39,131 bases of DNA. Source: Bacilli bacterium. GTDB taxonomy: Bacteria > Bacillota_I > Bacilli_A > ML615J-28 > CAG-698. The notes beneath the pieces are model-generated. The model did not search any database, was not told the DNA's origin, and worked only from the letters and a program-made list of their open reading frames with translations. Below are positions 1 through 39,131 of this stretch, one piece after another. Every line of letters starts with the position of its first letter. Positions within the stretch are counted from its first letter, which is position 1. The DNA lies in the NCBI GenBank assembly GCA_028693535.1, contig JAQUVC010000002.1, forward strand, positions 1-39,131, written 5' to 3'. Made by a program: the position numbers and the translations under genes.

Positions 1-96
1 TCAATATATTTTTTGAACGCTTCTAAATAAAAAAATCGAGAGCATTTTTCCTTTTTAAAATAAAGTGAATTACTCTCAATTGAATTCATTGCTTAT

Positions 97-693
97 TTAA
101 TTTTTCCTACTAAATACAACATAATAACCATTTTCTTTGCAAACTTTTTCTGCGTTTCCAAAGACTTCTTCCATCTTTTCAATAAATGATGGTGCTCCCT
201 GCTTTTTCTGAATCACTGCCCAAAGAGTCCCCTTTTCATTGAGAACCATTATGCTATCCTCAATAATTTGGTGGACAATTATTTTACCAGCCCTAATTGG
301 AGGATTTGTTATCACAAAATCATATTTTTGGTTAACCACAGCAAATAGGTTGCTCTCATAAACATGTACATTAGAAACCTTGTTATGTTCGATGCTCTTT
401 TTCACTAATTCTACTGCTCGTTGATTAATATCAACCATATCTACTTTTACATCAGGACAGCTTTTTGCAATCGCAATTCCGATAATCCCATAGCCACAGC
501 CAACATCTAAAATGCGCGATCCACGAGGAAAATCAGGTAAATTATTCAACAAAACATTCGTTCCGAAATCAACGCGGTCTTTACTAAAAACTCCTAAATC
601 AGAGTATAGGCTTACTTTCGTTCCACGGAAAGTGTATTCTATGATTCTTTCTTTGGAATCAAGACTATCATCATTTACATAATAGTGACTCAT
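97..693 (-). CDS. ybxB: Class I SAM-dependent rRNA methyltransferase, YbxB/RsmC-like
   Basis: ORF 97-699. SAM motif LDVGCGYGIIG and motif ITNPPIRAGK. MSHYY start and WAVIQKKQGAPS resemble B. subtilis YbxB as recalled. Sits directly after rplL as in Bacillus. Start moved to Met3 (693) because the GGGAG SD (700-704) lies 6 nt upstream of it. Confidence 0.85.
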   Translation of the reverse strand: MSHYYVNDDSLDSKERIIEYTFRGTKVSLYSDLGVFSKDRVDFGTNVLLNNLPDFPRGSRILDVGCGYGIIGIAIAKSCPDVKVDMVDINQRAVELVKKSIEHNKVSNVHVYESNLFAVVNQKYDFVITNPPIRAGKIIVHQIIEDSIMVLNEKGTLWAVIQKKQGAPSFIEKMEEVFGNAEKVCKENGYYVVFSRKN

Positions 694-715
694 AAACATC
701 TCCCACTTATAGCAT

Positions 716-744
716 ATTATAATACAAATGCATTCTTATTGCAA
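716..744 (-). promoter_or_regulatory. Sigma-A-type promoter for ybxB
   Basis: Minus strand reads TTGCAA (744-739), 17 nt, TATAAT (721-716). It lies just downstream of the rplL terminator and about 12 nt upstream of the SD. Confidence 0.55.
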
Positions 745-774
745 TGATTTTTTTCATTATTTTCATGATATTTT

Positions 775-807
775 CATAAATAAAAGAGCACAATCGATAT
801 TGTGCTC
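775..807 (-). terminator. Rho-independent terminator after rplL
   Basis: Minus strand GAGCACAAT-ATCG-ATTGTGCTC (9-bp stem, 786-807) followed by TTTTATTTAT. Confidence 0.7.
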
Positions 808-829
808 CCTGTTTCTACTGTTTTCTAAA

Positions 830-1201
830 TTATTTAATTTGAACAACAGCGCCAGCTTCTTCTAATTTAGCCTTAATAGCATTAGCTTCTGCAACTTCAA
901 TTCCCTCTTTAACTGCTTTTGGAGCAGCATCAACTAAATCTTTCGCTTCCTTTAATGGTAAGCCAGTGATTTCGCGGACAACTTTGATTACAGCAATTTT
1001 GTTTGGACCAAATTCAGCTAAAACAACACTTACTGTTGATGGTCCTTCATCAACTTCTTCTGCAGGTGCAGCGCCTTGAACGGCTACAGCAGCAGCAGTA
1101 ACACCAAATTCATTTTCAATTGCTTTTACTAATTCATTCAATTCTAAAACAGACATTTCTTTTAAAGAATCTAAAAATTCTTGTACATTAATTTTTGCCA
1201 T
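830..1201 (-). CDS. rplL: 50S ribosomal protein bL12 (L7/L12)
   Basis: 123 aa. N-terminal dimerisation helix ([25 protein letters not shown]), Ala-rich hinge, C-terminal KEAKDLVD...[19 protein letters not shown]. Follows rplJ. Confidence 0.97.
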
Positions 1202-1226
1202 TATATTTTTTCCTCCTGTTTAAATT

Positions 1227-1715
1227 TTACGCTTCTTTTTCTGCTACAGCTTTAACCGCACACGCTAAGTTGCGGATTGGAGCTTGTAGAACACTTAACA
1301 ACATAGCAAGCATACCTTGTTTGTTTGGTAATCCTGCAAACACTTTTAAATCTTTTGCATCCATAAATTTGCCTTCAACGATTCCACCTTTTACTTTAAG
1401 CTTGTCGTTTTTCTTAGCAAAATCATAAATAATCTTTGATGCAATTGTGGCATCTTTTGAGAAAGCAACGGCGCTTGGCCCAGCAAAATGCTCTTGAATA
1501 CCCTCATAACCAGCCTCAGTACTAGCACGACGAAGAATGTTATTTTTGATAACCCTCATCTCGATTCCTTCTTTATATAACTGATTACGTAGGTCAGAAA
1601 CTTCAGCTACAGTTAAACCAATTGGATCAACAAGAACGGCAGCTTGAGCACCTTGAAACTTTTCTAGCGTTTCTTGGACTTGATTCATTTTAATTTTTAA
1701 TGTTGCTTCTTTCAT
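1227..1715 (-). CDS. rplJ: 50S ribosomal protein uL10
   Basis: 162 aa. C-terminal LPNKQGMLAMLLSVLQAPIRNLACAVKAVAE typical of L10. GGAGGTG SD. Immediately upstream of rplL. Confidence 0.95.
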   Translation of the reverse strand: MKEATLKIKMNQVQETLEKFQGAQAAVLVDPIGLTVAEVSDLRNQLYKEGIEMRVIKNNILRRASTEAGYEGIQEHFAGPSAVAFSKDATIASKIIYDFAKKNDKLKVKGGIVEGKFMDAKDLKVFAGLPNKQGMLAMLLSVLQAPIRNLACAVKAVAEKEA

Positions 1716-1730
1716 TCTTTCACCTCCTGG

Positions 1731-1825
1731 AAAATAAAAACCTTTTTCAATAGACAGAAAAAGGTAAAAAACTCTTTAACCTCGGTAGGAAATTAAGCAT
1801 TTCTGCACCTACTGTCTACAGCAAT
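1731..1825 (-). promoter_or_regulatory. rplJ (L10) leader with terminator/antiterminator-type alternative folds
   Basis: Minus strand has a long-range helix UAGACAG (1818-1812) with CUGUCUA (1757-1751), enclosing GUAGG...CCUAC. The 3' strand of that helix forms the loop of the hairpin ACCUUUUU (1765-1758) / AAAAAGGU (1747-1740), which is followed by UUUUAUUUU. Position and logic match the Firmicute L10 leader. Confidence 0.55.
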
Positions 1826-1865
1826 TAAAACGTATTAACTATTTTATTTTATTATTTTTGGTTGA

Positions 1866-2564
1866 TTAACTTAACATTGATTCTAGAGCAACCTTAACTC
1901 CAGGACCCATGGTTGTAGAAATAGCGACATTTTTAATATATACGCCTTTTACTGTAGCTGGTTTGCTTTTAACAAGCACTTGACACACAGTTTTAATATT
2001 CTCAGCAAGTTTTTCACTATCAAAACTAGCTTTACCAACTAGTGCTTGAACGTTACCTGTTTTATCAACACGATATTCAACCTTACCTGCTTTGATTTCA
2101 TTAACAGCTTTTTCAAGATCAGTAGTAACAGTACCAGTTTTTGCATTTGGCATTAGTCCTTTAGGTCCTAAAATCTTACCTAATTTTCCCAAATCACCCA
2201 TCATATCTGGTGTTGCAACTATAATATCAAAACCAAACCATCCACCCTTAATCTTCTCAATAAACTCAGCATCGCCAACAAAGTCAGCTCCAGCTGTTTG
2301 TGCTTCTTTTTGTTTATCAGGAATCTTAGTTAGTACTAACACGGTACGAGTTTTACCTGTTCCAAATGGTAATACTATCGCTCCACGTAAATTTTGTTCT
2401 GCTTTACGAGGGTCAAGGTTCATTTTAAAAGCTACTTCAACTGTACTATCAAATTTTGTAATACTTGTCTTTTTAACTAATTCTACAGCTTCTTCGATTG
2501 GATAACGCTTTGTTCTATCAATTAGCTTAGCGGCTTCCAAATACTTTTTACTTCTTTTAGCCAT
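1866..2564 (-). CDS. rplA: 50S ribosomal protein uL1
   Basis: 232 aa. [11 protein letters not shown] start, [25 protein letters not shown] motifs. AAGGAGG SD. Confidence 0.97.
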
Positions 2565-2580
2565 ATTTTTTCCTCCTTAA

Positions 2581-2607
2581 ATGTGGTATAACGGAAATTC
2601 CTTCCAC
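2581..2607 (-). promoter_or_regulatory. Structured element 5' of the rplA SD (candidate L1 autoregulatory site)
   Basis: mRNA sense GUGG-AAGGAAUUUCCG-UUAUA-CCACAU, ending 4 nt before the SD. The same GUGG / hairpin / UUAUACCACAU architecture and an identical 11-mer occur at 3120-3148 before rplK. Confidence 0.4.
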
Positions 2608-2665
2608 AGTTTAAGTTGTATTGATAACAACTTATTAGTAGTTTAGAAACTTCGTTGATTAGATT

Positions 2666-3094
2666 TTACTTTTCAACAACAATTCCCATTTGTCTTGCAG
2701 TTCCTTCAATAATTTTTGCTCCTGCTTCTGGTGTATAAGCACTTAAATCTTCTAATTTAGTTTTCGCAATTTCAAGTACTTTTTCATAAGAAACAGTTGC
2801 TACCTTCGTTTTCTTAGGGTTTGAAGAACCACTTTCAATTCCAGCAGCTTTCTTTAATAAGTCTGATGCTGGTGGAGTCTTTGTGACGAAAGTAAATGAA
2901 CGATCTTCATAAACAGTAACAATAACAGGAATTTTATATCCAGCTAATTCCTTTGTCTTCTCATTGAATTGAAGGCAAAATTGTTGAGTATTAATACCTG
3001 TCGGTGATAATACTGGTCCAACTGGTGGAGCTGGAGTAGCTTTTCCTGCCGCTAATTGTAACTTAACGACTTTCGTAATTTTTTTCGCAGCCAC
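2666..3094 (-). CDS. rplK: 50S ribosomal protein uL11
   Basis: ORF 2666-3148. Conserved L11 N-terminus [27 protein letters not shown] starts at a GTG (3094-3092). AAAGGAGGTG lies 6 nt upstream of it. The resulting 142 aa is the normal L11 length; the 18-aa ORF-track extension covers the leader. Confidence 0.93.
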
Positions 3095-3119
3095 GAGACG
3101 CACCTCCTTTTTGTCCGTG

Positions 3120-3148
3120 ATGTGGTATAAAGAGCTTTGCTCTCCCAC
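3120..3148 (-). promoter_or_regulatory. Structured element 5' of the rplK SD (candidate L1 autoregulatory site)
   Basis: mRNA sense GUGG-GAGAGCAAAGCUCU-UUAUA-CCACAU. Contains GGGAG and an AGAGC/GCUCU hairpin. Second copy of the motif at 2581-2607. Confidence 0.4.
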
Positions 3149-3188
3149 TTATAATAAAATAGTATACGTGATTAACGCACGCTGAATT

Positions 3189-3217
3189 ATTATACTATAT
3201 TTCTAGTATGAAGTCAA
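3189..3217 (-). promoter_or_regulatory. Sigma-A-type promoter for rplK-rplA
   Basis: Minus strand TTGACT (3217-3212), 17 nt, TATAAT (3194-3189). Confidence 0.7.
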
Positions 3218-3226
3218 TTTATTTTT

Positions 3227-3943
3227 TTATCTTTTTATTTTGATTATAGCAGTATGTGGGAAGTGATCAGAAGCCACTATTTCTGGAATTTCAGCGGCTA
3301 TTACTTCAATAAAATCATTCACAAAGATATAGTCAATTTTACGAACTGGATTCACAGAAGGGAAACTAAGTTTGTTTCCTTTGAGCATCGTGCTCACATC
3401 TGTCAAGTGATTCTGAATATCCTTAATTTTTTCATCTTCTGGAGTCATATTCAAATCTCCCATAAAGATACAAGGTCCCTTTATTTTCGCTAACTCTTTG
3501 AGAAGCGTAGCAATAGCATTTTTTTGTTCCCTTTGGGCGAGACCAAAATGAGAAATCAAAACCGTTACATTTAAAGAAACAATTTTTGCTTTGATAATGC
3601 AACGCGTCTCATAGCAAAGCACTTTTTCATCTTTAATCACAGGATCAGGAATCATAATTGTCTCTATTTCAGTTAGTGGAAAGCGTGACACAATTGCATT
3701 GCCATAGGGTCCTTGAGGCAAGTCAATCGCCTTCCCAAAATAATAATAATATCCCAAATCCTCGCCAATCATTTGTGCTTGTTCTTGATAATCAGTATGA
3801 ATTCCTTTTCCTCTTACTTCATTAAGCCCAACAATATCAGCTTGTTGATGGCGAATCACATCCGCCATCATAGGAAGATTAATATCACGTTTAATAAAAT
3901 CTCTTCCGTGTTGAATGTTAAATGTCATTACTTTTACTAACAT
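3227..3943 (-). CDS. Endonuclease/exonuclease/phosphatase (EEP) family protein
   Basis: 238 aa. N-terminal VMTFNIQHG, GLNEV, MGDLN, and C-terminal SDHFP catalytic-His motif typical of the EEP fold. No signal peptide. Confidence 0.8.
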   Translation of the reverse strand: MLVKVMTFNIQHGRDFIKRDINLPMMADVIRHQQADIVGLNEVRGKGIHTDYQEQAQMIGEDLGYYYYFGKAIDLPQGPYGNAIVSRFPLTEIETIMIPDPVIKDEKVLCYETRCIIKAKIVSLNVTVLISHFGLAQREQKNAIATLLKELAKIKGPCIFMGDLNMTPEDEKIKDIQNHLTDVSTMLKGNKLSFPSVNPVRKIDYIFVNDFIEVIAAEIPEIVASDHFPHTAIIKIKR

Positions 3944-4011
3944 ATTCGTTTACAGTATCCTTTCTTTAATAAAGTCCATTGCTAGTCGACCTAGTTATGG
4001 ACTTTTTAAAC

Positions 4012-5742
4012 CTACTTATTTTTCTTACTTTTAAACATGTTTTTAAATAGTTTTCCTAAACGATTAAGCTTACAACGACGTAGGAATGTCTGAAAACAGC
4101 TTTCACGAATAAATTTACTCCCCATATATGTTAGTATTTTATTACCCATAAAAATGGTTTCAGAGGTATTACGACCATAGCCCAAGATGATTGCTTCTGT
4201 TTCATTTACAGTACCCAAAACATGAATACGACTACCAGCCATTCCTCCACTTAACTTTGCCATCAAAAACTGGTCTTTAATAAATAGTTTAATCCTTCTC
4301 GCTACACTTCGCTTAGCTTCAACAAGACACGCATAACGACCACACGCCATCAACCATGTCGGTAAAATATCAAATGGTTTTACAAAAACACCTACACTTT
4401 GAATATCGGCTTGCCCATTATGATGGCTTTTCTTTAACGATAGTGTCTCTTTTTCTACCTTTACTTCAATTTGTTTGAGTGCTTGACCCAGTAAAACCGA
4501 TAATCCCGTTGGCTTTAAATCAAACCAATTATTGGTTTTTAAAAACATTTTCGCGTGAATGAATCCCATTTTTAGACGTAAATGCTTTTTATATGAAATA
4601 TAAATCGGCTTTGTTGCTGTTGGATAAATTCCCGTATATTCTTCAATCCGAAATGTGCAGTACATCTTTTTTGTTTTTCTTGAACTTGGTCGCTTATATC
4701 CTTTATCTTGTAACGCAACTTCTAATAACAAAGGAAACACATCACGAATAAAAGCGGAACCATTTGTTGAATTGGTTAACATCACCGCCGCTATCCCTTG
4801 TTCTGGCATAAATATCATTTGGGAAAAATGGAAGATAGTCCCTCCTGAATGGCCTATCACATCACCCATGCCAGAAAATTGATATTGATCAAATGCCAAT
4901 CCCAGACCAATTTTATAGCCTTCTTCATCTTCATAAGTTGGCTTTTGTAACATCATGGCAATAGTTTCTGCTTTTAGAATTCGTTTGTTACCAATACGAC
5001 CACCATTTAAAAATAGTTGCGCAATTTTCAAACAATCAACAGCACTCATGTATGTATTTGAGCCAGCAGGGATAATCGTAGTAATATAATCTTCTTTTTC
5101 TTCCCCTAAGTTATTATAAGAACGCGATATTTCATATTTATGTTGACGGAAATCCTCAGGCGTACAAATAAAGTTTGCATCAATCCCTAGAGGGTTAAAA
5201 ATATTTTTTTGGATATAATCCGTGTATTTTTTCTTACTGACTCGTTCAATGACAATTCCTAATACTGTATAACCAATATTAGAATAAGCAATCATTTTTC
5301 CTGGAGGAGCGATTAAATATTGATTCGCTAGATAGGTAATGATATCATTATAATCTTTTGCTTCTTTTGTGAGCATGATTCCAAAATTATCACTAGGTAA
5401 CCCAGAGCGATGTTCTAGTATGTTTTTGATTGTAATTTTATGACTATCAAATCTATTTTTAATAGAAAACTCAGGAATGTATTCTTTGATATCTGCATCT
5501 AAATCAATCAAGTCTTCTTCTACTAATTGCATAATGGCAATAGCAGTTAATACTTTTGTGATCGAACCAATCTTAAATTGTGTAGTGTCTTCTACTTTTC
5601 TTTCTCCATAAAAATCTGCAAATCCTCTATGTTCAGAGAAAAATATTTTTGAGGAATCAGCAATCACAATACTAGTTCCCTTAATACGATATCGTTGTTG
5701 TAACCTTGCAATTTTATTTAGAATATTGTTGTAATCAGCCAT
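4012..5742 (-). CDS. Serine hydrolase, beta-lactamase/class-C PBP-like fold, with an uncharacterised ~200-aa C-terminal domain
   Basis: 576 aa. SxxK active-site motif in FKIGSITKVLTA, a YSN-type second motif (AYSNIGYTVLG), and HSGG near residue 300. No signal peptide. The C-terminal third has no motif I recognise. Confidence 0.75.
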   Translation of the reverse strand: MADYNNILNKIARLQQRYRIKGTSIVIADSSKIFFSEHRGFADFYGERKVEDTTQFKIGSITKVLTAIAIMQLVEEDLIDLDADIKEYIPEFSIKNRFDSHKITIKNILEHRSGLPSDNFGIMLTKEAKDYNDIITYLANQYLIAPPGKMIAYSNIGYTVLGIVIERVSKKKYTDYIQKNIFNPLGIDANFICTPEDFRQHKYEISRSYNNLGEEKEDYITTIIPAGSNTYMSAVDCLKIAQLFLNGGRIGNKRILKAETIAMMLQKPTYEDEEGYKIGLGLAFDQYQFSGMGDVIGHSGGTIFHFSQMIFMPEQGIAAVMLTNSTNGSAFIRDVFPLLLEVALQDKGYKRPSSRKTKKMYCTFRIEEYTGIYPTATKPIYISYKKHLRLKMGFIHAKMFLKTNNWFDLKPTGLSVLLGQALKQIEVKVEKETLSLKKSHHNGQADIQSVGVFVKPFDILPTWLMACGRYACLVEAKRSVARRIKLFIKDQFLMAKLSGGMAGSRIHVLGTVNETEAIILGYGRNTSETIFMGNKILTYMGSKFIRESCFQTFLRRCKLNRLGKLFKNMFKSKKNK

Positions 5743-5766
5743 TTGAATATCTCCTTCAATAATGAT

Positions 5767-5795
5767 ATGATACTACTTTTTCATGAAAAATGCAA
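5767..5795 (-). promoter_or_regulatory. Sigma-A-type promoter for the serine hydrolase/EEP pair
   Basis: Minus strand TTGCAT (5795-5790), 17 nt, TATCAT (5772-5767), between the nusG terminator and the hydrolase SD (AAGGAG). Confidence 0.5.
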
Positions 5796-5805
5796 TCATT
5801 TATAG

Positions 5806-5838
5806 GCAATAAAAAAATCTCTAGCTAACTAGAGATTT
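5806..5838 (-). terminator. Rho-independent terminator after nusG
   Basis: Minus strand AAATCTCTAG-TTAG-CTAGAGATTT (10-bp stem, 5815-5838) followed by TTTTTTATTG. Confidence 0.8.
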
Positions 5839-5844
5839 AAAATT

Positions 5845-6381
5845 CTATAAAAGTGATACTTCACCAAATGTTAATTCGGTTGGGGTTGCTCGACCAAAAG
5901 CATAAATTAAAACGATTAATGTTCCCTTTTGATTATCAATACTATCGATAACACCTTCTTGACCAGTGAATGTACCTGCTCCAATTCTTACTTTGTCACC
6001 AACTTTGCCTGCAAATGTTTTTTCTGTTGTAATACCACAAAGTTTTAGAATCGGTGCAATTTCTTCCTCAGGTAAAGGAACAGGTTTTGCACCACCGCCA
6101 GAAGAGCCGAGAAAGCCAGTAACCATTGGTGTGTTTCTCACCATAAACCATGACTCATCTGTAACAATCATATCGATAAAAACATATCCAGGGAAAGGTT
6201 TTACAAAAACTTCTTTCATTTCGCCGTTCTTCTTTTTTTCAAGAATTCGCTCTTCGGGAACTAAAACAGTGAAAACCAAATCACTCATTCCCATCGATTC
6301 TACTCTTCGTTCAAGATTTTTTTTCGCAGCGTTTTCTAATCCTGAATAAGTTTGTACTATATACCACGCACGTTCTTCCAT
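5845..6381 (-). CDS. nusG: Transcription termination/antitermination factor NusG
   Basis: ORF 5845-6387 (GTG). MEERAWYIVQTYSGLENAAKKNL matches the NusG N-terminus, so the ATG at 6381 is preferred. KOW motif GDKVRIGAGTFTGQEGVI. Follows secE. Confidence 0.93.
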   Translation of the reverse strand: MEERAWYIVQTYSGLENAAKKNLERRVESMGMSDLVFTVLVPEERILEKKKNGEMKEVFVKPFPGYVFIDMIVTDESWFMVRNTPMVTGFLGSSGGGAKPVPLPEEEIAPILKLCGITTEKTFAGKVGDKVRIGAGTFTGQEGVIDSIDNQKGTLIVLIYAFGRATPTELTFGEVSLL

Positions 6382-6393
6382 TGTCACGCCTAA

Positions 6394-6834
6394 TTATATT
6401 TTAGTAGATAGCCATTCGAATAAATCGATGACATATCCAAAAATCCAATCAGAAAAAATGAAAAATACAGATAAGATTAAAATAAAAGCAAAAACAACAG
6501 CAGCGTTCTTTAATAATGATCCACGACTTGGCCATGAAACTCTTTTTACTTCACTAATAGAAGGTTTGTAAAATGGCCATGCTGCTAATATTAAAGAAAC
6601 AGCACCAAGAATAATTAAAATCCAAGCAAATGCCTCAGGATAATCACCAATTAAGAAAATATCTTCATTGATTACCAAACCACTTGCACCACTACTTGTC
6701 TCACCTATTAATACCATTGTTCCTAAAACAAGGGCGATTAATGATAAAGCTAATAAAATAATTCCTTCGTATTTATATTCTTTTGTAAATATGGAGATAA
6801 CTCCATTATTGTTTTTTTCTTTTTTCTCAGCCAT
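6394..6834 (-). CDS. secE: Preprotein translocase subunit SecE, extended 3-TM form
   Basis: 146 aa. The C-terminal 60 aa (ISEVKRVSWPSRGSLLKNAAVVFAFILILSVFF) is the SecE core, preceded by two extra hydrophobic helices. AGGAGG SD overlaps the rpmG stop. Canonical rpmG-secE-nusG order. Confidence 0.85.
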   Translation of the reverse strand: MAEKKEKNNNGVISIFTKEYKYEGIILLALSLIALVLGTMVLIGETSSGASGLVINEDIFLIGDYPEAFAWILIILGAVSLILAAWPFYKPSISEVKRVSWPSRGSLLKNAAVVFAFILILSVFFIFSDWIFGYVIDLFEWLSTKI

Positions 6835-6848
6835 ATTAGTTCTTCCTC

Positions 6849-6998
6849 CTATTTTGTTTCTTTATGAACCGTATGTTTATTGCATTTCTTGCAAAACTTT
6901 TTAATAACCATTCGATTAGGACTAGTTAGTTTATTGCGATTAATAGTATAGTTACGTGACAAACATTCTTCACATATTAAAATTACTTTTTCTCTCAT
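6849..6998 (-). CDS. rpmG: 50S ribosomal protein bL33 (zinc-ribbon, C+ form)
   Basis: Not in the ORF track (49 aa). My translation: [49 protein letters not shown]. CxxC...CxxC plus the HKETK tail are typical of L33. SD AAGGGTGG. Confidence 0.9.
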
Positions 6999-7025
6999 AA
7001 GCCACCCTTTCCAAAGCCATATATT

Positions 7026-7054
7026 ATTTTACCAAAACATGCAATAATTGTCAA
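7026..7054 (-). promoter_or_regulatory. Sigma-A-type promoter for rpmG-secE-nusG
   Basis: Minus strand TTGACA (7054-7049), 17 nt, TAAAAT (7031-7026), with TGG immediately 5' (extended -10). Confidence 0.7.
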
Positions 7055-7077
7055 GAAATAAATAGGTATTTTCTTGA

Positions 7078-7614
7078 TTAACCATTGTGATTGGTCACTT
7101 GGCGAATTTTTTTCTTTGCACGATAAATAGCATTATAAATCTTTCTCTCATCACAAATGATTTCCTTAGCAATCTGAGAAATATCTTTTTTGCCCTCATA
7201 CATCAACTCAAACACTTTTCGTTCTAGGGTTGTTAGATTTATTTTCCAATTTTCTTCAATTTTAAATGTTGGTTCTTTCGATTCTGACAATAGATAATCC
7301 ATATTATCTTGAATCACAACATTATAAAAATATTTGCTTTCTCTTGCGAGAATCTCTCTTATTTTCCTTTGTAAAATCAAATCAAAATACTTAGTGAATG
7401 TTTTTCTTTCATAAATATCATATGTCTCAATGGCAATCTTCAACATAATCAATCCTTCTTGAAAGAAATCATCAAAGCTCTTACTTTTAATATGAAAGTC
7501 TCTAATTCTTGCTTTAATCAGAGATTCATATTTTTTAAACATGATTTCCAATGCTTCATCTTGCTTTTCATAGATTAAATATAACAATTCATAATCGTTA
7601 TATTTATAAATCAT
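7078..7614 (-). CDS. Sigma-70 family RNA polymerase sigma factor, SigH/ComX-like
   Basis: 178 aa. Region-2-like FFQEGLIMLKIAIETYD and a region-4 HTH (LTTLERKVFELMYEGKKDISQIAKEI). Occupies the sigH slot between rlmB and rpmG as in Bacillus. Start overlaps the rlmB stop (TAATG). Confidence 0.7.
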   Translation of the reverse strand: MIYKYNDYELLYLIYEKQDEALEIMFKKYESLIKARIRDFHIKSKSFDDFFQEGLIMLKIAIETYDIYERKTFTKYFDLILQRKIREILARESKYFYNVVIQDNMDYLLSESKEPTFKIEENWKINLTTLERKVFELMYEGKKDISQIAKEIICDERKIYNAIYRAKKKIRQVTNHNG

Positions 7615-8318
7615 TATTTTTGTTGTCTCCTTATTTCATAAATCATAATTCCCGCGCTCACAGAAGCATTTAAAGAATTAATTTTCCCTAACATAGGTAT
7701 TTCAACAAGAAAATCGCATTCTTCCTTCACAAGCCGAGAGATTCCTTTTCCTTCTGAGCCAATGACCAAAACAATTGGCATATCATACTTAATATCCCAC
7801 ATGCTACTACTTTTTTGGCTTTTTTCGGCACCAACAATCCAGTACCCCTTCTCTTTTAACTGTTTTAGGGTCTGCGTTAGATTAACCACTTCAACAACTT
7901 TTATGTATTCGATTGCTCCAGCTGATACTTTTGCTACAGTATTATTTAGCTTTACACTTCTATTTTTGGGAAGAATTACTCCATCAACATCTGCAGCTTC
8001 GCAAGTCCTAAGAATTGCTCCTAAATTATGGGGATCTTCTAAGCCATCAAGGGCGATAATCAACGAAGTTTTTTGAGTATTAACGACCTCAGATAATTGA
8101 TAGTACTGATAATCTTTTACCATAGCTACAACTCCTTGATGAAGTCCCGATACCATTTTATCCATTTCAGTGGAACTAATTATTTTATATTGCAAACGAA
8201 ATTGCTTCGCTAGTGCAATAAATTCAGTGTTTTTATCAAGAATATAAATTTCTTCTATTCTTTCAGGATTACTAAATGCTTCTTTTACAACATTTTTACC
8301 GAAAATATACTCACTCAT
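7614..8318 (-). CDS. rlmB: 23S rRNA (guanosine-2'-O)-methyltransferase, TrmH/SpoU family (RlmB/YacO-like)
   Basis: ORF 7614-8333 starts at a TTG. The ATG at 8318 (MSEYIFGKN) has a GAGGAAG SD. SpoU motifs LDGLEDPHNLGAILRT, VIGSEGKGIS, INSLNASVSAGI. Syntenic with mrnC-rlmB. Confidence 0.88.
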   Translation of the reverse strand: MSEYIFGKNVVKEAFSNPERIEEIYILDKNTEFIALAKQFRLQYKIISSTEMDKMVSGLHQGVVAMVKDYQYYQLSEVVNTQKTSLIIALDGLEDPHNLGAILRTCEAADVDGVILPKNRSVKLNNTVAKVSAGAIEYIKVVEVVNLTQTLKQLKEKGYWIVGAEKSQKSSSMWDIKYDMPIVLVIGSEGKGISRLVKEECDFLVEIPMLGKINSLNASVSAGIMIYEIRRQQK

Positions 8319-8700
8319 GTTCTTCCTCAACAATCTTAATCGCTTTATCGATTAACAAATGTAATCTTGCTTCTTGGTTTGTTAGATACAAATAACCAAT
8401 CACTGCTTCAAAGCCAGAACTACATAAATATTCACTTATTTTTAAGTTTTTTCTACTAACTCCACTACTATGGTTTCTTCCTCTTTTATATATTACAAGT
8501 TCTTCTTCTGTAAATTGATCCAGTAACCCAATGACAATTTTATTATGCCCCTTAGCACTTACATACTTAACAGCCAATTTATGAAGAAGATTTTGATTGG
8601 TAATTTGCTTGCCAATTAAATATTTCCTAATATAGAGTTCGTAATAAGCATCGCCAATAAAAGCTAAATTAGCTCCATTTAACAGTTCTGGTCTCGTCAT
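8311..8700 (-). CDS. mrnC: Mini-ribonuclease 3
   Basis: 129 aa. RNase III-like signature LAFIGDAYYELYIRKYL. Located between cysS and rlmB as in Bacillus. Start overlaps the cysS stop (TAATG). Confidence 0.85.
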   Translation of the reverse strand: MTRPELLNGANLAFIGDAYYELYIRKYLIGKQITNQNLLHKLAVKYVSAKGHNKIVIGLLDQFTEEELVIYKRGRNHSSGVSRKNLKISEYLCSSGFEAVIGYLYLTNQEARLHLLIDKAIKIVEEEHE

Positions 8701-10055
8701 TATAATTGAATTCCCTTATTGGTTATTTCTTCGCGCAATATATCTGCTTGGATAAACTCTTTATTTTTCCTTGCTTGTTGCCACTGAAGCACCAATGATT
8801 TTTCTTCTTCTCTTAACCGTTCAAGTTCAATATTAATACCTAGTACCCAAAGCATACCATCTAGTAGTTTCAATGCTTGCTTTAATACATCTGCTTCGGT
8901 CTTACCATTTCTCATTAAATTATTAATATGCTTTGTAGCAGTAAAAATAGCAGTAATAGCATTGGCAGTATTAAAGTCATCGCTCATGGCATCTATAAAT
9001 GCTGTTTTTAAATCGAGCAATTCTTGATCGATAATACCATTTGCAGGTTTCATTTCAAGAAATTCCAAATCTATTTTTCTAAACAAACTGATATAAGTGC
9101 GATTAATCTTTTCAAAATCTGTGGTTGCTTGTACTAATAACTCTTCTTTATAATCAAGTGGTTGTCGATAGGGAACATTTAAAATCAATAAGCGATATGC
9201 TTGATAACTTGTTTTTGATAATAACTCATCAGCCCAAATCACATTTCCTAGTGATTTGCTCATCTTTTCTCCGCCCATATCGATTCGTCCATTATGCATC
9301 CAATAATTAGCAATTTTGTGATTGTGTACACAAATTGATTGCGCGATTTCATTATCATGATGAGGAAACTTTAACTCTAATCCTCCTCCATGAATATCAA
9401 TTGGTCCTTTGAATATATTGTCAATCATGACAACACATTCTGTATGCCATCCTGGTCTACCAAGACTCCATGGAGAATCCCATCGCTTACCTTCATCTGT
9501 TCTTTTCCAAAGTGTAAAATCAATTGGATTATGCTTTTTATCATTATTATCGATACGAGCACCGTTCATTAAATTTTCTATTGTTTGCCCACTTAGCTGA
9601 CCATAGTCAGTTATCTTTGCTACATCAAAATATACATCGCCATCAATCACATAAGCACCTTCTTTTTTTATCATGAAATCGATAAATTGAATGATACCAT
9701 CGATATTCTCTGTTACCTTTGGATTTGCATCATGAGGAAGACAATTTAGTTTTTTATAGGTTTCTTTGATTGCTTTGATATATCTTTCACTAATTTCTGT
9801 TTCAGAAACATTTTCTTGTTTTGCTTTGTTAATAATTTTATCATCAATATCGGTAAAATTAGAAACATAGGTAACCTTATATCCCATATATTTAAAAAAT
9901 CTTGCAACTGTATCAAAAAAGATGACTGGTCTTGAATTACCAATATGGATATAGTTATACACAGTGGAACCACAAACATACATCGAAACTTCATTCTTAC
10001 GTAGTGGCACAAATTCTTCAATTTTATTTGTTAATGAATTGTATATTTTAATCAT
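8700..10055 (-). CDS. cysS: Cysteine--tRNA ligase
   Basis: 451 aa. Class I HIGN motif (YNYIHIGNSRP), KMSKS motif, WHTECV zinc/cysteine-binding region. Confidence 0.96.
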   Translation of the reverse strand: MIKIYNSLTNKIEEFVPLRKNEVSMYVCGSTVYNYIHIGNSRPVIFFDTVARFFKYMGYKVTYVSNFTDIDDKIINKAKQENVSETEISERYIKAIKETYKKLNCLPHDANPKVTENIDGIIQFIDFMIKKEGAYVIDGDVYFDVAKITDYGQLSGQTIENLMNGARIDNNDKKHNPIDFTLWKRTDEGKRWDSPWSLGRPGWHTECVVMIDNIFKGPIDIHGGGLELKFPHHDNEIAQSICVHNHKIANYWMHNGRIDMGGEKMSKSLGNVIWADELLSKTSYQAYRLLILNVPYRQPLDYKEELLVQATTDFEKINRTYISLFRKIDLEFLEMKPANGIIDQELLDLKTAFIDAMSDDFNTANAITAIFTATKHINNLMRNGKTEADVLKQALKLLDGMLWVLGINIELERLREEEKSLVLQWQQARKNKEFIQADILREEITNKGIQL

Positions 10056-10091
10056 ATAATTAACCCAACTTTCTATTTTTTACACATATTA

Positions 10092-10120
10092 ATTATAACG
10101 AATTTTTACTTTTCTGTAAA
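10092..10120 (-). promoter_or_regulatory. Sigma-A-type promoter for cysS-mrnC-rlmB-sigma
   Basis: Minus strand TTTACA (10120-10115), 17 nt, TATAAT (10097-10092), about 35 nt upstream of the cysS ATG. The leader is too short for a T-box. Confidence 0.6.
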
Positions 10121-10140
10121 GTGATAATATTTTTTTTCAA

Positions 10141-10181
10141 ATAAAAAAGAAGAAATAAATATTGCTATCATTTTATTTCCT
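10141..10181 (-). terminator. AT-rich rho-independent terminator after the histidine kinase gene
   Basis: Minus strand AGGAAATAAA (10181-10172) pairs with TTTATTTCTT (10159-10150), one G-U pair, 12-nt loop, then CTTTTTTATTT. Confidence 0.45.
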
Positions 10182-10191
10182 CCTGTTCCTT

Positions 10192-11601
10192 TTATTGGTT
10201 TCTTAGTCGCTTAGGAATGACGATAATAAACTTTGTTCCTTTTGGTTCATTATGTTCGACCTGTATTTTTCCCATATGGGCTTCAACAATTGTTTTTGCA
10301 ATTGCTAGTCCAAGTCCATTACCACCTGTTTCACGACTACGCGCTTTATCTTCACGATAGAATCGTTCAAAAATATGTTTTTTAGTTTCTTCACTAATTC
10401 CGATACCCGTATCAGCTATTTCTAAATGAACATCATTATTGATTAATGTCAATGTGATCGTTATCTTATCTTTTTCATTGGTATATCTTAGCGCATTGTC
10501 GAGAATGATAATTAACAGTTGTGTCATTTTATTGCGATCTACCAACGCACTGACTTCTTCTAATTTCAATACAAATCCTTTTCTTTGTAGCTCTGCTGTT
10601 TCTTTAAATATTTCTGAAGTTTCTTTTACAACTTCTGTCAAGTTAACATTCTCTAACTGAATCAGATCACGATAATTATCACTTTTTGCTAGTTGTAATA
10701 AATCAGTTGTCAATTTGTTCAGCCGTGCAACTTCTTTTAGTGATATTGCAATGTCCTCAGAGACGTCATACACAGTCAAATTGGATTTGGTAAGTGTATT
10801 TTCTAATTTGCTTTGTACAATGGCTAGTGGGGTTCTTAATTCGTGAGAGGCATCACTAACAAAAGCTATTTGTTTGTTCAATGTCTCAATAATTGGACGC
10901 ATTGCTGTAATACTTAAAATGATGCTTGCCACAGCACCCGCTAGAATCATAAGGATTGCTGAAATAATATATATTTTCACAATCTGATCCCGTGAATTCA
11001 CTTCACCATTAACCATTACTAACACCTTAGCATATTTTACCAAAGGAACATCTTCATTAAACATCGAAAATCCTCGTGTCATGAATGTATATTCTTGAGT
11101 TCCAGTTGTTACTGTTTCAAACTCCACAAAGTGATCAAGATTATTAACATCAATATTGAAGATGCTATTTTGCTCAGCAGTGGCAATTGCACTGATGTAT
11201 TCATCCCACAATTCTTGGTCAAAGGAATCCCATGGCCCTAATAACCCTTCATTAATACGCGAAAAGCGATCATAATCATGAATTACATAGGATAAAAGAT
11301 TGCTAGAATAATAACGAAACACTTCATCATTGGTATAAAAAATCATCATAATTCGTACATTATTGTTGTTTGCAACAATCAAACGATCACTTTCAGCAGA
11401 ATACTCAAGACTATCTTTGATATTTTCTTCAGCAGCAAGAATATCTTTTTTAATATCATTAAAAAAAGTATTATTGATTGAAGAAATAGCAAGTACCCCT
11501 AGCAAGATAAAAATAGCAAAAAAAGCAATTAAGTTAAATAATATTAACTCTCCATATTGCCTTTTAATAAAGTCTTTGGCGAAATTATTCTTCTTTTTCA
11601 C
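10192..11601 (-). CDS. Sensor histidine kinase (HisKA + HATPase_c) with ~170-aa extracytoplasmic domain
   Basis: 469 aa. Two TM helices (about residues 20-42 and 205-227). H-box SHELRTPL, N-box DNALRYT, G-boxes DTGIGI and GGNGLGLAI. GTG start overlaps the regulator gene by 17 nt. Confidence 0.9.
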   Translation of the reverse strand: MKKKNNFAKDFIKRQYGELILFNLIAFFAIFILLGVLAISSINNTFFNDIKKDILAAEENIKDSLEYSAESDRLIVANNNNVRIMMIFYTNDEVFRYYSSNLLSYVIHDYDRFSRINEGLLGPWDSFDQELWDEYISAIATAEQNSIFNIDVNNLDHFVEFETVTTGTQEYTFMTRGFSMFNEDVPLVKYAKVLVMVNGEVNSRDQIVKIYIISAILMILAGAVASIILSITAMRPIIETLNKQIAFVSDASHELRTPLAIVQSKLENTLTKSNLTVYDVSEDIAISLKEVARLNKLTTDLLQLAKSDNYRDLIQLENVNLTEVVKETSEIFKETAELQRKGFVLKLEEVSALVDRNKMTQLLIIILDNALRYTNEKDKITITLTLINNDVHLEIADTGIGISEETKKHIFERFYREDKARSRETGGNGLGLAIAKTIVEAHMGKIQVEHNEPKGTKFIIVIPKRLRNQ

Positions 11602-12259
11602 TCCACATATAACCTACATTTCTGATAGTTTTTAGGTAACCATTGTAATCATATTCTTTTAGTATTTTCCGCAAATTAGAAACATAAACTTCAACAACAC
11701 TCCAAACAGTATCAGAATCAAAGCCCCAAACACGATTAAATAATTGTTCTTTGGGAATAATAATTTCTTTATTACGAACCAAATATTCTAAAATATCATA
11801 CATTTTACCAAATATTTCACATTTTTTGCCATAAATACTAACAGCTTTGTGAATGACATCAAACTTCATATCTTTAAATACTAATTGCAATCCCTGAAAA
11901 TTGTTATTATAACGGCGTAACAAGGCTTCCGTACGCGCTAATAGCTCATCACGATAGAAAGGCTTGGTGATATAATCATCTGCACCTAGTCTTAATCCTT
12001 TTACTTTATCATTAACACTATCTCTTGCTGTTAGGATTAATACGGGACAATTACTGAATTGTCTTATTTTACTTAAAACTGTAAAACCATCAACATAAGG
12101 AAGCATAATATCGAGAATAATCAAATCATATATATCTTGTTCTGCTTGAAACAATGCTTCTTCACCATCATAAACAGCATCAACTTCAGCTAAGTTTTTT
12201 AACATTTCACAAATGCTTTTATTTAAATTAGGGTCATCTTCCACAACCAATATCTTCAT
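11585..12259 (-). CDS. OmpR-family response regulator
   Basis: ORF to 12289. MKILVVEDD start at 12259 is preceded by a GAGGTGG SD. Receiver Asp in LIILDIMLP. Winged-helix C-terminus (LKTIRNVGYMW). Confidence 0.92.
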   Translation of the reverse strand: MKILVVEDDPNLNKSICEMLKNLAEVDAVYDGEEALFQAEQDIYDLIILDIMLPYVDGFTVLSKIRQFSNCPVLILTARDSVNDKVKGLRLGADDYITKPFYRDELLARTEALLRRYNNNFQGLQLVFKDMKFDVIHKAVSIYGKKCEIFGKMYDILEYLVRNKEIIIPKEQLFNRVWGFDSDTVWSVVEVYVSNLRKILKEYDYNGYLKTIRNVGYMWSEKEE

Positions 12260-12319
12260 GTTGCCACCTCTAACAATATTATACATCATTTTCTTAATTA
12301 ATTCTTAAAAAAAGGAAAT

Positions 12320-12349
12320 AAAAAAAGGCAAGTATACGATATGCTTGCC
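12320..12349 (-). terminator. Rho-independent terminator after rpsI
   Basis: Minus strand GGCAAG-CATATCGTATA-CTTGCC (12349-12327) followed by TTTTTTT. Confidence 0.75.
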
Positions 12350-12357
12350 CAGAATCA

Positions 12358-12750
12358 TTAACGTTTTGAGAATTGTGGTGCTCTACGTGCGCCTTTAAGT
12401 CCATATTTCTTACGTTCTTTTGCACGAGGATCACGAGTAACCATACCTGCTTTTTTAAGAACAGATCTAAAGTCAGCATTCACTTCCATCAATGCTCTTG
12501 TAATTCCATGACGAATTGCTCCTGCTTGGCCAACGATACCGCCGCCATCAACATTTACCAATACATCATAACTACTCGCTGTGTTAGTTAGGTTTAATGG
12601 TTGTAAAACATCTAATCTAACAGCTGCTGATGGAATATAATCAGTGAATTCGCGTTTGTTAATTGTAATTTTACCACTGCCGGGAACTAAACGAACACGG
12701 GCAACAGAGCTCTTACGTCTTCCTGTACCATAATATTGTACTTGTGCCAT
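12358..12750 (-). CDS. rpsI: 30S ribosomal protein uS9
   Basis: 130 aa. [12 protein letters not shown] and the C-terminal [18 protein letters not shown] signature. Confidence 0.97.
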
Positions 12751-12763
12751 ATTAATTTACCTC

Positions 12764-13201
12764 CTAGCCTTTCAAATTATAAACTTCAGGTTTTTGTGCT
12801 TGATGTGGATGTTCAGGCCCAACATAAACATAAAGTTTTCGATACATATCATCACCTAATCTTGTTTTAGGTAACATTCCTCTGATGGAAGCTTCAAGAA
12901 CTTTTTGTGGTTGAAGTTCTAGCATTCTTTCAGCATTTCTACTTTTTAAACCACCAGGATATCCTGAATGGCGATAATACATTTTGTCCGCTAATTTATT
13001 TCCTGTTAATGCTACTTTCTCAGCATTAACAATAATAACATAATCTCCACAATCAACATGTGGTGTAAAAATAGGTTTATGCTTACCTCTAAGTAATGTT
13101 GCAACTTCGGTAGATAGGCGACCCAATACTAAATCTTTTGCATCTACAACAAACCATTTTCTTTCAATCGTTTGTATATTTGCCATATAACTTTTGTTCA
13201 T
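12764..13201 (-). CDS. rplM: 50S ribosomal protein uL13
   Basis: 145 aa. [33 protein letters not shown]-terminal [15 protein letters not shown]. Confidence 0.97.
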
Positions 13202-13294
13202 ATTTTTCCTCCTGCTTTTTGGTAAACTATCAAATCGTGGTCATTTGATTATAGAGGGCTTCTTTATTGTGGGAAATAAAAATATACCTCACAT

Positions 13295-13323
13295 ATAATA
13301 CTATATTGTTAACTTTTTGTCAA
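13295..13323 (-). promoter_or_regulatory. Sigma-A-type promoter for rplM-rpsI
   Basis: Minus strand TTGACA (13323-13318), 17 nt, TATTAT (13300-13295). The ~85-nt leader contains the hairpin ATCAAAT-GACCACG-ATTTGAT (possible L13-leader-like element, not verified). Confidence 0.65.
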
Positions 13324-13419
13324 GATAATTATTGTTTTTTGAACCAGTAAAATGTTTATTTACTAGTTTTTATATATAATGGCGATCTCTTTCGTTTCAC
13401 TTTGCGAAAAACAATGATT

Positions 13420-13450
13420 TAAAAAAGTAGGATCTTATTGATACCTACTT
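13420..13450 (-). terminator. Rho-independent terminator after the heliorhodopsin gene
   Basis: Minus strand AGTAGG-TATCAATAAGAT-CCTACT (13449-13426) followed by TTTTTTAAA. Confidence 0.7.
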
Positions 13451-13461
13451 TATTGTCCTTT

Positions 13462-14247
13462 TTATGGTTGCATTGCACCAAATAAAACAAGCCACGCAAG
13501 AATTGATTTTGCAACTAGGCTTAAAACGATGTACGTTCTTTCGCCATATAAATAATCTTTCCATTTCCCTAATTTTAGGTATTGGGCGATCATATTGAAT
13601 GGGAAAGCATTGAATGCCAAGAAATAAGAAGCTAAAATTGCCCAAGCAAACCATGGTGCATTAGCTATTTCTCCAGAGCCAAAAATATAAAGACCAATAA
13701 CAATCCAAGGTGTGATACCAGCAATGGAACCCCAAGCAAATGGTCCCCATTTTACCTTACCTTTTTCAAATCCTGAATTAAATTGCTCCATTAGTAAACC
13801 AAATAAATTCATACAAACATTCAAAACAAAGATTAATAGCAGTGAAGCAATATCTACTACACCAAACAATACCGATGTTAAGACAATCATAATTGATGAA
13901 CTTAAAGCATACTCGAACCAACGAAATTTATTGATTCCTTTTTTTAAATCTTCAACATAAACATTAAATATTTTGTTTGGTATAGAAATAATAAAATGCG
14001 CTAACGCTGAAAGAAACAAAAATAAAGCAACAAGAATACCAAATGGTAAAATAAATAATTCTCTTCCTTGTAAGACCAATCCTTCACCTAAGACAAATGT
14101 TAGGTAATTTTGTACAATCATCGGTTGAAATGCTGCTAGTTTGTCAATTACAAAGTAAGCCAAGAAAACCATAGCAATGCCTTGAACCAAATGGAATCCA
14201 CCCATAATTAAATTAAAACGGCGTAATTTTAGAAATTCTTTATCCAT
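13462..14247 (-). CDS. Heliorhodopsin (7-TM retinal-binding protein)
   Basis: 261 aa, about 7 hydrophobic helices. Motifs match heliorhodopsin 48C12 as recalled: GGFHLVQ, LSALAHF, FRWFEYALSSSIMIVL, IAGITPWI, GERTYIVLSLVAKSILAW. Lys247 (AAA, 13507-13509) is at the Schiff-base position and Glu112 at the counterion position. Confidence 0.9.
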   Translation of the reverse strand: MDKEFLKLRRFNLIMGGFHLVQGIAMVFLAYFVIDKLAAFQPMIVQNYLTFVLGEGLVLQGRELFILPFGILVALFLFLSALAHFIISIPNKIFNVYVEDLKKGINKFRWFEYALSSSIMIVLTSVLFGVVDIASLLLIFVLNVCMNLFGLLMEQFNSGFEKGKVKWGPFAWGSIAGITPWIVIGLYIFGSGEIANAPWFAWAILASYFLAFNAFPFNMIAQYLKLGKWKDYLYGERTYIVLSLVAKSILAWLVLFGAMQP

Positions 14248-14267
14248 AATACCCCCCTTTTGACTTA

Positions 14268-14295
14268 ATTATATCGAAAAAAGAAAAAAAAGCAA
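14268..14295 (-). promoter_or_regulatory. Sigma-A-type promoter for the heliorhodopsin gene
   Basis: Minus strand TTGCTT (14295-14290), 16 nt T-rich spacer, TATAAT (14273-14268). AAGGGGGG SD before the ATG. Confidence 0.55.
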
Positions 14296-14351
14296 GTTGA
14301 AAGATTTTCAATAAAGAAATTTATCATGTTTTAATAATAATTCCTGTTTTG

Positions 14352-14678
14352 TTATTTAATCAACTTGTTGTATTTTTTGCTACTATCCTTTGCAAGTGAA
14401 ACAGGGTATTTGTCTGCATTCTTTTTCATCTTATTGATAATGATTTCCTCAATATTGAAGTTATATTTTTCTGCTATTTGAATACTATAAACAAAAACAT
14501 CAGCCAATTCCTCTGCCAAGCGCTCAACACTTTCAACTTCATCAGACCATTGGTATAACTCCAGTAGTTCACAAGCTTCCAATACCAATGACTTTGCAAG
14601 GTTACTACCTGTATGAAATTGTTCCCAATTTCGTTCAGTAACAAATTTGTTAATTAATGCAATAATTTTCTCATTCAT
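14352..14678 (-). CDS. MazG-like nucleotide pyrophosphohydrolase (small all-alpha NTP-PPase)
   Basis: 108 aa. RNWEQFHT...LVLEACELLELYQW and EELADVFVY carry the ExxE...ExxD metal-binding pattern of the MazG/dCTPase-like family. AAGGAG SD. Confidence 0.75.
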   Translation of the reverse strand: MNEKIIALINKFVTERNWEQFHTGSNLAKSLVLEACELLELYQWSDEVESVERLAEELADVFVYSIQIAEKYNFNIEEIIINKMKKNADKYPVSLAKDSSKKYNKLIK

Positions 14679-14720
14679 ACAAAACTCCTTTATTTTTCAT
14701 GCTTATTATACCATGTTATA

Positions 14721-14747
14721 TAAAAATAGCCACAATAAAATGGCTAT
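14721..14747 (-). terminator. Rho-independent terminator after the YitT-family gene
   Basis: Minus strand ATAGCCA-TTTTATTG-TGGCTAT (14747-14726) followed by TTTTTAT. Followed by an extended -10 TGGTATAAT (14713-14705) for the MazG-like gene. Confidence 0.7.
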
Positions 14748-14750
14748 TAG

Positions 14751-15659
14751 TTAAGTAATAACATTACGATTAAAAAGTCCATAGATTTGTTTCACCCCAG
14801 TATAGGTAATAAAGCATTGGGGGTCAATGTGCTTCGCAATATTTTTATATTCTTCTGCTTCATAACTTGACACAACGGTATCAAGGACATATTTTGTTTT
14901 ATTTGTATATGCTCCTACAGCAGTATAAATTGTTATTCCATGATTAAATTTCGCAATTAATGCTTCTCGCATACGATTTTTTTCTTCAGTGATGATACTA
15001 ACCTTCATATACTTATAAATAGTATGAACCTTATCAAGAACTAAAATGCCTATGATTAGGCGAATGATTGTATAAACAGCAGTTTCAATTGTTCCAACAA
15101 AACCCGAAGCTAAAATAATGATCAAATCAACGCTCAAAGAGAATTTTGCGAAAGAAATATTCTTTTTAAACGATACATATTGACTGATAATATCCATTCC
15201 TCCTGTGGAAGAACCAACACGAAGAGCAATACCACACCCCAATCCAGTCAATAAACCACCAAGAACTGATAGTAATAATTTGTCATCAGCTAAAACAGCA
15301 AAAGGATTTAGTCCAAAATTGGCTTTTAAATATTCAAGCAAGGCAATAAATATTGTTTGCATCGCAATAGAGCCAACGCTTAAAATTGCAAATCGTTTAC
15401 TAACCCCTTTATAACCAATTAAGAATAAAGGTACATTAAGGATAGCAATAAATATACTTTTAAAGCCTGGTATCTGCTTTCCTGTAATGTCAACAGTGAT
15501 TGTTTCAATGATTTGAGAAATACCAGTGACTCCACCAGCATAAAATGAACCCAGATCTAAAATCCAAACAATCGCTAAACAGTAAATTAGTGTTCCCACT
15601 AACATACCAGAAACGACAGATACATTACGTTTTTTAAAGAAACCAACAATGCTGTTCAT
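14751..15659 (-). CDS. YitT-family membrane protein with C-terminal DUF2179 domain
   Basis: 302 aa, 5-6 TM helices. GGVTGISQI and GGMDIISQY repeats typical of YitT. Soluble C-terminal ~80 aa (VSIITEEK...ITYTGVKQIYG). Confidence 0.8.
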   Translation of the reverse strand: MNSIVGFFKKRNVSVVSGMLVGTLIYCLAIVWILDLGSFYAGGVTGISQIIETITVDITGKQIPGFKSIFIAILNVPLFLIGYKGVSKRFAILSVGSIAMQTIFIALLEYLKANFGLNPFAVLADDKLLLSVLGGLLTGLGCGIALRVGSSTGGMDIISQYVSFKKNISFAKFSLSVDLIIILASGFVGTIETAVYTIIRLIIGILVLDKVHTIYKYMKVSIITEEKNRMREALIAKFNHGITIYTAVGAYTNKTKYVLDTVVSSYEAEEYKNIAKHIDPQCFITYTGVKQIYGLFNRNVIT

Positions 15660-15670
15660 AATTCTACCTT

Positions 15671-17605
15671 CTAACTTATTTTTGCAAAACTATTTTCTTT
15701 GGTCACTTGTAATACTTCTAAACTATCATCAGAACTACTTGCTGTTAGAATCATTCCTTCAGACAATTGTCCTCTAATTTTAACAGGTTTTAAATTAGCA
15801 ACTACCAATAATTTTTTTCCAATCAATTCTTGAGGGTTGTAAAACTGAGCAATTCCAGAAATAATCTGACGCACTTTGTCTTCAACTTTGATCTGAAAGA
15901 TTAATAGTTTGTCAGAACCTTCCATTTTTTTTGCTTCTAGCACTTCCCCGACACGAATATCAATTTTTTCAAAATCGCTTAGGGAAACCTCTTCTTTTGT
16001 TGGTTCTATGATTGCTTTTTCTGCTTCGTTTTGGTGATATTTTTGTTCTTCAATAACATCCAATCTCTTAAACAAAACATCTATTCTCTCTTTTACTTTT
16101 CCGGTATCAGTGACTCCAAATGTTAATTTTTGATAGCCTCTGTTATCATCAGAAACTTGTAAATTAGATAAAATCGTTTCTGCTGTCTCTGGAACAACGG
16201 ATGATATCATAATAGCAACCAATCTTAAGCTTTCATATAAATGATACATCACCTCATTTAGTTCTTCTTTTTTGGCTTCATCTTTTGCAAGAATCCAAGG
16301 AGACGTTTCATCGATATATTTATTGGCACGACTAACTAAATTCCATACTTCAATCAATCCACTTTGAAAACGAAAATTGGTAAAGGAATCATTGAATTTT
16401 TCGATTGTTTCTGCAGCAATTTTACTTAGTTCTATACTAATCGAATTTCGTATTTGTGTTGGCTTTTGAACACGACCAGCAAAATACTTGTTAATCATTG
16501 CAATTGTTCGACTCACAAGGTTCCCTAAGTCATTGGCCAAGTCGGTATTATAGCGTTCCACAAAACGATCATAAGAGAACAAACAATCGTTTCCTAGTGG
16601 CATTTCTCTTACTAAGTAATAGCGCAATGAATCAAGCCCATAACGCGATGTCACATCTTGTGGGTAAACAATGTTACCAACAGATTTCGACATTTTTCCT
16701 TCTTTCATTAGAACCCAACCATGAACATATAATTTAAAGTTTAGTGGAATATCTAACGCCATTAAAATAATCGGCCAAAAAATAGCGTGAAAGCGAAGAA
16801 TATCTTTACCAACTACATGGGCTACCACATCACCATTCAACCAATATTTATCAAATAAAGTTTCATCTTTTGAACCATATCCAAGTGCAGTGATATAATT
16901 ACACAAGGCATCAATCCACACATAAACAACATGCTTTGGGTTTGATAATACTGGGATTCCCCATTTAAATGAGGTCCGACTCACACACAAATCTTCTAAC
17001 CCTTGCTCAATAAAAGAAACTACTTCATTACGGCGTGATTCTGGTTGAATAAAATTAGGATGATCTGCAATATATTTTAATAAACGGTCACTATATTTTT
17101 TAAGATTTAAAAAGTAACTCTCTTCTTTAATCTTTCTCGTTGGTTTTCCACAATCAGGACAAATACATTCTTCTCCTACTTGCGTTTTCGTGAAGAAAGC
17201 TTCACACGATACACAGTAATCACCTTCATAGTATCCAAGGTAAATATCTCCACTTTGCAATAATCGTTCAAAGATTTGTTGGACAACCTCTGTATGACGA
17301 AGCTCTGATGTTTGAATAAAATCATCATTGGAAATATTCAATTTTTTCCATAAGGCTTTTGTGTTTTCCGCAATTTCATTGACAAAATCTTGCGGGTTTT
17401 TTCCAACTTTTTTGGCTGCTTCTTCTATTTTCAATCCGTGCTCATCCATACCTGTTAAATAATAGGTGTCATATTCTTTAAGGCGATGATAGCGAGCAAA
17501 AACATCACAAGCGATTGTTGTATATGAATTGCCTATATGAACATTCCCACTCGAATAATATATAGGCGTTGTCACATAACATGTTTTTTTGTTTTTCGTT
17601 TCCAT
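15671..17605 (-). CDS. metG: Methionine--tRNA ligase with C-terminal tRNA-binding (EMAP-like) domain
   Basis: ORF to 17623. The ATG at 17605 (METKNKKTCYVTTPIYY) is preceded by AGGAGA. HIGN motif, KMSKS, CxxC...CPDC zinc knuckle. C-terminal DIRVGEVLEAKK...GMIL domain. Confidence 0.95.
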   Translation of the reverse strand: METKNKKTCYVTTPIYYSSGNVHIGNSYTTIACDVFARYHRLKEYDTYYLTGMDEHGLKIEEAAKKVGKNPQDFVNEIAENTKALWKKLNISNDDFIQTSELRHTEVVQQIFERLLQSGDIYLGYYEGDYCVSCEAFFTKTQVGEECICPDCGKPTRKIKEESYFLNLKKYSDRLLKYIADHPNFIQPESRRNEVVSFIEQGLEDLCVSRTSFKWGIPVLSNPKHVVYVWIDALCNYITALGYGSKDETLFDKYWLNGDVVAHVVGKDILRFHAIFWPIILMALDIPLNFKLYVHGWVLMKEGKMSKSVGNIVYPQDVTSRYGLDSLRYYLVREMPLGNDCLFSYDRFVERYNTDLANDLGNLVSRTIAMINKYFAGRVQKPTQIRNSISIELSKIAAETIEKFNDSFTNFRFQSGLIEVWNLVSRANKYIDETSPWILAKDEAKKEELNEVMYHLYESLRLVAIMISSVVPETAETILSNLQVSDDNRGYQKLTFGVTDTGKVKERIDVLFKRLDVIEEQKYHQNEAEKAIIEPTKEEVSLSDFEKIDIRVGEVLEAKKMEGSDKLLIFQIKVEDKVRQIISGIAQFYNPQELIGKKLLVVANLKPVKIRGQLSEGMILTASSSDDSLEVLQVTKENSFAKIS

Positions 17606-17616
17606 AAAATTTTCTC

Positions 17617-18573
17617 CTACCATAAAACCTTAAATACTTTGTATTTTTCTAACACTGGTGGTGTATCATCCCCAAGTGCATCATTGATTGGCATTGTTAT
17701 AATTTGGTTGTTGCGTTGACAAACACAGACCCCTGTTTCATCATTGAGTAAGGCTTCTACTGCTTTGTAACCCATTTCTGAAGCCAAAACACGATCTTTC
17801 GCGGTTGGTCTTCCACCTCGTTGAATATGACCTAGTATCGTTGCTCGTGCATCAAAAGGAGTTTTTTCACTCACTTCTTTTGCCAACCAGTTCACATCAA
17901 CCATGTTTTCAGCAACGATAATAATCGCATGATTTTTTGCCTTTGCTGCTTGAGTTACATTATCAATGATTGCTTGCAAATCAAAGCCAGTTTCTTTACT
18001 GACAACAAATTCTGCACCAACAGCAATTGCTGTCCAAACAGCAATATCGCCACAGTTTCTACCCATTACTTCAATGATACTACAACGTCGATGACTACTC
18101 GATGTATCACGAAGCTTATCTACAGCCTCAACAACTGTATTTAAGGCAGTATCAAAGCCTATGGTAAAATCTGTACCACTAATATCATTGTCAATGGTTC
18201 CTGGAACGCCTACAGTATGAATTCCCATTTCCGAAAGTGCTAACGCTCCTCGATATGTACCATCACCACCGATAGTAACAACAGCATCGATTCCATAAAT
18301 AGCTAAGTTATCAATCGCAATTTGGCGAACTTCTTTCTTTGCAAAATCCTTTAAACGCGCTGTCCCTAAAAAAGTTCCTCCCAATCCTAGTCTTTCAGAA
18401 ACTGATTTACGGTACAATCTTTCGATACGACCTTCATACATTCCCAAATAGCCATCATGGATTCCATAAACCTCAATTCCCTTTTGAATTGCAGTACGAA
18501 CAACAGCTCTAATTGCTGCATTCATGCCCGGAGCATCACCACCTGATGTTAAAACACCAATCTTTTTAATCAT
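17617..18573 (-). CDS. pfkA: ATP-dependent 6-phosphofructokinase
   Basis: 318 aa. GVLTSGGDAPGMNAAIR, GGDGTYRGA, PGTIDND, GHIQRGG motifs. Confidence 0.96.
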   Translation of the reverse strand: MIKKIGVLTSGGDAPGMNAAIRAVVRTAIQKGIEVYGIHDGYLGMYEGRIERLYRKSVSERLGLGGTFLGTARLKDFAKKEVRQIAIDNLAIYGIDAVVTIGGDGTYRGALALSEMGIHTVGVPGTIDNDISGTDFTIGFDTALNTVVEAVDKLRDTSSSHRRCSIIEVMGRNCGDIAVWTAIAVGAEFVVSKETGFDLQAIIDNVTQAAKAKNHAIIIVAENMVDVNWLAKEVSEKTPFDARATILGHIQRGGRPTAKDRVLASEMGYKAVEALLNDETGVCVCQRNNQIITMPINDALGDDTPPVLEKYKVFKVLW

Positions 18574-18635
18574 AACGTACCTCTATATTCTCGTCTATTT
18601 TCCCTATAATAATTCATTATTATATCACATTTTTT

Positions 18636-21600
18636 TTATTTCACAACATAAATCTTTTCTAATATCATTTGTTTTTTATTATCGCGAACATCTACTTTGC
18701 CTTCACCAACATAAACAATTCCATACCCCAATAGCGCTGAATATTCTTGATAAACTCTTGGAAACACCACCGCATCAATGGTATCGGCATCATCATTGAT
18801 TTCTAGGAAAGCCATTTCTTCATTCTTCTTTGTTTTAATCACCTTAATATGGTCAATAGTAAATAAAATCTTTTGTTGTTGTCCTATTGTTAAATCAGAA
18901 ATAGAAATTGTTTTATATTTTTCCCTGATATTCGGATATTTCATGAAAACATCATATTTTAAATTAAACCCTAAATGTTCTTTTTCTAACCGAGAAATTT
19001 CTTCAAAACTATATTCCTCGTCATTAAAGATATGTTCTGATAATTTATCTTTTAAAATCGCCCCATAATTTGCTAGTTCCAAACTAGTTTCATACTCCAG
19101 CACCATTTGTTTGCGTGGGATTTTAAAGCAATCAAGTGCTCCAGCATAAATCATACTTTCAACAATTCGCTTATTTAGAATATCCTTTGTTCTACCAATA
19201 AACTCATCATAATTTTGATAACAACCATTTTTTTCCCTTTCTTCCAAAAGAGAATTTAAAGTCAAAGCTCCCAAATTCATGATTCCTAAAAAAGAATAAT
19301 AAATTCCTTCTTCCGTAGCAACAAAATCAGCACCGCTATGGTTGATAGAAGGTAAAAAAACCTTAATATTTCGACGATTACAGTTCTTTATATATGACTT
19401 TATCAGGCGAATACTTCCTATTGTGTTGCTCATTAATACCGCCATAAAATGCTTATAGTAGTGGCATTTTAAGTATCCCATTTGATAAGCAACTAGGGCA
19501 TAAGCTACCGAATGCGATTTATTAAACCCATAGTTTGCAAACTTGACAATATTATCATAAACCTCATTACTAATTGCTAAAGTATGCCCTTGCTTTGTTG
19601 CTTTACGAACGAATCGTTCCCGCTCAGCCACCAAAACACTTGCTGTTTTCTTTGTGATTGCTCGCCTTAGAATGTCAGCTTGACCAGCGGTATAGCCAGC
19701 AAACTTCTGAGCAATTTGAATAATTTGTTCTTGATATACAATAATACCATATGTAGATTTTAGAATATCCCGCAAATCAGGATGAAGATATTCAATTCTT
19801 TCTTGGCCAAACTTTCGTTTTACAAAAGAAGGTATCATGTCTTTTGGCCCTGGTCGAAACAACGCAATTGCATTAACAATGTCATTAAACTCGCTCGTTT
19901 TCATCATCATTAATGTCTTTCGCATACCTCCTGATTCTAGTTGAAACAACCCATCCGTATCTCCACTAGCAATCATTTTATATGTTTCTTTATCATCAAG
20001 TGGAATCGCATTGACACTCATTTTACTACCCGTCTTGGCAATGACTTCATCAATAATAGTAAGATTTCTAATTCCTAGAAAATCTATTTTTACCAAACCA
20101 ATCTTTTCCAAATCGCTCGCTTCATATTGTGTTTGAGAAAGACCATTGATACCATCCTGTAAAGGAGTGTAGTTTACCAAATCAACATCAGCCATAATAA
20201 TTCCTGCTGCATGAGTAGAAATATGTCGTGGTAAGCCTTCTAGTTTATAAACTAATGAAACTAGATAATGTATCTTTTCATTCTCTTTAATCATCTTTTG
20301 TAATAACGGATTGTCATTGGCAATTTCTGCCATTGTTTCAAAGCGATTACCAGCATATTTTAAAATCTCATTCAGATATAAATCGCTCATCTTCATCACT
20401 CTAGCAATATCACGAATTGCCAAACGGACACCAAATGTTCCAAATGTTGAAATATGAGCTACCTTCTCACTACCATATCGTCTACCAACATATTCAATGA
20501 CTTCATCACGGCGATTATCAGGAAAATCCATGTCAATATCAGGCATGGAAATACGTTCAGGATTCAAAAAACGCTCAAAGAGCAAGTCATATTCCAGCGG
20601 ATCAATATCGGTGATTCCTAGTGAATAGGAAACCAAAGAGCTCGGTGCTGACCCCCTACCAGGGCCAACTAGAATTCCTGCTTTCTTCGCATATTTAACA
20701 AAATCATACACAATGATAAAGTAATCGCTAAAACCCATTTTAATAATAACATCGAGTTCATACAATAATCGTTGACGATATTTTTCATAGTCAAAAGTTT
20801 TCCCTTTTAACCTTTTATTAAGACCAATCATCGCCAATTCCTTGAGATAATGATCTGTATTCTCTATATCTCCTGAATATACTGGCATTTTATAACGACC
20901 AAATTCAATCGCAACATTACATTTATTGGCAATATGAATTGTTTCTTTCACTAGTTGTGGATACTTACGAAATAAGTCTTTAGCCATAGTGGGAGAAATA
21001 AAGGTTTGGTTCATTTCTTTTTCTGTGTATGGATAATCATTTAATGATAAACCTATGCACTTCAACATTTTATATGCTTCAAAATCATCATGATCAAGAT
21101 AACTTGTTTTATTAATTGCTACCACTTGAAGTTGTAGCGAAGTAACATAATCAATCAAATCACTTGCCATATTTTTCATATCAATTGTTTGCAAATCGAT
21201 TCCCAAATAAATATCCGAAAAATACGTTTGATACTTACCAATCATCATCTTTGCTTCTTCGAAACTACCTTCTCGGTACAGCTTTACAATTTCGTTTTCA
21301 TCACTGGGAATGACTACCAAACAATTGCGAGCATTGCTACTAATGGTTTTTAAATCAATACCATCTTTGCTTTTTTTCGCAAGTGTTGCAATCTTAAGAA
21401 GCGATTGATAACCTTGATTATCTTTTGCATATAACAATAAAGAATTATAAAAGTTATACGTAGATACCACAGTTACATTGATACCGATAATTGGTTTAAT
21501 ACCATTTTCTTGGCACATCATATAGAACTTCAAAGCTCCATACATGTTATCCAAATCAGTGATGGCTAACGCTTGATAACCATACTCTTTGGCTTTTGCA

Positions 21601-21695
21601 ATTAACGATACCAATCTATTCGGTGATGACAATAAAGAATACTCGGTTTCTGTATACAAATTAACATATTTACTTGTTTCTTCTTGCTTCAACAT
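18636..21695 (-). CDS. dnaE: DNA polymerase III alpha subunit (DnaE type)
   Basis: 1019 aa. PHP region, palm motif PDIDMDF, FNKSHSVAYA, C-terminal OB fold. GAGGTG SD. Confidence 0.95.
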   Translation of the reverse strand: MLKQEETSKYVNLYTETEYSLLSSPNRLVSLIAKAKEYGYQALAITDLDNMYGALKFYMMCQENGIKPIIGINVTVVSTYNFYNSLLLYAKDNQGYQSLLKIATLAKKSKDGIDLKTISSNARNCLVVIPSDENEIVKLYREGSFEEAKMMIGKYQTYFSDIYLGIDLQTIDMKNMASDLIDYVTSLQLQVVAINKTSYLDHDDFEAYKMLKCIGLSLNDYPYTEKEMNQTFISPTMAKDLFRKYPQLVKETIHIANKCNVAIEFGRYKMPVYSGDIENTDHYLKELAMIGLNKRLKGKTFDYEKYRQRLLYELDVIIKMGFSDYFIIVYDFVKYAKKAGILVGPGRGSAPSSLVSYSLGITDIDPLEYDLLFERFLNPERISMPDIDMDFPDNRRDEVIEYVGRRYGSEKVAHISTFGTFGVRLAIRDIARVMKMSDLYLNEILKYAGNRFETMAEIANDNPLLQKMIKENEKIHYLVSLVYKLEGLPRHISTHAAGIIMADVDLVNYTPLQDGINGLSQTQYEASDLEKIGLVKIDFLGIRNLTIIDEVIAKTGSKMSVNAIPLDDKETYKMIASGDTDGLFQLESGGMRKTLMMMKTSEFNDIVNAIALFRPGPKDMIPSFVKRKFGQERIEYLHPDLRDILKSTYGIIVYQEQIIQIAQKFAGYTAGQADILRRAITKKTASVLVAERERFVRKATKQGHTLAISNEVYDNIVKFANYGFNKSHSVAYALVAYQMGYLKCHYYKHFMAVLMSNTIGSIRLIKSYIKNCNRRNIKVFLPSINHSGADFVATEEGIYYSFLGIMNLGALTLNSLLEEREKNGCYQNYDEFIGRTKDILNKRIVESMIYAGALDCFKIPRKQMVLEYETSLELANYGAILKDKLSEHIFNDEEYSFEEISRLEKEHLGFNLKYDVFMKYPNIREKYKTISISDLTIGQQQKILFTIDHIKVIKTKKNEEMAFLEINDDADTIDAVVFPRVYQEYSALLGYGIVYVGEGKVDVRDNKKQMILEKIYVVK

Positions 21696-21779
21696 CCAAT
21701 CACCTCAAAATGCATCGCGCATTAAGCTAATCTATCTATCTATAGTATAACATATTATCAAACTTTTTCCATTACAAAA

Positions 21780-23927
21780 TTAATTTTTGGTGTGTTTGAT
21801 TTTTCTAAAGCCATAGCCAACCCCTGTGCTAATAATCATAACACCTATACTCCATAGTAATAAATTGTGATTGTTGTTATTATTTTTTTGAAAAATAATT
21901 TTATCACCCATTTTTGCTGTAATCAGGGAGGTCTTGTTGAAACTATCTGTAAAAGCAAAGGAAAACTTTTCTAGACTATCACCAAAGCGGTTAATGGTAA
22001 TATGACCAATGGGAGTGTTATTCGCTTGCGCGATAAAAGTAAAATCAAGTAACTTTTGACGTTGATAATGAAGGCTACCAACATCATAAACAAGGTTCAC
22101 CATTGCTTGATATTCTTGATCTAATGCCAACCAAGGAAGCAATATCTCACTATCAGCAATTGGATATGACACAATTTCTTCCTTATCCTGATTCATTAAG
22201 GTGATTTCAAAATAACGAATCGTCTTGTCAGGATCTTGGAAACTAACACTCATCGTTGTATTAATATTGGTTAATTCAATCAAAGGAGCTTCCCTTATAA
22301 CCTTAACAATATAAGTAAATGATAAATCATGAGTGTCTGTATGATCAAGATTCCGATATGTCACTTTATTTATTGTTAATTGATGATTGCCATACGTATG
22401 AGGAGCAACAAGATTGATGACTAATTTATTCGTCGATTGATAATAAACAAAATCAGTTGTTTCTTGTCCATCAATGAAAAGTTTCTCAATCGCTTGAATT
22501 CCTGTAACTTCATAAATGAGTTTATATGCTTGTGAAGCATACACTTCAAAATCAGCACCATTATGCATATCCTCAACAAAAGCGATTTGTTTGCAAGAGA
22601 TGAAAAAACAGAATGTATTTATTTCACCATTGGCACCAACCAAATCCAACCTAACTTCTTTTTCTTCGTTCAAGGCATAATTGTTTAATATTTCATTGCC
22701 ATCAATATATGCTTTTCCAGTAAATAAAAGTTTATAGTTTATTGGATAAATACCACCATTTATTATATTCACTTCCAAAGGAACTTCAATTTCCTTTACA
22801 AGCGAAAACTCAATGCCAACTTTACTTTGATACCTTGTTGTTTGCTGATACTTCCCATAAATCTGAGGATTGTAAGCTGGGTCATATTTTTCTTCAACCA
22901 TCTCTGCTAAACCATAAAGCGTAGTCAACCTCTCTTCATCCCAATAAAAATCTAATAACCAAACTTTGTTTTGATGCAAATATAATATTCCTCTATTTGT
23001 GTATAAAAACATACCTTCATAGTAATCTTTATTTTGTGTTTCCCCGATGATTTCCATTTTTCCGAGATCAAACAAACGAATTTTTTCTGAGCTAATCAAT
23101 AAAAGCAAGCCGTTTTTCCCCATTTGCGTATAACAAAAGGTATCATTTAAATGAACTTTGTGAATGCTTTCTAAACTATCACTAAAATAACATAATTGAT
23201 GGTCAATCATCAAGCAAAGCATATTGTCATATAAACAATAGCTTTGAAAATGAACTACATCATTAATTGCAATGTCATTGATGATGCGCATTTGTGCATC
23301 TAGTACAGCAATCCCTAATACATTATTACCAATACCACTATAAGCAAAATCTCCACCCGATAGTGGATCTTTACGAAAGAATAAAAATGATCGATCACCA
23401 TCAATAATCAATCCCAACCCCACTTCATCCTTTGCTCCTCCTAAGGCATACGTGAAAATTTGATGGTCAGCGGTTATTTTAATAATCATAATATCTTTTA
23501 AAGCCAACTCTTGGCAATAACTGATAATTGTATGATCATAATTGGCTATTGATCCTAGAATATAGAAATCACCATCATCGGTAAAAAACTGATTGATTTC
23601 AATCATCGCATCTCTTATAACTAAAGTGTGATTAACTACCATACCATTCTGATTAAGCTCTAAGAAATAAAGTTCTGTCCCTTGAAAATAAATGATACCA
23701 AGATTATCAAGGTAGCGAACAATATGAGGATTCGTTATGTCATTAAGATCGTATTTCCAACCACTCCTATTTTCAATCAAATAGTTTTCTTCATCTTCTT
23801 TGATTAAACTTGTGATTCCATCACTCCAAATGATTTCTGCTTGTACTATTATCTCTTCTGTTATCATTCCCCAATTAGAATTATAAGTAAATATCATGCT
23901 TGCAAATAACAATGCGATTTTAATCAT
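21780..23927 (-). CDS. Hypothetical tail-anchored surface protein (paralogue B)
   Basis: ORF to 23969. The ATG at 23927 (MIKIALLFASMIF, signal-like) has an AAGGAGAAAG SD and overlaps the upstream stop by 8 nt. C-terminal TM LLLWSIGVMIISTGVGYGF plus RKIKHTKN. Shares the IEVP.-.NI.N...F.G..Y..G..I module with the upstream gene. No family recognised. Confidence 0.6.
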   Translation of the reverse strand: MIKIALLFASMIFTYNSNWGMITEEIIVQAEIIWSDGITSLIKEDEENYLIENRSGWKYDLNDITNPHIVRYLDNLGIIYFQGTELYFLELNQNGMVVNHTLVIRDAMIEINQFFTDDGDFYILGSIANYDHTIISYCQELALKDIMIIKITADHQIFTYALGGAKDEVGLGLIIDGDRSFLFFRKDPLSGGDFAYSGIGNNVLGIAVLDAQMRIINDIAINDVVHFQSYCLYDNMLCLMIDHQLCYFSDSLESIHKVHLNDTFCYTQMGKNGLLLLISSEKIRLFDLGKMEIIGETQNKDYYEGMFLYTNRGILYLHQNKVWLLDFYWDEERLTTLYGLAEMVEEKYDPAYNPQIYGKYQQTTRYQSKVGIEFSLVKEIEVPLEVNIINGGIYPINYKLLFTGKAYIDGNEILNNYALNEEKEVRLDLVGANGEINTFCFFISCKQIAFVEDMHNGADFEVYASQAYKLIYEVTGIQAIEKLFIDGQETTDFVYYQSTNKLVINLVAPHTYGNHQLTINKVTYRNLDHTDTHDLSFTYIVKVIREAPLIELTNINTTMSVSFQDPDKTIRYFEITLMNQDKEEIVSYPIADSEILLPWLALDQEYQAMVNLVYDVGSLHYQRQKLLDFTFIAQANNTPIGHITINRFGDSLEKFSFAFTDSFNKTSLITAKMGDKIIFQKNNNNNHNLLLWSIGVMIISTGVGYGFRKIKHTKN

Positions 23928-25746
23928 TTTTCTTTCTCCTTTGCGGAATAACCAAACCAATAGCAACACCTATAATGGCAATTGTTAAGAGAATATAAAT
24001 ATAGTACGATGATGAAGATTGCTTTTGTTCCTGATAACGAATGGTTATTTTATCTGTTTTTGGGGGACTCTCTACTTGATATTGTTGCTTAAAATCGATA
24101 TGCTCCATGATAGAAATATCAGTCATACCAAGCGATTTTTTCTTTACTGTGAATGTATAATATAGTGTTTTATCTACTCCTTGAAGTTCAAGTAAGTAAC
24201 TACCTTCTTGCCAACAAACGTAACCTGCATCAATTTTTTCACCATTTAAGTAGCCTATGCCATTAAAATCAAGAATCAAGCCACAATCATAGGTTTCTTT
24301 ATTTACAATATTTATTCTCACCGGCACCTCGATTACAGAAGGTAAAACAAAAGTATACTCTCCTAAGCTATACTCATATAAATTGGTTGTTTTTCCAAAT
24401 ATACTACCATTTTGATTGTTTGTTAGCGCCCTACTTGATAAATATAAGCCATTAAAAGATACCGACGCATCGTTTATTTTTATATGCAAATGGCTTTCCA
24501 AATAGGGTTGTTGGTAACCATTCCATTTTGTTAGACTCGAACAATAAATAATGTTGTTGATAAGATATACAGAAACAGGAATATCATTGTTTGTACTAGG
24601 CCTTTCTGTTTGATGAATCATTTGCCAATCACTCGAAAAAATTATAAATTTGTAAGCATAAGAATTCCCTTTTTTCATATTACAACAAATGGTAATGTAG
24701 TCCCCAATAGTAATTGCATAATCGTAGAATCTTCCTTCATCATAACTAAGTTTTAATTTGGTTTCATTCAACATATTGAGTTCCCAATCATAATAAGAAA
24801 ACATCAAACCATTATCCCAATAATCATGACTGATAATTGCTAACTTATCTTTTGTTATAACCAGCTCTGACTTCTTAAATCGATATTGATTATCTAAAGA
24901 AACATGATTTTGGTATTCTAAGCGGTAATCGTAGCTTACGATCGCACGGAACTCTCCGTCTTCATTTGCATTAGTAAAATAACCAGAACCAGCAAACTGC
25001 ATATAAATATAAAGTTTATCATTGTTCATTTGTGCTCCATATAACTGATTATTACCATCGTTTCCCAGCAAACTAACCTCGTGAACCTGAAAATTTTTCT
25101 TATTTACAAAGCCAACAACAACATTTTGGTTGTTTACATGATGAGAATAAAAATCGCCATCATTAGCGAAGGTAGTACCAACAAAATAATATCGATCTTG
25201 ATAGTTAAAAATACTATTTCCTTCACTAATATGATTCCCTCCTAATAAAATTTTGTCTTTTAAAACTCCATTGGTATTAAACTTTGCAATTACAATCATA
25301 TTCGCTTGCGTAATGGTTTCATAGTTACCAATTATAATAATATCCTCATCATCTATCAGGGCATCTTTAATCACACCATAGCCCCAGTCGATAAGAACTT
25401 CTTCCCAAATGAGTTCCTCGTTTTCATAATAAGCAAGATAAGGAAACTCTGGTAAGTTTTCCGTTCGAAAAGGATGATTACCTGTATCCACTCTTCCAAT
25501 TAGATAATAACTGTTATCACTGATACCAATGGTTTTTGTGATATGATAATCATAATTATGTTTCAACAAGAATAAATCCTTACTAAATTCAATTCCCTTT
25601 CTATATTCATCCTCATCAATTTTAGTAATCACTTCCTCATCATCAAAATATGGTACAACATCTTCTTCATCTGCAGTCGTAAATACCTCATTATGACAAT
25701 AAAATGGTGAAAATATTAGCATTAAGTTCAACAATAATAGTTTCAT
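23920..25746 (-). CDS. Hypothetical tail-anchored surface protein (paralogue A)
   Basis: 608 aa. Signal peptide MKLLLLNLMLIFSPFY. Repetitive beta-rich ectodomain (YYLIGR, IIIGNYE, YYFVGTTFANDGDFYS, propeller-repeat-like). C-terminal TM YIYILLTIAIIGVAIGLVI plus PQRRKKND. AGGAGGAAG SD. Confidence 0.6.
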   Translation of the reverse strand: MKLLLLNLMLIFSPFYCHNEVFTTADEEDVVPYFDDEEVITKIDEDEYRKGIEFSKDLFLLKHNYDYHITKTIGISDNSYYLIGRVDTGNHPFRTENLPEFPYLAYYENEELIWEEVLIDWGYGVIKDALIDDEDIIIIGNYETITQANMIVIAKFNTNGVLKDKILLGGNHISEGNSIFNYQDRYYFVGTTFANDGDFYSHHVNNQNVVVGFVNKKNFQVHEVSLLGNDGNNQLYGAQMNNDKLYIYMQFAGSGYFTNANEDGEFRAIVSYDYRLEYQNHVSLDNQYRFKKSELVITKDKLAIISHDYWDNGLMFSYYDWELNMLNETKLKLSYDEGRFYDYAITIGDYITICCNMKKGNSYAYKFIIFSSDWQMIHQTERPSTNNDIPVSVYLINNIIYCSSLTKWNGYQQPYLESHLHIKINDASVSFNGLYLSSRALTNNQNGSIFGKTTNLYEYSLGEYTFVLPSVIEVPVRINIVNKETYDCGLILDFNGIGYLNGEKIDAGYVCWQEGSYLLELQGVDKTLYYTFTVKKKSLGMTDISIMEHIDFKQQYQVESPPKTDKITIRYQEQKQSSSSYYIYILLTIAIIGVAIGLVIPQRRKKND

Positions 25747-25806
25747 ATTTCTTCCTCCTATATCTATATATTAGGAAAAAGGCTTCGCATTTCTTTTTAT
25801 CAATAT

Positions 25807-25836
25807 AAAAAAAGTACCAAACAAATGTTTGGTACC
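25807..25836 (-). terminator. Rho-independent terminator after ackA
   Basis: Minus strand GTACCAAAC-ATTT-GTTTGGTAC (25835-25814) followed by TTTTTTTAT. Confidence 0.85.
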
Positions 25837-25848
25837 TGAGTATTCTAT

Positions 25849-27039
25849 TTAGTTTTGTTCTGTTAAGCGAACCACATCGCGAGCAATCATCAATTCTTCC
25901 TTTGTTGGAATTAAGAATGCTTTGATAGGGGAATCTTTTGTTGTTAGTTCTGTTATTTCACCACGCGCTTTGTTGGCTTCTGGGTCAAGTTTGATACCCA
26001 ACACTTTTAGCCTATTGATGATTTGTTCCCGACAACGTGAGCTATTTTCACCAATACCAGCCGTAAAGACAATGGCATCTAGTCCTTCCATTAAAATATA
26101 ATAGCTTCCAATATAATCAGCAATGCGCTTATATTGAATGTCCAAAGCAAGACGACATCTCTCATTGATATCTAAGCATTCTTCTAAATCACGAGAATCG
26201 TTAGAAACTCCAGAAACACCCAAATATCCTGATTTTCGGTTTAAAATAAGTAATAATTCAGAAATACTATACCCTTCTTTTTTAGCCATATACTCTAAAA
26301 CTGTAGGATCAATATTGCCACTTCTTGTTCCCATCGGAATTCCTTCCAGTGGTGTTAAGCCCATTGAAGTATCAACGCAAATACCACCCTTAACAGCAGC
26401 GATTGAAGCGCCATTACCCAAATGGCATGTAATAATTTTAGTTTCAGCAATTGGTTTTTTTAGTAATTCAGCGGCAATATGTGCGACATATTTATGGCTT
26501 GTTCCATGAGCCCCATATTTTCTTATTTTATATTTTGTATACCATTCATAAGGAAGAGCATACATATATGTATCTGGTTGCATCGTTTGATGGAACGAAG
26601 TATCAAAGACAACGACATTAGGAACACCAGGTAATACCTTTAAAAAGGCTTTTATACCAATTAAGTGAGCTGGATTGTGTAACGGAGCCAAATCACATAG
26701 TTCTTCAATTTTAGCAATGACATCATCATCAACGATTGCTGAATCTTGAAAATACCAACCACCTTGGACAATACGATGACCAACGCCACCAATTTCATTT
26801 AAATTTTTTACGATTTGGCGGTCTACCAAATCATCTAAAACTTTTTTTACTGCCTCAGCGTGATTTTTAATTGGTAACACTATCTTTTCTTTATTTCCAT
26901 TAAACTTAATCGTATAATAAGCATCCTTTAACCCAATTCTTTCAACAATTCCTTCGGTTATGATGACTTCATCTGGCATTTCCAATAATTGAAATTTCAG
27001 TGATGAACTTCCGGCATTAACTGCCATAATTTTTTTCAT
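25849..27039 (-). CDS. ackA: Acetate kinase
   Basis: 396 aa. VNAGSSSLKFQL, GHRIVQGG, TCHLGNGASI, FTAGIGENS motifs. Confidence 0.97.
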   Translation of the reverse strand: MKKIMAVNAGSSSLKFQLLEMPDEVIITEGIVERIGLKDAYYTIKFNGNKEKIVLPIKNHAEAVKKVLDDLVDRQIVKNLNEIGGVGHRIVQGGWYFQDSAIVDDDVIAKIEELCDLAPLHNPAHLIGIKAFLKVLPGVPNVVVFDTSFHQTMQPDTYMYALPYEWYTKYKIRKYGAHGTSHKYVAHIAAELLKKPIAETKIITCHLGNGASIAAVKGGICVDTSMGLTPLEGIPMGTRSGNIDPTVLEYMAKKEGYSISELLLILNRKSGYLGVSGVSNDSRDLEECLDINERCRLALDIQYKRIADYIGSYYILMEGLDAIVFTAGIGENSSRCREQIINRLKVLGIKLDPEANKARGEITELTTKDSPIKAFLIPTKEELMIARDVVRLTEQN

Positions 27040-27050
27040 GTCTTTTCCTC

Positions 27051-27998
27051 CTAAATCTGTTCCATCATATCTTTTATTTCGATAAATAATTTTTCTGTGT
27101 TTTCTTTTGCGAAATTTTCCAATCGTAAGACTACCATATTGTAGTGTTCTAAAACGGCTTTTTTCCCAATTAGTATACTCTTTCCTATATGCCCTTCCTT
27201 AACAATACTATCTGGTAGAACAATTAAACCAATCAGTGTTGCTTTATCAAGCAGAAAATGGCGAAATGCATCGTTTCCTTGTTTACTAAAAAAGTCATTG
27301 TCAATGACATAAATGAAATAACCATCATCAACGATATTTTCTAAACGAGCTTCAACAACTAAATATGGGAAATATCTAACCCCTTGTTGATAAAGTTCAA
27401 GTTGTACTTCAGCATCATAGTCATAGCTTTCAAGATCACCAACAACTACTTCACCGCGAAAAGGAACCTTTTTTACAGCATCTTGATAGTATATATTAAC
27501 AACGTTACTTTGTAAGTTGGATACCGCTGTAGCAAGTTTAACCATAGTTTCATTTTTTTCAATTCCTGCTAAGTGAGGCTCATAGTCCAAATTATTGCTA
27601 ATCGCATTTAACATATTTGCGGTTCCCAAACAAGTATCTAGGATGGCAACATCATCATTTGGATATTTTGTTTTGATAATCATCGCCACAAGATAATTAA
27701 TTGTATCTGGTGTCATTAAATCCAAAGGAAAATTAATATGTTTGAAGGCTTTGATAATTAATAATTCCGTTGCTAATCTAATCTCTTCATTAAAAAAACT
27801 TTCTAAAGCAATCACTTCATAAATTTCTTCTAGTTTTTTGATTGCTTCTTCAGATAACGATGTATCATCAAAGTTATAATTGATGTCACGACTGACTCTT
27901 AATAGTGCTTCAAAATAATCAAGATGGATATCCTCATATATAATCATTGCTGCACGATCAAGTAAATCATAATATAGATCTATTTTTTCAAAATTCAT
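27051..27998 (-). CDS. Class I SAM-dependent methyltransferase, YtxK-like
   Basis: 315 aa. Motif I ILDTCLGTANML. Sits directly upstream of ackA, as ytxK does in B. subtilis. GAGGG SD. Confidence 0.65.
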   Translation of the reverse strand: MNFEKIDLYYDLLDRAAMIIYEDIHLDYFEALLRVSRDINYNFDDTSLSEEAIKKLEEIYEVIALESFFNEEIRLATELLIIKAFKHINFPLDLMTPDTINYLVAMIIKTKYPNDDVAILDTCLGTANMLNAISNNLDYEPHLAGIEKNETMVKLATAVSNLQSNVVNIYYQDAVKKVPFRGEVVVGDLESYDYDAEVQLELYQQGVRYFPYLVVEARLENIVDDGYFIYVIDNDFFSKQGNDAFRHFLLDKATLIGLIVLPDSIVKEGHIGKSILIGKKAVLEHYNMVVLRLENFAKENTEKLFIEIKDMMEQI

Positions 27999-28006
27999 GT
28001 TTCCCT

Positions 28007-28459
28007 CTAGATATCTACTATCTCAACTTTTATATTTTTTTCATTTGTAATGTTCATGACTGCATAAGTTGTCCCTCTTTTAGAACGCGGATACGCCAAC
28101 GAACCTGGACATAATATATGAATACCATTTACAATTTGATAATTAGGGACGTGGGTATGTCCATGGATAATGACTTGGCAGTCATTGCTTTTCGCAAGCG
28201 TTGCTAATCTATTAAGCCATAAAAAAATACGATGACCATGAAGTAAGTATATTTTCACATTCCCAGTATCAATAATGCGATAATCATTTTTCACTAAAAA
28301 ATCTTGATTACCCCTTACTGATAAGAAAGGTTCTAGCTCTTTTTCATCACAGCAACTATCTCCAGCATGTAAAAAAAGATCCGCATCGGGATGAAGATCA
28401 ACAATTTGTTTCAACAGTTTTAAGTCGTGATGATTATCACTAGCAACAATAACTTTCAT
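28007..28459 (-). CDS. Metallophosphoesterase, YfcE/MJ0936 family
   Basis: ORF to 28498 (GTG). MKVIVASDNHHD start at 28459 fits the family, and the predicted -10 lies inside the longer ORF. Motifs SDNHHD, HAGDS, GNQD, GHTH. Confidence 0.8.
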   Translation of the reverse strand: MKVIVASDNHHDLKLLKQIVDLHPDADLFLHAGDSCCDEKELEPFLSVRGNQDFLVKNDYRIIDTGNVKIYLLHGHRIFLWLNRLATLAKSNDCQVIIHGHTHVPNYQIVNGIHILCPGSLAYPRSKRGTTYAVMNITNEKNIKVEIVDI

Positions 28460-28488
28460 AATACCACACTCTTCATTTTCCATGTAAT

Positions 28489-28517
28489 ATATTACCACAA
28501 AATCGTTTTATTTACAA
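28489..28517 (-). promoter_or_regulatory. Sigma-A-type promoter for the phosphoesterase/ytxK-like/ackA operon
   Basis: Minus strand TTGTAA (28517-28512), 17 nt, TAATAT (28494-28489), with TGG immediately 5' (extended -10). Divergent from the yidD promoter. Confidence 0.5.
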
Positions 28518-28532
28518 GCAAAAAGATTTTTC

Positions 28533-28560
28533 TTTACCATTTAAAAAATGTTGGTATAAT
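28533..28560 (+). promoter_or_regulatory. Sigma-A-type promoter for yidD
   Basis: Plus strand TTTACC (28533-28538), 16 nt, TATAAT (28555-28560), preceded by TGG (extended -10). AGGGAGGG SD at 28564-28571. Confidence 0.6.
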
Positions 28561-28577
28561 ATAAGGGAGGGTAGTTT

Positions 28578-28874
28578 ATGAATCGTTTTATAATCAAACT
28601 TATTCAAAAATATCAGGCATCAAAACCAGAAGATAGTCGCAAATGGTGTAAATACCACCCAACATGTTCAAATTATGCGATTGGTGTTTATCAAAAGTTT
28701 AATTTTTTTAAAGCTTCTCTATTAGCAGGGTGGCGAATTTTGCGGTGCAATCCTTTTTCTAAAGGAGGATACGACCCTGTTCCTCTTACTAAAAAAGAAA
28801 AAAGAGAATTAAAAAATTCTCTTAAAGAAAGCAGCAATCTTTCCCCACAAAGTGATAAAAAAATTGACAACTAA
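28578..28874 (+). CDS. yidD: Membrane protein insertion efficiency factor YidD
   Basis: 98 aa. CKYHPTCSNYA and LRCNPFSKGGYDPVP signature. The only plus-strand gene. The 28-aa Lys/Ser-rich tail overlaps the convergent gene by 66 nt. Confidence 0.9.
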   Translation: MNRFIIKLIQKYQASKPEDSRKWCKYHPTCSNYAIGVYQKFNFFKASLLAGWRILRCNPFSKGGYDPVPLTKKEKRELKNSLKESSNLSPQSDKKIDN

Positions 28875-30440
28875 ATCAATAAAATCAACCTCAACTGATT
28901 CTTGAACAAGATTTTCAAAAACATTCACCTGTAGTTCCAACTCTTCTCCTTCAACATCCAAAAGCACTTTGTATGTTCCAGGAGTATTTTTATTTTCACT
29001 ATACTCATCTTCGATTACACTATAATTTAGATTTTGTTTAATCGTCTGTGTTCGTTCGAGAAATTGAACAAAATCACTAATTTCCATATTATTATTGCTG
29101 ATATCAATATTAATTATTTGTGTATCAATCATAAAAATTGGACTTGTTTCATCCATTACAACAACGATTATTTCTTTTCTAGCGGTGTTCATACGATTAT
29201 CACTGACAATTAATCCAATTTTAAATGTACCGACACGAGTCGGAGCATGAGAATAATAATCATATTCAACGGTAACGCGACTCGTAATAATACCATCATC
29301 ATTATCTTCAACAACAATGTTCTCAAGAATATCTTGAAGCGTTAACCTTTGATTATTCGCAATTTCATAACGAAACGTTCCACTGAAGACTGGGGCAATG
29401 TTATCAACATAACTTACAATGATTGTAACCGGATAATCACAACTATTATTTGATGTATCTGAAACTGTAAAGATGATGCTGTACGTGCCCGGAGTCGTGG
29501 CATTGCTCGTATATGCATCAGATTTAACTGTAATATAAGTGGTAAGATTACCATCATAATTATCTTCGGCACTTAAGGCACTTTTGATATCACTCAAAGA
29601 TAATGGCGTATATTGATTTGTACTATAACTATTTTCCCCACTGATTACTGGGGAAGCCATATCTTTTACCCAGATAAAAACAGATAGTGTGGCAGTATTG
29701 CCACTACTGTCAACGACAAAATAAACAATTTCATATTGACCTATAGTATTCATATTAGCAAGATATTCATTCTTGGTAATGGTAATCTGTGTCGTAATAT
29801 CACCATCATGATCATCCATTGCTTTGATTGCAGAAGTGATTGTCGCCATACTTACTGGATTATCACAACTTGTAATATACAAACCATGATTGTTACTAAT
29901 GACAGGGCTATAGTCTAGGCTTGGCCCTTGATAGCGTAATTGAAGCGCTGATAAATTAGAATATGTATTATAATCGATTGCTTCAATCAAAGCATAGTTG
30001 TTTTCAACCTCGTATAATCCTAGATTAGCACCATAATCTTCCATAACATCAAATTCTAAATCGATGTATTTGGCATTACTGGGAGTAACAATTTGATAGT
30101 ATTTATCTTCTCCTCTCGATACTGCTGTTGCTTGCAACGTGCTAATCATTTGTTTATTTGCATCATATGCTTTTGTACGAACAGTTAATATTTCTGCTTC
30201 TTGATAAGCAAAAATAGTTAACATATACGTTACACTTGGTTTGATACGAATATAGTTACGACATGTAACCATTCCATAATTAATAGGATTGCTAACAGTG
30301 TAATCAAAATTTTCATCTTCTAAATAATTATATCCATTAGGAAGGAATTCCCAATTAGGTAAGTTATTATCTGCTTGAACGTTCTGAGGGATTAATACCA
30401 ATAGTAAAATCCCAACAATGACCAATATGGTTTTTTTCAT
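28809..30440 (-). CDS. Tail-anchored surface protein with four DUF5011-type Ig-like repeats
   Basis: ORF to 30467. MKKTILVIVGILLLVLIPQNVQA start at 30440 follows a GGAGAAGGG SD. Repeats of D..DG.(I/L)T..(I/V)T......T.G.Y.(I/V)...V.D..(G/N)N...... (three full, one degenerate). Hydrophobic C-terminus FIDLVVNFFITLWGKIAAFF plus KRIF. Confidence 0.7.
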   Translation of the reverse strand: MKKTILVIVGILLLVLIPQNVQADNNLPNWEFLPNGYNYLEDENFDYTVSNPINYGMVTCRNYIRIKPSVTYMLTIFAYQEAEILTVRTKAYDANKQMISTLQATAVSRGEDKYYQIVTPSNAKYIDLEFDVMEDYGANLGLYEVENNYALIEAIDYNTYSNLSALQLRYQGPSLDYSPVISNNHGLYITSCDNPVSMATITSAIKAMDDHDGDITTQITITKNEYLANMNTIGQYEIVYFVVDSSGNTATLSVFIWVKDMASPVISGENSYSTNQYTPLSLSDIKSALSAEDNYDGNLTTYITVKSDAYTSNATTPGTYSIIFTVSDTSNNSCDYPVTIIVSYVDNIAPVFSGTFRYEIANNQRLTLQDILENIVVEDNDDGIITSRVTVEYDYYSHAPTRVGTFKIGLIVSDNRMNTARKEIIVVVMDETSPIFMIDTQIINIDISNNNMEISDFVQFLERTQTIKQNLNYSVIEDEYSENKNTPGTYKVLLDVEGEELELQVNVFENLVQESVEVDFIDLVVNFFITLWGKIAAFFKRIF

Positions 30441-30535
30441 ACCCTTCTCCTTTTCTTTCGGAGACACTTTTCACACGTTAATTAATTATAGCAAGAAAAA
30501 AAACATTAATAAAGGAAATTATATTTCTTTCAAAC

Positions 30536-30561
30536 AAATAAAAAAAGCCAATTATTTGGCC
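30536..30561 (-). terminator. Rho-independent terminator after the antiporter gene
   Basis: Minus strand GGCCAA-ATAA-TTGGCT (30561-30546, one G-U pair) followed by TTTTTTATTTG. An A-run on the other side makes it potentially bidirectional. Confidence 0.6.
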
Positions 30562-30579
30562 TTTTTTTTCTTATTTTGA

Positions 30580-31821
30580 TTAATTTGTTTTTGTATGAAT
30601 CGACTTATTTACTTTTACAATCGGTGGTTCTGGCTGAATGTCACCTGCTTTTTTCAAAGCAAACTTCGTAACAACAGGTCCTACCAATTCATAGATTAAA
30701 GTAGCACATAATACCACGGCAAGAATTTGCGCTGAGTATTTTGGTAAAGCTTCTGAGGAAATTTTTGCCATACCAATAGCAACACCAGCTTGTGGTAGCA
30801 ATGCCAATCCTAAGTAATTACGGATTGATTTTTCTTCTTTCACAATCGTTGATCCTAGATATGCACCGAAATATTTTCCCCCTGAACGAGCAACCAAATA
30901 GATGATTCCTATTAATCCTACAGTAGGAATGACTCTTAAATCTAATTCAGCACTAGATATGATGAAAAACAGCATAAATAGTGGTGGTGTCCATCGCTCG
31001 ATACCATCTAAAATGACCAGTGAATTGTTATTTGTATTACAGAAAACTGCTCCAATCATCATGCATAGCAAAAGAGGAGAGACAGCAAATGGTAAAATTT
31101 GTGTTAAACCAACGCCAGCAAACACTACCACAATCATCCATATTAAACGATTTGCACGGGAATGAAAAAATCTTGTAGCTAATGATAAAATAAATCCCAA
31201 TGCTGCGCCAATGCCCAAAGAAATAACAATCTCTAATAATGGTAGCAAAGCAATACTAGTAAATGTGATTGCTTCACCATTAGCAAATACTTTCGCAATC
31301 GCTAATGATATTGCGAAAAGAACCAATCCAAACGCATCATCTAGGGCAACGACAAGTAATAACGTGTCGGTTAGTTTTCCTCGCGCTTTATACTGTCTAA
31401 TAACCATTAATGTAGCTGCTGGTGCAGTTGCAGTAGCAATTGCTCCTAGTACTAAAATTAATGGTAGGTTTTCTTGTAGCGTCCCCTGGATCAATCCCAA
31501 TACAATTAAGAAAATATCAACAAAAACTAGTGCCAAAAATGCTTGAATAAAGGTAATGATAAAAACATTTTTACCAATTTTCTTTAAGTTTTCAAGTTTA
31601 AATTCACCACCAATAGAAAAGGCAATAAATCCTAACGCAATTTCAATCAACAAAGACAAAGAAGTAACCTCTTCTTTGCCCACGATATTAATACAATGTG
31701 GTCCAATTAATAGACCGATAATTAAATATCCAGTTACATTTGGTAGTTTGACTAATTTCATTAGTCTTGTAGAAAGTAACCCAGCCAATAGAGCTATGGC
31801 TATCATTATCAAAAAGTTCAT
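30580..31821 (-). CDS. Cation:proton antiporter (Na+/H+ exchanger family, CPA-type), no cytoplasmic regulatory domain
   Basis: 413 aa, about 11-12 TM helices. N-terminus LPNVTGYLIIGLLIGP typical of the Na_H_exchanger family. Ends about 25 aa after the last TM, so no RCK/TrkA domain. Confidence 0.85.
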   Translation of the reverse strand: MNFLIMIAIALLAGLLSTRLMKLVKLPNVTGYLIIGLLIGPHCINIVGKEEVTSLSLLIEIALGFIAFSIGGEFKLENLKKIGKNVFIITFIQAFLALVFVDIFLIVLGLIQGTLQENLPLILVLGAIATATAPAATLMVIRQYKARGKLTDTLLLVVALDDAFGLVLFAISLAIAKVFANGEAITFTSIALLPLLEIVISLGIGAALGFILSLATRFFHSRANRLIWMIVVVFAGVGLTQILPFAVSPLLLCMMIGAVFCNTNNNSLVILDGIERWTPPLFMLFFIISSAELDLRVIPTVGLIGIIYLVARSGGKYFGAYLGSTIVKEEKSIRNYLGLALLPQAGVAIGMAKISSEALPKYSAQILAVVLCATLIYELVGPVVTKFALKKAGDIQPEPPIVKVNKSIHTKTN

Positions 31822-31833
31822 AAATTATCTTAT

Positions 31834-32163
31834 TTAAATGCCCTCTGCAAAGTTAACAGGTACAGAATACATGAATCCTTTATCAGCTATTCCATTGGTA
31901 GCCTCATTAACGAGTTTTCCTAATGTTTTTACTTCTTCATCATCTTTCACTACAATAAATAACATTGGTCGAGAATCTTGAGTGTAATTTACAACTCTCG
32001 AGATACCTCCAAAAACAGGTCCTTCATCAATGTTAGAATTAAGCAAAGCGTCCTTAATACTCATAGTAGTCAATACACTACCATGAAAATTATTATCTGA
32101 AAGTTTTTTAAGTATTTTCGGCATGTATTCACCTTTTACTAATACTGTTACAAATAATTGCAT
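31834..32163 (-). CDS. PII-like small signalling protein (hypothetical)
   Basis: 109 aa. Predicted beta-alpha-beta/beta-alpha-beta pattern: QLFVTVLV / PKILKKLSDNNF / GSVLTT / 30-aa loop / MLFIVVKDDEEVKTLGKLVNEA / FMYSVPV. LKKLSDNNF resembles the LKTLTDHNF of B. subtilis DarA as recalled. 12 nt upstream of the antiporter gene. Confidence 0.45.
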   Translation of the reverse strand: MQLFVTVLVKGEYMPKILKKLSDNNFHGSVLTTMSIKDALLNSNIDEGPVFGGISRVVNYTQDSRPMLFIVVKDDEEVKTLGKLVNEATNGIADKGFMYSVPVNFAEGI

Positions 32164-32193
32164 ACGACAATTCCTTTCTTAGTATATATTATT

Positions 32194-32222
32194 ATTATAC
32201 TCCCTTTTCTATGCTTTTTCAA
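32194..32222 (-). promoter_or_regulatory. Sigma-A-type promoter for the PII-like/antiporter operon
   Basis: Minus strand TTGAAA (32222-32217), 17 nt, TATAAT (32199-32194). Confidence 0.65.
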
Positions 32223-32240
32223 GGTATGAAAATCGTTTTC

Positions 32241-32281
32241 TAAACAAAGAGTGTTTCGCATATAACATAATACGAAACACT
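32241..32281 (-). terminator. Probable terminator after the secreted phosphoesterase gene
   Basis: Minus strand AGTGTTTCG (32281-32273) pairs with CGAAACACT (32258-32250), 14-nt loop, followed by CTTTGTTT (weak U-tract). Confidence 0.45.
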
Positions 32282-32287
32282 TCTATT

Positions 32288-34468
32288 TTAATATTTCTTG
32301 CGACGAATAAAGATTAAAGCTAGCGGAATTAGTAAATACCACAAACTCATTCCTGCTTGACAACCCTTTGTTTCAACTGGAATTTCAGGTTCCTCAATCG
32401 GCTCTTCTGGTTCCTCGATTGGCTCTTCAGGCTCCTCTACTTTATTAACTTTTATAGTTAGTGTGTCGATTGCTTCTTCATGACCAACCACTGTTACTGT
32501 GACTGTTGCTTCGCCCTCTTTAATGGCGATTATATTTTGCCCTTCAATACGAACAACGCTACTATCACTCGATGAGAATTCTAATGTAACTTCTTCGTTT
32601 GGTGATACCGTTACTACTAATGGTTCACTCTCACCAGCTTCTAATTCAATAGTATCTACAGAAAAATAAACTTCAATTGGAATGTAAGTTTCCCCATAAA
32701 TTAGCGATGTTGAAAATAAAACCTTATCGTTACTATCTAAAGCTTGAACTATAATATTATTTTCTTGTTTGATATTCAAACTTGATAATGATGCTTCTTT
32801 TGCTGTAGGACCGACTTCAGTTAGAAGTGTATCATTGGCAAAAATAGCAATTTTTGTTAGCATTTCATTATCTATTTGACTATCCCAAACCAACTTGTCA
32901 CCAATAATTCTAACATTTTCAATTTTTCCAAAAGCGGCATTAGGGTTAATCAATTCTAGTTCTTTTGTAGCAATTTGCCCATCACGAAAATACACATTAA
33001 TTGTATAATTCTTACGATAATCGCTTGCTTTCAAGTTAGGAATGATAAGAGACGTTTGGTTGTCTAAAGGTCTAAAACTACTAATACTTTCTGTACCTTC
33101 TAGCAATTCTATTTTATAAGCTTTCGCAAAGAATTCATTTGGATAAACCAATTTTGATTGTGTGAAATTTTCACTGACTTCAGTTTTTATATCTTTCATA
33201 CTAGCAACAACATCAAAATTGGCCATTTTTGCTGGAATAGCAATTTGATCTAATATAGTTCCTGCTTCATTGTAGGTTTTAACCATCAAATTTTCAGTAG
33301 AAACTGTAATTCCCATCGCTACACTGGTATTACTAATCTTTTTCGCCACATAGACATCAGTAGATAAATAAGATTCCGCTTCTAAACGATCCCCAATCGC
33401 ACTTCCTGTAATATAAATTGCTCCTTTTTTACTATCGGTACCATTCGTTCCATTATAGATGCGGTTACTTCTTGTATATACATGGTCATGACCCGTTAAA
33501 ACTAGATCAACTCCATACTTGTCAATAATTGGTTGTAAACTTTTCATATAACTACCAACTTCATTTCCTGCATAGTAAAAATAATGATGAAATAAAATTG
33601 TATACTGACTTGGATTATTTTCAAGGACATTCTCAAGCCATTCTTTTTGGTTGGTTTCATATTCATCAGGTTGACTTGCTAAACGCCACGCTTCTGAATC
33701 AAGGGAGATAAATAAGACATTCCCATATTGAAAGAAATAGCTACCATTTTCTACCCCTGCAGCGCCATTGTCGGGATTGTTGGAATACATATCAAAGTAT
33801 TTTCGACTATCAGCATATAATTCTGCTTTACGATTATAGTATTCATGATTTCCTGGGGTACTGGCAATCATGTATTTAGAAAACATCGATAGTGTATAAT
33901 AACTTGTCCATTGATCACGAACGCTACCATAAGCAGTCATATCCCCACCTGTCACAATAAACTTCAAATTACGATATTTGCTTTCAATCGTATTAATAAG
34001 GTTTTGTGCTGAATTATAACGAGATGGAGTACTGGGGTACACATGCACATCAGAAAAATACATAAAGGTAAAAGCACTTGTTCCTGATGTTGTAAAACCA
34101 TATACTGCAGAAAAATTCGTCTTGCCAACACGATAGATATATTCAGTATCACTTGTCAGATTGGTTAAGGTAGCATCACACTTATAATCAGTGATATTGG
34201 CATATATTCCATCATCATAATAAGTCACCGCATTACACTCACCCAATACTTGCTTTGCTGAAGCAAAACCAGTATCCTCTTTTGTTGTGTATTCAACAAA
34301 AGTTCCTAAAATAGTGGAGTGCCAAGCGACATTCATTTCTTTTGATGTATCTTCACCAGGATTGGTGACAATTAAAAATGCATCGGGCTCATCCGCACGA
34401 ACCACCAATTGGGATGAAAAAAGAAAAAATAGTCCAAAAATTAATAATACACAAATAAACTTTTTCAT
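32288..34468 (-). CDS. Secreted, tail-anchored purple-acid-phosphatase-like metallophosphoesterase with Big_2 domain
   Basis: 726 aa. Signal peptide ...SQLVVRADE. PAP N-terminal FN3-like region (MNVAWHS...TEYIYRVG). Metallophos motifs FSDVH, GGDMTAYG, GNHEY, GHDHVY. Big_2-like IELEAGESEPLVVTVSP...GEATVTVTVVG. EEPEEPI repeats. C-terminal TM plus RRKKY. Confidence 0.85.
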   Translation of the reverse strand: MKKFICVLLIFGLFFLFSSQLVVRADEPDAFLIVTNPGEDTSKEMNVAWHSTILGTFVEYTTKEDTGFASAKQVLGECNAVTYYDDGIYANITDYKCDATLTNLTSDTEYIYRVGKTNFSAVYGFTTSGTSAFTFMYFSDVHVYPSTPSRYNSAQNLINTIESKYRNLKFIVTGGDMTAYGSVRDQWTSYYTLSMFSKYMIASTPGNHEYYNRKAELYADSRKYFDMYSNNPDNGAAGVENGSYFFQYGNVLFISLDSEAWRLASQPDEYETNQKEWLENVLENNPSQYTILFHHYFYYAGNEVGSYMKSLQPIIDKYGVDLVLTGHDHVYTRSNRIYNGTNGTDSKKGAIYITGSAIGDRLEAESYLSTDVYVAKKISNTSVAMGITVSTENLMVKTYNEAGTILDQIAIPAKMANFDVVASMKDIKTEVSENFTQSKLVYPNEFFAKAYKIELLEGTESISSFRPLDNQTSLIIPNLKASDYRKNYTINVYFRDGQIATKELELINPNAAFGKIENVRIIGDKLVWDSQIDNEMLTKIAIFANDTLLTEVGPTAKEASLSSLNIKQENNIIVQALDSNDKVLFSTSLIYGETYIPIEVYFSVDTIELEAGESEPLVVTVSPNEEVTLEFSSSDSSVVRIEGQNIIAIKEGEATVTVTVVGHEEAIDTLTIKVNKVEEPEEPIEEPEEPIEEPEIPVETKGCQAGMSLWYLLIPLALIFIRRKKY
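32388..32437. repeat. Imperfect 21-nt tandem repeat (2.4 copies) encoding EEPEEPI linker units
   Basis: Plus strand ggttcctcaatcggctcttct / ggttcctcgattggctcttca / ggctcctc. In frame within the phosphoesterase gene, just before the C-terminal anchor. Confidence 0.85.
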
Positions 34469-34471
34469 AAT

Positions 34472-35050
34472 TTACACTCTTTCATTTTTTATTTTCAAAA
34501 CAGAATTGATAATTTTTCGATAAACAGGAATCATTTCTTCCTCAGTACAGTATTTTTCTAATTCTCTTTCTTTAATCCACATGACACCACTATTTTCATC
34601 TTCTTTGGCTTTAACTTTTTCGTTTTCGTCAGCAATAAAAACATAGGTGACATTTAAATGCAAATGACAACTTACATACTGATCTCTTTTAATATGCCCA
34701 TAAACTGGTAGAATTTCTAAAGAAATGATATCAGAAGAAAAAGCTTTAAGATTGGTGATTCCAACCTCTTCCGTTGCTTCTTTTAATGCTACTTCATATA
34801 AATCAAAATCACCATCAACATGACCACCAGTCCATGACCAACTATCATAGATATTATGGTAAGCCATCAATATCTTTGTAAAGTCATGATTGCAAATTAA
34901 TCCTGACGCTGTTAAATGGGCAATTTTAATCTCACGAGTAAGAATTTTATTTTGATAGGTATCAATACACTCTAAAATCAGTTCTTTGTCTTTTATTTCT
35001 TGTTCACAAGTGGGTACAAATTTCTCAATTTGTTCACGATATTTTTCCAT
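34472..35050 (-). CDS. NUDIX hydrolase
   Basis: 192 aa. Nudix box GGHVDGDFDLYEVALKEATEEVGI (Gx5Ex7..AxxEExG pattern). GAGGA SD. Its stop is 3 nt from the phosphoesterase ATG. Confidence 0.85.
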   Translation of the reverse strand: MEKYREQIEKFVPTCEQEIKDKELILECIDTYQNKILTREIKIAHLTASGLICNHDFTKILMAYHNIYDSWSWTGGHVDGDFDLYEVALKEATEEVGITNLKAFSSDIISLEILPVYGHIKRDQYVSCHLHLNVTYVFIADENEKVKAKEDENSGVMWIKERELEKYCTEEEMIPVYRKIINSVLKIKNERV

Positions 35051-35102
35051 GATAAATCCTCATTTCAATACCGATATTATACCACGCTTTATTCGTTTTT
35101 TA

Positions 35103-35144
35103 AAGAAAAAATAAAAAATCCATAGGTGTGATTCCATATGGATT
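35103..35144 (-). terminator. Rho-independent terminator after the P-loop kinase gene
   Basis: Minus strand AATCCATA-TGGAATCACACC-TATGGATT (35144-35117) followed by TTTTTATTTTTTC. Followed by an extended -10 TGGTATAAT for the Nudix operon. Confidence 0.75.
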
Positions 35145-35151
35145 AGCAGCA

Positions 35152-35691
35152 TCAATTACTCATATATTCTTTCACTTTAGAAAAGTCGAAAGTAAAATTC
35201 GTAGTATCGATATAATAAATATTTCCAAAATAATTTACTTTCCGTGAAGAAAGAATAAGCTCTCTAAAATCTGCTTCCGAACTTAAATCCACTGCTTGGT
35301 GAACCAAATTTCGTGTCTTACTAGCAATTCGTGCCATAAATCGTTGATGAAGGACAGTAATATCACCAGTAAGAACAAATGCAGTCACTTGATAATGATA
35401 CTTTTTTGTTAACTCTTCAAGATATCGTAATTCATGTTCTCGAAAATTACTTTCCAAAATAAAACTAATCTCTTTTTCCATAAATTCTTGTGCTAAGTAT
35501 TTAAACAATTCAAAAGTAGCAATACTAAGACGAAGATTTTCAGCTCGATCTTTAAATCCGATAGTATCACCCAATATTTCTTTCACAATGTCTTTATTAA
35601 TCACAACCAGACTCAAATTTTGTCCAATTTTTTTTGCAAATGTAGTTTTCCCAGCAGCCAAATCGCCGCCTACTAGAATCATTTTTTTCAT
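35152..35691 (-). CDS. P-loop NTPase/kinase-like ATP-binding protein (AAA_33/zeta-toxin-like fold)
   Basis: 179 aa. Walker A GGDLAAGKTT at residues 8-17. Walker-B-like ISFILESNF. Size and layout match small-molecule/nucleotide kinases. ATGA overlap with the upstream gene. Confidence 0.6.
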   Translation of the reverse strand: MKKMILVGGDLAAGKTTFAKKIGQNLSLVVINKDIVKEILGDTIGFKDRAENLRLSIATFELFKYLAQEFMEKEISFILESNFREHELRYLEELTKKYHYQVTAFVLTGDITVLHQRFMARIASKTRNLVHQAVDLSSEADFRELILSSRKVNYFGNIYYIDTTNFTFDFSKVKEYMSN

Positions 35692-36557
35692 ATTTTCTCC
35701 TTAGGATTTGAAATAAATTGATTCAATAATTTTATAACATCATCCATATCCAATAAGATTATTTCATCCAATTCATATTGATTGGAAAGGAACCAAATAA
35801 ACTTTGCTCCCAAATAATATCCAACATCAGAATAGTCCTTGTAAGTCACCCAATCGCCAAAATATCTTTGATTTTCTTTGGTCATAGTATCTAAATCATT
35901 GGTGAAGTCATGTCTAATTTCATCGAAATGATTTTCGCACCATTTAAGCCAACCATGACTATCTTGGTGAAAAAATGACGAATTATCAATAAGAATTTGC
36001 TCAAAATACATGGCGATTCCTTCTGTAAACAATTGCCATAAAAGTTGTTCACGATGATTCCTTGTATTTCTTTCCAAAATTCCATATTGCATTTGATAGA
36101 TATGACCTAGTTCATGATAAATAAGACCATACATCGATTGTAAATCAAACCATTGCAATTCCATTATCTTTTCAATTCCTAAAAGAATAGTTTGTTTATT
36201 ATCAATTTTTATTGCCCATCCTGCACCATTACATAGTCCAAGGTACAAAATAATATCCACATCTATTGATTTTCCAAACGTAGCAACGATTTTTTGTTCA
36301 AGATTCTGAGTAACAAAATCAAATAAAGAAACCACCCGATTAACATCTCTTTCGTGAGAATGTACCAAATTTAAAATAGGTAAAAAATCCTTCTTAAAAT
36401 GATATTTACCAGTATTTATCATATTATTCATATCATTAATAAATAAATCACTATAACTGGGAAGTATTTTTTCTATGTAGATTCGCCAATTCTTCAAATC
36501 AAACGATCCATTTGAAAATATATCTTGTATCATATCTAATGTGTTAATAATTTTCAA
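35688..36557 (-). CDS. Putative Zn-dependent metalloprotease-like protein (HExxH; DUF2268-like)
   Basis: 289 aa. TTG start (36557-36555) 7 nt after a GAGGTGA SD. LIYHELGHIY HExxH motif followed by TEGIAMYF (possible third ligand Glu). No signal peptide. Confidence 0.5.
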   Translation of the reverse strand: MKIINTLDMIQDIFSNGSFDLKNWRIYIEKILPSYSDLFINDMNNMINTGKYHFKKDFLPILNLVHSHERDVNRVVSLFDFVTQNLEQKIVATFGKSIDVDIILYLGLCNGAGWAIKIDNKQTILLGIEKIMELQWFDLQSMYGLIYHELGHIYQMQYGILERNTRNHREQLLWQLFTEGIAMYFEQILIDNSSFFHQDSHGWLKWCENHFDEIRHDFTNDLDTMTKENQRYFGDWVTYKDYSDVGYYLGAKFIWFLSNQYELDEIILLDMDDVIKLLNQFISNPKEKI

Positions 36558-36611
36558 ATTTGATCACCTCGTTTATAAGTATATCATAAAAAAATATCAT
36601 ATAACAAATAT

Positions 36612-36647
36612 AAAACAAAAATGACCTGATTTTTAATATCAAGTCAT
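36612..36647 (-). terminator. Rho-independent terminator after tRNA-Lys
   Basis: Minus strand ATGACTTGAT-ATTAAAA-ATCAGGTCAT (36647-36621, one G-U pair) followed by TTTTGTTTT. Confidence 0.7.
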
Positions 36648-36658
36648 TAGTTTTTAAC

Positions 36659-36734
36659 TGGTACACTCTCGGGGGCTCGAACCCCGGACCCACTGATTAA
36701 GAGTCAGTTGCTCTGCCAACTGAGCTAAGAATGC
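36659..36734 (-). tRNA. tRNA-Lys (anticodon CTT), CCA encoded
   Basis: Manual fold of GCATTCT TA GCTC AGTTGGCA GAGC A ACTGA CTCTTAA TCAGT GGGTC CGGGG TTCGAGC CCCCG AGAGTGT A CCA. 7/4/5/5-bp stems, GTTCGAGC T-loop, anticodon loop C-T-CTT-A-A. 76 nt. Confidence 0.9.
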
Positions 36735-36749
36735 ATTTGAACCTTAATT

Positions 36750-36778
36750 ATTATACTACACCAACACTTCAAAATCAA
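36750..36778 (-). promoter_or_regulatory. Sigma-A-type promoter for tRNA-Lys
   Basis: Minus strand TTGATT (36778-36773), 17 nt, TATAAT (36755-36750), about 15 nt upstream of the tRNA 5' end. Confidence 0.65.
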
Positions 36779-36800
36779 CGTTTTTTTAAAATTAATCAGT

Positions 36801-36828
36801 TAAAAAGCTCTTCTTTTTAGAAGAGCTT
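36801..36828 (-). terminator. Rho-independent terminator after the MATE gene
   Basis: Minus strand AAGCTCTTCT-AAAA-AGAAGAGCTT (36828-36805), with the TAA stop inside the 5' arm, followed by TTTTAA. Confidence 0.65.
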
Positions 36829-38215
36829 AAGCAATGATATGAGATGTTGTTAAGTTTGTTGCCCACTTCCCACTTCTAACAAAGGCATAACCAATAAATG
36901 ATTTCAAGAAATCAGAACCTTGAACAATTGCATAAACAACTATGATATCAAGCGTGAAATATTTTGCCAGGATAAATGCTAAGGGTAAACTATATAGTAT
37001 TTGAAATCCTGAATCAAAGATCATGGTATAGATTGTTTTACCACCCGACCTTAAGATGAAGAAACACCCTACATTGAATGTAAAAATAGGCATACAACAA
37101 CAAATAACAATAATGAATGAGGTTGCCAAGTGTCTAATATGATCATCTACATTATACAACAAAGGAATATAAGGGGATACAAGCAAATAAAGACCAGCAA
37201 GAATCATTGCCACAAAAACAGCAAAAGCAAGAAGTTTATTCGCATTATCTTTGGCTTCTTCTATTCTATTTGCTCCTAATTCTTTACCAACAAAGATAGC
37301 AATACCCATTCCTAGGGCACCAAAAACAACAAATAGAAGATTAGATGCAGCTGATGAGATACTCAAAGCAGCAACAACAGCTTTTCCTCTTAAGGCAAAG
37401 CTAAACATGATTAAAGTTGAACCCAACCCCCAAAATAATTCATTCAACAATAATGGTGTTCCTTTTCTTGTGATTGATCTTACCAATCCTTTATCAATAC
37501 GAAAATGAGAAAACAAATTTTTCGTAAATGAATAACGTTTGATAAACATAATTACCAAAAGAATGCTCATTTCTACTGCTCTACTTATTAGTGTAGCATA
37601 TGCTGCTCCTTTAACACCAAGTGCTGGGAACCCTAGTTTACCAAATATTAAGATATAGTTTAAGACTGCATTTACTAAAACTGCAGAGATACCACTATAA
37701 AGTGGAATTTTAACTTTTCCTATTTCGCGAAGTGTTGTAGCAATGATTTGCGAGATTGAAAAAAGAGGCAATGACAATACAATTATTTTTAAATATTCAA
37801 GACCATGTCCCACTGCTATTTCTTCTGATACTTCTTCATTATCAAACACCAATCTAATGATTTGTTCGCCAAAAATAGTAAAAATAATCATTGCTACTGC
37901 TGTAATTGCTAGTGATAGAATGATTTTAAACCGAAAAGACTGACGAAGATGTTCCTCATCTTTTGCACCAAAATACTGAGAAACAAAGATTCCAGGTCCA
38001 GCAAGGCCACCAATAGTGACAGTGATAAAAAGAAATAAAATTTGATTGCTGACAGCCACACCAGCAATTGAATCAGCATCTAAGCGTCCGACCATAATAT
38101 TATCTAATAGACCAACAAAACTCGTTAATCCTTGTTGCATCATAATAGGAATCACGATGGCAATGACTGCTGCATAAAATGCTTTTGTTCCTATTAAGCG
38201 TTTTAACTTTTTCAT
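36827..38215 (-). CDS. MATE-family efflux transporter
   Basis: 462 aa, 12 TM helices. N-terminal IPIMMQQGLTSFVGLLDNIMVGRL typical of MATE/NorM-type pumps. AGGAG SD. Confidence 0.9.
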   Translation of the reverse strand: MKKLKRLIGTKAFYAAVIAIVIPIMMQQGLTSFVGLLDNIMVGRLDADSIAGVAVSNQILFLFITVTIGGLAGPGIFVSQYFGAKDEEHLRQSFRFKIILSLAITAVAMIIFTIFGEQIIRLVFDNEEVSEEIAVGHGLEYLKIIVLSLPLFSISQIIATTLREIGKVKIPLYSGISAVLVNAVLNYILIFGKLGFPALGVKGAAYATLISRAVEMSILLVIMFIKRYSFTKNLFSHFRIDKGLVRSITRKGTPLLLNELFWGLGSTLIMFSFALRGKAVVAALSISSAASNLLFVVFGALGMGIAIFVGKELGANRIEEAKDNANKLLAFAVFVAMILAGLYLLVSPYIPLLYNVDDHIRHLATSFIIVICCCMPIFTFNVGCFFILRSGGKTIYTMIFDSGFQILYSLPLAFILAKYFTLDIIVVYAIVQGSDFLKSFIGYAFVRSGKWATNLTTSHIIA

Positions 38216-38225
38216 ATATTCTCCT

Positions 38226-38252
38226 AAAAAAACTACTTGACCTGCAAGTAGT
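38226..38252 (-). terminator. Rho-independent terminator after pduL
   Basis: Minus strand ACTACTTG-CAGGT-CAAGTAGT (38252-38232) followed by TTTTTTT. Confidence 0.75.
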
Positions 38253-38259
38253 ATATTTT

Positions 38260-38835
38260 CTATTTAATAATTTCTCCGTAAGTGCTCATGCCAACATACC
38301 CTGCATTTGATTCATCAGTATCAATATGCATAGCAGCAGCAAAATCTTCTCTAACGCGAATTACAACATCGCCGAAAATTACTGATCTTTGATCATTTTC
38401 TACTTTCACACTTACGATTTGTCTATCCTTCAGACCCATTTCTTCAGCATCTTTCGGTGTTAAGTGAATGTGTCTTTTAGCAACGATTACTCCTTCAAGA
38501 ATGTCAATTTCTCCATTAGGACCAATTAGTTTACACCCTGGAGTACCTGCTATATCACCAGATTCTCTAATTACAATGTCTATTCCTAAGGTTCTAGCAT
38601 CTGTTGCAGATACCTCAACTTGAGTTTTTCCTCTTACTGGCCCTAAAATAGAAACATTGGGAATGCTTTTCTTGGGGCCTACTACAGTGACCTTTTCCTC
38701 ACAGGCGTATTGACCTGGTTGAGAAAGCATTTTTTTAATTGTTAATGATGCTCCTTTGCCAAATAATGTTTCCAAATCCGCTGGTGATAAGTGAACATGG
38801 CGAGCAGATGTTTCTACTAATACTTTATTACTCAT
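38260..38835 (-). CDS. pduL: Phosphate acyltransferase PduL (phosphate propanoyl/acetyltransferase)
   Basis: ORF to 38850. The ATG at 38835 (MSNKVLVETS) lies 7 nt after GGAGG. Duplicated PduL signature SARHVHLS / AKRHIHLT, plus QPGQYACEE, TDARTLGI and MHIDTDESNA, collinear with Salmonella PduL as recalled. Confidence 0.9.
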   Translation of the reverse strand: MSNKVLVETSARHVHLSPADLETLFGKGASLTIKKMLSQPGQYACEEKVTVVGPKKSIPNVSILGPVRGKTQVEVSATDARTLGIDIVIRESGDIAGTPGCKLIGPNGEIDILEGVIVAKRHIHLTPKDAEEMGLKDRQIVSVKVENDQRSVIFGDVVIRVREDFAAAMHIDTDESNAGYVGMSTYGEIIK

Positions 38836-38890
38836 GATTAATTCCTCCATAACTTCTATGTATTATATCACATTTAAATTTTATTTTCCA

Positions 38891-39131
38891 CTACTTTAAA
38901 TTCTTTATATATATTTCGTAAATCGTATCGGCTAACTTTTCTAAACTAGTATTTTCGTTTTTAATGATATAATCAACATTTATTTTCTCTTTATCAAAAA
39001 AGTGGCGATCATTGATAATTCGTTTCTCAATTTGTTCACGATTATCCCCTCGAAGAGCCATCCGTAAAATCCTTGTTTCCTCTGCTGTGTCTAGATAAAT
39101 AGCAAAGATTGCATTTGGCATCTTTTCTTGA
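38891..39131 (-). CDS. C-terminal part of a guanylate-kinase-like / NMP-kinase-like protein (5' end outside the window)
   Basis: The reading frame stays open to the window edge. AIFAIYLDTAEETRILRMALRGDNREQIEKRIINDR resembles the FIxPPS..EL..RL..RG lid/C-terminal region of guanylate kinases. Weak assignment. Confidence 0.35.
   Translation of the reverse strand, partial: QEKMPNAIFAIYLDTAEETRILRMALRGDNREQIEKRIINDRHFFDKEKINVDYIIKNENTSLEKLADTIYEIYIKNLK

Follow-up and report, generated by a model that had tools for sequence, protein, structure and literature searches.

The question raised by this locus is whether a 261-amino-acid, seven-transmembrane open reading frame of a Bacilli contig encodes a genuine heliorhodopsin (HeR) and, if so, whether the place where it lies tells anything about the function of HeRs or the source of their chromophore. 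The window, by which we mean the whole stretch of 39,131 nucleotides analysed, carries the coding sequence at 13462..14247 on the reverse strand, as delimited by the ORF call and supported by profile matches and by an AlphaFold2 model compared with Foldseek. The original prediction had read the full-length ORF as a heliorhodopsin, and the profile-HMM search that it proposed agreed: the protein matched Pfam PF18761 (Heliorhodopsin) over the whole profile (positions 1-242 of 242, E 6.7e-88, 294.5 bits with a cut-off of 26.7). It also matched the NCBIfam equivalog NF038020 “heliorhodopsin HeR” with 274.1 bits, above the cut-off of 100, so that naming by NCBI's pipeline would be automatic. Among PDB sequences, the top phmmer matches of the window protein were TaHeR (5e-49) and 48C12 (1e-46), and the solved HeRs share 38-43% identity with it. 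The AlphaFold2 model (pLDDT 82, pTM 0.79) has seven helices and the HeR-typical β-hairpin in the AB loop, with strands at residues 43-52 and 56-66. All ten best Foldseek matches of the model in the PDB were HeRs, with TM-scores of 0.81-0.90 to structures of TaHeR and 48C12; type-1 rhodopsins appeared first at E 2e-4 and reached a TM-score of no more than about 0.75. At the level of sequence and predicted fold, the ORF was thus confirmed as a genuine, intact heliorhodopsin. The predicted span of 13462-14295 held at its lower boundary and not at its upper one, since the coding sequence reaches only to 14247 and position 14295 is the first base of a -35-like hexamer.

The window HeR is unremarkable, belonging to a populous family and being named as such by standard annotation. 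At E <= 1e-10, more than 4,200 homologues were found, and relatives 86-89% identical to it already bear the NCBI name “heliorhodopsin HeR”. In JGI data, three HeRs (P0067, P0068 and P0094) carry the name [quoted passage not shown], apparently a misannotation.

Subsequently, we consider whether the residues that bind retinal are in place. H19, H84, E112 and K247 of the window HeR align exactly with H23, H80, E107 and K241 of 48C12; beyond the portion present in the PDB phmmer alignment, this numbering presumes the 48C12 sequence as we take it to be. In TaHeR, E112, K247 and H19 correspond to E108, K238 and H23 (with a tag offset of six residues) and H84 to the second His. Both alignments agree with the assignment first made from the sequence, of Lys247 (codon AAA, 13509-13507, reverse strand) to the Schiff base and of Glu112 to the counterion, and the peptide blocks on which that assignment drew (GGFHLVQ, ALAHF, RWFEYAL and LVAKSIL) were all found. 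Kovalev et al. listed the 17 polar residues most conserved across the HeR family and noted that Met in place of Q213 is common; 16 of the 17 are kept here, the exception being Q213, replaced by M219. The polar set of the Schiff-base cavity is present (E112, H19, H84, S80, S116, S243, N12, N106, R109, Y113, Y97 and E236). Across 193 distinct relatives K247 is invariant, and the conserved polar and fenestration positions are invariant or nearly so, while the mapped residues of the retinal pocket are identical to those of the Trichococcus HeRs save S207, where these have T. A 2025 preprint by Kornilov et al. defined the fenestration motif as an aromatic pair at 162/206, Gly169 and small residues at 166/210 (48C12 numbering). 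This motif is intact in the window HeR (F170, S174, G177, F212, N213 (= N207) and P216), and by its residues the predicted fenestration is of the carotenoid-binding type. Furthermore, Kovalev et al. described Tyr202, Asn142 and a kept Asn138 as the pattern of bacterial subfamily 8 and not of actinobacterial subfamily 1. The window HeR has N147 (I142 in 48C12), Y208 (L202) and the kept N143 (N138), from which residue pattern we infer membership in subfamily 8.

In an alignment of the HeR subfamily, about 110 of the 261 columns do not vary, and every aligned sequence has LAWLVLFGAMQP at the end of its C-terminal helix. The subfamily is 64-71% identical across metagenome-assembled genomes (MAGs) labelled Anaerolineaceae (Chloroflexota), Clostridia, Bacilli, Acholeplasmataceae/Izemoplasmatales and Fusobacteria, and identity of this order across such differently labelled MAGs suggests horizontal spread among taxa of anaerobic digesters and landfills.

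The protein has 16 lysines and arginines on the side of its N-terminus as against 2 on the opposite side, which fits the inverted topology with a cytoplasmic N-terminus that is expected and predicted for the window HeR. That the protein could transport protons, driven or gated by light as in the viral V2HeR3, we hold to be extremely improbable. A transporting HeR does exist (PMC9448325), but Kornilov et al. report transport in the mostly viral subfamily 2, whose members all lack the fenestration motif, whereas it is present in the window HeR, and the fairly close relative TfHeR does not transport ions.

Pairwise dN/dS values among the eight members of the window's clade were 0.02-0.08 where dS was not saturated, and thus the HeR gene is functional. 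The orthologue of locus L012, which lies in the same synteny (CAYPLR010000003.1, 10001-10783), is interrupted in frame by TAA at codon 60 (Q60*) and is either a pseudogene or the product of an assembly error; the title of this record, “Bacteroidales”, is probably a mis-binned label.

The gene had also been credited with its own promoter, a strong Shine-Dalgarno site and its own terminator, and our data support this, with the addition that some transcripts might enter from upstream. On the reverse strand, a -35-like hexamer TTGCTT (14290..14295) is followed after 16 nt by the -10 hexamer TATAAT (14268..14273), both read from the sequence and both recurring in relatives. The Shine-Dalgarno site AAGGGGGG (14252..14259, reverse strand), likewise read from the sequence, lies 4 nt before the ATG; at this position L011 and L012 have AAGGGGGA. 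Downstream, an intrinsic terminator (13421..13451, reverse strand), identified by folding and by its presence in relatives, has the stem AAAGUAGG(U)AUC / GAUCCUACUUU and then a U-run; its hairpin folds with -12.5 kcal/mol (z -3.9). Automated scans passed over both elements: the consensus promoter scan did not score the promoter because TTGCTT has only three of six matches to the -35 consensus, and the terminator scan did not call the hairpin because its stem contains a bulge. Recurrence in relatives speaks for them nevertheless. TTGCTT-17-TATAAT precedes the HeR gene in L009 and L010, and L014 has it with a weaker -10; in all three the genomic context differs from that in the window. The AAAGTAGG...CCTACTTTTT stem is kept after the gene in L009, L012, L013 and L014, with one stem mismatch in L011, and its loops differ among L009, L013 and L014, where the gene sits in other surroundings. 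Since these elements recur where the contexts differ, the promoter, the gene and the terminator appear, from comparison of the loci, to move together as a unit. In silico, the HeR gene is therefore supported as a self-contained transcription unit running from a putative sigma-A-type promoter to its own terminator. The terminator scan of the window found no terminator between the MazG-like gene and the HeR gene, so read-through transcription is possible. The near-identical NCBI assembly L001 has TATAAA for the TATAAT of the window, a single-base polymorphism in the -10 box.

Further searches around the gene gave little. A repeat search for mobile-element boundaries around the cassette returned only short matches of low identity, and no tRNA adjoins it. 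Rfam gave no relevant structured RNA around the gene, whether at its gathering threshold or with E relaxed to 1. When metagenome contigs with the MazG-like protein were searched for an HeR-free junction of the MazG-like gene and rplM, a single unrelated locus was obtained (49% identity, different context).

The neighbours of the gene are as first described, a setting of housekeeping and fermentation genes: the Pfam matches agree with a MazG-like/YitT/metG block on one side, rplM-rpsI on the other, and ackA, pduL and pfkA elsewhere in the window. Upstream, the 108-aa MazG-like protein (PF12643) is encoded at 14352..14678 and a YitT-family membrane protein with DUF2179, of interest as context only, at 14751..15659, both on the reverse strand. 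Downstream, the next transcription unit begins with the promoter TTGACA-17-TATTAT (13295..13323, reverse strand; 11 of 12 consensus matches, present also in L011 and L012) and comprises rplM (12764-13201) and rpsI (12358-12750), which together span 12358..13201 on the reverse strand and were assigned by ORF calls and L13/S9 matches. It is followed at 10192..12289 on the same strand by an OmpR-type response regulator (11585-12289) and a HisKA histidine kinase (10192-11601), both assigned by Pfam. Other Pfam-assigned genes encode MetRS, phosphofructokinase (PfkA), acetate kinase (AckA) and a PduL-type PTAC, and the gene order cysS-mrnC-rlmB-sigH-like-rpmG-secE-nusG-rplKAJL is of the Bacilli type. 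Both this order and the “Bacilli bacterium” titles of MAGs would fit a monoderm host. The statement that the 39 kb hold no crt or blh genes for retinal synthesis also stood, as none of the 37 window ORFs of at least 90 aa matched a carotenoid or retinal family of Pfam. Five ORFs (729, 608, 289, 109 and 315 aa) had no or weak Pfam matches; the 289-aa product is soluble, carries an HELGH motif and does not resemble the membrane protein Blh.

Several other features of the window were observed. The 5' leader of rplM (13205-13295, reverse strand) is near-invariant in L011 and L012 despite diverged intergenic DNA around it, and in its minimum-free-energy fold CCCUC is base-paired to the Shine-Dalgarno site GGAGG. 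It matched no Rfam family, the L13 leader included, and on these grounds it may be an undescribed ribosomal-protein leader. Two large adjacent ORFs upstream of dnaE (21780-23969 and 23920-25746, reverse strand; 729 and 608 aa) have no Pfam or NCBIfam match and are conserved in L001 and L012. An L10 leader upstream of rplJ (RF00557, 83 bits; 1726-1839, reverse strand) and a tRNA-Lys(CTT) gene (36659-36734, reverse strand) are ordinary.

The copy and its context had been proposed as a handle on HeR function and on the source of the chromophore, and this part of the original prediction did not hold. Neighbour clustering over 80 related HeR loci showed that the order metG-yitT-MazG-like / HeR / rplM-rpsI-RR-HK is common only to L011 and L012, which have about 82% nucleotide identity. 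In the other clade members, distributed over four further housekeeping contexts, the gene is preceded by ribF and pfs and followed by rpsO and pnp (L010), lies between a lysine aminomutase gene and a gene for a large membrane protein (L013), or between genes for a methyltransferase and 5-FTHF cyclo-ligase (L015). In L014 it follows a gene for a tadA-like deaminase, and in L009 the contig starts 97 nt upstream of it; in both, a BspA-type LRR surface lipoprotein gene and then genes for a fused ATPase/permease ABC exporter (one in L009, two in L014) lie downstream. Neighbours thus differ even among HeRs that are 84-89% identical, and as they are not conserved in the clade, they say nothing about function. 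Moreover, what had seemed special about the locus is the published norm for HeRs: only 173 of 448 helR genes are predicted to be co-transcribed with a neighbour, so that solitary helR genes are the majority (PMC11109279), blh is rare around HeRs, and a full retinal pathway has been reported in one of 381 HeR-only genomes. One Christensenellaceae MAG (CAXXXL010000003.1, 804-864 kb) holds three HeR paralogues within about 60 kb (L026, L033 and L059).

The MazG-like and YitT proteins, whose comparison across related genomes had been suggested, were rejected as HeR partners, being common only to the syntenic L011 and L012. Similarly, the clusters of response regulators and histidine kinases that loose neighbour clustering placed near HeRs proved to be an artefact of merged paralogues. 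HeRs are known in Firmicutes, strict anaerobes included, and histidine kinase and response regulator genes have been reported as enriched near them (PMC8612252); as such a pair lies two genes downstream of the window HeR, the latter could be imagined as a photosensor feeding it. We consider this highly improbable. The pair is kept only in the syntenic L011 and L012, the Christensenellaceae pairs are different paralogues, whose kinases have about 353 aa and adjoin an ABC transporter, the only models matched by the window kinase are generic PhoR/WalK-like ones and the scores stay under the cut-offs, and the ribosomal-protein operon with its own promoter stands in between.

The sole recurrent neighbour across the 80 loci was DNA photolyase, found at 14 of them. 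TfHeR, from a sludge Trichococcus, absorbs at 542 nm, transports no ions, and binds and stimulates a CPD-II photolyase through E97, R162 and K227 (PMC9769723). The window HeR might act likewise, green light received by it stimulating a CPD photolyase whose gene lies elsewhere in the genome. Its closest characterised relatives are indeed Trichococcus HeRs (L051, L054 and L083, congeners of TfHeR; 67-69% identity over residues 7-261), and the photolyase-linked loci are spread over several subclades, the nearest outgroups L016-L018 among them. However, these loci belong to the sister clade (Trichococcus, Acholeplasmataceae, Anaerolineaceae and Erysipelothrix among others), and none to the clade of the window: neither PF00875 nor PF03441 was found in the 39-kb window or in the fetched flanks of the eight clade members. 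In addition, the positions of TfHeR E97, R162 and K227 are occupied by N95, F160 and K225, in a register inferred from 263-aa homologues, so that the Lys alone is retained; F160 is common to every member of the clade. This counts for less than it might, because the binding positions vary even among photolyase-linked HeRs and are thus poor predictors of photolyase binding. Taken together, we regard the role of a photolyase helper as unlikely, though deserving to be kept in mind.

The habitat bears on another reading. Over 20.8 kb, contig JAQVRR010000002.1 in the “Bacilli bacterium” MAG GCA_028700955.1 matches the window at about 100% identity, and contigs of JGI 3300014206 and of several ENA and Logan runs match it with nucleotide identities of 99.7-99.9%. 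The JGI metagenome derives from the composite leachate cistern of a municipal landfill in southern Ontario with abundant methanogens, and PRJEB12083 is a study of wastewater and effluent. In a methanogenic leachate cistern or in wastewater light is scarce and oxygen-dependent retinal synthesis is unlikely. Since strong purifying selection acts on the gene despite habitats nearly without light or oxygen, a role without self-made retinal or light is conceivable for this cassette-borne clade, and such a role might consist in sensing an exogenous retinoid or carotenoid or in action of the apoprotein in the dark. Along these lines the protein could be structural, could bind lipid or carotenoid instead of retinal, or could be active as apoprotein; the lack of retinal genes in the 39-kb window is in keeping with this, and rhodopsin function independent of light has a precedent (PMC10730872). 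Nevertheless, the 193 relatives show no variation at K247, at E112 or anywhere in the retinal pocket, as selection for chromophore binding predicts, the sludge relative TfHeR binds retinal and responds to light, and photolyase linkage in the sister clade implies light-exposed hosts. We therefore judge a role independent of light or of self-made retinal to be improbable, and light independence, input to the two-component system and proton transport are each less likely than the explanation to which we now turn.

The product of the window gene is very probably a functional heliorhodopsin, one of the bacterial HeRs that do not pump ions. In this explanation, all-trans-retinal would be bound at K247 as a Schiff base, with E112 as counterion and H19 and H84 lining the cavity. 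The pigment would absorb green light at about 540-550 nm, a range expected because its pocket residues match those of the Trichococcus HeRs except S207 vs T and because TfHeR absorbs at 542 nm. A slow photocycle would follow, and the protein would presumably act not by moving ions but through its lysine-rich cytoplasmic loops, where its contacts with a partner protein would change. The source of the retinal would probably be external, in line with the general proposal for HeR-only monoderms, and the intact lateral fenestration motif would admit retinal or carotenoid. The partner would be encoded away from the HeR gene; by homology, the leading candidate might be a CPD photolyase elsewhere in the genome, a tentative suggestion that is weakened by the missing adjacency and the missing binding residues.

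Beyond its correct annotation the window HeR adds little, as one more solitary HeR among thousands. The residual interest is ecological, in a conserved photoreceptor of leachate and wastewater anaerobes, and lies also in a gene that appears to move with promoter-like and terminator elements. One species (99.7-99.9% identity) occurs in leachate and wastewater metagenomes from different places, a further instance of a photoreceptor kept where darkness is assumed, and among the papers searched none mentions both heliorhodopsin and landfill. Trichococcus, Proteiniclasticum and Jeotgalibaca, cultured relatives whose HeRs are about 68% identical, offer better material for experiments than the MAG.

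Among the known systems, TfHeR resembles the window HeR in its HeR subfamily, in a Bacilli host from a waste-treatment habitat and, judged by the Trichococcus HeRs, in its pocket (S207 vs T). It differs in that TfHeR lies in an operon region with the CPD-II photolyase, whereas the window HeR is solitary between the MazG-like gene and rplM. 48C12 (PDB 6SU3 and 6UH3) shares 41-43% identity, a TM-score of about 0.82, the AB-loop hairpin and the fenestration residues, and has I142, L202 and Q213 in place of N147, Y208 and M219. TaHeR, from a Thermoplasmatales archaeon (PDB 6IS6 and 7U55), is the best structural match (TM-score 0.85-0.90, 38-40% identity) but has an archaeal host and belongs to another subfamily. 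With OcHeR-OmrDE (PMC11109279) and AbHeR-GS (PMC9529153) the window HeR may share the logic of a non-transporting HeR that modulates a partner through its cytoplasmic surface. Unlike in these two systems, neither an ABC exporter nor a glutamine synthetase gene stands next to the HeR gene in the window, but its clade relatives L009 and L014 do have ABC exporter genes starting two genes downstream, an order that recalls the published OcHeR-OmrDE arrangement.

Follow-up and report, generated by a model that had tools for sequence, protein, structure and literature searches.

A two-gene unit between ackA and dnaE

The window, the 39,131-nt stretch of DNA analyzed here, carries two adjacent reverse-strand genes between ackA and dnaE. 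Gene A (positions 23,920–25,746) encodes a 608-amino-acid protein from an ATG preceded by TAGGAGG, and gene B (21,780–23,927) encodes 715 amino acids counted from its ATG, or 729 in the mechanical open reading frame, which begins at an upstream GTG at 23,969. With these sizes, the word "giant" used for the two proteins in the first-pass annotation is imprecise. The genes overlap by 8 nt (ATGATTAA), with the ATG of B placed over the last codons and stop of A; the nine-letter string AATGATTAA previously quoted as the overlap is one base too long. The whole junction spans 23,920–23,941 on the reverse strand: a Shine-Dalgarno sequence for B, AAGGAG (23,941–23,936), lies within A and is followed by an 8-nt spacer, the B ATG (23,927–23,925) and the A stop codon TAA (23,922–23,920). 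Junctions in relatives show overlaps of 8, 8, 4, 8, 22, 13, 14 and 4 nt, or a 5-nt gap, and this conservation of the overlap and internal Shine-Dalgarno supports the earlier proposal that A and B are translationally coupled.

Upstream, the unit is bounded by the strong intrinsic terminator of ackA (25,812–25,837, reverse strand), an 11-bp stem followed by a T-run, with equivalent hairpins at related loci L001, L007, L006, L016 and L018. Downstream, the spacer between B and dnaE holds a predicted dnaE promoter of the extended −10 type (21,744–21,771, reverse strand; TGTTATACT), which reads TGGAAA-16-TATACT with a TG. The motif TGnTATACT precedes dnaE in 9 of 10 lineages compared, while L011 has a plain TATAAT. 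It had been noted that no terminator separates the pair from dnaE, and the 84-nt gap in the window indeed has no terminator-like hairpin. The implied tie to dnaE is not supported, however, since dnaE has its own promoter and, among the more distant lineages examined, most (L006, L011, L012, L013, L018 and probably L017) have an intrinsic terminator directly after B. For the same reasons A-B is, judged from its sequence, a self-contained bicistronic unit.

Domain architecture and paralogy of the two proteins

Both proteins consist of an N-terminal signal-like segment, an all-beta ectodomain, a single C-terminal transmembrane (TM) helix and a short basic tail. This layout, proposed in the first-pass annotation, agrees with AlphaFold2 (AF2) modeling and with the topology of relatives: the N-terminal hydrophobic segment, C-terminal TM and basic tail are present in essentially all full-length relatives, and more distant orthologues carry canonical cleavable signals (MKK..., a hydrophobic core and VFA or VYA). 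Given the N-terminal signal, A and B are predicted type I membrane proteins and not "tail-anchored" in the strict sense, as they had been called. Neither LPXTG nor any other conserved motif precedes the TM in the A- and B-family alignments, and Gram_pos_anchor matched one of eight members (E = 0.19).

In A, the signal-like segment (aa 1–18) is followed by an acidic N-terminal stretch and a beta-propeller region (aa ~58–440; 24,427–25,575, reverse strand) that is modeled confidently over aa 120–250 only and includes LGG..SEG...F.....YYFVG.TFANDGDF. An Ig-like module (aa 446–535; 24,142–24,411, reverse strand), a low-confidence stalk, a TM helix (aa 580–600) containing GVAIG and the tail PQRRKKND complete the protein. 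GxxxG occurs in the TM of 10 of 13 A sequences, against 2.4 ± 1.3 in shuffles. Some distant A orthologues have WY[LF]LIP within the anchor.

Protein B begins with a signal-like segment (aa 1–20) and a beta-propeller (aa 38–345; 22,893–23,816, reverse strand) of about seven four-stranded blades according to the AF2 strand pattern. Three Ig-like beta-sandwich domains follow (aa ~346–445, 460–548 and 557–681), the first of which (22,593–22,892, reverse strand) is homologous to the A module, and then the TM helix (aa ~687–707) and the tail RKIKHTKN. Across 108 B-type proteins the tail past the TM averages 10.8 residues with a net charge of +5.2, and the TM shows no GxxxG enrichment (14 of 108, 10.7 expected).

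The N-terminal halves had been described as propeller-like, and AF2 strand patterns and the leading Foldseek matches point to beta-propellers in both proteins, with a single Ig-like sandwich after the propeller of A and about three after that of B. The B model is of moderate confidence (mean pLDDT 66.5; 70–87 within domains) and the A model poor (pLDDT 46, with all-beta secondary structure), and the Foldseek matches are all generic propellers with TM-scores near 0.2. Those of A are propellers only, with CylK on top and neuraminidases also listed; those of B include the WD40, BamB, DDB1, PorZ and BT4673 propellers as well as plexin/Sevenless-type ectodomains.

The suggestion that A and B are distant paralogues was borne out, and the module they share is real. 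BLASTP aligns A446–573 with B353–489 at 28% identity (E = 1e-7), and profile-profile comparison links the two families with E = 1.4e-14 from shallow alignments and with 99.8% probability and E = 1.4e-27 over 521 columns from broader ones. The resemblance is collinear and covers the signal, the propeller and the first Ig module. By sequence comparison, A and B are thus true, distant paralogues.

Conservation is uneven along the proteins: it is lowest in the propeller and highest in the homologous Ig module, which holds the best-conserved 30-aa window of the A family (aa 481–510, N..YD.G..L.FNG.GYLN..I..GY; orthologues 37%–99% identical) and of the B family alike (aa 387–416, N..G.IYP.GY.L.F.G.A.LNG..I.NNY). 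The LGG...GDF motif marks the family's best-conserved propeller blade, which in B lies at aa 160–200 and reads LGG..(E)..G....R-K-D-P-L-S-G-G-D-F. Only five residues are invariant in an alignment of 53 B sequences: K186, within this blade, and G358, N387, Y394 and F402, all four in Ig module 1.

An undescribed family with fixed gene pairing

That the proteins belong to no named family, as first reported, was confirmed by Pfam, NCBIfam and PDB sequence searches of A and B, all of which remained below threshold. In Pfam, A matched no family and B gave only sub-cut-off matches (E of at least 0.095); in NCBIfam, B matched nothing and A only delta_60_rpt, at 9.7 bits against a cut-off of 76.5 (aa 133–161, E = 0.73). 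Two scans, one covering 8 members of the family and the other 53, returned nothing recurrent. An exhaustive HMM search collected about 290 cluster representatives, and all named ones among them are annotated as hypothetical proteins from metagenome-assembled genomes of Acholeplasmataceae, Mollicutes or Bacilli. A and B are best read as an undescribed family specific to Acholeplasma-like bacteria, with no characterized member, no database annotation and no known cultured host.

These searches also bear on a possible enzymatic role. A and B could form a membrane-anchored extracellular propeller enzyme, or an enzyme with its accessory subunit, for example a glycosidase, lyase, sialidase or CylK-like transferase whose substrates would be environmental polymers. 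In PDB sequence searches the B profile matches the CylK propeller best (E = 1e-4), CylK and neuraminidases are found among the Foldseek matches of A, and one distant A orthologue has a weak GH43 match (E = 0.0033). We nevertheless consider an enzyme improbable: the matches are sub-threshold and at the level of the propeller fold only, with rmsd above 18 Å; the 53 B sequences share no invariant Asp, Glu, His or Ser, and their propeller has no conserved acidic, His or Tyr residue of the catalytic kind expected in CylK-, GH43- or sialidase-type enzymes. Conservation favors the Ig module over the propeller, and no CAZy-type Pfam domain was found in any member scanned.

We read 13 loci in detail, from 12 distinct lineages (the window, L001, L004, L006/L010, L007, L011, L012, L013, L016, L017 and L018). 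An A-type gene is immediately followed by a B-type gene in 12/12 lineages, with overlaps of 4–22 nt or 5 nt apart; the pair lies directly upstream of dnaE in all 12, and ackA precedes it at every locus whose upstream flank is covered. Both genes are single-copy and strictly syntenic among housekeeping genes in every lineage examined, and their co-occurrence is complete, with neither A nor B missing from any of the 12. The pairing extends to lineages whose DnaE proteins are only 44%–50% identical, and order, adjacency and the start/stop overlap are kept even where identity drops to about 20%. In a comparison of the window with L004, A is 37% and B 31% identical, against 81% for AckA, 64% for DnaE and 87% for PfkA; by this measure, A and B evolve far faster than neighboring genes, which fits proteins that are surface-exposed and under low constraint.

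In two or three lineages, A and B are fused into one protein of ~1,370 aa. The fusion P0069 (1,386 aa) occupies the ackA-dnaE slot in three independent assemblies. Two other fusions, P0077 and P0081, are only 37% identical to each other, so the fused state has persisted over long divergence; P0069 is 24%–25% identical to them and may derive from a second fusion event. The junctions retain the TM of A, a basic loop of 5–12 residues and the signal-like segment of B with an AxA-like site, so that the predicted topology is preserved.

Paralogy and adjacency are the outcome expected of tandem duplication, and A and B could be independent surface proteins, each with its own ligand, that are neighbors for this reason and form no complex. 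A mirror-tree comparison shows nothing beyond the species signal (partial r = 0.08). The persistence of adjacency, order and overlap across 12/12 lineages, the constant presence of both genes and the stable in-frame fusions make independence rather unlikely. Being always together, and sometimes fused, A and B probably act as one surface complex.

A candidate surface complex and its counterparts

We put at about an even chance the reading that A and B are a duplicated type I pair forming an obligate heteromeric, non-enzymatic surface binding complex; physical association, interface and surface binding are inferred, and the function is assigned by analogy. The two anciently duplicated proteins would each be exported through an N-terminal Sec-type signal and anchored by its one C-terminal helix, leaving a short basic tail in the cytoplasm and displaying a degenerate SBBP/delta-60-type propeller on an Ig-like stalk of one domain in A and three in B. 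Translational coupling would deliver them together, and on the surface they would combine into a single heteromeric complex; the contact would probably be made by the homologous Ig-like module, with help from the GxxxG-bearing TM helix of A. This complex would bind its ligand as an adhesin or receptor, the fast-evolving propellers forming the exposed ligand-binding heads. One point against a non-enzymatic role is that CylK, an enzyme, is among the closest PDB matches both in sequence and in fold.

To our knowledge, adhesins tend to be patchily distributed and multi-copy, and single-copy, strictly syntenic core genes are atypical among them. The status of A and B as such core genes makes an adhesin role less typical and a housekeeping role in the envelope possible: the pair could supply wall-less cells with a core scaffold for membrane, shape or division functions, or could be a co-receptor that senses a ligand and passes the signal to a kinase by way of its TM helix, in the manner of hybrid two-component sensors with propeller and Y_Y_Y domains. 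Presence in every lineage examined amid housekeeping genes fits such a role, as do a weak Y_Y_Y match in one A orthologue (E = 0.028) and the Foldseek match of B to BT4673 (3ott), which we take to be the ectodomain of a Bacteroides hybrid two-component sensor with propellers, Y_Y_Y Ig-like domains and a TM. The A and B models share this order of propeller, Ig-like domain and TM but have no cytoplasmic signaling domain, their tails being only about 6–11 basic residues long, and neither Reg_prop nor a significant Y_Y_Y Pfam match was found in A, B or the relatives scanned. No kinase or division gene is linked at any locus; the two-component pair of the window is about 10 kb distant and does not occur in the flanks covered at related loci. 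Very fast divergence would also be unusual for core machinery, and we regard an envelope or sensory module as quite unlikely.

As a putative surface binding complex, A-B is reminiscent of the Nap adhesin. The Nap proteins (P140/P110 in M. genitalium; P1 and P40/P90 in M. pneumoniae) are distant paralogues encoded by adjacent genes of one operon, with N-domains only 12% identical between P1 and P40/P90, and form a heteromeric surface adhesin of a wall-less bacterium (PMC7280502, PMC7560827). Each starts with a signal and a large seven-bladed beta-propeller at its N-terminus, continues with a small C-domain near the membrane and ends in one C-terminal TM helix with GxxxG motifs and a cytoplasmic tail (PMC7280502, PMC7560827). 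A-B likewise pairs two type I propeller proteins that are paralogues and are encoded side by side in one transcription unit, a likeness that is architectural and insufficient for membership. Nap membership is further marked by a sialylated-glycan-binding heterodimer or tetramer. PDB profile searches with three family alignments detected no similarity to P1, P110 or P140 (E ≤ 10), no Nap chain is among the best 50 Foldseek matches, and no adhesin Pfam domain was found in A, B or relatives. Unlike Nap proteins, A and B are half the size, show no sign of a "crown" and have Ig-like stalks; their tails of 6–11 residues would allow no cytoskeletal coupling, their hosts appear free-living or environmental and their genes belong to the syntenic core. 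We therefore treat Nap as a working analogy and not as a family to which A-B belongs. The bolder proposal, that A-B is a clade-defining, obligate heterodimeric surface machine of Acholeplasma-grade wall-less bacteria and the free-living counterpart, conceivably the distant root, of the Nap pairs by which pathogenic mycoplasmas attach, is a long shot; if true, two-subunit, C-terminally anchored propeller adhesins would be an old wall-less solution that the pneumoniae group did not invent.

Digesters, sediments and guts commonly harbor uncultured Acholeplasma-like bacteria, which meet the outside with a wall-less surface. Throughout this clade, A-B appears to be a universal feature of that surface, single-copy and fast-evolving, and its fixed pairing and fusions predict a two-subunit complex. 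Such a complex would give a handle on adhesion or nutrient capture in these organisms, a marker locus for the clade and a point of comparison for the medically important Nap adhesins; otherwise, A and B would be one more lineage-specific family of propeller/Ig surface proteins.

At the level of single blades, A and B weakly resemble SBBP/delta-60 propellers (Leptospira LipL53 family NF047494; TIGR02608) and CylK, with which they share the signature GG...(D/E)....(hydrophobic strand)..G.(T/K).S..GDF. The B profile matches seven consecutive blades of the SBBP-type protein P0151 (E = 1.7e-12), which in turn matches NF047494 (E = 1e-41) and TIGR02608 (E = 5e-9). This link is transitive only, as it runs through P0151 and direct matches are sub-cut-off; a single-blade hhalign comparison gives E = 3e-4 with 38% probability. 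A and B differ from these propellers in keeping the motif in only one or two blades. Known SBBP/delta-60 members are lipoproteins or soluble/secreted proteins, and we know of none that is a type I protein with Ig stalks or part of a paralogous gene pair.

Two further likenesses concern layout and anchoring. Integrin alpha subunits run from a signal through a beta-propeller and Ig-like domains to a single TM with a short basic tail, and they function in heterodimers. A and B follow the same domain order, but the integrin partner is an unrelated beta subunit whereas that of A or B is its paralogue, and no FG-GAP, VCBS or integrin Pfam match was found in A, B or 53 relatives. In phytoplasmas and other Mollicutes, Amp and VmpA reach the surface by means of a cleavable signal at the N-terminus and a TM anchor at the C-terminus. 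This is the anchoring style of A and B, although the ectodomains of Amp and VmpA, made of repeats or coiled regions, are unrelated, and these proteins have neither a propeller nor paralogous pairing. Two other surface proteins of the window are anchored in an Amp/VmpA-like style.

Gene structure and transcription of the pair

Between ackA (25849-27039) and dnaE (18636-21695), on the minus strand, which carries every large ORF of this region, are gene A (25746 to 23920, 608 aa), whose ATG is preceded by TAGGAGG, and gene B (23927 to 21780, 715 aa from its ATG). They overlap by 8 nt (string ATGATTAA), with the ATG of B falling within the last codons of A and its Shine-Dalgarno sequence, AAGGAG, inside A, 8 nt before that ATG. 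A mechanical ORF call for B reaches an upstream GTG (729 aa); all B orthologues begin at an equivalent M-x-K with the same Shine-Dalgarno sequence. The first-pass annotation had proposed a translationally coupled, paralogous pair of surface proteins; its observation and core interpretation are correct, and direct reading of the overlap and of the internal Shine-Dalgarno sequence confirms the coupling.

Upstream of the pair, the terminator of ackA is a strong hairpin and T-run (25837-25812), and ackA has a terminator of its own in most lineages. Downstream, the 84-nt spacer between B and dnaE contains an extended -10 promoter (TGTTATACT, minus strand, 21744-21771) and, as the annotation had noted, no terminator. 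This TGnTATACT element precedes dnaE in nine of the ten lineages compared, with equivalents in the related loci L001, L004, L006, L007, L012, L013, L017 and L018 (L011 has a plain TATAAT), and is retained where DnaE identity is only ~45-50%. Intrinsic terminators directly follow B, clearly in L006, L011, L012, L013 and L018 and probably in L017; the same spacer comparison finds none in the window, L001 and L004, which form the window's own subclade. The separate dnaE promoter, together with terminators after B and ackA, argues that A-B is an autonomous bicistronic unit and that the missing terminator is a local feature of the window, where read-through into dnaE may occur, and not a conserved link. 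We therefore rejected a functional tie to, or co-transcription with, dnaE as a general feature, and likewise a functional tie to ackA. An Rfam scan of 21500-26000 returned no credible RNA element, the sole sub-threshold match scoring 23 bits against 86.

Paralogy, fold and membrane topology

A and B are genuine, distant paralogues. BLASTP aligns A446-573 with B353-489 (28% identity, E=1e-7), and hhalign gives 98.3% probability (E=1.4e-14, 384 collinear columns) with shallow family alignments and 99.8% (E=1.4e-27, 521 columns) with broader ones comprising 16 A-type and 53 B-type sequences. The 521 columns span the signal, the entire N-terminal domain and the first Ig-like module. Both motifs that had been proposed as shared are thus genuine: no other 30-residue stretch of either family is as well conserved as the IEVP..N..N...Y......F.G.GYLNG module (B 387-416, A 481-510), and LGG...GDF is the propeller blade with the highest conservation.

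With shallow alignments as input, AlphaFold2 gave models of differing quality: that of B is usable (mean pLDDT 66.5, domains 70-87) and that of A is poor (pLDDT 46), limiting what can be said of A to an all-beta protein with propeller-like blades. In the B model, an N-terminal helix corresponding to the signal is followed by ~28 short strands, which form about seven four-stranded blades (aa 38-345). Next come three beta-sandwich domains (~346-445, 460-548 and 557-681), with drops in pLDDT between them, and finally a C-terminal helix (aa 688-714). The A model is all-beta to ~aa 535 and confident for the blades at aa 120-250; a low-confidence stalk and a helix (aa 580-606) complete it. Foldseek searches of the PDB with both models, a check suggested in the first-pass annotation, returned beta-propeller proteins only: for B, WD40 UTPs, DDB1, BamB, PorZ, the BT4673 sensor ectodomain, plexin and Sevenless; for A, CylK, neuraminidases, the B12-binding lipoprotein BT2095 and kelch proteins. 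With TM-scores of ~0.2 and rmsd of 13-83 Å, these generic matches indicate the fold class and allow no specific family to be assigned. The strand pattern and the propeller-only matches bear out the propeller-like repeats described for the N-terminal halves.

Sequence searches of Pfam, NCBIfam and the PDB with A, B and their relatives gave no match reaching threshold, in line with the earlier failure to recognize a named family, and PDB searches with the two shallow family alignments gave no useful match. The broad B profile matched a single PDB entry type, the CylK propeller (E=1e-4), as well as seven successive blades of P0151, which itself scores as an SBBP LipL53-family/delta-60 repeat propeller (single-blade hhalign between B and P0151, E=3e-4). 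From these matches, the N-terminal domains are best described as degenerate SBBP/delta-60-type propellers, by resemblance and not by membership. A literature search did not find a description of the family. A-B is an undescribed, clade-specific family pair made of common folds. It would fall into the known class of multi-domain bacterial surface binding proteins and does not represent a new category of system.

A catalytic role is unlikely, since the 53 B sequences have no invariant residues other than K186, G358, N387, Y394 and F402 and since the propeller is the least conserved domain of these proteins. The same pattern speaks against the pair being a propeller enzyme, an explanation that we regard as improbable.

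A hydropathy scan of ~150 relatives found an N-terminal hydrophobic segment and a C-terminal TM helix in essentially every full-length member. In B-type proteins the tail after the TM helix averages 10.8 residues with a net charge of +5.2; the A-type averages are 6.7 residues and +3.2. Distant orthologues carry textbook cleavable signals (MKK, a hydrophobic core, then VFA, VYA or INA). The proposed order of signal, beta-rich ectodomain, C-terminal TM helix and basic tail therefore stands, while "tail-anchored" in the strict sense does not, because N-terminal signals are present; A and B are predicted to be type I membrane proteins with the N-terminus out and the C-terminus in. Lipoprotein anchoring was rejected, as the Cys in the signal region of A is not conserved, and so was a sortase-type anchor, as the A and B family alignments have no conserved motif before the TM helix.

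Distribution, fusions and a predicted surface complex

Word-seeded searches returned six relatives of A and eight of B, suggesting a tiny family, and repeating them with the 53-sequence alignment added none. The true family size was revealed only by an exhaustive HMM search. At E<=1e-3 it recovered 290 representatives of 50%-identity clusters, of which 96 reach E<=1e-30; nearly all representatives are 700-750 aa long and match end to end. The few named relatives are hypothetical proteins from MAGs labelled "Acholeplasmataceae bacterium", "Mollicutes bacterium Phil14" and "Bacilli bacterium". Two look-ups of 20 cluster representatives put names to only two clusters ("hypothetical protein", from an Acholeplasmataceae bacterium and a Bacilli bacterium), so the taxonomy rests on few MAG labels. 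The window's housekeeping proteins match those of an Acholeplasmataceae MAG (L007) at 86-92% identity. Two MAG contigs titled "uncultured Bacteroidales bacterium", those of L008 (CAYPLR010000003.1) and L011 (CAZFAM010000031.1), have an Acholeplasma-type locus. L008 and L001 derive from one contig, and the DnaE of L001 shares 87% identity with that of the window; the Bacteroidales labels look wrong.

Thirteen loci were read closely; they cover 12 separate lineages (the window, L001, L004, L006/L010, L007, L011, L012, L013, L016, L017 and L018). In every one an A-type gene is directly followed by a B-type gene, with an overlap of 4-22 nt or, in L012, a 5-nt gap; the two thus co-occur in all 12 lineages, a check that the first-pass annotation had proposed. 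The pair is directly upstream of dnaE in all loci except L016, where two genes (10708-11879), one for a Peptidase_M78 (ImmA/IrrE-like) and one of 189 aa, separate B from dnaE, the sole interruption seen. Where the upstream flank is available, the genes run ytxK-like methyltransferase, ackA, A, B; the upstream gene differs in L011, and the L012 contig ends upstream. DnaE identity among lineages falls to 44-50%, indicating a deep clade, and that of A and B to ~20-25%. Between the window and L004, identity is 37% for A and 31% for B, against 81% for AckA, 64% for DnaE and 87% for PfkA. Both genes diverge much more rapidly than those around them, yet in none of the loci read has the pair been lost, split or relocated. 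This core-gene-like synteny is the main argument for a housekeeping envelope or sensory module, which we consider quite unlikely. A mirror-tree test of A against B identities, controlled for DnaE, gave a partial r of 0.08 (p=0.55), with identities saturated.

We also identified fusions of A and B. In three representatives of ~1,360-1,386 aa, the C-terminal half matches the B profile and the N-terminal half is A-type. One, P0069, occurs with identical sequence in three independent assemblies, in the exact ackA-dnaE slot, which rules out an assembly artefact. The other two, P0077 and P0081, share 37% identity over 1,373 residues but only 24-25% with P0069; the B half of P0069 is nearer to unfused proteins. 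The fusion has been kept through long divergence, and it may have arisen twice. Each junction consists of A's TM helix, a basic loop of 5-12 residues and B's signal-like segment with an AxA-like site, a layout predicted to leave both ectodomains extracellular. In L013, from the fused-gene lineage, the 54-nt spacer between ackA and the fusion (7946-8001) is almost wholly a hairpin plus T-run, whose 3' arm holds the fusion gene's Shine-Dalgarno sequence, GAGGTG; this might be a regulatory arrangement.

Coupling, invariant pairing and fusions make the genomic evidence that A and B would act as one unit unusually strong, and weigh against their being independent paralogous surface proteins, which we think unlikely. 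We give about an even chance to an obligate heteromeric, non-enzymatic surface binding complex, and the two-subunit assembly is one clear testable prediction. Here, A and B would assemble into one heteromeric surface complex, with the propellers as exposed ligand-binding heads. The interface would probably involve the homologous Ig-like module, because it is the most conserved element in both proteins and because a paralogous heterodimer derived from a homodimer is expected to keep a pseudo-symmetric contact. A's TM helix may add to the contact, given that 10 of the 13 sequences have a GxxxG motif there, where 2.4 would be expected.

As a working analogy, the Nap adhesion complex of the Mycoplasma pneumoniae group comes closest. 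Its proteins, P1 and P40/P90 (P140 and P110 in M. genitalium), are very distant paralogues encoded by adjacent genes of one operon. Each combines a signal with a seven-bladed propeller, a small domain next to the membrane and a single TM helix carrying GxxxG motifs, and they function solely as a heteromer (PMC7280502, PMC7560827). A-B was rejected as a member of the Nap family: it has no detectable sequence similarity to Nap, no specific fold match and no sign of the crown. Its tails are far shorter than those of Nap, and its biology differs, as A and B belong to the syntenic core of environmental MAGs. Integrin alpha and BT4673-type sensor ectodomains have the propeller, Ig and TM order in common with A-B, but their defining repeats are not detectable in it.

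Other features of the window

Across the window (1-39131), the minus strand carries nearly all ORFs of at least 100 aa; the few exceptions on the plus strand lie inside longer minus-strand ORFs. GC skew is negative in every 1-kb window, indicating strong gene co-orientation on one replication arm. About 7 kb downstream of the pair, this Acholeplasma-like genome encodes a full-length heliorhodopsin (13462-14247, minus strand; Pfam PF18761, E=6.7e-88), and L001 has one at the same position. A 726-aa surface protein (32288-34468, minus strand) has purple-acid-phosphatase N-terminal, metallophosphoesterase and Big_2 domains; its C-terminus, KGCQAGMSLWYLLIPLALIFIRRKKY, bears a weak likeness to the Synerg-CTERM sorting domain (E=0.13, below cut-off). 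The string WY[LF]LIP occurs in this C-terminus and in the anchors of distant A orthologues (L012, L018), and may be a shared anchoring or sorting signal in the clade. A second surface protein gene (28809-30467, minus strand; 543-552 aa, DUF5011/Bact_surface_Ig-like) is convergent with yidD (28578-28874, plus strand). Their 3' ends overlap by 66 nt, so that yidD lies opposite the stretch encoding the hydrophobic C-terminal tail of the surface protein, and the same convergent overlap is found in L001, L004 and L006.
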